Below, one piece after another: positions 1 to 37,894 of a stretch of DNA of 37,894 nucleotides (positions are counted from its first letter, which is position 1; every line of letters starts with the position of its first letter). The translations under genes were made by a program, and so were the position numbers. Origin of the DNA: an uncultured Rhodospirillales bacterium (lineage in GTDB: Bacteria > Pseudomonadota > Alphaproteobacteria > Acetobacterales > Acetobacteraceae); NCBI GenBank assembly GCA_903910565.1, contig CAIWAJ010000459.1, positions 1 through 37,894 of the forward strand, in the 5' to 3' direction. The notes below the pieces were generated by a model, which was given only the letters and a program-made list of their open reading frames with translations, was not told where the DNA came from and did no database searches.

Positions 1-1268
1 GGGGCCTTGGAGCGCCAGGAATGCGGGTAGGAGTGGACGAGCTTGCCGCGCGCCAGCAGCCCGCCAGCCTCGGTCAGCGCGGCGCAGACGGGGTTGGCGG
101 CCTTGTAGACGTGATGCCCGGCGAAGATCGGCACCCAGGGGTTGTAGGTGCCGTCATCGCCAACCGTCTCCGGCACCTCGATGCCATGGGCGCGGCCGAG
201 GTGGAAATCGTCCTCGCCATGGCCCGGCGCGATATGCACCAGCCCGGTGCCGGCCTCGGTGGTGACGAAATCGCCGGCAAACAGCGGCACGTCAAACTCA
301 TAGCCCTTTCCGCGCAGCGGGTGGGCGGTGACGGTGCCGGCGAGTTCCGCTCCCTTATGCACGTGCAGCACGTGGTGGGTGGCGATCCCGGTGGCCTCGC
401 AGACCTGCGGCAGCAAAGCGAGCGCGACGAGGATGCGCTCGCCGGCGCGGGCGAGCGAGCCGTCTTTCACGCTGTCCACCCGCACGACGGCGTAGTCGAT
501 CTCCTCGCCGTAGGCGATGGCGCGGTTGCCCGGCATGGTCCATGGCGTGGTGGTCCAGATCACCACCGCGGCATCGCGCAGCTCGGCGACGTTGGACGAG
601 AGGACAGGGAAGCGCACGAAGATGGTGTCGCTGGTGTGATCGTGGTACTCGATCTCGGCCTCGGCCAGCGCGGTCTTCTCCACCGGCGACCACATCACCG
701 GGCGCAGGCCGCGGAACAGGGCGCCGTTGAGGAGGAACTTGCCGATCTCGCCGGCAATCGCCGCCTCGGAGGGCAGGTCCATCGTCGCGTAGCGCTCATC
801 CCAGGCGCCGAACACGCCGAGGCGCTGGAATTCGTCGCGCTGCACGGACAGCCAATGCTGGGCATAGGCGCGGCATTCGGCGCGGAATTGCAGGATCGGC
901 ACCGCATCCTTGTCACGGCCGGATTTGCGGTATTCCTCCTCGATCTTCCATTCGATCGGCAGGCCGTGGCAGTCCCAGCCCGGGATGTAGTAGCCGTCAA
1001 AGCCCGACATCTGGCGGCCGCGGTTGATGACGTCCTTCAGCACCTTGTTCAGGGAGTGGCCGATATGGAGGTTGCCGTTGGCGTAGGGCGGGCCGTCATG
1101 CAGGATGAACTTGGTGCGGCCCTTGGAATTGGCGCGGATGCGCTCCCAGATGCCCATCTTGGCCCAGCGGGCGAGGATGGCCGGCTCCTTCTTCGGCAAA
1201 TCGCCGCGCATGGGGAATTGCGTCGCCGGCAGGAAGACGGTGTCGCGGTAGTCTCGTGTTTCGCTCAT
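1..1268 (-). CDS. ileS: Isoleucine--tRNA ligase, N-terminal part (3' end lies beyond the left window edge)
   Basis: The ORF runs off the window, so it is absent from the track. Reverse-strand translation from the ATG (complement of 1268-1266) reads MSETRDYRDTVFLPATQFPMRGDLPKKEPAILARWAKMGIWERIRANSKGRTKFILHDGPPYANGNLHIGH..., a class-I HIGH motif in a typical IleRS N-terminus. The 431-aa plus-strand ORF 21..1316 is its antisense shadow. Confidence 0.9.
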   Translation of the reverse strand, partial: MSETRDYRDTVFLPATQFPMRGDLPKKEPAILARWAKMGIWERIRANSKGRTKFILHDGPPYANGNLHIGHSLNKVLKDVINRGRQMSGFDGYYIPGWDCHGLPIEWKIEEEYRKSGRDKDAVPILQFRAECRAYAQHWLSVQRDEFQRLGVFGAWDERYATMDLPSEAAIAGEIGKFLLNGALFRGLRPVMWSPVEKTALAEAEIEYHDHTSDTIFVRFPVLSSNVAELRDAAVVIWTTTPWTMPGNRAIAYGEEIDYAVVRVDSVKDGSLARAGERILVALALLPQVCEATGIATHHVLHVHKGAELAGTVTAHPLRGKGYEFDVPLFAGDFVTTEAGTGLVHIAPGHGEDDFHLGRAHGIEVPETVGDDGTYNPWVPIFAGHHVYKAANPVCAALTEAGGLLARGKLVHSYPHSWRSKA

Positions 1269-1384
1269 GATGATCTCGTGCGGCGATCTGCCGCGTCAGG
1301 GGAAAGGCGTGCGTGATGTCCCGGCGTTCTAGCGAACCGCCGGGCGTATAATTCGCGCCTCTATAAACCCATACATGGGAATGA

Positions 1385-2332
1385 CTATGCGGAGAGCGGG
1401 GCCACGCGGTCAAGAATCCGCCGCGCCTCCTGGCAATCGGCTGCTATGCGAGCCTTGAGCTCGTCGAGGCCAGAAAATTTCTGCTCCGGGCGGAGGAAGG
1501 CGTGCAGCGCGACCGAGAGCTCCTGGCCGTAGAGATCGCCCGTGAAGTCGAACAGGTTCACCTCGAGCCGGCTCTCCGGCCCGGCATTCACCGTCGGGCG
1601 GCGGCCGATATTGGCGGCGCCGTGGACCACGCGCCCATCGGGCAGCGTCACCGTCACGGCGTAGACGCCGCGCGCGGGCTCGATATGGCGGCCAAGCGCG
1701 ATATTGGCGGTGGGGAAACCGATGGTGCGGCCACGCTTATCGCCATGCGCCACTACGCCGCGGATCGCCCAGGGGCGGCCGAGATGGGCGGCGGCGCGCT
1801 CGGGATAGCCATCCTGCAACGCGCGGCGGATGCCGGAGGAGGAAATCTGCCCGCCGGCATCGCTGAGCGGCGGCACCACGGTCAGCCCAATGCCGAGCGC
1901 CGCCGCCCGCTCGGCGAGAAAGGTGGCGTTGCCGCCGCGGCGGTGGCCGAAGGCGTAGTCTGGCCCGCACACCAGATGCCGCGCACCGAGCCCGGCATGC
2001 AGCACGTCAGTCACGAAGGCATCGGCCGACATTCGGCTAAACGCGTCGTCGAATGCCAGCTCATAGACATGCGCCACCCCGAGCGCCGCCAGCGCCGCCG
2101 CGCGTTCGGCCGAGAGCGTGAGTCGGAAGGGCGGGTCGTCCGGGCGGAACACCTCGCGGGGATGCGGCTCGAAGGTCAGCACCGCGAGCGCCGCATCCGG
2201 CCGCGCGCCATGGGCGATGCGCAGCAGATGGGCGTGGCCGGTGTGCACACCGTCGAAATTCCCCAGCGCGACCACGGCGCCGCGCGCAGTGTCCGGCAGG
2301 CCGCGCCAGTCCCGATGCAGGGCGATACTCAT
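1385..2332 (-). CDS. ribF: Bifunctional riboflavin kinase / FMN adenylyltransferase
   Basis: 315 aa. N-terminus ALGNFDGVHTGHAHLL (nucleotidyltransferase motif) and C-terminal riboflavin kinase region (GFPTANI...). Lies upstream of ileS, as in many bacteria. Confidence 0.9.
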   Translation of the reverse strand: MSIALHRDWRGLPDTARGAVVALGNFDGVHTGHAHLLRIAHGARPDAALAVLTFEPHPREVFRPDDPPFRLTLSAERAAALAALGVAHVYELAFDDAFSRMSADAFVTDVLHAGLGARHLVCGPDYAFGHRRGGNATFLAERAAALGIGLTVVPPLSDAGGQISSSGIRRALQDGYPERAAAHLGRPWAIRGVVAHGDKRGRTIGFPTANIALGRHIEPARGVYAVTVTLPDGRVVHGAANIGRRPTVNAGPESRLEVNLFDFTGDLYGQELSVALHAFLRPEQKFSGLDELKARIAADCQEARRILDRVAPLSA

Positions 2333-2336
2333 CGCG

Positions 2337-2759
2337 TCAGCTCCGGGAGGGTGGAAGCACCACCGCCTCGCCTTCGATCACCGTCTTGCCCGCCACCGTG
2401 CAGACCGTCTTCATCGTCGCCTGCCTCTTGGCGGCATCGAGCGCGGTCACCTCGCAGGTCGCGGTGACGGTGTCGCCGATCTTCACCGGGCGGCGGAAGC
2501 GCAGCGTCTGGCCCAGATAGATGGTGCCCGGCCCCGGCAGGCGCGTGCCAAGCACGGCGCTGATCAGCCCGGCCGAGAGCATGCCGTGGGCAATGCGCTC
2601 CTTGAATTGCGAGGCGGCTGCCACCTCGGCGTTGAGGTGCACGGGGTTGGTATCCATGCTGACGGCGGCGAACATCAGGATATCCGCTTCCGTGATGGTC
2701 TTGCCCATGCTGGCCGACATGCCGATCGCCAGGTCCTCGAAAAACACGCCGTCGCTCAT
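2337..2759 (-). CDS. MaoC-like (R)-specific enoyl-CoA hydratase / hot-dog fold dehydratase
   Basis: 140 aa. FAAVSMDTNPVHLNAEVAAASQFKERIAHGML is the MaoC dehydratase signature region. The stop is 4 nt before the ribF start. Confidence 0.85.
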   Translation of the reverse strand: MSDGVFFEDLAIGMSASMGKTITEADILMFAAVSMDTNPVHLNAEVAAASQFKERIAHGMLSAGLISAVLGTRLPGPGTIYLGQTLRFRRPVKIGDTVTATCEVTALDAAKRQATMKTVCTVAGKTVIEGEAVVLPPSRS

Positions 2760-2867
2760 TGTTGCCTCACTCGCCGTCGTCGCTGCTATCTGGACCGGCC
2801 GCCTCGGTTGGACAAGCCCGCCGCCGGATGCTTAGGTCCGCTCAACATTTCCCCGGGGAACCCAACC

Positions 2868-3629
2868 ATGTCCGATACCGCCGCCCAGGCCGCCGCCCTC
2901 CTGCTCGCCGCGCGCCGCGATCCCGCAAAGCGCCTCGCCGACCTGCCGGGTGCGGTGAAGCCGGCTGACCGTGCCGCGGCCTATGCGATCCAGCACAAGG
3001 TGGCCGCCGAGCTTGGCGCGATCGGCGGCTGGAAGGTCTCGCCCTTCGGAACTGACGGTTCTGCCCCGATGTGCGGCCCGCTGCCGGCCAGCGGCATCGA
3101 AGCGGCGCCGGCCACGCTGCGGCCGGGCAAGCAGGCGATCCGCGCCATCGAGGCCGAGCTCTGCGCGCGCATCGGCAAGGACCTGCCGCCCCGCGCCACC
3201 CCCTATACCCGTGCGGAAATCATCGCCTGCATCACCGCCATCCACCCGGTGATGGAAGCCTGCGAATCCCGCTACATCGAGCCCAAGGCCGTCGATATCT
3301 TCAGCAACATCGCCGACACCCAGTCCCATGGCGGGCTGATCTACGGGCCGGGGCGGACGGATTGGCAGGTGATCGATCTCGCCGCCGTCAGCATGGAACA
3401 GCATGTCGACGGCGCGCTTGATGCCAGCCGCACCGGGCACCCCGCCGGGGATTTGGTGGCGCAGGTGCAGTGGATGGCCAATGAGGGCGCGGTGTGGGCC
3501 GGCGGGCTCAAGGCCGGGCAGTTCGTCACCTGCGGCTCGTGGTCCGGCGCCAATCGAGTGGGCCCGACCGCGAAGGTGCGCATCCGTTTCTCCGGATTCG
3601 AGGACGTCGCGGTCGACTACGCGGAATAA
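2868..3629 (+). CDS. 2-keto-4-pentenoate hydratase-like protein (fumarylacetoacetase-fold hydratase/decarboxylase family)
   Basis: Internal ATG of track ORF 2118..3629; the upstream part overlaps the MaoC gene antisense. AAYAIQHKV...GGWKVS...ADTQSHGGLIYGPG...LKAGQFVTCGSWSG matches the MhpD/HpcG-type pattern. Confidence 0.65.
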   Translation: MSDTAAQAAALLLAARRDPAKRLADLPGAVKPADRAAAYAIQHKVAAELGAIGGWKVSPFGTDGSAPMCGPLPASGIEAAPATLRPGKQAIRAIEAELCARIGKDLPPRATPYTRAEIIACITAIHPVMEACESRYIEPKAVDIFSNIADTQSHGGLIYGPGRTDWQVIDLAAVSMEQHVDGALDASRTGHPAGDLVAQVQWMANEGAVWAGGLKAGQFVTCGSWSGANRVGPTAKVRIRFSGFEDVAVDYAE

Positions 3630-3669
3630 GCCCGCCTCTTTCGGCCGCTCATTAAACTGATGCGGATTT

Positions 3670-3711
3670 GGGGGCTCCAGCCCCCAGCGGGGTCAAGGGG
3701 CAGCGCCCCTT
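3670..3711. terminator. Two adjacent GC-rich hairpins in a convergent spacer (possible bidirectional terminator or REP-like unit)
   Basis: GGGGG-CTCCAG-CCCCC (3670-3685) and AAGGGG-CAGCG-CCCCTT (3695-3711). They lie between the stop of the hydratase gene (3629) and the stop of engB (3740). No clear U-tract. Confidence 0.4.
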
Positions 3712-3739
3712 GCCTAACTTTATGATAGGCCCCCCCGGC

Positions 3740-4402
3740 CTACGCAGCCGCGAGTGCAGCCAGTTCGGCGCGGAGTTCGGGGATGCCGAGACCGGTTTCG
3801 CTGGAGGTGGTGACAATTTCCATCATCGCCGCCGGGTGTTTACGAGCCAATGCACCGGCTTCTTCCTGCTTGGCCCGCAGCACGGAGGGCCTGGCGCCAT
3901 CGGCCTTGGTGAGCACGACGAGGTAGGGCACGGCCGCCTTGTCGAACAGGTCCATCACCGCGAGATCGCTCTCCTTCACCTCGATGCGGGCATCGAGCAG
4001 CAGGATGACGCGCTGGAGGGTGGGGCGGCCGCGCAGGTATTGGAACATCAGCCCCTGCCAGTCCTCCTTCACGGATTTGGCGGCCTGGGCGTAGCCGTAG
4101 CCGGGCATGTCGACCAGCACGAGGCGGTTGCCGAGATCGAAGAAATTGAGCTGCTTGGTACGCCCCGGCGTCGAGGAGGTGCGCGCCAGCGTGTTCCGCC
4201 CAGTCAACGCGTTGACCAGCGAAGACTTGCCGACATTGGAACGCCCGGCGAAGGCGATCTCCGGCTTGCCCGGCGGGGGCAGCTGGTCGAGTCGCTGGGC
4301 GGCGAAGAAGAAATTGCATTCGGACGCGAACAGCAGCCGCCCCGCCTCGAGGGCGGCGAGGCGGGCGGCTTCGGGGTCGAACTCTTCCTGCGGGTCCAGC
4401 AC
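3740..4402 (-). CDS. engB: Ribosome biogenesis GTP-binding protein YihA/YsxC
   Basis: 220 aa with a GTG start. G1 motif GRSNVGKSSL, then TPGRTK and DMPGYGY. The start is 1 nt after the yidC stop. Confidence 0.9.
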   Translation of the reverse strand: MLDPQEEFDPEAARLAALEAGRLLFASECNFFFAAQRLDQLPPPGKPEIAFAGRSNVGKSSLVNALTGRNTLARTSSTPGRTKQLNFFDLGNRLVLVDMPGYGYAQAAKSVKEDWQGLMFQYLRGRPTLQRVILLLDARIEVKESDLAVMDLFDKAAVPYLVVLTKADGARPSVLRAKQEEAGALARKHPAAMMEIVTTSSETGLGIPELRAELAALAAA

Positions 4403-4403
4403 G

Positions 4404-6158
4404 TCAGGCCTTTGCCGGCTTGGCCCGCTTCGCCTGGCTCATGATGTAGGACTGCTGAGCGATGGTCAGCAGGTTGTTCCAGCTCCAGTAGATCACGAGC
4501 CCGGCCGGGAAGCTGCCCATCATGAAGGTGAACAGGATCGGCATGTACTGGAACAGCTTGGCCTGCACCGGATCGGGCGGCGGCGGGTTGAGCCGCTGTT
4601 GGAAATACATGGTGAAGCCCATCAGCACCGGCCAGACGCCGAGATGCAGCATGGAGCCGAACATTGGCAGCGTCGTCGGGTCGAAGGGGATCAGGCCGAA
4701 CAGGTTGAAGATGTTGGTGGGATCAACCGAGGAAAGGTCCCTGATCCAGCCGAAGAACGGCGCGTGGCGCATCTCGATGGTGACGAAGATCACCTTGTAG
4801 AGGCTGAAGAACACGGGGATCTGGATGAAGATGGGCAGGCAACCGGAGGCCGGGTTGACCTTCTCGGTGCGGTAGAGCTCCATCATCTTCTTCTGGAGTT
4901 CCTGCTGGTTGTCCTTGTACTGCTCCCGCAGGATGGTCATCTTCGGGCCAAGTTCCTTCATCTTGGCCATGGAGCGGTAGGACTTGTTGGCCAGCGGGAA
5001 GAACAGGCCCTTGATCAGCGTCGTGAAGATCAGGATCGCCACGCCGAAATTGCCGACCTGGCCGTAGATCCAGTCGATCGCGTAGAAGAAAGGCTTGGTG
5101 AGGAAGTAGAACCAGCCGAAATCCACCGCCTTGTCGAAATTGACGATGCCGTCGACCTTCTCGTAGGTGTCGAGCAGGTGAACTTCCTTGGCACCGGCGA
5201 ATAGCCGGGCGGTGGTGGACACGGTGGCGTCCGCGGCAATCGCGATGGGGTCGACGGCGAGGAAATCGACCTGGTAGCCGCCGGCGCCGCCGGCGACGTA
5301 GCGGAAGGCAAGATCCTGCTTGACGGCTTTATCGGGTATCAGCGCGGTCAGCCAGTACTTGTCGGTGATCCCGGCCCAGCCGCTCACGCCCTTCAGGCCG
5401 AGAGCCAGGCCGGCGGCCTTCTCCCCCTTTTCCTTCACCTTGGCATAGGTCAGATCATCGTCATGCAGCTTGCCGTCGAGCACGCCGAGCATGCCCTCGT
5501 GCAGCACATAGTAGCCGGCGGTCTTGGGCGTGTAGTCGCGGCGGACCCGCGACCAGGGGAACAGCGAGATCGGTTTGCCACTGGCGTTGCGCACGCGCTG
5601 CTCGACGGCAAACATGTAGTTGGCATCGACGGTGAAGACGAGTTCGAACGTCAATCCCGCCTTGTTGTCCCATGAGAGCGTGAGCTTCTGGCCTTGCGCC
5701 AGGTCACCGGTGGAGGACCAAAGTGTGTCCTCATCTGGTACGGCAATGCCGCTGCCCTCGGGCGCGGTCCAGCCAAACTGCACGAAGGTCGGCTCGGCGG
5801 CACCACGGGGTTCCAGAAGGCGGACCTGCGGAGATTTGGGTTCGATCGTATCGCGGTAGTCGCGCAGCACCAGATCATCAAGCCGGGCGCCGAGCAGGCT
5901 GATGCTGCCTTGCAGGCGGGGGGCGCTGAAGGTCACTCGCGGAACTTCGCGGGGCGTTGCAGCGGGGGTGGGGGTGATGGCGTTACCCGGCACGCCTGCG
6001 GCGGTGGCGGGCGCGGCTGGTGCGGCAGTGCCGGCGGCCGGCGCGGTGGCAGCCGTGGGCGCCACCACAGGCTTGGGGGGTGGCGGCATCAGAAACTGGA
6101 AGCCGAGGAGGATCGCGATCGAAATGGCGATCGCGAGGAACAGGCGTTTTTGATCCAT
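4404..6158 (-). CDS. yidC: Membrane protein insertase YidC
   Basis: 584 aa. N-terminal TM segment, a large periplasmic domain, and a C-terminal 60-kDa inner-membrane insertase core (GCLPIFIQIPVFFSLY...). Confidence 0.95.
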   Translation of the reverse strand: MDQKRLFLAIAISIAILLGFQFLMPPPPKPVVAPTAATAPAAGTAAPAAPATAAGVPGNAITPTPAATPREVPRVTFSAPRLQGSISLLGARLDDLVLRDYRDTIEPKSPQVRLLEPRGAAEPTFVQFGWTAPEGSGIAVPDEDTLWSSTGDLAQGQKLTLSWDNKAGLTFELVFTVDANYMFAVEQRVRNASGKPISLFPWSRVRRDYTPKTAGYYVLHEGMLGVLDGKLHDDDLTYAKVKEKGEKAAGLALGLKGVSGWAGITDKYWLTALIPDKAVKQDLAFRYVAGGAGGYQVDFLAVDPIAIAADATVSTTARLFAGAKEVHLLDTYEKVDGIVNFDKAVDFGWFYFLTKPFFYAIDWIYGQVGNFGVAILIFTTLIKGLFFPLANKSYRSMAKMKELGPKMTILREQYKDNQQELQKKMMELYRTEKVNPASGCLPIFIQIPVFFSLYKVIFVTIEMRHAPFFGWIRDLSSVDPTNIFNLFGLIPFDPTTLPMFGSMLHLGVWPVLMGFTMYFQQRLNPPPPDPVQAKLFQYMPILFTFMMGSFPAGLVIYWSWNNLLTIAQQSYIMSQAKRAKPAKA

Positions 6159-6422
6159 CTAGAGTGCCGTCCGTTCCTGCTGGGATGGGGAGAGCGGGGC
6201 CACCGGGTCGTAGCCGCCGGGATGCCAGGGATTGCAGCGCAGAATGCGCCGCGCGGCCATGGCCGCGCCGCGCAGTGCGCCGTGCGTGTGGAGCGCCTCG
6301 ATGGCGTAGTGGCTGCAGCTCGGTTCGAAGCGGCATTGTGCGCCGATCACGCCGCGCAGCGTGAGTTGATAGGCCCGCACAGTACCGGCCAGCACGGTGG
6401 CGGGGATCTCGCTAACCCGCAT
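6159..6422 (-). CDS. yidD: Membrane protein insertion efficiency factor YidD
   Basis: YQLTL...[17 protein letters not shown]...G...[17 protein letters not shown] is the YidD signature. Start chosen at the internal ATG 6422 (MRVSEIP...); the track ORF extends to 6473. The stop abuts the yidC ATG (TAGATG). Confidence 0.8.
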
Positions 6423-6765
6423 GCGAGACACCGGTCTTGCGCAAGGCGCGGCGGAGATCGTCCTGGAGGTCAAGGAAATTGCGCTTGCGGGTGCTGTCGC
6501 GCCCGATGATCACGATGTCGGCGCCGGCAATCGGCTCCGCGCGCAACAAAAGGCGCGCAGCCTCCTTGAGGCGGCGGCGGGTGCGGTTGCGCACCACGGC
6601 GTTGCCGACCTTCTTGGTCACCGTGAATCCGATGCGGGCGGGCGCGCCATCGTCACGGGCGAGGGCCTGGAGCACGAGACCGTGCACCGGAGCCTTGCGT
6701 CCCTTGGAGGCGACGCGGAGGAATTCGGCGCGGCGCTTCAGGCGGCCCGGCGGTGCGGGCGCCAT
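6412..6765 (-). CDS. rnpA: Ribonuclease P protein component
   Basis: 117 aa from internal ATG 6765 ([18 protein letters not shown]...[24 protein letters not shown]). Lies between rpmH and yidD as in the canonical operon. The longer track ORF would overlap rpmH. Confidence 0.8.
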
Positions 6766-6784
6766 GACATCACGCTCCCGGGAA

Positions 6785-6919
6785 TCAAGCAGAGAGGCGC
6801 TTGCGGCCCTTGGCGCGGCGATTGGCCAGCACCTTGCGGCCACCAACAGTTTCCATGCGGCTACGGAAGCCGTGGCGGCGCTTGCGAACGAGCTTCGAGG
6901 GTTGATAGGTGCGCTTCAC
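6785..6919 (-). CDS. rpmH: 50S ribosomal protein L34
   Basis: GTG start at 6919 gives (M)[43 protein letters not shown], 44 aa, near-invariant L34. GGAGAG lies upstream. Confidence 0.9.
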
Positions 6920-7077
6920 GACACTCTCCGGGCTGACATGGGTCGCGCGCTCCTGAACAAGCGCACGCGGGGCCCGATCACCGGGTCCCGTTGCAGGCGG
7001 CGGCTTATAGGGGTGTGGAGGCTCTGCCGTCAACCTTGGCCTGTGTCGCTGGGCGCAACCCTGCTAAAACCAACCGC

Positions 7078-7779
7078 ATGCGCATCCTCCTCCGTTTCTG
7101 GCCACTCCTGCCGATCATCGCTGTGCTGGCCCTCGGCTATGCTTTCGGGCTGCAGAACGAGCTGAACTGGGCCTCCCTCGCCGCGCATGAGGCGGCACTT
7201 CGCGCCAGCATCGCGGCCAATCCGGCGGCTGCGGCGGTCTGCTTTGTCGCCCTCTATGCCGCGGCGGTCGCGGTGTCCTTTCCCGGTGCGGTGGTGTTGA
7301 CCGTGGCGAGCGGCTTGCTATTCGGGTGGTGGCTCGGGGCGATCCTGACGGTGACCGGGGCGACCACCGGATCCGTATTGATCTTCACCGCCGCACGCAC
7401 CGCCCTCGCCCCGATGCTGGCTGCCCGCGCCGGGCCCTTCATCGAGCGCTTTCGCGGCGGGCTGCAACGCAACGCCTTCTCCTATATCCTGGCAATGCGG
7501 CTGATCCCGGTGATCCCGTTCTGGCTGGTGAATCTTGCACCGGCCTTGCTTGGCGTGCGCCTCGCCCCATTCGCTCTTGCAACCGCCATCGGCATCATTC
7601 CCGCCATCACCGTCTACGCCTCGCTCGGTGCCGGCATCGGCGGCGTGCTCGCGGCCGGCGGGCGGCCGGATCTCGCGGTGATCTTCACGCCGGGCGTGCT
7701 GCTGCCGTTGCTGGGCCTCGCGATGCTGGCGCTGTTGCCGGTCGGTTGGCGGGCATGGAAAGGAGGGATCGCGATATGA
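7078..7779 (+). CDS. TVP38/TMEM64 (DedA-related) family membrane protein
   Basis: 233 aa from ATG 7078 (MRILLRFWPLLPII...). Multi-TM, with the RLIPVIPFWLVNLAPALLGV motif of the SNARE-associated/TVP38 family. Confidence 0.8.
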   Translation: MRILLRFWPLLPIIAVLALGYAFGLQNELNWASLAAHEAALRASIAANPAAAAVCFVALYAAAVAVSFPGAVVLTVASGLLFGWWLGAILTVTGATTGSVLIFTAARTALAPMLAARAGPFIERFRGGLQRNAFSYILAMRLIPVIPFWLVNLAPALLGVRLAPFALATAIGIIPAITVYASLGAGIGGVLAAGGRPDLAVIFTPGVLLPLLGLAMLALLPVGWRAWKGGIAI

Positions 7780-7797
7780 AGCGCGGTGATGCAGGAC

Positions 7798-7927
7798 GAA
7801 AGCGCTTCTTGTTAAAAAAAGAAACTAAAAATTTTCATCCGTTTGCTTCGCCCTATCCCGGGAGAGCGGGATGCCAAACGAATGAAAGTTTTTTCGTTCT
7901 TTTTTTCAAAAAAGAACCGCTTTTTTC
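7798..7927. repeat. AT-rich nested-palindrome element, copy 1 (full)
   Basis: Left arm GAAAGCGCTTCTTGTTAAAAAAAGAAACTAAAAATTTTCATCCGTTTGC. Centre with ATCCCG-GGAGAG-CGGGAT. Right arm GCCAAACGAATGAAAGTTTTTTCGTTCTTTTTTTCAAAAAAGAACCGCTTTTTTC. The arms are reverse complements of each other and of the other copies. Confidence 0.9.
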
Positions 7928-7936
7928 GGCACTCGC

Positions 7937-9352
7937 ATGAGACCCGACTACGACATCGCCGTGATTGGCGCCGGCGCCGCCGGGCTTTCGGTCGCCAACG
8001 TCGCCGCCCAGCTTGGTCTGCGCACCGCGCTGATCGAGCGCGGCGCCATGGGTGGTGACTGCCTCAACACCGGTTGCGTGCCGAGCAAGGCCCTGCTCGC
8101 CGCCGCTCATTCCGTGCAGGACGCCCGCGATGCGATCCGCTTCGGCATCACGGCAACGCCCGTGGTCGACTGGGCTGCGGTGTGGGCGCATGTCCATGGG
8201 GTGATCGCCACGATCGCGCCGGCCGACAGTGTTGAGCGCTATGCTGGCTTGGGCGCCGAGGTTATCCAGGGCAGCGCCCGTTTTGCCGCACCGGACGCGC
8301 TGGAGGTGGCAGGGCGGCGGTTCACCGCGCGGCGGATCGTGATCGCCGCCGGTGCGCGTGCCGCTATTCCGCCGATCCCCGGCCTCGACACCGTGCCGTT
8401 TCTCACCAACGAGACCCTGTGGGCGCTCGCCGAGCAGCCCGCGCATCTGCTGGTGCTCGGCGGCGGGCCGATCGGGTTAGAGATGGCGCAGGCGTTTGCC
8501 CTGCTTGGCAGTCGCGTGACCGTCATCGAGGCCACCCGCATCGCTAGTCGCGACGAGCCGGAGTTCGCCGACGGGCTGCGCGCGGCGCTGACCCGTGATG
8601 GCGTGACCATCATCGAGGGCCAGGCGGTGACCGCGGTAGCCGGGGGGCCGGAGGTGGTACTGGCCGACGGTCAGCGGATCACTGGCAGCCATCTGCTGGT
8701 CGCGACGGGGCGGCGGCCCAATATTGAGACCCTCGGCCTCGACGCCGGCGGTGTGCTCGCCTCGCCACGCGGCGTGGTGACGGATGCGGGGCTACGAAGC
8801 ACCACCAACCGGCGCGTATTCGCCGCCGGCGACATTGCCGACCCCGTTGGGATCGGGCCACGGGCCTTCACCCATGTATGCAGCTATCACGCGGGGATTG
8901 TGATCCGCCGCGCGATCTTCCGCCTGCCCGCCAGGCTCGACTACGCCGCCCTGCCGCGCGTCACCTTCACTGCACCAGAGCTCGCCCAGGTTGGCCTAAC
9001 CGAGGCCGAGGCGCGTTCGGCTGGCCATGATGTGCAGGTTTTGACCTGGCCGCTGCACGAGAATGACCGCGCCCAGGCCGAGCGCCGCACAGATGGGCTG
9101 GCGAAGCTCATCGTCACCCGGAGCGGCATGATCCTTGGCGCTGGAATTCTGGCGCCGCATGCCGGCGAGATGATCGGCACATTTACGCTGGCGATTGCCC
9201 GCAACATCCCGCTCTCGGCGATCGCCGGGATGATCGTGCCCTACCCCACGCTTGCGGAGGCGCCGAAGCGCGCGGCCGGGATGTTTTTCACCCCCAAGCT
9301 GTTTGCGGCGCGAACGCGGTGGCTGGTCGGCCTCCTTGCGAGGTTGCCTTGA
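7937..9352 (+). CDS. FAD-dependent pyridine nucleotide-disulfide oxidoreductase (dihydrolipoyl dehydrogenase / mercuric reductase-like family)
   Basis: 471 aa. GAGAAG FAD motif and redox-active CLNTGCVPSKAL. No NmerA domain or C-terminal Cys pair, so it is not a bona fide MerA. Confidence 0.85.
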   Translation: MRPDYDIAVIGAGAAGLSVANVAAQLGLRTALIERGAMGGDCLNTGCVPSKALLAAAHSVQDARDAIRFGITATPVVDWAAVWAHVHGVIATIAPADSVERYAGLGAEVIQGSARFAAPDALEVAGRRFTARRIVIAAGARAAIPPIPGLDTVPFLTNETLWALAEQPAHLLVLGGGPIGLEMAQAFALLGSRVTVIEATRIASRDEPEFADGLRAALTRDGVTIIEGQAVTAVAGGPEVVLADGQRITGSHLLVATGRRPNIETLGLDAGGVLASPRGVVTDAGLRSTTNRRVFAAGDIADPVGIGPRAFTHVCSYHAGIVIRRAIFRLPARLDYAALPRVTFTAPELAQVGLTEAEARSAGHDVQVLTWPLHENDRAQAERRTDGLAKLIVTRSGMILGAGILAPHAGEMIGTFTLAIARNIPLSAIAGMIVPYPTLAEAPKRAAGMFFTPKLFAARTRWLVGLLARLP

Positions 9353-9415
9353 GGCAGGCGGCCTGACAATGATCCGGTAGGTGCGACATGAACCCGATAG
9401 ACGAGGCTCGACGCC

Positions 9416-9745
9416 GTGAATGATATTGCGATTGCCTTGATTGCCTTGTTGGCGGGTTTGTTGGGCGGCGCTGCCGGTACAGCGCTCTTGCGGCGCAAAC
9501 CTGCCCCGCCTCCGGAACGGGTGGAGGACAAACGCCTGGCCGAGCTCGCCGAGGTGTTGAACCGTAGCAACCACGACATTCGCGGCGCGCTGTCACCGGC
9601 CCTGCTCATGGTGGAGCAGCTCGAGGGCCATACCGACGCCGCGGTGCGACAGACCGCGACATCGATTTCCCGCGCGATGGATCATGCAACGAGGATATGC
9701 CGGGAGGCGGCCGCGGCCGCTCGGCGCATATATGGCGGCGAGTAA
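9416..9745 (+). CDS. Small membrane-anchored protein with a HisKA (DHp)-like H-box and no ATPase domain
   Basis: 109 aa with a GTG start. One N-terminal TM segment (IAIALIALLAGLLGGAAGTALL) and an H-box-like NRSNHDIRGALSPALLMVEQL. High GC3 after the TM segment supports coding. Confidence 0.5.
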   Translation: MNDIAIALIALLAGLLGGAAGTALLRRKPAPPPERVEDKRLAELAEVLNRSNHDIRGALSPALLMVEQLEGHTDAAVRQTATSISRAMDHATRICREAAAAARRIYGGE

Positions 9746-9784
9746 GCGCGCCGCGCCACCATGGGCTGCTGGCGGTAGCTCCGG

Positions 9785-10405
9785 TTAGGCAAGCAGCCGG
9801 TCGATATCATCCTGCGGCAGATCGGGCCCGCGCGAGGGGTGATGGACGAAGGCAGGCAGCTCCTCAGCTTCGCTCTGCGGCGCTGGAGTTCCCGGCTCGA
9901 TCATGCCGCCAAGAACGGTTTCCACGCGCTCGAGATGCTCGATCGCGCGACGCACCCGCTGGCTGGTGAGGTCCTGGAACGCGCAGGCCTCAAAAATCGC
10001 GTTGATTTTATCGCTGACCCCGGCGACGCCCTCGGCATCCTTTGCACCGCTGCGCACCCAATCGTCGATCGCCTCTGCCGCCTCCATGATGCGATTTGCC
10101 GCGGCCTCGGTCATCTGGATGATGGATTCGAGTTCGAGCCCGCTGTTGCGGGCGTCCTGGCTGGGCGCCGCCACCACGCTCGCGATCTGTTCATGCACGC
10201 GTGCGATCTTCTCGGAGAGGTTGGCCTCGCTGTAGTCCATCAATTGGACCGCACCGTGCAATTCCGCGCTGAGTTCGGCGATCCGCCGGTCCACCAGGCG
10301 ATGCAGCGACGTAAACCCCGCCTCCGTCTCCGCGCGGACCGCCTCACGCAGCCGCGCATCGATGCCGGGGTCCAGGTCCGCCATAGCTGTCTCCGCTGTG
10401 CTCAT
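9785..10405 (-). CDS. CheZ-like protein phosphatase
   Basis: 206 aa from ATG 10405, with AGGTG 5 nt upstream. FQDLTSQRV matches the CheZ catalytic DLTGQ segment (Asp and Gln conserved). The acidic C-terminal tail DDIDRLLA resembles the CheY-binding peptide. Confidence 0.7.
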   Translation of the reverse strand: MSTAETAMADLDPGIDARLREAVRAETEAGFTSLHRLVDRRIAELSAELHGAVQLMDYSEANLSEKIARVHEQIASVVAAPSQDARNSGLELESIIQMTEAAANRIMEAAEAIDDWVRSGAKDAEGVAGVSDKINAIFEACAFQDLTSQRVRRAIEHLERVETVLGGMIEPGTPAPQSEAEELPAFVHHPSRGPDLPQDDIDRLLA

Positions 10406-10502
10406 GCGCACACCTAAACCCGCAAAATCTAACGGCAGGTAAAGCGCCTTGCTGCCACCTTGCCTCGTTGCCCGATCCGGAAGACATTTCGCTTCCCTGT
10501 TG

Positions 10503-11012
10503 ATGAAGGATACTGTCATGCCGGCTCTCCTCGCCTTGCTCGGTCTCCTCCTGGCCGCCATGCCTGCTCTGGCGCAAACCCTGCCCGGCGCCACCGAGGC
10601 GAGCCGCGCTGAGGCGCGCGCGCTGGTCGAGGCCATCGGTATGACCGCCCAGCTCCGCCAAATGGTCCCACCGCTCACACAATCGATGGTCCGAGTACTC
10701 GCTCAATCCAACCCCGAGAATGCGGCGGCGGCGCAACAGGCGGTGAACGAAATCATGATGCCGGAAATCCTCGCCCATCTCCCGGAGATGACTGACCTCG
10801 CGGTCGAGGTCTACGCGGCCCAGTTCGCGGCCGAGGAGCTGCATGGCCTGCGAGATTTCTACGCCACACCGCTCGGCAGGCGCCTCCTCGCCGCCCAGCC
10901 GCAGATCGCCCAGCAGATGTTCCAGATCGGCTCGGCCTGGGGCCAGCGTACCGCGCAAGCCGCCTTGATCAAGCACGCCGAGGAACTGCGCAAACGGGGC
11001 TTCAAGCTTTGA
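10503..11012 (+). CDS. Secreted DUF2059 domain protein
   Basis: 169 aa from ATG 10503. Signal peptide ...LAAMPALAQT, helical, with FYATPLGRRLLAAQPQI typical of DUF2059. Confidence 0.7.
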   Translation: MKDTVMPALLALLGLLLAAMPALAQTLPGATEASRAEARALVEAIGMTAQLRQMVPPLTQSMVRVLAQSNPENAAAAQQAVNEIMMPEILAHLPEMTDLAVEVYAAQFAAEELHGLRDFYATPLGRRLLAAQPQIAQQMFQIGSAWGQRTAQAALIKHAEELRKRGFKL

Positions 11013-11059
11013 GCTTAGCCTGATATCGACGCGGCCGAACGCCCAAGGAAGCCCAGGAC

Positions 11060-12130
11060 ATGCAATTCGGCATCGCGCTCGCCACTGACGCGGACTCGTG
11101 GAAGGTCGCCGCCCGTGCGGAGGAACTCGGCTTCAGCCACGCATGGTTCTACGACACCCAGATGCTGAGCGCCGATTGCTTCGTCGCCATGGGCGCGGCG
11201 GCGGTGAAGACCAGCCGCATCAGGCTCGGTACCGGCGTCCTGATCCCCTCTAACCGCATCGCCGCGGTCACCGCCAACGCCTTCGCCTCGCTCAACAAGC
11301 TCGCCCCCGGGCGGATCGACTTCGGCGTCGGCACAGGCTTCACCGGCCGGCGGGCCATGGGGCTCGGGGCGATCAAACTGTCGGAGATGGCCGAATATAT
11401 CCGCGTGGTGATGGCGCTGATGCGCGGCGAGATGGTGGAGACCACGATTGAGGGAGAACGGCGTAAAATCCGCTTTCTGAACCCTGAACTAGGCCTGATC
11501 AACACCACCGACCCCGTGGCGCTGCATCTCTCCGCCTACGGGCCGAAGGCGATGGCACTGACGGCGAAGCTCGGCGCCGGCTGGATCAACTTCGTCGGCG
11601 ACGAGGCCGGTGGCGCCAAGGCGATCGCTGGCATGCGCGGCGCGTGGACTGGCGCGGGGCATGACCCTTCTCGCCTCGGGGCGGTGGCCTTCGCGCTCGG
11701 CTGCGTCCTCGCGCCCGGTGAGGCTCTCGACAGCGCCCGCGCCATGGCGCAGGCCGGGCCCCGCGCGGCCGTGCTGCTGCATCGGGCCGCCGACGAAGCG
11801 CTGTCGGGCCTGCCCAACACCTCGCCGATTCCGCCGGAGGTGGCCGACGAGGTCGCCGGCTACGTCGCCATGGCCCGCGGCTTCACGCCGGCCGATGCAC
11901 CGTGGATCGAGAACCATCGCGGCCATCTGATGGTGGTAAAGGAAGAGGAGCGCCGCTTCATCACCCCCGAGCTGATCCGCCGCACCACGTTCACCGGCAC
12001 GCGGGAGGCGCTGGTGGAGCGCGTCGGTCGGCTACGGGATGCGGGGTATACGCAGTTCACGGTGCAACTCACGCCGGGGCAGGAAAGCGCCATAGAGGAT
12101 TGGGCTGGGGTGATGCGGGCTTTCAGGTGA
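11060..12130 (+). CDS. LLM-class (luciferase-like) flavin/F420-dependent oxidoreductase
   Basis: 356 aa. MQFGIAL...ELGFSHAWFYDTQML...RIRLGTGVLIPSNR...GRIDFGVGTG pattern. AAGGAAG SD upstream. Confidence 0.85.
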   Translation: MQFGIALATDADSWKVAARAEELGFSHAWFYDTQMLSADCFVAMGAAAVKTSRIRLGTGVLIPSNRIAAVTANAFASLNKLAPGRIDFGVGTGFTGRRAMGLGAIKLSEMAEYIRVVMALMRGEMVETTIEGERRKIRFLNPELGLINTTDPVALHLSAYGPKAMALTAKLGAGWINFVGDEAGGAKAIAGMRGAWTGAGHDPSRLGAVAFALGCVLAPGEALDSARAMAQAGPRAAVLLHRAADEALSGLPNTSPIPPEVADEVAGYVAMARGFTPADAPWIENHRGHLMVVKEEERRFITPELIRRTTFTGTREALVERVGRLRDAGYTQFTVQLTPGQESAIEDWAGVMRAFR

Positions 12131-12262
12131 AGAAAGCGGTTCTTTTTTGGAAAAAAGAACCAAAAAAATTTTTGTTTGTTTCGCTCAACACTCGCCTGGG
12201 AGAGCGGGCAACAAGCAGTTAGAAGTTTTTTGCTTCTTTTTTCCAAAAAAGAAGCGCTTTCT
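12131..12262. repeat. AT-rich nested-palindrome element, copy 2 (full, best preserved)
   Basis: AGAAAGCG-GTTCTTTTTTGGAAAAAAGAAC-CAAAAAAA... centre ...CGCCTGGGAGAGCGGGCA... GCTTCTTTTTTCCAAAAAAGAAGC-GCTTTCT. It fills the whole spacer between the convergent LLM and Na/Pi transporter genes. Confidence 0.95.
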
Positions 12263-13920
12263 TACTCTTCCACCCGCAACCGGCTCGGCAGCAACCCCCC
12301 GCCACTCTTCAACACCGGATAGGCCGCCGCAGCGACGAGATGCGCGTTGACCGCCTTGAGGTCCCTGAGCACGTCGAGATGCAGCGCGCTGGTTTCCGCC
12401 GAACCGGGCCGACCGCTGCGCAGCAGGTCGAAATGTGCCTGGGTCGCCGCCTCCTCGATGTCGCGGAACACCTCTTTCTCAGCGGCCAGCAGGCGGGCGG
12501 CACGCACATCGTCAGTCATCAGGACGGAGGCGGCTGAGTGGAGGTTGATCACCAGCCGAGCCAGCAGGCCGGTGATCTGTGCCAGGTCCGGCTCCGAGAA
12601 GGACAGGCCGCGCTTCTGCCGCTTCGAGGCGAGGTTCATCAGGTTGCCCTCGACCACATCGCCGGCGAGTTCGATGTTGTGGGCGAAGATCAGCAACTCT
12701 TCGACCCGCTGGTGGTCCGTCTCGGTCATCGCCTCGGCATCGAGCGAGCCGAGGTAGTCCTTGATGGCACGGTTAAGCTTATCGAGAATGTCGTCCATCC
12801 GCTTGGTCTCGGTGATCTGCCGACGGTCACCGGTTTCCAGAGCTGGGCGCACGCCTTGCAGCATCATCTCAAGCACGTCGGCGAGGCGGAGCGTCTCGCG
12901 CACCGCGGCGCCGATCGCCACGGAAGGAACTTCGCGCACTGCGCTTTGCAGATAGACGGGCTGCGACGGGTCGGCCGGGTCGACCCGATTGGGGAACCAC
13001 CGGCGCAGCAAGCCGGCGTAAGGGCCGAGCACAGGCAGGAACAGGGCGGCGAGCACCAGATTGAAGACGGTGTGGAAATCCGCCACCGCGCGGGCGGTGT
13101 CCGGCACCACCTGTACCAGCCAGGGCCCGATCCAGGGCAGGCCAGCCAGCACAACCGCACAGCCAAAGCTGCGCGTCAGCAGATTGCCGAACGGCAGGCG
13201 CTTGGCCGCCGCGTCGCCGCCGGCCACGCCTTCCAGCACCGGGTTGAGCGCGGTCCCGAGATTGGCGCCGAGCACCATCGCGAAGGCGGCATGTGGCGGG
13301 ATGACGCCCTTTGCGGCGAGCGACATGGTCAGCAACACCACCGCAACACTGGAATGAGCGGCCCAGGTGAGGATTGCCGCAAGCAGTACGTCGAGCACCG
13401 GCTCGGTTGAAATGGCACCAAGGAGCAGGCGCAGGCTTGGAACGTCCTCATAGGGGGTGATGAAGTCGAGCAGTTGGTGCAGCGACATCAGCATCAGACC
13501 GAGACCGATGGCGACGCGTCCAAGATCACGGGTGCGGCTGACATCGCCGCGACGGAACATCAGCACGCCGATGAGGAACAGGCTCGGCGCAAGGCCCGAC
13601 ACGTTGAACGACATCGCTTGGACGATCAGCGTGGTGCCGACATTGGCCCCGAGCATTACGGCCAGCCCAGGCACCAGGTCCAGAAGCCCCCCGGCGGCGA
13701 AACCGGTGATCATCAGCCCGGTCGCCGTGCTGCTCTGCAGTACGGCGGTGGCGCCGAGCCCGGCCAGGAAACCACGGACACGGTTGCGTAACGCGCCGGT
13801 CAGTACCCGCCGCAGCTGCGGCCCGAAGGCGCGTTGCACGCCGGTCTGCACCATGCGCACGCCCCACAGCAGCAGGGCGACGGTGCCGGCGAGATCGATC
13901 AGGGTGATAGGGAAGTTCAC
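12262..13920 (-). CDS. Na/Pi cotransporter family protein with C-terminal PhoU-like domain
   Basis: 552 aa from GTG 13920 ((M)NFPITLIDLAGTVALLLWGVRMVQTGVQRAFG, the typical N-terminus). The track ORF extension to 14115 overlaps the upstream gene. Confidence 0.85.
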   Translation of the reverse strand: MNFPITLIDLAGTVALLLWGVRMVQTGVQRAFGPQLRRVLTGALRNRVRGFLAGLGATAVLQSSTATGLMITGFAAGGLLDLVPGLAVMLGANVGTTLIVQAMSFNVSGLAPSLFLIGVLMFRRGDVSRTRDLGRVAIGLGLMLMSLHQLLDFITPYEDVPSLRLLLGAISTEPVLDVLLAAILTWAAHSSVAVVLLTMSLAAKGVIPPHAAFAMVLGANLGTALNPVLEGVAGGDAAAKRLPFGNLLTRSFGCAVVLAGLPWIGPWLVQVVPDTARAVADFHTVFNLVLAALFLPVLGPYAGLLRRWFPNRVDPADPSQPVYLQSAVREVPSVAIGAAVRETLRLADVLEMMLQGVRPALETGDRRQITETKRMDDILDKLNRAIKDYLGSLDAEAMTETDHQRVEELLIFAHNIELAGDVVEGNLMNLASKRQKRGLSFSEPDLAQITGLLARLVINLHSAASVLMTDDVRAARLLAAEKEVFRDIEEAATQAHFDLLRSGRPGSAETSALHLDVLRDLKAVNAHLVAAAAYPVLKSGGGLLPSRLRVEE

Positions 13921-13936
13921 GAACCGCTGGCCAGTG

Positions 13937-14824
13937 CTAGGCGAGGAGGCGGCCGGCGAGGCGCTCGAGCACCTTGAGCGGCGATTTCTCCGGCGTTGCC
14001 ATCGCCGCGACCGGCAGATGGAAGGTCTGCTCAAAGGCGCAGCGGCCCGCGAGGGCGGCGTGCAGTACCTGGTCAGTGAAGCACATCCAGGTCGTGCCGG
14101 CCGGGAATACGACATCTGCCTGAGGCGCGCGCTTCTGGTACTCCATATCGAGTTTTCCGGTATCGTGAAGCCCGAGCATGTACTGGTCGTACTGGGAGCG
14201 CCGCCCCTTGGTCAGCCCTAAGGCCGACATCGCCAGCGCCTGGCCGGGGAACATGCCCCTGACCCGCGGCAGGAAGGCTGCCGCGAACGTTGGGAACGGC
14301 TCGCCGACGCGCCAACGGCGCAGCGCCCCATCGGGCGCCGCGTTGTTGAATACCCGCAAGATCCGCCGCCCAGCGGTTGGCCGGGTGGGAAAGGCATCGA
14401 CATGCAACCTGCGATCGTCATGACGCGGAGAGTAGCTGCGGCCGCTGATTTCGGCTGGGCGGAAACTGGTGCGCGCCACTTCGAGCGCGGCGGCGTAGGA
14501 TGGAAAAAGTTGGCGAACCAGATGCTCGGCCGTCGAGGCATAGCGATCGAGCATGACGGTCAGCCGCTCGAGCTCCGGGCCCGCATGGTCGGAACCGCCA
14601 CATTTGCCGGTGCGAGGATCATAGCTGATGTTCTTGCGGCTGTTATCGAGCGCGGAGCTGTCAAGGAACGGGTATTCGGTTTCGTGCAAACGGAACTCAA
14701 GCCTGGGGATCATTACCACCCGCCCGTCCTCGAGCGCCGCTAGCGCGCGGGCTTGGTCTTCCGCAGAGATGGGTCCGTTCCATGACGGTATGGAGATCGC
14801 TTCGATCACATCGGTGGCATTCAT
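13937..14824 (-). CDS. kdoO: Kdo hydroxylase-like Fe(II)/2-oxoglutarate dioxygenase (KdoO family)
   Basis: 295 aa from ATG 14824, with AGGAG overlapping the upstream stop. RLHVDAFPTRP (HxD) and a distal TDQVLHAA His. The family call is from recalled KdoO motifs, not from a search. Confidence 0.65.
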   Translation of the reverse strand: MNATDVIEAISIPSWNGPISAEDQARALAALEDGRVVMIPRLEFRLHETEYPFLDSSALDNSRKNISYDPRTGKCGGSDHAGPELERLTVMLDRYASTAEHLVRQLFPSYAAALEVARTSFRPAEISGRSYSPRHDDRRLHVDAFPTRPTAGRRILRVFNNAAPDGALRRWRVGEPFPTFAAAFLPRVRGMFPGQALAMSALGLTKGRRSQYDQYMLGLHDTGKLDMEYQKRAPQADVVFPAGTTWMCFTDQVLHAALAGRCAFEQTFHLPVAAMATPEKSPLKVLERLAGRLLA

Positions 14825-14834
14825 CGCATCACTC

Positions 14835-15506
14835 CTATTCCCGCCGCAGGATCCGATCCTGCATGAAGCCGGACAAGCCGCCGGCCTTGAAGCTGGCGGT
14901 GATCTCGTCGGCATCATACGCCGAAGTCACCCAATCGCGGAAACTCAGCCGCCCCTCGGCCGTGGCCTGGTAGCGCAGCAGCACCGCGTCCAGAACGCCG
15001 GCGCGGGATCGCCGAAGATGGCCGTGCCACAGGCTCATCTGCCCCAACGCATCAGCGGCGTTACCGCCGTTCAGCAGAATGAACACGGCGGAGGCGAAGG
15101 CCGCGCGATCAGCGCCGGATTTGCAATGCAGCAGTGCCGGTTTGGGTGCGGCGTGGAGCGTTTCGGCGAGTTGCACCAATGTTGCGCGGTCCGGTGCGCG
15201 GCCGCTCGATAGCGCGATATCGAGGAGCGTCAGATCCAACCTGTCCGCCTGCTCGCGCGAAAGTGCGTCTGACCCGCTGCGCGTGGCACCGCGCAAGTTG
15301 ATCAAACTCCGCAACCCAACTTGCCGACGAGCCCGCACGAGCTGTCCAGGGGTGGGGTGGCTGCTGCGGTAGAGCACCCCGGGCACCACCACGCCCCAGT
15401 TACGCCAGATCAGACGTAGCGCAGCGTGGTCGATCAGCAAGCTGTCGACCCAAGCCACTGCTCGGCCACGGCGTGTCGAGAGATCGCCGCGGAAGATCGA
15501 CTCCAC
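14835..15506 (-). CDS. Cys-based (CX5R) protein-tyrosine / dual-specificity phosphatase family protein
   Basis: 223 aa with a GTG start. Active-site loop HCKSGADRAA (HCxxGxxR). Confidence 0.7.
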   Translation of the reverse strand: MESIFRGDLSTRRGRAVAWVDSLLIDHAALRLIWRNWGVVVPGVLYRSSHPTPGQLVRARRQVGLRSLINLRGATRSGSDALSREQADRLDLTLLDIALSSGRAPDRATLVQLAETLHAAPKPALLHCKSGADRAAFASAVFILLNGGNAADALGQMSLWHGHLRRSRAGVLDAVLLRYQATAEGRLSFRDWVTSAYDADEITASFKAGGLSGFMQDRILRRE

Positions 15507-15515
15507 GAGGTCGCC

Positions 15516-16037
15516 TCAGCGAGGTGGCAGCATACGGCGGAGAACGTCATCCCGCAGCACGTAGTGGTGCAGCAGCGCGGCCCCGGCGTGCAGTAGAGCG
15601 AGGATCACCAGGGTGTTGGCAGCAAGCTCATGCCAACCATTGATACTACGGCGGAGCACGCGGTCCGGATTCGCAGCGGCTGCGAACTGGAACAGCCCGA
15701 ACACGTTGCTGCCCCGCATCCAGGCATTCGCTACACCCATCACGATGGTGGCGATGATCAGCAGGTAAAGGACACCGTGGAGGAAACGGGCCGCCAGGGC
15801 CGCCACGCCAGGGTCTGCGGGTGGCCGACTGCGGCCGGACAAACGCAGCGCAATACGTCCAACCAGCACCGGCAGCAATACCAGGCCGAACAGAATATGC
15901 AGCGAGACGATCGACGGTTCGACGGCTTTGCCGAAACTATCGACGAGCTGCGCGAGAACCCAACCAAGGCTGATCAGCGCGGCGGTCGCCCAATGCAGGG
16001 TGATCGTGGTGTTGTCGTAGCGGAATGCGGTTGTCAT
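15516..16037 (-). CDS. Cytochrome b561 family protein
   Basis: 173 aa from ATG 16037. Four TM helices with heme-ligand His positions (TLHWATA..., SLHILFG..., GWHELAAN...HAGAALLHHY). Confidence 0.8.
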   Translation of the reverse strand: MTTAFRYDNTTITLHWATAALISLGWVLAQLVDSFGKAVEPSIVSLHILFGLVLLPVLVGRIALRLSGRSRPPADPGVAALAARFLHGVLYLLIIATIVMGVANAWMRGSNVFGLFQFAAAANPDRVLRRSINGWHELAANTLVILALLHAGAALLHHYVLRDDVLRRMLPPR

Positions 16038-16103
16038 CGTCCGGTTCTCATGTTGCTGCACTGCACAATATGGAGCGGAGATGGACACACTCAATCCATC
16101 GGC

Positions 16104-17060
16104 TCAACTGCTTCCGATCAGCACTCCGGTGATGAACACAAGTGCGCCACCGAAGCCCACCTGCATGGCGGCCGACAGCGGCGAGGTATCCATGTATTTC
16201 CAGCGTATCCAGGTGATCACGCCCAGCTCGGCAATTACCACAATAGCGGCCACGATGGTCGCGGTGAGGAAGCCTGGCAGCAGGAAGGGGAGCGTATGGC
16301 CGACCCCGCCCAACGTTGTCATCAACCCGCAGATCAGCCCACGAAGCCACGGCGCGCCACGGCCGGTGAGGCTGCCATTATCCGACAAGGCTTCCGCAAA
16401 GCCCATTGAAATGCCGGCACCGATCGACGCGGCCATGCCAACGAGGAAGGCGTCCCAGGAATTCTGGGTGGCAAAGGCGGCGGCAAATACGGGGGCGAGG
16501 GTGGAGACCGAGCCGTCCATGAGCCCGGCTAGACCCGGCTGGATCACCCGCAAAAGAAACAGCCGCCGAGCCGCCTCATCTTCCTGCGCCCGCACATCGG
16601 TGGTGAGGTTTTCCTGCATCAGGCGCTCGGCCCGGTGCTCGTGCTGGACCTCTGCTTCCGCGAGATCACCCAGCAGCTTACGGATCGAGGCGTCCTGGCT
16701 ACGGGCGGCGGCCTGGCGGTAGAAGCGCGCGGCCTCGAGTTCCATCTGCTCGGCCTGGCCGCGCACCACATCCAGTCGCAGTGGTTGGGTCTGCCAAACC
16801 GGCTTGCGGCCGACGAAGCCGCGCACGTCCTGCCGCCGGATCAGCGGAATGTGCTCGCCGAACTTCTCGCGATAGAGATCGATCAACCAGCGGCGGTGTT
16901 CATTCTCTTCCGCGGCCATGTCGATGAAGATTTGCGCCGATGCCGCATAATCAGCTCGCAACCCCTCGGCAAAATCAAGGTAGATGCGGCCATCTTCCTC
17001 CTCGGCCCCGATGGCCAAAGCGAGGATTTCCCGCTCGCTTAGATCGCTGAAATTGCGCAT
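16104..17060 (-). CDS. mbfA: Erythrin-VIT1 fusion (ferritin-like N-domain plus VIT1/CCC1 iron exporter), MbfA-like
   Basis: 318 aa. The N-terminal diiron-type EExH region (AAEENEHRRWL, EAEVQHEHRAE) is followed by a five-TM VIT1 domain. Confidence 0.75.
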   Translation of the reverse strand: MRNFSDLSEREILALAIGAEEEDGRIYLDFAEGLRADYAASAQIFIDMAAEENEHRRWLIDLYREKFGEHIPLIRRQDVRGFVGRKPVWQTQPLRLDVVRGQAEQMELEAARFYRQAAARSQDASIRKLLGDLAEAEVQHEHRAERLMQENLTTDVRAQEDEAARRLFLLRVIQPGLAGLMDGSVSTLAPVFAAAFATQNSWDAFLVGMAASIGAGISMGFAEALSDNGSLTGRGAPWLRGLICGLMTTLGGVGHTLPFLLPGFLTATIVAAIVVIAELGVITWIRWKYMDTSPLSAAMQVGFGGALVFITGVLIGSS

Positions 17061-17122
17061 GGCCAGCCCTCCAGTCCCGAATGCGCCAGCCTATCATGCC
17101 GCAGTGCAACAGGGGAGTGTGC

Positions 17123-17770
17123 TTATCCGACCACTTGCGGGGTCGACGGTGGCGTGAGGCCTGGAGTGACGAACTGGTCAGGCTCAGGCGCCCCGGCTAT
17201 GGTGGCGACCGGCAATACACCAGCCCAGATCGGCCATGAGGTATCCTCAGGGTTGTCCCCCGGCGGTGCGCTGCGCACCTTGGCGGAAGCCTCGGTGAGC
17301 TTCATCGCCAGCACTGAGGTTGCCTTGATCTCATAGTCATTGGGTGGACGCAGCCCATCCCAGCGGCCTGGAAAGAGCCGCTCGACGAAGATTTTCAACG
17401 CCGCCATTTTTTCCTGGGGATCGTTCACGAGCCGTGGGATGCCGAAGCACATCACCGAGCGATAATTAATCGAGTGATTGTAACCGGAGCGTGCCAGCAC
17501 GTAGCCGTCCATGATGGTGGCCGTGAGGCACACCTCACCGCCGGCACCATTGGCCCGCACCATGCGGCTAGCCGAACTGCCATGCCAGAATACCTCGTCA
17601 CCATCCCGCCAATGCAGGGTCGGGATCACCACGGGTCGGTCATTGATGATGTGCCCGACATGGCAGTGGTTCGCTGCGTCGAGGATCGCGTTGACGCTAT
17701 CGCGGTCATAATGTCCCCGTTCGTGCATGCGACGGAGGCGGGTGAAATCGGTCGGTGCTTTTGTTTCCAT
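17123..17770 (-). CDS. Pyridoxamine 5'-phosphate oxidase-related FMN-binding family protein
   Basis: 215 aa from ATG 17770 (METKAPTDFTRLRRMHERGHYDR...HVGHIINDRPVVIPTLHWRDGDEVFWHGS). Split-barrel family pattern. Confidence 0.7.
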   Translation of the reverse strand: METKAPTDFTRLRRMHERGHYDRDSVNAILDAANHCHVGHIINDRPVVIPTLHWRDGDEVFWHGSSASRMVRANGAGGEVCLTATIMDGYVLARSGYNHSINYRSVMCFGIPRLVNDPQEKMAALKIFVERLFPGRWDGLRPPNDYEIKATSVLAMKLTEASAKVRSAPPGDNPEDTSWPIWAGVLPVATIAGAPEPDQFVTPGLTPPSTPQVVG

Positions 17771-17860
17771 ACAGGCAGCATGACGCGGGATTGGTCTGAT
17801 GATAAAGACCGATCTTAGCATGTGATATTGGACCAATTGAAAGATGGTCGGAGAGAGTGA

Positions 17861-17914
17861 GAAGAAAGCGCTCCTTTTTTGAAAAAAAGGAGCAAAAAAC
17901 TTCTATCCTCTTGG
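17861..17914. repeat. AT-rich element, copy 3: solo arm only
   Basis: GAAGAAAGCG-CTCCTTTTTTGAAAAAAAGGAG-CAAAAAACTTCTATCCTCTTGG matches the arm consensus. No partner arm in 17915-17985. Confidence 0.85.
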
Positions 17915-17985
17915 GGTGTACCGCTCCGACCTGTCGGTCAGGTGTACGCCGACGGCGTGCTTCCAGTTTCAACCGACACCAAATC

Positions 17986-18597
17986 TCAATCTACCAACAC
18001 CCCATGCTGCCGCAAGAATCCCAGCAGTGGCAGCAACGGTAAGCCGAGAATCGCGGCATATTCGCCATCCACTGCGTCGAACAACTGAACACCCGGTCCT
18101 TCCAATCGATAAGCCCCGACCGTGTGGGTCACGTGCTCCGTCTCCTCGGAGAGGTAGGCGTCGAGGAATTCCTCGGAAAACGGCCGCATGACCAAGCGCG
18201 GCCGGGCGACATGGTGCCAGATCCGCCGCCCATCCCGCATGCAGAGCACAGCAGTCACCAGGGTGTGCGGCCGTCCGCGCAAAGCCAGGAGTTGCTCACG
18301 CGCACCGGCGACATCCGCGGGTTTATCAAACCACCGATCCCCACATACCAGCAATTGATCGCAGCCGATTACCAACGCTTCCGGGTCGCGCGAGGCGATG
18401 CGAGCCGCCTTCAACTCGGCCAACAGCAAGGCGGCATCATCGGCTGACATGCCATCGGCGCGGGCAGACTGCTTCACAGCAGTCTCGTCAATCGCGGCCG
18501 CTTTAGCCTCGAAACGCAGTCCCGCGCCGATCAATAGGGCACGGCGGGCGGAGGACGCGCTTGCCAGTACCAATCGCGGCTCAGCTGACTGCAACAT
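17986..18597 (-). CDS. maf: Maf-like nucleoside triphosphate pyrophosphatase
   Basis: 203 aa. LVLASASSARRALL...GCDQ...GKP..., the Maf pattern. Its ATG shares one base with the upstream TGA (TGATG). Confidence 0.9.
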   Translation of the reverse strand: MLQSAEPRLVLASASSARRALLIGAGLRFEAKAAAIDETAVKQSARADGMSADDAALLLAELKAARIASRDPEALVIGCDQLLVCGDRWFDKPADVAGAREQLLALRGRPHTLVTAVLCMRDGRRIWHHVARPRLVMRPFSEEFLDAYLSEETEHVTHTVGAYRLEGPGVQLFDAVDGEYAAILGLPLLPLLGFLRQHGVLVD

Positions 18598-19472
18598 CAG
18601 CGTGGCGCCTCAATCACCTTTTGCCGGCGATTATGCCAAGCCTCCATGAGCTGCACCACCGTCGCCGCGGTCTCCTCAATAGACCGGCGAGTGACATCGA
18701 TCACCGGCCAGCCACGCCGCGTGCATAGCCGGCGCACCCACAGCAGCTCGGCCTTCACAGCATCCTGGTCGACATATTCACCACTGTCATGCCGCGGCGC
18801 CGGCGCTTGGTTGCCGCCGATCATGCGCAGCCGATGGCGGCGGATCTCGATCAGCACGTCTGGGTCGATCGACAGACCGATCACCGGGCAATGCGGATTG
18901 AGCAGCACATCCGGCTCACCAAGCGCCGGCACCAGCGGTACATTGGCTGCCTTGATCCCTCGGTTGGCGAGGTAGAAGCAGGTTGGTGTCTTCGAACTGC
19001 GGGAGACGCCGACAAGGATGACATCCGCCTCCTCGATGCCGCCCTGTGCCTGGCCGTCATCATGGGCGAGAACATAGTGGATGGCGTCAATCCGCTTGAA
19101 ATAGTCGGAATCGAGCACATACTGACGGCCGATCCGCGCCGAGGCCTGCTCGCCGAAATGGGCTTGGAATACGCTGAAGACGGGATCCAGTACATGCACG
19201 ACCGATGTGCCAAGGCGCTGGCAGGCCATTTCCAGCTCAGTGCGCAGGCCCTTTTCCATCAAGGTGGACAGTACGGGGCCTGGCTCGGCCTCGATGCCCT
19301 CTATCACCCGGTGCAGCTGGAAGCGCGTCCGGATCAGGCTCCAGCGATGATAAACGATTTTCGATTCCTCGAACTGCGCCACCGCGGCGCGCGCCACCGC
19401 GTTGAGGGTATCGCCGGTGGAATCGGACACCAGATGCAGGTTATGTTGGTTTGATTGATTTTGGTTGGGCAT
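18597..19472 (-). CDS. Pyruvate, phosphate dikinase / PEP synthase regulatory protein (DUF299, RP001-like)
   Basis: 291 aa from internal ATG 19472 ([23 protein letters not shown]...). P-loop-like GVSRSSKT. Confidence 0.85.
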
Positions 19473-19781
19473 GGGGGCTGAGGATAACGGGGATAACCGG
19501 GATTGGCAGCCCCCGCTGCACGGCAAGCGGGCCTTAGCGGGGATGAATGACACATCCGTGATTCCAGAGGGCACGAATCCGGAGGTTCACGCCTCTGCGG
19601 GGACCAAACCCTGGATCGCTGCAACTTCAATGTGCTGTCGCATGCTGTTGCTGTGGATGAAATCGGGGACAAGACTGGCGCAGCCGTGTACCCCGATTTC
19701 CACCGGGCCTACTTACAACAACCACCTCTTAAGGATTCTTTTATCTGGTAGAAGGACGCTGGATGCGGAGCGGATACGAGC
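19473..19781. other. Candidate chromosomal replication origin (oriC) in the PDRP | hemE divergent spacer
   Basis: Matches the synteny of Caulobacter Cori (hemE - ori - RP001/DUF299 - maf). DnaA-box-like 9-mers TGAGGATAA (19479-19487) and TGTGGATGA (19652-19660) each have 1 mismatch to TGTGGATAA. CGGGGATAA (19488-19496) has 2 mismatches. Nine same-orientation GGAT cores, three GANTC sites, and a short AT-rich patch at 19728-19750. Confidence 0.5.
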
Positions 19782-20804
19782 ATGACGAAGACGATCTTGC
19801 GGGTTCTGGCCGGCGAAGCGGTGTGGCCGCCGCCGGTGTGGCTGATGCGCCAGGCCGGGCGGTACCTGCCGGAATATCGCACGTTGCGGAAACAGGCCGG
19901 CGACTTTCTGAATCTTTGCCTCAGCCCCGAACGCGCCGCGGAAATCACGCTGCAACCGCTGCGGCGTTTTGCTATGGACGGCGCCATCCTGTTCAGTGAC
20001 CTACCAATCGTCTCCTGGGCGCTGGGTCAGGACCTGCGCTATGCCGAGGGTGAAGGTCCGGTACTTACGCCGATCCGCGATGCTGCCAGCATCGATCGGC
20101 TGAGCGTAGACCGGGTGGCTGATGCGGTCGCCCCGGTATGGGAGACAGTGCGCCGTGTACGGGCGGAGGTAGGGCAAGCCACCCTGATCGGCTTTTCGGG
20201 CGGCCCATTTACGGTGGCGTGCTACATGGTGGAGGGCCACGGTTCGCGCGAATTCGCCGCCGCCCGTGGCATGGCTTATTCTGAACCTGCACTGTTCGCG
20301 CGGTTGATCGACCGGATCGTAGAGGGAAACCTAGTCTATTTGCGCGGCCAGGCCGATGCTGGAGCCGAAGCGCTCATGCTGTTCGACAGCTGGGCCGGCA
20401 TGTTGCCACCGGAGGAGTTCCGGCGCTGGGTGATCGCGCCGACAGCGCGCATCGCCGCAGCCCTGCGTGAGAGCCACCCACATATCCCACTGATCGGCTT
20501 TCCCCGTCTCGCCGGCATGTTGCTGGGCGAATATGCTGTTGCAACGGGCGTACAAGCCGTAGCGATGGATACTTCCATGGACCCGGCCGCGGCGGCGCGA
20601 CTTGTTCCTAAGCATATCGCCCTGCAAGGCAATCTTGATCCTCTGGCGCTGGTGGCTGGTGGGGAGACGATGTTTTCCGGTGTCAGGCGCATCAATGAGG
20701 CTCTGCGGGGGCGCCCACATATCTTCAATCTTGGTCACGGCATTGTGAAGGAGACGCCGCCCGAGCATGTCGGAGCGTTGGTGGCGGCGATAAGGGGTGG
20801 TTGA
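19782..20804 (+). CDS. hemE: Uroporphyrinogen decarboxylase
   Basis: 340 aa. PVWLMRQAGRYLPEY signature. Confidence 0.95.
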   Translation: MTKTILRVLAGEAVWPPPVWLMRQAGRYLPEYRTLRKQAGDFLNLCLSPERAAEITLQPLRRFAMDGAILFSDLPIVSWALGQDLRYAEGEGPVLTPIRDAASIDRLSVDRVADAVAPVWETVRRVRAEVGQATLIGFSGGPFTVACYMVEGHGSREFAAARGMAYSEPALFARLIDRIVEGNLVYLRGQADAGAEALMLFDSWAGMLPPEEFRRWVIAPTARIAAALRESHPHIPLIGFPRLAGMLLGEYAVATGVQAVAMDTSMDPAAAARLVPKHIALQGNLDPLALVAGGETMFSGVRRINEALRGRPHIFNLGHGIVKETPPEHVGALVAAIRGG

Positions 20805-20835
20805 CGGCGCTCCTGGGGAGGCCATCTTTGCCGTT

Positions 20836-21891
20836 ATGCGCAAACCTAAGATAGCCATCGTCCTGTTTAATCTCGGTGGCCCCGACCGGCCGGAGGCGAT
20901 CAAACCGTTCCTGCTTAATCTTTTCCGTGACCCCGCGATCCTGCGGGTCCCGTTCTTTGTCCGCCCAGTTCTGGCGCGCATCATAGCAGGTGCTAGGGCG
21001 AAGCCGGCGACGGAGAATTATGCCCTGCTGGGTGGCAAATCGCCGTTGCTGGAACTCACTGTCGCGCAGGGTGAGGCTTTGGAAGCCGCTTTGCCTGAAT
21101 TGGAGGCTAAGTGCTTCATTGCGATGCGTTATTGGCACCCATTTAGCGAGGAAACTGTACGCCAAGTGCTTGCGTGGGACCCCGATGAGGTTCTGTTGCT
21201 GCCGCTATACCCGCAATACTCGACAACGACGACAGGAAGTTCCTTGACCGCTTGGCGCGAGGCCGCGGCCAAGGTCGGACTCATGAAGCGCGTTACTTCG
21301 TTGTGCTGCTATCATCACGATACCGGTTATATCTCCGCCATTGCCAGACTTGTTCGCCTAAGTTACGATGCAGCGCTGACGGACATCGGTCGGGGCGGTA
21401 AGCTACGTATTTTGTTCTCCGCTCACGGCCTGCCGGAGGTGATCGTGAACCGCGGTGATCCGTATCAGTATCAGATTGAACAAACGGTCGCCTCTGTTGT
21501 TGACACTCTCTCGATTCCGGATCTTGATGCTGTCGTATGCTATCAGTCTCGTGCTACGCCGCAGAAATGGATTGGGCCGTCGACCGAAGATGAACTTGAG
21601 CGTGCTGCACACGACAAGGTGGGGGTAGTCGTGGTGCCAATTGCATTCGTATCAGAACATTCCGAAACATTAGTGGAGCTGGATGTCGAGTATCGAGAGC
21701 TAGCCGACAAGCTGGGAGTGCCCGGCTATTTCCGTGTTCCAGCGGCGAATTCCGACCCCGCCTTCATCGCGGGACTCGCTGGTCTCGTCAGACAGGCGCG
21801 CGGCCCCGGCTTGTGTACGGTTGGCGGAATTTGCCCAGTGAAACATGGTGATTGCCCGCATCGTCTGGCCGCAATGGATGCTGTCGCATGA
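20836..21891 (+). CDS. hemH: Ferrochelatase
   Basis: 351 aa from ATG 20836 (MRKPKIAIVLFNLGGPD...LPLYPQYS...FSAHGLP...). The track start 20797 (GTG) is an alternative. Confidence 0.9.
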   Translation: MRKPKIAIVLFNLGGPDRPEAIKPFLLNLFRDPAILRVPFFVRPVLARIIAGARAKPATENYALLGGKSPLLELTVAQGEALEAALPELEAKCFIAMRYWHPFSEETVRQVLAWDPDEVLLLPLYPQYSTTTTGSSLTAWREAAAKVGLMKRVTSLCCYHHDTGYISAIARLVRLSYDAALTDIGRGGKLRILFSAHGLPEVIVNRGDPYQYQIEQTVASVVDTLSIPDLDAVVCYQSRATPQKWIGPSTEDELERAAHDKVGVVVVPIAFVSEHSETLVELDVEYRELADKLGVPGYFRVPAANSDPAFIAGLAGLVRQARGPGLCTVGGICPVKHGDCPHRLAAMDAVA

Positions 21892-21905
21892 AGGCAAAGG
21901 AATTT

Positions 21906-22577
21906 ATGAGCGCGCGTACGTCACCGCTGCGTCTGGTGATTTTTGACTGCGATGGTGTCCTTGCGGACAGCGAACCACTGGCGAACCGCGTGTCTGCCGA
22001 AATGATCTCGGAAGAAGGCCTTTCTATCTCGGCGGAGGAGTGCGTCCGCCGATTTGTTGGCCTCAACTTGGAGGCCATGGTTCCGGCGATCGAGGCGGAA
22101 CTCGGTCGATCCCTCAGGCATGATTGGGTGGATTGCCTGACGCATCGATTGATTGAAGCCTTCAGCCGGGAGATGCGTCCCATTCCTGGTGCTATCGAGG
22201 CTTTGCATGCTGTTTCGGCGCTTGGTTTGCCTTGGCGAGTTGCTTCCAACTCGAGCCATGCGGAAATGAATGCAAAATTTTCTGCCATGGGGATTACCGA
22301 TCTCGTCGCTGGCCGCCTGCACTCCTATACCGATGTCGCTGAAGGCAAGCCCGCGCCTGATCTCTTTCTCGCTGCCGCCGCGGCCGAGGGCGTTCCACCG
22401 GCCCAGTGCGTGGTCATCGAGGACAGCGTGACCGGCGCCCGTGCCGCTGCCGCCGCCGGTATGCCTTGCCTCGGGTTTGCTCCCCATGGAGACGACCCCC
22501 GACTGATAGGTGTTGGTGCACGGTTGTTCAACTCGATGTTCGAGCTCCCCGCGCTGATCGCGGCCGCACCGGGATGA
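21906..22577 (+). CDS. HAD-superfamily hydrolase (beta-phosphoglucomutase-like subfamily IA)
   Basis: DCDGVLADSE (motif I), ASNS (II), GKPAPDLF and EDSVTGARAA (III/IV). Start at 21906 (AAGGA upstream) or at 21888 (ATGA overlap with the hemH stop). Confidence 0.75.
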   Translation: MSARTSPLRLVIFDCDGVLADSEPLANRVSAEMISEEGLSISAEECVRRFVGLNLEAMVPAIEAELGRSLRHDWVDCLTHRLIEAFSREMRPIPGAIEALHAVSALGLPWRVASNSSHAEMNAKFSAMGITDLVAGRLHSYTDVAEGKPAPDLFLAAAAAEGVPPAQCVVIEDSVTGARAAAAAGMPCLGFAPHGDDPRLIGVGARLFNSMFELPALIAAAPG

Positions 22578-23026
22578 CGTTCGGGTTTCTCGCGCATATT
22601 TATCTTTGGGTGAAAGCCCTGCACGTCATGAGCGTGATCGCGTGGATGGCGGGTATGTTCTATCTACCGCGTCTCTTCGTTTATCACAGCATGGTCGCTT
22701 CGGGATCTGAGGAGAGCGAACGGTTTAAGGTCATGGAACGCCGTCTGCTGAAACAGATCATCAATCCTGCGATGGTGGTGAGTTGGCTGTTTGGCTTGGT
22801 CCTGGTGCTAACGCCTGGTATTGTCGACTGGTTCAGCCTGTGGCCTTGGATTAAATTGGCTGGCGTTCTCGGCATGAGTGCGTTTCACGGGAAACTGGTC
22901 GTATGGCGGCGCGATTTTATGGAAGACCGCAATCGCCATCCTCATCGCTACTACAGGATAGCTAACGAAGTTCCTACTTTGCTGATGTTTGTTATCGTCA
23001 TCATGGTTATCGTCAGGCCGTTCTGA
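22574..23026 (+). CDS. hemJ: Protoporphyrinogen IX oxidase HemJ (UPF0093/CopD-like)
   Basis: 150 aa from ATG 22574 (ATGA overlap with the HAD stop). YLWVKALHVMSVIAWMAGMFYLPRLFVYH is the characteristic HemJ N-terminus. Confidence 0.8.
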   Translation: MTFGFLAHIYLWVKALHVMSVIAWMAGMFYLPRLFVYHSMVASGSEESERFKVMERRLLKQIINPAMVVSWLFGLVLVLTPGIVDWFSLWPWIKLAGVLGMSAFHGKLVVWRRDFMEDRNRHPHRYYRIANEVPTLLMFVIVIMVIVRPF

Positions 23027-23481
23027 TGTCATACATCATTTGCTTGCCCGATGGCTATGTGATCAATGACGATCCTCAGCGGCTTGATGTCGTGGCAATC
23101 CATGAGTTCCTCAGCACTGAAAGCTACTGGGCCCGCGGCCGCGATCATGCGACGGTGGAGCGGGCACTCGCTCATTCGCTTTGCTTCGGACTTTACGGAC
23201 CCAGTGGCGATCAAGCTGGTTTCGCCAGGCTGGTGACCGATCGAACCACGGCGGCACATCTCTGCGATGTTTACGTGCTGATTGCTCACCGGGGCCGCGG
23301 TCTTGGCAAGGCTCTCATGGCTGCTGTGCTAGGGCATCCCGATGTTCAGACGATCTCGAGATGGTCCCTAAGCACCCAGGATGCGCATGGTTTGTATGCT
23401 GGTTTTGGATTTGGTCCTCACCCGGACCTGCATACGCAGATGTGGCGTACACGGTGGCCTGCTGGCGAGGGTAAGCTCTGA
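23026..23481 (+). CDS. GNAT family N-acetyltransferase
   Basis: 151 aa. Acetyl-CoA motif A HRGRGLGKALMAAVL. The ATG shares one base with the hemJ TGA. Confidence 0.8.
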   Translation: MSYIICLPDGYVINDDPQRLDVVAIHEFLSTESYWARGRDHATVERALAHSLCFGLYGPSGDQAGFARLVTDRTTAAHLCDVYVLIAHRGRGLGKALMAAVLGHPDVQTISRWSLSTQDAHGLYAGFGFGPHPDLHTQMWRTRWPAGEGKL

Positions 23482-23665
23482 TCAGCATGATGGCGGGCTC
23501 GACCGCCTGCGTTTCTGGATACTATGGAGATGCTATTTAGGCTCTGGAAGATCCTATAATCGTTTCGTATATCCGTTTTATTGGCCCGCACGACTAGGGC
23601 ACGGCGTATCGGTGGCAGGCATCTGCAAATTCTGTGGTCACGCACTCTGAAAACGCGCCGTAACG

Positions 23666-24529
23666 TCAATCACGGCTGAGCAGAGCGATCAGTCCGTCGA
23701 GCTGATCAAGGGTTCGATAGCGGATACGGACCGTACCGCCACCACCTTCGAACGTGATATCGACCTTGAGACCCAGCCGCTCAGTGAGTGTGCGCTCGAG
23801 TGCGACCGTATCGCGATCGCGTGCGCGCGCTTGTCTCTCTGGCCCGGATCCACTGCGGCGCGCGGCGAGCGCTTCAGTCTGCCGTACGTTCAGGCCACGG
23901 GAAATGACCGACAAGGCGGCGATTGCAGGATCTGGGTGAGACAATAGGGCACGCGCGTGGCCGGCAGAGAGTGCTCCCTTATGCACAGCGGCCTGAACCG
24001 CGGGGGGCAGGTTCAGTAGGCGCAGCGTATTAGCAACATGGCTGCGGGACTTGCCCACGGCTGTGCCAAGGGCGTCCTGGGTAAGGCCGAATTCGTCGAT
24101 CAGCCGGCGGTAACCCTCGGCTTCTTCGAGTGCATTGAGGTCCTGCCGTTGCAGATTCTCCACCAATGCCGCGGCCATTGCTTCCGCCTCCGACAATGGG
24201 CGTAGGAGCACCGGTATTTCATGCAAACCCGCCCGCTGGGCCGCGCGCCAACGACGCTCGCCGGCGATAATCTGATAATGGCCAGCTTTGTCAGGATGTG
24301 GACGCGCGAGGATAGGCTGCAGAACGCCACGTGCCTGGATGGATTCCGTCAACTCTTGTAGTGCGGTCTCGTCCATAACACCACGTGGCTGGTAAGGACT
24401 TGGTTCGAACAGGTCGATCGCCACGACGGTTGTACTCGCTCCCGTGGGAACGCTTGAAGGGCTGGCGACGTCACCGAGCAACGCGGCAAGGCCGCGGCCG
24501 AGGCGTGGGCTGGCTTCCTTGGCACACAT
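23666..24529 (-). CDS. parB: Chromosome partitioning protein ParB
   Basis: 287 aa from ATG 24529 (TGATG overlap with the parA stop; the track uses TTG 24532). GRGLAALL, ParB box IIAGERRWRAA, HTH region. Confidence 0.9.
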   Translation of the reverse strand: MCAKEASPRLGRGLAALLGDVASPSSVPTGASTTVVAIDLFEPSPYQPRGVMDETALQELTESIQARGVLQPILARPHPDKAGHYQIIAGERRWRAAQRAGLHEIPVLLRPLSEAEAMAAALVENLQRQDLNALEEAEGYRRLIDEFGLTQDALGTAVGKSRSHVANTLRLLNLPPAVQAAVHKGALSAGHARALLSHPDPAIAALSVISRGLNVRQTEALAARRSGSGPERQARARDRDTVALERTLTERLGLKVDITFEGGGGTVRIRYRTLDQLDGLIALLSRD

Positions 24530-25356
24530 CAAACAATACTTCCCGTAGAGCGTTCCCGCCGCAGGACTTCCTGTGCGAGCCGAACATAGGCCTGCGCTCC
24601 GGGGGAGCGGAAGTCGTATAGGATCACGGGTTTCCCATGGCTGGGGGCTTCTGACACACGGATATTTCGCGGAATGACGGTCTCGAACACACGGTCACCA
24701 AAGAATCCGCGCGCGTCGGCGGCAACGAGGTCCGACAAGTTGTTCCTCCGATCGAACATCGTCAGCACGATGCCAAGCAGCCGCAATCCGGGGTTCAGTC
24801 CGCGCTTGACGAGATCGATTGTACGGGTGAGCTGTGTCAGGCCCTCAAGTGCGAAGAATTCGCACTGCAACGGGACCAACACTGCGTCCGCTGCGGCAAG
24901 ACCGTTCAGGGTGAGCAGTCCGAGGCTCGGGGGGCAATCGATAAGGACGATTCCATAGGCGATTGGCCCCTCGAATGCGCGGTCGAGCGCCGCACGCAGG
25001 TGGAATTCACGCCGTTCCTCAGAGACGAGTTCGATTTCGGCCCCGGCAAGATCTGGGTCCGCCGGGATAATCGAGAGACCGGGAACCGCCGTTTTGCGGG
25101 GGAGATCGGTGGCCGTGGGCTCGAGTAACAAGGCGTAGGTGCCATGGGAGCGGTCCCCACGACCAATGCCAAGACCAGTGGAGGCATTCCCTTGTGGATC
25201 GAGATCGATCAGCAGAACCTGCTGTCCCGCTGCAGCGAGCGCAGTCGCCAGGTTGATGGTAGTCGTTGTCTTGCCTACCCCTCCCTTCTGGTTGGCGACG
25301 GCGATGATCAGGGGCCGCTTGCGCTTGCCGCGTTCGGTCTGGTCAGGAGCCTGCAC
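24529..25356 (-). CDS. parA: Chromosome partitioning ATPase ParA (Soj)
   Basis: 275 aa with a GTG start. Deviant Walker A NQKGGVGKTTT. Confidence 0.9.
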   Translation of the reverse strand: MQAPDQTERGKRKRPLIIAVANQKGGVGKTTTTINLATALAAAGQQVLLIDLDPQGNASTGLGIGRGDRSHGTYALLLEPTATDLPRKTAVPGLSIIPADPDLAGAEIELVSEERREFHLRAALDRAFEGPIAYGIVLIDCPPSLGLLTLNGLAAADAVLVPLQCEFFALEGLTQLTRTIDLVKRGLNPGLRLLGIVLTMFDRRNNLSDLVAADARGFFGDRVFETVIPRNIRVSEAPSHGKPVILYDFRSPGAQAYVRLAQEVLRRERSTGSIV

Positions 25357-25951
25357 GGCGGATCTCTCTGATGCGAAGGATGGTTGACTCAGTGTCGATG
25401 GCGCTTGGTATGCGTTCGATCTGCATGTGCCAATGTAGGGCCGCCGCGGTCAATTCGTCGTCCACGCCGCGTCCCTTCGGAAATACACATATACCGTCTG
25501 GGGCGACGAATGGGCTCGCGAGTTCTAGCAGGCGATCGAGCGGGGCGAGGGCTCGCGCGGTGACCACAGGCGCGCGCTCAAGGCGCAGTGTCTCGATCCG
25601 AGCGCAATGCACTCCAGCATCAGCATGTGTCGCGCGGATCGCTTCGCGCAGAAATGCTGCCTTGCGCTGGTCGGACTCGACCAGCTCAAATCGCCAACCC
25701 GTCGCAATCGCCAGCACGATGCCCGGAAACCCTCCCCCGGACCCCAGGTCGATGGCCCGCCCGGCAGTTGGGGGTAGCGCAGCGATCAGTGCCAGGGAGT
25801 CGATGATGTGGCGATCCCAAATATTCGCTTCATCGTGACGCGAGACCAGATTGATGGTGCGGTTCCAGTGTGACAGCAGAGCGCTGAACGTGCGCAGGCG
25901 GATCTCTGTTTCACGTGAAACACGCAAATCTGACGAAATGTGTTGTTTCAC
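25343..25951 (-). CDS. rsmG: 16S rRNA (guanine527-N7)-methyltransferase RsmG (GidB)
   Basis: 202 aa. GTG start inside parS-2. N-terminal ...VSRET... is encoded by parS-1. SAM motif [10 protein letters not shown]. Confidence 0.9.
25907..25922. other. parS: parS centromere site 1 (perfect consensus)
   Basis: TGTTTCACGTGAAACA is an exact 16-bp palindromic parS consensus. It lies within rsmG codons 11-15. Confidence 0.9.
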
Positions 25952-25959
25952 GTGAAACT
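25944..25959. other. parS: parS centromere site 2 (15/16 match)
   Basis: TGTTTCACGTGAAACT. Its centre carries the mnmG TGA stop and the rsmG GTG start (GTGA overlap). Confidence 0.85.
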
Positions 25960-27822
25960 ATCAGCTCCGGTCGAGTGACGCCGGGTATGTCCCATCAGGA
26001 TAGTCAAAGCCGCGGGCGTCATGCCTTGAATCCGGGCCGCCGCACCGATCGACGTAGGCTGAATCAACATTAGCTTCTCCCGCAATTCGGACGAGAGGCT
26101 CCCTATCGCAGAGAAATCCAAACCAGGGTCCAAACCCAGCCCCTCCTGCCGGCGAAAAGCGGCGATGTCGATCTCCTGACGCTTAAGATACCCGGCATAC
26201 AGCGCGTCGCTCTCAAGAATTGCCCGCAGGCGAGACGGAATCTCGGTTAGCCACGGAGCAACCGCGGCGATCAACGCCTCATCGAACTCCGGAAGTGCCA
26301 AGACATCGAATACCGAGCGTGCCCGGCCATCCGCCCGAACGCTAATGCCTATTCGCCGCAGTTGTTCAGGTGAAAACCCGGAGTTGGCACATCGCTCGCG
26401 CGCAACATTGAGAACAGCACAATCAGCACGGTGCCTGTCAGTGCGCTGAGCTCCCACGCAACCCCAGGCCTCACCGATAGACGTGAGGCGAATATCCGCA
26501 TTGTCCGCCCGCAGGCTGAGCCGGTATTCCGCACGAGAGGTGAACATCCGGTATGGTTCAGACACCCCCTGCGTGGTGAGGTCATCAATCAGCACGCCAA
26601 TGTATGCTTGCGACCGATCTAGGGAAACAGCATCAAGACCGCCACACCGCCGTGCCGCATTGATGCCCGCCATGACGCCCTGGGCCGCCGCTTCTTCATA
26701 CCCCGTGGTCCCATTTATCTGCCCCGCAAGAAACAAACCCGGGAGCCCCTTCAATTCAAGCCCGATGCTCAGAGCCCGCGGGTCAACATAGTCGTATTCG
26801 ATCGCGTATCCCGGCCGGATCATCCGCACATGCTCGAGGCCTGGCATGGTTTCCAGCAGAAGTTGCTGAACCTCACTCGGCAGGCTGGTGGAAATTCCAT
26901 TCGGATAGATCGTGTCGTCATCCAGCCCCTCGGGCTCGAGGAAAACCTGGTGCCGCTCTCGCTCGGCAAATCGCACCACCTTGTCCTCGATCGACGGACA
27001 GTAGCGTGGCCCGCGACCCGCAATCTGCCCGCCATAGACCGCCGAACGCTCAAGATTCGCACGAATAACGGCATGAGTTGCGGGGGTCGTTGACGTCACA
27101 CCACATGCGATCTGACGTGTCGTAATCGCCTCGGTCAACAAACTGAATGGCTCCGGCACCTTGTCGCCCCAGTCCTGATCGAGTCCTGACCAGTCGATAC
27201 TCCGCGCGTCCAGCCGCGGTGGGGTCCCGGTCTTCAGCCGGCCCAACGGCAAGCCCAAGGCCTCCAGCCGCAGCGCCAACCGAACCGAAGGCGCCTCACC
27301 GGCCCGGCCCGCTTCGGTGCGCTCGTGGCCTATGTGGATTACTCCGCGTAGGAAGGTGCCGGCCGTCAATACCGCAGCCCCGCAGGCCAACCGCCGCCCA
27401 TCGCGGCCAATCACCGCTGTGAGGCGCCCCTCGCGATTCAATTCGAGATCCTCGACGGCATCTTCGATGATCGTCAGCCCCGTCTGCGCTGCCAGCAGGT
27501 CCTGCATCGCTTGGCGATACAATTTCCGGTCCGCCTGAGCGCGCGGGCCGCGCACCGCCGGGCCTTTGCTGCGATTGAGCATCTTGAAATGGATACCGGC
27601 CCGATCAGCGGCAATACCCATCAATCCATCGAGCGCGTCGATCTCGCGCACCAGATGCCCCTTGCCGATGCCGCCAATGGCTGGATTACAGGACATCTCG
27701 CCAATTGAGGCACGCCGATGTGTTACGAGCGCCGTGCGTGCACCCATGCGTGCCGCCGCCGCCGCCGCCTCGCACCCCGCGTGGCCGCCGCCGATCACCA
27801 CCACATCGAAACTCATGTCCAT
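25948..27822 (-). CDS. mnmG: tRNA uridine 5-carboxymethylaminomethyl modification enzyme MnmG (GidA)
   Basis: 624 aa. [19 protein letters not shown] motif. GGAGG 13 nt upstream of ATG 27822. Confidence 0.95.
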
Positions 27823-27843
27823 GCCGTACTCGTCGCCTCCGCC

Positions 27844-29127
27844 TTACTTGCCGATGCAAAACTGGCGGAACACCGAATCAAGCACGTCCTCGACATGTAC
27901 CACGCCGGTCAGCCGCCCGAGGGCCTGCATCGCCATCCGCAAATCCTCACCACGCAATTCAGCAACACCCGCCCGCAATCCACGCTCGATAGACTCCAGC
28001 GCCTCCCCGACCGCAGCCCGATGCCGCGCCCGAGTCAACGTCGGTGGTCCCGAGGCATTCGCCAATCGCTTTGCCTCCGCCGCGAGCGCCGTACGCAGCG
28101 CAGCGATTCCGGCGCCAGTCAGCGCGCTGACCACCAGGTCGCCGGTCTCGGTATAGGATAGCACATCCCCCTTGCTGAGCACATGAATGAACGGCACCTC
28201 GGGCGTCTCAAGCGCCCCGCCCTCATCGACGCGAATGACAAAGTCAGCCTCCCGCGCCCTCGTCCGCGCCCGACGAATTCCCTCGGCTTCGACCGGATCA
28301 GCGCCGTCGCGCAGCCCCGCGGTATCAAGCAGCGTCACCGGCACGCCACCCAGAACTACCCGCGCCTCGATCACATCACGGGTTGTCCCCGGCTGCGGCG
28401 AGACAATGGCAACCTCGCGCCCGGCAAGCACGTTCATCAGGGTCGACTTGCCGACGTTGGGCGGCCCAACGATGGCAAACACCAACCCATCCCGCAGCCG
28501 CTCGCCGCGGGCGCCGTCATCGAGATGCGCCCGCATATCATCTGCGAGGCCAGCAAGCTCAGCCACAACGGCTTCCTCAACGCTGGCCGGAATATCCTCG
28601 TCAGGGAAGTCGATCATGGCCTCCTGGCGCGCAAGCTGGGCCAAAAGCCGCGCCGACCAGCCGCGATAGACATCGCCCAAAGCCCCGCCCATCTGCCGCA
28701 GCGCCTGCGCGCGTTGCTCCGCGGTCTCTGCAGCGATGAGGTCGGCGATCGCCTCGGCTTCCAGCAGGTCAATGCGCCCGTTGAGGAAGGCCCGCTCGGT
28801 AAACTCGCCAGGCTCTGCAGGCCGCGCGCCGGCGGCAACCAGCGCCGCAGCCACGCCATCAATCACCGCGGGGCCGGCATGGAGATGCAGTTCCGCGCTG
28901 TCTTCGCCGGTATAGCTCGCCGGGCCGGGAAACCACAGGGCCAGCGCCTGATCGAGCACGTCGCCCTCGCCGTTGCGGAGGGGTCGCAGCGCCGCCATCC
29001 GCGGCGGCGGCAAGGTGCCACACACCGCGATCATCACCCCTCGTGCGGTGGGGCCCGTCAGCCGCATTACCGCGATTGCGGCTCGCCCGGCGCCGCTCGC
29101 GAGCGCAAAAATTGTGTCAGTATTCAA
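27844..29127 (-). CDS. mnmE: tRNA modification GTPase MnmE (TrmE)
   Basis: 427 aa. TTG is the only start after an in-frame stop. N-terminus DTIFALASG, G domain GPPNVGKSTL, C-terminal FCIGK. Confidence 0.9.
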   Translation of the reverse strand: MNTDTIFALASGAGRAAIAVMRLTGPTARGVMIAVCGTLPPPRMAALRPLRNGEGDVLDQALALWFPGPASYTGEDSAELHLHAGPAVIDGVAAALVAAGARPAEPGEFTERAFLNGRIDLLEAEAIADLIAAETAEQRAQALRQMGGALGDVYRGWSARLLAQLARQEAMIDFPDEDIPASVEEAVVAELAGLADDMRAHLDDGARGERLRDGLVFAIVGPPNVGKSTLMNVLAGREVAIVSPQPGTTRDVIEARVVLGGVPVTLLDTAGLRDGADPVEAEGIRRARTRAREADFVIRVDEGGALETPEVPFIHVLSKGDVLSYTETGDLVVSALTGAGIAALRTALAAEAKRLANASGPPTLTRARHRAAVGEALESIERGLRAGVAELRGEDLRMAMQALGRLTGVVHVEDVLDSVFRQFCIGK

Positions 29128-29139
29128 TGAGTTACCATA

Positions 29140-29484
29140 TCATCCGGCTGGCAGCATCAGATCCGCTACCCGCTGCCCATCCCGCACATGGCGCTCGAGA
29201 ATAAGATCGACATCGGAATTAGATTCGATCTTATACCAAACCCCCTCTGGATAAATCACCAGGCACGGCCCAAGCTCGCACCGATCAAGGCACCCCGCAA
29301 GGTTCACACGAACCCGCGGCAACCCCATCTCCTTCGCCCGCGCCTTCATATAGTCGCGCAGCTTCTCCGAGCCCGCCGCCGCGCAGGATCCGCGCTTATG
29401 CCCATCCGGCCGGCGGTTGCAGCACACGAAGAGGTGCGCATCATAATAAAGGCGACCCTCGCCCGCGCTCTCGTCATCCGCCAT
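29140..29484 (-). CDS. Thioredoxin-like [2Fe-2S] ferredoxin domain protein
   Basis: 114 aa from ATG 29484 ([25 protein letters not shown]...GSCAA...[23 protein letters not shown]). The longer track ORF is an unsupported extension. Confidence 0.75.
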
Positions 29485-29579
29485 GGTGTCCCCTTTCCAC
29501 GCCGCCCGGCCCGCTCGCCACTGTCCATGCGCGTGAATGCCCCTATCTGCGATGCAGCCGCCCGATGCAAGGACCAACC

Positions 29580-31619
29580 ATGCCGCCCGATGCAAACCTC
29601 CTGCGCCACGAATCCTCCCCCTATCTGCTGCAGCACGCCGAAAACCCCGTGCATTGGCGTCCCTGGGGCGCTGCGGCGCTCGCAGAGGCCAAAACGACCA
29701 ACCGGCCGATCCTGCTCTCGGTCGGCTACGCAGCTTGCCACTGGTGCCACGTGATGGCCCATGAATCATTCGAGGACGCCGAGACAGCGGGCCTAATGAA
29801 TGCGCTCTACGTCAACATCAAGGTCGACCGCGAGGAGCGGCCGGACATAGATCATCTCTACATGTCCGCCCTGCACGCGCTCGGCGAACAGGGCGGCTGG
29901 CCGCTCACCATGTTCCTCACCCCCAATGGCGCCCCTTTCTGGGGCGGCACCTATTTCCCGCCCGAACCGCGCTGGGGCCGCCCCTCTTTCCGCCAGGTGC
30001 TGCAAGGCGTGGCCGAGGCCTTCCACGGCGACAACGATGCGATCGCCAAGAACGTCGCGACCCTCCAGCGCACGCTTGTCGCGACGTCCGCCGAGCGCCC
30101 CGGCGACATGCCCGGCCCCGCAACTCTCGACCGCGCGGCTTCCGCCCTGCTGCGTCTCAATGACCCTGAGCTCGGCGGTCTCAAGGGCGCGCCTAAATTC
30201 CCCAATCCAGCGATTTTCGGCTTCCTCTGGCAGAACGCCTGGCGCAGCGGAGACCCCGCCGGCAAAGCCGCCACCCATCTCCTGCTGGCGCGCATGTCCC
30301 AAGGCGGCATCTACGACCATCTTGGCGGCGGCTACGCGCGTTATTCGACCGACGCCGAGTGGCTGGTGCCGCATTTCGAGAAAATGCTTTACGACAACGC
30401 GCAACTCCTCGATCTCCTCGCCCTCGCGCACGCCGATACCCCCTCGCCGCTTTACGCCGCCCGCGCAACCGAGACGGTCGACTGGTTGATCCGTGACATG
30501 CGAGCTGAGGAAGTCGCCGGCCTAGCCGCCTTCGCCGCTTCGGAGGACGCCGACAGCGAGGGCGTCGAAGGTAAGTTCTACGTCTGGCAGGAAGCCGAGA
30601 TCGACGCCCTGCTCGGCCCCGACAGCCGCGCCTTCAAGGCCGCCTACGACGTCACGCCCGCCGGCAATTGGGAACACAGCACCATCCTGCGCCGCATCAC
30701 CCCGCCTGGCGACGCGTTGGCCGAAGCCCGGCTCGCCGCCAGCCGTGAAACGCTGCTCGCCGCGCGAGACTACCGTATCCGCCCCAGCCGCGACGACAAA
30801 GTGCTGGCCGACTGGAACGGCCTCGCCATCGCCGCCCTCTGCCGCGCCGGCGCGGTATTCGCCCGGCCCGACTGGATTGCCCTCGCCGAGAACACCTTCG
30901 CCTTCATCACCGCCCACATGGCCGCACCGGATGGCCGCATCCAGCACGCCTGGCGCCAGGGCCGCATCGCCGCTGCCGCGCTGCTGGAGGACCAGGCCAC
31001 CATGGCGCGCGCTGCCCTCGCCCTCTACGAGGCCACCGGAACGCCCGCCTATCTCGACCGCGCCCGCCGCATCACCGACGCCGCCGACACCTGGTTCGGC
31101 GATCGCGGCGGCTCCTACTTCTCCACCGCCGCGGACGCCACCGATGTGCCCCTCGGCCCCGACGCGCGCCCCCGCACCCCCGGCGACAACGCCACCCCCT
31201 CTGGCAATGGCGTCATTGCCCAAGTTCTCCCCCGCCTTCACCACCTCACCGGCGGCCCGCGCTTCCGTGACCGTGCCGAGGCCGTGATCCGCGCCTATGG
31301 CGGCCTGGGCGACAGCTTCTCCGCCGCCCCCGGGCTCCTCGCCGCCGCCGACATGCTGGAGGAGATGGCGAGCGTCGTCGTCACCGGCCCGGCCGACGAT
31401 CCGCGCACCCAATCCCTCCTCGCCGCGGCCCTCGCCGCGCCCGATCCGGCAGTCTGCGTTCTGCGAGCCCCGCCTGGAACCGTCCTCGAGGCAGGCCACC
31501 CCGCGTTCGGCAAAACCTCACCGGCGCCAGCCGCGTATCTGTGTCGCGCCGGGGTCTGCGGTCTGCCAATCCAAGACCCCGCGGCCCTGGCAGCCGCCTT
31601 GCGGCGTCGACAAAAGTAA
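29580..31619 (+). CDS. Thioredoxin-domain (DUF255, YyaL-like) protein with (alpha/alpha)6-barrel C-domain
   Basis: 679 aa from ATG 29580. [23 protein letters not shown]...[18 protein letters not shown] is the DUF255 signature. Confidence 0.85.
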
Positions 31620-31744
31620 GCAGTTCTTTTTTGGAAAAAAGAACCAAAAAACTTCTATCCGTTTGCACCGAGCAGCCCTGGTCAATTCCCAGCCAAACGA
31701 ACCAAAAGGTTTTCTTCCTTTTTCAAAAAGACGCGCTGCCTTCT
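31615..31744. repeat. AT-rich nested-palindrome element, copy 4 (full, right arm decayed)
   Basis: AGTAAGCA-GTTCTTTTTTGGAAAAAAGAAC-CAAAAAACTTCTATCCGTTTGC ... GCCAAACGAACCAAAAGGTTTTCTTCCTTTTTCAAAAAGACGCGCTGCCTTCT. The left terminus contains the yyaL-like TAA stop. Confidence 0.9.
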
Positions 31745-31754
31745 CCCCCCCCCC
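31745..31754. repeat. Homopolymeric C10 tract
   Basis: Ten consecutive C directly after copy 4. It lies 2 nt upstream of a TTGACA hexamer and 73 nt upstream of the ogt GTG. Confidence 0.9.
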
Positions 31755-31826
31755 GCTTGACATCGAACCGCAGAGACTGCCATCCCCTCGCCATAATTCG
31801 CCTCTCCTCAGGATCTCCCCCGGCGC

Positions 31827-32309
31827 GTGCCCCAGCTGTCGCTCCATTCTCCCGTCGGTGACCTCACCCTCTCCGAAGAGGACCGGGCGATCGTTGCCGT
31901 CGATTGGGGCTGGGGCCGCGACCAGACCGAGACACCGCTCCTCCTGCGTGCCCGCGATCAGCTGGAGGAATACTTCGACGGCGCACGCCTCGATTTTGAC
32001 CTGCCATTGGCCCCCTTCGGGTCCGACTACCAAAAGCGCGTCTGGGCCGCCCTCTGCCGCATCCCCGCCGGCGCCACGCGCAGCTACGGCGATATCGCCC
32101 GCGAGGCCGGCGGCAGCCCGCGCTCGGTGGGTGGCGCCAACGGCCGCAATCCCATCCCCATCCTCATCCCCTGCCACCGCGTGCTCGCCGGCAACGGCAT
32201 CGGCGGCTATTCCGGCGGCGACGGCCTGCCGACCAAGCGCTTCCTGCTCGACCTCGAAACCCGCGCCGCGGCCGAATTGACGCCGCCATCCCAGGGCCGG
32301 CTGCTATGA
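31827..32309 (+). CDS. ogt: Methylated-DNA--protein-cysteine methyltransferase
   Basis: 160 aa with a GTG start. Active site IPCHRVL and YGDIAREAG helix. Confidence 0.85.
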   Translation: MPQLSLHSPVGDLTLSEEDRAIVAVDWGWGRDQTETPLLLRARDQLEEYFDGARLDFDLPLAPFGSDYQKRVWAALCRIPAGATRSYGDIAREAGGSPRSVGGANGRNPIPILIPCHRVLAGNGIGGYSGGDGLPTKRFLLDLETRAAAELTPPSQGRLL

Positions 32310-32346
32310 TCCCCCCTCGCGTCCACCCCAACCCCATGGACCTCAA

Positions 32347-33318
32347 ATGACCAAAGCGATCCGCATTCACGCCAATGGCGGCCCCGAGGTGATGCGCTGG
32401 GAGGACGTCCCCACCCCCGAGCCCGGCCCGGGCGAGGCCCTGATCCGGCATGGCGCGGTCGGCCTCAACTACATCGACGTCTACTTTCGCACTGGTCTCT
32501 ATAAATCACCCCTGCCGACCACCATCGGCATGGAGGGCGCCGGGACCGTGCTCGCCGTCGGTGATGGCGTCACCACCGTGAAACCCGGTGATCGCGTCGC
32601 CTATGCCGGCGGCCCGCTCGGTGCCTACGCCACCGAGCGCGTGATCGCCGCTGATCGCCTGGTGATCCTGCCCGACGCTATCGACTTCACAACCGCCGCC
32701 GCGATGATGCTGCAAGGCATGACGGCGCAATACCTCCTCCGCCGCACCTACCGCGTCTCCGCCGGTGAAACCATCGTGGTGCACGCCGCGGCCGGCGGCG
32801 TCGGCCTCATCCTCTGCCAATGGGCCAAGCATCTCGGCGTTACCGTCATCGGCGTGGTCTCCACCAAGGCCAAGGCCGAACTCGCCCGCGCCCATGGTGC
32901 CGACCACGTGGTCATCGGCCATGCCGGCCTGCCCGCCGAGGTCAAGCGCGTTACCGGCGGCGCCATGGTGCCCGTCGTCTATGACAGCGTCGGCAAGGAT
33001 ACTTTCATGACCAGCCTCGACTGCCTGGCCCCGCTCGGCATGATGGTCAGCTACGGCAACGCCTCGGGCGCCGTCCCGCCGGTCGATATCGGCATACTCT
33101 CCGCCAAGGGCAGCCTGTTCCTCACCCGCCCCACCCTCGGGACGTACACCACGAAACGCGCCGACCTCGAGCGCGTCACTGCCGATTTGTTCGATGTGGT
33201 GGCGAGCGGCGCGGTGAAAATCCGCGTCAATCAAACCTTCCCGCTGGCCGAGGCGGCCGCCGCCCATGTCGCGCTTGAGGCGCGGCAGACCACAGGAAGC
33301 ACCGTGCTGGTGCCGTAA
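32347..33318 (+). CDS. qor: NADPH:quinone oxidoreductase (zeta-crystallin-like MDR)
   Basis: 323 aa. GVNYID-type N-terminus (GLNYIDVYFRTGLY) and Rossmann AAAGGVGL. Confidence 0.9.
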   Translation: MTKAIRIHANGGPEVMRWEDVPTPEPGPGEALIRHGAVGLNYIDVYFRTGLYKSPLPTTIGMEGAGTVLAVGDGVTTVKPGDRVAYAGGPLGAYATERVIAADRLVILPDAIDFTTAAAMMLQGMTAQYLLRRTYRVSAGETIVVHAAAGGVGLILCQWAKHLGVTVIGVVSTKAKAELARAHGADHVVIGHAGLPAEVKRVTGGAMVPVVYDSVGKDTFMTSLDCLAPLGMMVSYGNASGAVPPVDIGILSAKGSLFLTRPTLGTYTTKRADLERVTADLFDVVASGAVKIRVNQTFPLAEAAAAHVALEARQTTGSTVLVP

Positions 33319-33320
33319 GC

Positions 33321-33454
33321 AAGAAAGCGCTTCTTTTTGAAAAAAGAAGCAAAAACTTCTCTATCCGTTTGGTGCGGTCCCTCTCAGGGATACTCCCAAC
33401 CAAACGGACAAAAGTTTTTTGGTTCTTTTTTTCAAAAAAGAACCGCTTGCTTCT
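33321..33454. repeat. AT-rich nested-palindrome element, copy 5 (full)
   Basis: AAGAAAGCG-CTTCTTTTTGAAAAAAGAAG-CAAAAACTTCTCTATCCGTTTGG ... centre TCCCT-CTC-AGGGA ... CCAAACGGACAAAAGTTTTTT-GGTTCTTTTTTTCAAAAAAGAACC-GCTTGCTTCT. It fills the qor / DUF3576 convergent spacer. Confidence 0.95.
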
Positions 33455-33455
33455 C

Positions 33456-33980
33456 CTAGCTGCCCTGAACCTCGGCCCGCATCTCGCGCGCCTTCGCCAG
33501 AATTCGGTTCTCGATCTCGGTCACCGTCGAGGGGTTCACCGCGGAGTCCATCCACTGCCCGTTCTGCAGCACCTGCCGGTAGATCGCCACGCGGATCCCG
33601 TCGGAGCGCAATTGCCGGCCGTAAATATAGGCCGTGGCGCGGAAGCGCTCGCCGGACCCATTGGGCGGCTGATACCAGTCAGTGATGATGACGCCGCCGA
33701 ACGGGTCCGCCTGGGTCAGCGGCATGAATGACAGCGTGTCGAGCGAGCTGCGCCACAGATAGGCGTTCACGCCGATCCCGGTGCCGCCATCATCGGCGCT
33801 CTTCTTGCCGCCGAACGTGATCCCGTCACCGCCGAAGATGCTGCCGTCGCCCGATTTCGCCTTCAGCTTAACTTCCTGCCAGGAATCGTCGGACACGCCT
33901 TCGTTCTTCAGGCCGTTACAGCCCGCCAAAGTGATCGCCGTCATCAGAAGGACAACGAGAGTTCCCGACCGCATACGCAT
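33456..33980 (-). CDS. DUF3576 domain lipoprotein
   Basis: 174 aa. Lipobox LAGC at residues 18-21. GVNAYLWRSSLDTLSFMPLTQADPFGGVIITDWY is the DUF3576 core. Confidence 0.75.
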   Translation of the reverse strand: MRMRSGTLVVLLMTAITLAGCNGLKNEGVSDDSWQEVKLKAKSGDGSIFGGDGITFGGKKSADDGGTGIGVNAYLWRSSLDTLSFMPLTQADPFGGVIITDWYQPPNGSGERFRATAYIYGRQLRSDGIRVAIYRQVLQNGQWMDSAVNPSTVTEIENRILAKAREMRAEVQGS

Positions 33981-34080
33981 TATCCGTTCCGTCCGATGTG
34001 TCCGCGCCCAATGGCGCTGGCCGACGTTCTACACCGCCTCCGCCGCGTCGCCAAGCGATCGGAGCACGGCCCGCCAAAAC

Positions 34081-34110
34081 GGAAAACGGCGGAGCTGATG
34101 CCCCGCCGTT
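34081..34110 (-). terminator. Rho-independent terminator candidate for the porin gene
   Basis: On the minus strand, AACGGCGG-(10 nt)-CCGCCGTT is followed by TTCC, giving a run of four T. It lies about 30 nt after the porin stop. Confidence 0.55.
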
Positions 34111-34139
34111 CCCAGTCGAAGTCAAGTCGTAGTCGAAGC

Positions 34140-35510
34140 TTACCAGCGAACCAGGATGGTGCCGATCAGAGCGTTCGAGGTGGACTTGTTGTTGGCCGTG
34201 GCCGGGCCGCCAGCGTCGACGAAGTTCACGCCGTTCTGGTGGATCGTGCCGTAGGTGTAGCCCAGGAAGAAGTCGAGGCCGGTGACAACGGTGTAGTTGC
34301 CGCCGATGTCGAAGGCGCGCTCGGTCCGGTTGCCCGTGCCGCCGTTGGAGCCCTGACGCTCAACCTGATAGTACGCCGCGCCGACCGTGTACGGGCCAGA
34401 GGCATACTGCGCGCCGACGATGCCGGCGAGCTGGTTCTTCTTGCGACCCGAAGCCAGCGTCACCAGCGGGGTGCCGGCCTGACCGTTGGTCGTGCCGCCG
34501 TTGATGGTGCCGAACACCGAGAAGCCCTGGTAGGTCAGCGAGGTGCCCCAGTTGAAGATGCTCAGGCCGTTGACCTTGGACACGCCGGCGGAGAGAGCGC
34601 CGGGAGCCGCGGACACGATGCCCGAACCCCAGTAACCGGCCCAGCTGTCGACCGCGACCGGGCCGAGATTGCCGGACCAGCGAGCGGCGACTTCGAACAG
34701 GTTACGCGGACGGTTGGTGTCCGAGTTCGTGACCGCCACGGACTGACGGGCGCTGCCGCCCGCGTTCGCGTTGAAGCCGTCGTTGCCGGTCAGCGCGGCG
34801 GAGGACGGAGCGAAGCTGACGCCGGCCTGGAAGCCGTTCATCTTCGGGGTCATGTAGGTGATCTTGGCGGAGTCGTATTCGTTACCGACGTCCGGGAACA
34901 CCCAGCTCAGGCAGTTCGAGCCAATGAAGTCGCAAACGTCACCGTCCCAGTGGCCGGTGTCGTAGGCTTCACCGGTCGTGATCGACGAACCGGAGAACAG
35001 CGACAGCGGGCCGTCGCCCTGGCCGATGCGCAGCAGGCCCCAGCTATCCCCACCGAGATAGGTGTAGGCGCGGCGGGTGTACCACAGCGAGGCGGTCGAG
35101 TTCGCCGAAGCGTTGCCGACGCCGGCGCCGTTCAGCGCACCGCCGGCATAGCCGCCCGGCGTGCCACCGGCGAACAGGGTGCGCATTTCGCTCTTCGCAC
35201 CGTAGATCATGCCGTTGGTCAGCTTGCCGTCAACGCCGAAGTACAGACGGAAATAACCGCCGATACCATAGGGCTGCAGCTTCGCGGTGGTGGTCGACGA
35301 CTTGTCGGAGTTGTTGCCGATGACGCCGACGTCAACCGCGACCAAGCCGCCCATGTGGACGATGATCTTGCCCGGCTCCGGGCTGGTCTGCGGCGAACCG
35401 AACGCCGAGGCGTTCTTCGAGGGGTCGCTCGTCGCGAACGTCGCCGCCTGGGCGGTGCTCGCGGCCACGAGGCCGATCAGGGCCGCCGAGGCGAGAAGAT
35501 AATTACGCAT
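34140..35510 (-). CDS. Outer-membrane porin (alphaproteobacterial porin family)
   Basis: 456 aa. Signal peptide ...STAQAAT, Gly/Tyr/Asn-rich beta-strand pattern, C-terminal ...GTILVRW. AAGGAGGA SD. Confidence 0.85.
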   Translation of the reverse strand: MRNYLLASAALIGLVAASTAQAATFATSDPSKNASAFGSPQTSPEPGKIIVHMGGLVAVDVGVIGNNSDKSSTTTAKLQPYGIGGYFRLYFGVDGKLTNGMIYGAKSEMRTLFAGGTPGGYAGGALNGAGVGNASANSTASLWYTRRAYTYLGGDSWGLLRIGQGDGPLSLFSGSSITTGEAYDTGHWDGDVCDFIGSNCLSWVFPDVGNEYDSAKITYMTPKMNGFQAGVSFAPSSAALTGNDGFNANAGGSARQSVAVTNSDTNRPRNLFEVAARWSGNLGPVAVDSWAGYWGSGIVSAAPGALSAGVSKVNGLSIFNWGTSLTYQGFSVFGTINGGTTNGQAGTPLVTLASGRKKNQLAGIVGAQYASGPYTVGAAYYQVERQGSNGGTGNRTERAFDIGGNYTVVTGLDFFLGYTYGTIHQNGVNFVDAGGPATANNKSTSNALIGTILVRW

Positions 35511-35667
35511 TCAATCCTCCTTGTTTCCAGGCCCCGCCCCGTTCCCACCTGAGCCTGTGCGATCGCATGCAGCAGAACTCCCGTAACGGGTGGGGCAGCC
35601 AGACCTGAGGAGAGTATTGAATGTGTTTTGCGCAACCCGCAATTGCCCAAAGCGGGGTCGCATGGCA

Positions 35668-35698
35668 TTTTCGAAACACTGTGGCGGATATGCCACAG
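35668..35698 (-). terminator. Hairpin plus T-rich tail downstream of the ThiE-like gene
   Basis: On the minus strand, CTGTGGC-ATATCC-GCCACAG is followed by TGTTTCGAAAAT. It starts 4 nt after the stop. Confidence 0.4.
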
Positions 35699-35701
35699 CC
35701 G

Positions 35702-36274
35702 TCAGGCCAAGGCCCCGATCGCCCCCGCCGCCCGGCACCCCCGGAGCCGCCGCACCGTCCGCCCATCCACCCCCCCCAACGCCGCCACCGCCATCCCCCC
35801 GCCAAACCGGCGCGCCGCCCCCATCCAGCGCACCGCGCCAAGCCCCGCCGCGCCCGGATGGGTCGCCGTCGCGAAGGCCGGCGACAGGAACACGACATCC
35901 GCCCCCGCCCGCCGCGCCCGCACCAGCTCCGCCGCCGAATGGGCCGAACTCGTCACCATCCCCCAGCGCCCCCCGATGCGCCGCCCGCCGCGCAAATGCA
36001 CCCCCACCCCCAATGCCGCCGCCAGCCGCCAATCCCCCGCCACCACCAGCACCAGCCGCCGCGCCCGGCACACACGGGCGAGCCGCTTCCCCAGCGCCGC
36101 CCGGCCAGCCGCCCCATCATGGCGGAACACCACGCCACACAGCCCGGCCGGCAGCCGCGCCACCGCGGCAACCGGGTCCGGCAGCCGCACTTCATCGGTG
36201 AACAACCACAGCGGCGGAATTCCCCGCCCCGCGGACTTGACCGCGCGCCCCCATGCGACAAGTTTGCGGTCCAT
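35702..36274 (-). CDS. Thiamine-phosphate synthase (ThiE/TenI) family protein
   Basis: 190 aa from ATG 36274 (GGAGGA 4 nt upstream). LWLFTDE..., HLRG..., SAHS..E...A...GADVVFLSPAF.T.THPG..., the ThiE-fold pattern. The 509-aa track ORF is a chimera with the antisense of yggS. Confidence 0.7.
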   Translation of the reverse strand: MDRKLVAWGRAVKSAGRGIPPLWLFTDEVRLPDPVAAVARLPAGLCGVVFRHDGAAGRAALGKRLARVCRARRLVLVVAGDWRLAAALGVGVHLRGGRRIGGRWGMVTSSAHSAAELVRARRAGADVVFLSPAFATATHPGAAGLGAVRWMGAARRFGGGMAVAALGGVDGRTVRRLRGCRAAGAIGALA

Positions 36275-36301
36275 CGATCCTCCGGCCGGAAGCATCAGCC
36301 C

Positions 36302-36979
36302 ATGGACAATATATATAGTGTGGTCGCCGGCAACCTCGCCCGCATCCAGGACCGTATCGCCACCGCCGCCACCCGCGCCGGCCGCCACCCGGAGGACATC
36401 ACCTTGGTGGCCGTCTCCAAAATTCACCCCGCCGAGGCCGTCCTCGCCGCGCTCGCCGCCGGCCAGCGCCATTTCGGCGAAAACCGCGTGCAGGAAGCCG
36501 CCGGCAAATTCCCCGATCTGCGCGCCGCCCACCCGGCCATGCGCCTGCACATCATCGGCGGCCTGCAAACCAACAAGGCGCGCGACGCCGTGCGCCTCGC
36601 CGACGTCATCGAAAGCATGGACCGCCCCCGCCTGGCCGACGCCATTGCCGACGCCATCGCCCGCGAGGGCCGCACGCCCGAGCTGCTCATCCAGGTCAAT
36701 GTCGGCGCCGAGGACCAGAAATCCGGCGTCGGCCGCACCGATGCCGATGCTTTCATCGCCGACTGCAAATCCCGCTTCGGCGCCGCGCTCACCGGCCTGA
36801 TGTGCATCCACCCCGTCGAGGAAGACCCCGCCCCCCATTTCGACTGGCTGGCCGATCGCGCCGCCCGCCATGGCCTGAAAGTGGTGTCGATGGGCATGTC
36901 CGGCGATTTCGAAACCGCCATCGCCCACGGCGCCACCCATGTCCGCGTCGGCACCGCCATTTTCGGCAGCCGCGCCTGA
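36302..36979 (+). CDS. yggS: YggS-family pyridoxal-phosphate homeostasis protein
   Basis: 225 aa from ATG 36302. LVAVSKIHP (PLP Lys), FGENRVQE, HIIGGLQTNK, SMGMSGDFE.AI..G.T.VRVG..IFG. Confidence 0.9.
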   Translation: MDNIYSVVAGNLARIQDRIATAATRAGRHPEDITLVAVSKIHPAEAVLAALAAGQRHFGENRVQEAAGKFPDLRAAHPAMRLHIIGGLQTNKARDAVRLADVIESMDRPRLADAIADAIAREGRTPELLIQVNVGAEDQKSGVGRTDADAFIADCKSRFGAALTGLMCIHPVEEDPAPHFDWLADRAARHGLKVVSMGMSGDFETAIAHGATHVRVGTAIFGSRA

Positions 36980-37096
36980 GCACCGTCGCCCGCCGCCGAT
37001 GAACACCAGCCATGCCGGCGCCCGCTTGCACCCGTCATGGCCGAAGCGTATCGAGCGCCGCCGAGTGCCGGCCCCGGCACGACATGGAGCCACAGC

Positions 37097-37894
37097 ATGA
37101 CCACTGCGACCGCCGACGCCGCCCACCCGGCCGGCCCCGTCAAACTCGCGGCGTTTCTTGGCGTGCTCGGCGTCGTCTACGGTGACATCGGCACCAGCCC
37201 GCTCTATGCCCTGAAGGCGAGCCTTGAGCACTTCAAGGAAGGCGGCATGGCCCGCGCCGACGTGCTCGGCGTGCTCTCGCTGATCCTGTGGTCACTCATC
37301 CTGGTGGTCACCGTCAAATACGTCCTCCTCGTCATGCGCGCCGATAACCGGGGCGAAGGCGGCATCCTCGCGCTGATGACCCTCGCCCAGCGCGGCGCCA
37401 CCGGCCCGAAGATGACGCGCGTGCTCGCCATGATCGGCATCTGCGGCGCCGGCCTGTTCTTCGGCGACGGCATGATCACGCCGGCGATCTCGGTTCTCTC
37501 CGCCGTCGAGGGCCTGGAGATCGCCGCCCCGCGCTTCCAGGAATTCGTGCTGCCGCTCTCGGTCGTCATCATCCTCGGCTTGTTCCTGGTGCAATACCGC
37601 GGCACCGCGACCATCGGCCGGCTGTTCGGCCCGATCATGATCCTGTGGTTCGCCGTCATCGGCCTCCTCGGCGCCAGGGCGATCATCGGCAACCCCGAGG
37701 TGCTGCTGGCGATCTCGCCCACCTACGGCATCGCGGTGCTGTTCCGCCACGGCTACCTCGCCTTCCTCGTGCTCGGCTCGGTGGTGCTGTGCGTCACCGG
37801 CGCCGAGGCGCTCTACGCCGACATGGGGCATTTCGGCCGCCGCCCGATCCAGCTCGCCTGGCTGTTCCTCGTGCTGCCCTGCCTGCTCCTCAAC
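37097..37894 (+). CDS. kup: Potassium uptake protein Kup, N-terminal part (continues beyond the right edge)
   Basis: Not in the track because there is no stop. ATG 37097 gives [40 protein letters not shown]...[11 protein letters not shown]...[19 protein letters not shown]...[14 protein letters not shown], the KUP/HAK family signature. Confidence 0.9.

Follow-up and report, generated by a model that had tools for sequence, protein, structure and literature searches.

What are the AT-rich palindromes that recur between the genes of an uncultured Rhodospirillales bacterium, and how do they come to lie at the ends of genes? We have analysed a window of 37,894 nt from this organism, that is, the whole stretch of DNA under study, in which four full copies of a nested palindrome of about 130 bp and one solo arm had been described from the letters alone.

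Copies in the window and design of the unit

All of these copies were found by a repeat search and an arm profile, which returned four full elements of ~130 nt and one further site with a single recognisable arm, where chance would give none (Table 1). A 26-nt core, GCGSTTCTTTTTTGRAAAAAAGAASC, matches the window six times at three mismatches or fewer and was not matched in any of 100 shuffles. The arms of the copies are ~50 nt long and 75–93% complementary, there is no ORF in the element, and the stretches with a copy have 47–50% G+C compared with 65–72% in the surroundings, in agreement with the AT-rich arms and GC-rich flanks of the original prediction. The mini-hairpins in the centres of copies 1 and 5 and the G/C and TCC/GGA variants of the arms also read as they had been described.

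Table 1. Positions, parts and neighbours of the repeat copies in the window
Feature	Position	Strand	Parts	Neighbouring genes
Copy 1, full	7796–7927	.	degenerate C-type arm 7796–7846; centre 7847–7872; G-type arm 7873–7927	between VTT-domain gene (stop 7777–7779) and Pyr_redox gene (ATG 7937)
Copy 1 centre	7847–7872		mini-hairpin ATCCCG/CGGGAT	
Copy 2, full	12130–12263	.	G-type arm 12130–12183; centre 12184–12211; C-type arm 12212–12263	spans exactly from luciferase-like gene TGA (12128–12130) to Na/Pi cotransporter TTA (TAA, minus strand; 12262–12264)
Copy 3, single recognisable arm	17862–17914	+	C-type variant CTCC..GGAG	between maf (stop 17986) and Pyridox_ox_2 gene, both minus strand
Insertion holding copy 3	17839–17963	.	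~125 nt, absent from syntenic contig L196	
Copy 4, full, right arm decayed	31614–31745	.	left arm 31614–31666; right arm 31692–31745	left-arm outer tail contains TAA stop (31617–31619) of DUF255/thioredoxin-like gene
Copy 5, full	33321–33453	.	C-type arm 33321–33372; G-type arm 33400–33453; centre mini-hairpin TCCCT/AGGGA	between quinone-oxidoreductase-like gene (TAA 33316–33318) and DUF3576 gene (CTA, i.e. TAG on minus strand, 33456–33458)

The left arm of copy 1 and the right arm of copy 4 are degenerate, and copy 4 folds no better than its shuffles (z −0.5). The RNA of copy 1 has a minimum free energy (MFE) of −48.8 kcal/mol (z −4.4 against shuffles) and that of copy 2 of −64.1 (z −8.1), while copy 5 reaches z −6.2 to −6.7 with an MFE structure of three hairpins. 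On the minus-strand transcript of copy 3 the hairpin is followed by CGCUUUCUUCUC. In L196 the sequences GGACCAATT and CAGTTTCA are 5 nt apart, as against 125 nt in the window, in a non-coding stretch aligned by eye, and the insertion that holds copy 3 probably represents an element of full size in which the second arm can no longer be recognised.

When the arms of many such elements are compared, they fall into two types, a G-type (GGTTC..GAACC) and a C-type (GCTTC..GAAGC). One arm of each type is found in 115 of the 134 typed elements (86%), and the same variant occurs in both arms in only 14 of 141, where 51.8 ± 5.2 would be expected. An asymmetric motif of the centre, CTGTCGCG, adjoins the C-type arm in 34 of 39 cases. 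The element is a unit of ~130 nt with unlike ends and hence a defined orientation. From one end to the other it consists of a purine-rich outer tail (variable AAGS/GGCAA units), an AT-rich arm with a hairpin of 10 bp, CAAAAAACTTTTG, a centre that is rich in G+C and differs among subfamilies, CAAAAGTTTTTTG, a second hairpin arm of the other type, and a pyrimidine-rich tail. A position matrix from 270 anchored arms gave AAG(S)AAGC as the conserved 5' part before the stem. The conserved arm measures ~45–60 nt and its T6/A6 runs are invariant across genera, whereas the outer ends are fuzzy, being made of variable short tandem units with no sharp terminus.

The 10-bp hairpin of the arm has a folding energy of −8 (DNA) to −13 (RNA) kcal/mol. 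For this hairpin 87.6% of cells are paired, and double changes were seen in 55 cells, compared with 15.7 ± 3 in shuffles (0 of 500 as high) and 8–25 in slid controls. The four nucleotides at the base of the stem are perfectly complementary in 277 of 309 arms. These counts show that pairing of the arm hairpin is kept, which is the part of the original prediction of compensatory changes that stands, and the rarer variants of the stem (CTGC/GCAG, GTCC/GGAC, CCGC/GCGG, CTAC/GTAG and CTCC/GGAG) are real double changes. The difference between G..C and C..G arms, however, is mainly a fixed design and not a run of repeated independent compensation, and this two-type design accounts for much of the apparent compensatory change between arms. 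Correction of DNA palindromes, by template switching at quasi-palindromes, could also give the same pattern without selection at the level of RNA.

Spread of the family and empty sites

Further copies had been expected elsewhere, and indeed the exact core was found in at least 113 stretches from at least 42 assemblies, which among the matches listed are all of Acetobacteraceae/Rhodospirillales type. The hosts belong to the Acidiphilium/Acidocella/Pseudoroseomonas side and to many uncultured freshwater, peat and lichen lineages. In IMG/VR 19 stretches carry the core, one of which was confirmed to be a P2-like tail module, and two plasmids of Pseudoroseomonas cervicalis have one copy each. Over ~0.9 Mb of loci the arm profile recognised 441 arms, which form 169 inverted pairs with their tails outwards (median ~130 nt) and 103 singles. 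As sampled, the family is confined to Acetobacteraceae and their prophages. No named family could be assigned to it: Rfam gave no match in the window at the gathering score, with only sub-threshold matches to models of microRNA-precursor hairpins, and we found no published description in our incomplete coverage of the literature on MITE, REP, RAYT and terminator repeats in these taxa. The five sites represent one apparently undescribed family of small non-coding, non-autonomous dispersed repeats of the REP/BIME/MITE kind, in support of the nature first proposed for them.

Sites without the element, which the original prediction had suggested looking for, were found for copies 1, 2 and 3, all of which are missing from L196. 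Copy 1 is also missing from L194, L195 and L065. In these four contigs the VTT-domain and Pyr_redox genes overlap by ATGA with no element, and in the window an ATGA stands on either side of the insert. The junction occupied by copy 2 consists in L196 only of TGA-TCGTGC-CTA. Among 97 related prophage loci, 30 carry elements, and other loci have the same stop-RBS-ATG junction empty. Loci around the orthologues of one window gene contain any arm in 6 of 80 cases, and in a metagenome scan of orthologues of an ADH-like gene an arm stands at the same stop in L119 alone, in a comparison where the relatives are too distant and synteny is lost. Within one genome, non-orthologous copies are 92–95% identical over their full length, centre included, and occur in both orientations. 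On this similarity and the empty sites, the element appears to be copied as a whole unit.

Position at gene ends and possible function

Full copies face a stop codon at a median distance of 2 nt. The proximity to stops that was first described, within about 20 nt, does not hold for the solo arm, which lies 72 nt from the maf stop. With the crude gene calls made in the loci by an ORF plus GC3 rule, elements occupied 50 of 201 convergent junctions (25%), 78 of 643 tandem ones (12%) and 10 of 173 divergent ones (6%). In three genomes rich in the element, on the same crude calls and in loci chosen for containing a copy, 35–45% of genes have one at their 3' end. No bias of orientation relative to transcription was detected, either for single arms (16 v 22) or for full elements (31 v 22).

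Transcribed from either strand, the RNA would begin with an A-tract, fold into a GC hairpin (−20 to −26 kcal/mol) and continue as U6-GG-UUC-U6/7, with a further AU hairpin (−10.6 to −13 kcal/mol) and CUUUCUU/GCUUGCUU behind it. The GC hairpin is made of the centre with a CUUUU/AAAAG extension, and the centres of 166 elements have a median MFE of −17 compared with −12.9 when shuffled. A simple terminator scan flags only the outer AU hairpins, among them the outward hairpins followed by CTTTCTT that had been pointed out originally, and only a poor U-tract follows the outer hairpin. From this anatomy we infer that the element may be a bidirectional terminator or 3'-end hairpin, and of the roles first suggested for it this one fits anatomy and position best. 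Copies inside operons count against efficient termination; some elements lie between genes within late or tail operons of prophages, and copy 1 stands between two genes that overlap in relatives. The missing bias of orientation and the poor U-tract also speak against the terminator reading.

The explanation that we consider probable is a single family of dispersed repeats, a copy-and-paste unit placed after stops and perhaps serving as a weak-to-moderate two-way terminator or 3' hairpin. The whole unit would be pasted, in either orientation, into the few bases past a stop codon, and the inserted element would then be transcribed as the 3' end of the upstream gene. There it may act as a weak-to-moderate bidirectional terminator, as a hairpin that protects the upstream mRNA, or as both. 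If so, it would be clear why gene ends tolerate or keep copies and promoter regions lose them.

Could the element instead be primarily functional, a selected bidirectional intrinsic terminator or stabiliser of mRNA 3' ends, with mobility as no more than its means of delivery? This is possible, though less probable than the family of repeats just described. Abutment on stops, enrichment between convergent genes and the symmetry of A-tract, GC hairpin and U-tract, together with the outer hairpins picked up by the pattern scan, all speak for it, and bidirectional intrinsic terminators seem to share with our element this order of signals, read alike on both strands between convergent genes. Some copies occupy junctions that have no terminator in relatives, such as the 6-nt gap in L196, and a microvirus record marked as UNVERIFIED has a GC hairpin and then one 37-nt arm in an intergenic gap. 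Close relatives, however, manage without the element at the same junctions, and copies are found within prophage tail operons and, in the case of copy 1, between two genes that overlap in relatives. The lack of a preferred orientation in full elements and single arms also argues against this explanation, as does the decay of the left arm of copy 1 and the right arm of copy 4. In prophage orthologues with ~93% identical coding flanks, arms (82–85%) and centres (64%) are no better conserved than those flanks, on rough figures with noisy registration. Ordinary terminators are not units of 130 nt with conserved flanks of 45 nt across genera, are not copied between loci and have no additional AU hairpins.

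Means of movement and other readings

In its organisation the element is closest to the REP/BIME/REPIN repeats of enterobacteria and pseudomonads and to MITEs. Like REP/BIME of E. coli and Salmonella, with their Y and Z units, and REPIN-RAYT of Pseudomonas, it is a high-copy extragenic imperfect palindrome that occurs as inverted doublets and singletons, with two unit types alternating within the doublet. It likewise occupies transcribed 3' regions and the gaps between genes inside operons, is rare at divergent junctions, has no target duplication and keeps its hairpin. These traits, including a hairpin kept through double changes, are typical of REP/BIME/REPIN families. Is it then a REPIN or BIME in the strict sense, with each arm a REP unit that is recognised as a single-stranded DNA hairpin and moved by a single-copy RAYT (Y1 HUH) encoded elsewhere in the genome? 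RAYT genes are present in related bacteria, but we are rather doubtful. Our search, by phmmer with IS200, IS608 and YafM queries (approximate sequences), matched only a truncated RAYT in the element-free relative L159, and no RAYT was found among the 113 element-bearing loci. Neither this remnant nor three RAYT contigs (L198–L200, 55 kb) have arms, and a search from the L159 fragment reached only element-free genomes. In the position matrix the end of the arm has neither a GTAG nor a CGTC tag, and CGTC repeats are reported to be missing from Acetobacteraceae (Di Nocera et al. 2013, PMC3733652). The arms also differ from REPs in being AT-rich, with T6/A6 stems, in a GC-rich genome, where REPs are GC-rich, and in their conserved length of ~45–60 nt as against 20–40 in REPs. 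A G+C-rich centre flanked by A6/U6, the variable AAGS tail and the lack of a linked RAYT are further differences.

A classical MITE would be an internally deleted IS with terminal inverted repeats of ~50 nt, moved in trans by a DDE transposase that is encoded in a full-length IS with matching ends. The long terminal inverted repeats, the size of ~130 nt without coding capacity, the subfamilies, the insertion polymorphism and the presence in prophages and on the two Pseudoroseomonas plasmids would all suit such an element, and the ATGA that flanks copy 1 and is single in relatives resembles a duplicated target site, 4 bp or more in length. Correia elements (CREE) of Neisseria and MITEs such as ERIC/IRU, RUP, Nezha and the palindromic elements of Coxiella and Rickettsia are likewise non-coding units of ~100–150 nt with terminal inverted repeats. 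They are scattered over the genome in hundreds of copies, show polymorphism between relatives, are transcribed together with their neighbours and can form long hairpins. Terminator activity has been reported for Correia elements. We nevertheless think this origin unlikely. Target-site duplications, a proposed check of the original prediction, were absent at fixed offsets, and with free offset the longest shared substring in 165 elements was 4.58 compared with 4.58 in controls. A Pfam scan of 30 ORFs of the window showed no transposase, as had been noted before, and no RAYT or parent IS, nor did any of the three appear in the 113 element loci or between or beside paired arms. Ten genes that have arms on both sides are of ordinary kinds (PfkB kinase, cyanase, MerR, glyoxalase and others). 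The outer ends, variable short tandem units, are not sharp, whereas in Correia elements the ends, of 26 bp, are sharp and a TA is duplicated. The elements of Rickettsia insert in frame into genes, while those described here abut stops, and MITEs differ in that no parent IS is known for our family.

An excess of TAA and TAG prompted us to consider a TA target of the IS630/Tc1-like kind, which was ruled out: TA was not enriched at the ends that do not face a stop (75 of 185, controls 77 and 59). With neither a duplication nor a TA target, no direct mark supports a transposition mechanism.

A more far-reaching proposal, which we regard as improbable, is that of a 'portable gene end' which spreads by itself. 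Mobilised without duplication, it would home to the last bases of ORFs, maybe by way of a single-stranded DNA hairpin or a link to the termination of transcription or translation, and the enzyme responsible would belong neither to the known RAYTs nor to the DDE transposases. The element would supply the stop context, with TAA from its leading purines, as well as a two-way terminator, and in some Acetobacteraceae at least a third of the genes would have had their ordinary end signals replaced by it.

Could the palindromes act as DNA and not as RNA? At the ends of transcription units, in a chromosome of 65–70% G+C, they might be sites where nucleoid proteins or topoisomerases (IHF, gyrase, GapR/MucR-type) bind or are loaded. 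BIMEs of E. coli bind gyrase, and GapR biology is linked to positive supercoils at 3' ends; such supercoils would be expected to accumulate where the elements lie. The sharp AT island and the invariance of the T6/A6 runs would agree with this role. Strict complementarity at variable stem positions, however, fits the needs of a hairpin and not those of a dimer that binds the duplex, and the patchy presence in close relatives speaks against an essential architectural role. We find a DNA-level site very unlikely.

An integron attC/VCR-like site or a small-RNA gene is hardly conceivable and both were rejected on context: VCR/attC sites are also imperfect palindromes of ~125 nt right past stops, and the ~130-nt RNA fold is very stable, but they form one-directional cassette arrays beside an integrase, whereas our copies flank core housekeeping genes in conserved synteny and convergent junctions in both orientations, with no array, integrase or RYYYAAC/GTTRRRY ends, and the small-RNA role that had been suggested is left without support by the lack of a promoter-like site and an Rfam family. 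The RIME of Rhizobium, an alphaproteobacterial intergenic mosaic palindrome of ~100 nt, resembles our element in architecture.

Since the 1980s it has been known that small palindromic repeats occur at the ends of genes, and the copy-and-paste unit that we favour is not a new principle. If confirmed, this repeat would be characteristic of an entire bacterial family, whose members include acidophiles, opportunists such as Pseudoroseomonas and lineages from lichens and fresh water. It is a possible marker for typing and for the binning of metagenomic contigs, and a likely cause of breaks in assemblies. It would also be a source of errors in the annotation of gene ends, because the junction forms the stops and C-termini. 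For alphaproteobacterial hosts of high G+C the copies may provide a natural collection of compact modules that resemble two-way terminators. The rules that they follow, one arm of each type, no duplication and strict abutment on stops, would be clean test features for how REP-like elements move and why they are kept, and the copies in prophages offer a route for horizontal spread.

Structure of the repeat and its two types of arm

The original prediction had placed nine arms in the window, and repeat detection recovered all of them at those positions, each scoring E = 1e-10 to 1e-16 against a profile built from these same arms. The 26-nt core, GCGSTTCTTTTTTGRAAAAAAGAASC, has six matches in the window at ≤3 mismatches, compared with 0 in 100 dinucleotide-preserving shuffles. 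The copies form AT islands in surrounding DNA of 65–72% G+C, the centres contain mini-hairpins, CTTTCTT follows the outward hairpins and the arms read as G..C, C..G or TCC..GGA, all as had been described. The statement that every copy lies within ~20 nt of a stop codon does not hold for the solo arm (copy 3), whose nearest stop is 72 nt away; this arm sits inside an extra segment of full-element size (see the table). RNA folding of copies 1, 2 and 5 stands far above that of shuffles (z −4.4 to −8.1), and as DNA copies 2 and 5 also fold far better than shuffles. Decay of the right arm has cost copy 4 this advantage (z −0.5), and the left arm of copy 1 is degenerate. Immediately after the decayed arm of copy 4 comes a run of ten C residues (31746–31755), which may be either a tract prone to slippage or an artefact of the assembly.

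An exact-match scan with the core, covering one genome per species, answered the proposed search for further copies with at least 113 stretches outside the window. An iterated arm profile applied to these loci and the window gave 441 arms, of which 103 stand alone and the others are arranged in 169 tail-out inverted pairs with a median length of ~130 nt. Strong conservation within an arm covers (R)AAG(S)AAGCG, a 10-bp stem S-TTC-T5-6 / A5-6-GAA-S' and then CAAAAAACTTTTG. Inward of CAAAAAACTTTTG conservation is subfamily-specific, and on the outer side the arm tails off, without a sharp terminus, in a varying series of AAGS/GGCAA units. There are two main arm types, the G-type (GGTTC...GAACC) and the C-type (GCTTC...GAAGC and relatives). 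One arm of each type is present in 115 of the 134 elements with both arms typed, including all four full window copies. The two arms share one and the same 4-nt variant in 14 of 141 elements, where random pairing would give 51.8 ± 5.2. For the subfamily with the centre motif CTGTCGCG, 34 of 39 elements have this motif beside the C-type arm. Since the two arm types pair and the motif keeps to one of them, the element is not a true palindrome but has distinct left and right ends, comparable to the Y and Z units in E. coli BIMEs. Because of the arm-type difference, each AT run in the extended hairpin has one mismatch at its base. At one prophage gene junction, related elements in two prophage lineages (L214:523–657 and L207:8338–8471) seem by eye to have the asymmetric inner centre flipped relative to the flanking genes, which could come from recombination between inverted arms or from independent insertion; among orthologous element pairs compared automatically, none was clearly flipped (0, against 22 with the same arrangement and 47 ambiguous).

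The changes between arms that had been read as compensatory are mostly this fixed two-type design, although pairing is indeed kept through further stem variants (CTGC/GCAG, GTCC/GGAC, CCGC/GCGG, CTAC/GTAG and CTCC/GGAG). The stem base is perfectly complementary in 277 of 309 arms. Among 80 diverse arms 87.6% of cells are paired and 55 show both-sided changes, compared with 15.7 ± 3.0 in shuffles (0 of 500 reach 55) and 8–25 in slid controls, these double-change counts being inflated by related copies. Template-switch correction of quasi-palindromes in replication can also yield double changes without RNA-level selection.

Empty sites and distribution

Empty sites, which the prediction had proposed to look for, were found for three window copies in the 12-kb syntenic contig L196. 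ATGA flanks copy 1 on both sides, and at site 2 the window retains both stop codons. Between copy 1 and the duplicated ATGA lie 18 nt on the left (7780–7797) and 9 nt on the right (7928–7936) that have no counterpart in relatives; the segment inserted at site 1 (157 nt) thus exceeds the recognisable element, and the true unit may end outside the conserved arms. In a related prophage family, elements are present in 30 of 97 loci, and numerous others show the corresponding junction without one. Such an unfilled junction runs stop, 12–16 nt including the ribosome-binding site, ATG, and the filled one stop, element, ~7 nt, ribosome-binding site, ATG.

Copies of the element and the origin-proximal genes in the window, with the empty form of sites 1–3 in relatives
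Feature	Window position	Setting	Empty form
Copy 1	7796–7927	between two co-directional genes	4-nt gene overlap ATGA (L196 and the other relatives L194, L195, L065)
Copy 2	12130–12263	occupies the entire gap between stop codons of convergent genes	TGA-TCGTGC-CTA (L196)
Copy 3 (solo arm)	17862–17914	inside extra segment 17839–17963	~125 nt missing (L196)
Origin-proximal gene set	17986–29127	maf, DUF299 kinase/PPPase, hemE, hemH, parB, parA, rsmG, mnmG, mnmE	
Copy 4	31614–31745	TAA of upstream gene inside its outer tail	
Copy 5	33321–33453	occupies the entire gap between stop codons of convergent genes	

Among the matches listed, the core is carried by 42 different assemblies, and the stretches all bear the labels Acetobacteraceae, Rhodospirillales, unclassified (alpha)proteobacterial MAG, Acidiphilium sp. 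PA or Acidocella. The distribution is patchy: of 80 loci surrounding orthologues of one window gene, just 6 contain any arm, and the closest available relatives of the window (one protein 87–89% and 80% identical) have 0 arms in ~25 kb. Two Pseudoroseomonas cervicalis plasmids carry the element, as do 19 stretches of IMG/VR viral contigs; in one of these, a P2-like tail/baseplate module (L212), four full elements separate co-directional tail genes. A record obtained from cattle blood, marked UNVERIFIED and named 'Microviridae sp.' (L298, MG945182.1), has an intergenic gap in which a long GC hairpin is immediately followed by 37 nt (5908–5944) that match one arm at 97%; the record may reflect a microvirus of an Acetobacteraceae host or a reagent-derived sequence. 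After removal of the one copy that brought each locus in, density reaches 0.4–0.5 per kb in three genomes, with 35–45% of called gene 3' ends occupied, values still biased upward by the choice of loci; in the window it is 0.13 per kb, with 6 of 33 gene ends occupied. OZ240673.1, the genome richest in the element, has copies at unrelated loci that share 92–95% identity over their full length, centre included, and occur in both orientations. Like the empty sites in L196 and in the prophage family, this is evidence that the element is copied as a whole unit. Elements in OZ240673.1 flank very short genes such as rpmG, for ribosomal protein L33 (L034:2984–3223 and neighbours), and one 8-kb stretch (L016) holds seven.

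The window itself is an origin-proximal housekeeping stretch of a ~65% G+C alphaproteobacterium, with yidC, ribF and parAB among its genes. The 207-nt spacer between the divergent DUF299 gene and hemE (19575–19781, ~53% G+C) corresponds to the place at which replication origins of the Caulobacter type are situated in alphaproteobacteria, and a single arm (6174–6225) lies in the orthologous spacer of a related locus, L095. Between 19600 and 27000 the G+C content dips to 0.52–0.60, against 0.65–0.72 elsewhere, and the genes have a lower GC3 (0.66–0.70 versus 0.8–0.9) despite being core housekeeping genes.

Position at gene ends and candidate function

With genes called by a crude caller (long ORFs with a GC3 signature), full elements have their outer end a median of 2 nt from the stop codon they face (quartiles −2 to 13) and ~22–58 nt from a facing start; by the same gene calls, an element is present in the sampled loci at 25% of the convergent junctions, 12% of the tandem ones and 6% of the divergent ones. 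TAA accounts for 46% of the stops abutting an element and 15% in other genes (chi-square 85, p 3e-19). Element ends that do not face a gene have no excess of T or TA, so T is not part of the element and a TA target can be rejected. It seems that the stop arises where gene and element meet, either out of the purines that lead the element or through single mutations in its AAG-rich tail.

On either strand the order is tail, AU hairpin, A6, CUUUU with a G+C-rich hairpin and AAAAG, U6-GG-UUC-U6/7, the rest of the second AU hairpin and GCUUGCUU/CGCUUUCUU. The AU hairpin folds at −10.6 to −13 kcal/mol and CUUUU-hairpin-AAAAG at −20 to −26 kcal/mol in the window copies; the bare centres of 166 elements have a median of −17 kcal/mol, versus −12.9 when shuffled. 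Judged from its sequence, we infer that this layout would serve as a bidirectional intrinsic terminator plus a weaker back-up hairpin. Three observations argue against a strong terminator. Some copies are located within prophage late operons or separate two genes whose counterparts in relatives overlap; orientation with respect to transcription shows no preference, either for single arms (16 v 22) or for full elements (31 v 22); and the same junctions in relatives do without the element. Taken with the location at gene ends and the surplus at convergent junctions, the terminator layout suggests that the element most probably brings about partial termination and/or shields the 3' end of the upstream mRNA, as REP elements are known to do.

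Mobilisation and relation to known repeats

A target-site duplication, which the prediction had suggested seeking, was not found among the flanking bases at fixed or free offsets, the sole hint being the ATGA at copy 1. As the prediction had stated for the window, no transposase was found there among the 30 ORFs scanned, and none was found beside or between the arms in the window or the element loci. The REP-associated tyrosine transposases (RAYTs) reached by our search are all in element-free genomes. A truncated RAYT remnant (L159:2740–3018, E 6.5e-23 to E. coli YafM) comes immediately after the counterpart of the ADH-like gene in the window. The relative that carries it has no AT-rich arms, and the remnant, with GC-rich GGCGGAA...TTCCGCC palindromes on either side, belongs to another REP system of the ordinary sort. 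The lack of duplication, the kept hairpin and the organisation in doublets and singletons point towards a REPIN-like mobilisation through a single-strand hairpin, although the GTAG/CGTC tag that defines REPs is absent from the AT-rich arms.

In working and organisation the element resembles REP, BIME and REPIN sequences. It is similar to MITEs (Correia elements, for example) in size, inverted ends and polymorphism, but does not show the target duplication that defines them. It matches no Rfam family in the look-up that had been proposed, and we found no description of it in the openly searchable literature. Since it also fails one defining feature each of REPs and MITEs, we have filed it as a new repeat family of the REP/MITE kind. 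The family is unusual for AT-rich arms within a host genome rich in G+C, a terminator-like core, the one-of-each-type rule, strict abutment to stop codons, very high local density and presence in prophages. The family does not amount to a new principle; it is a useful handle on REP-like biology.
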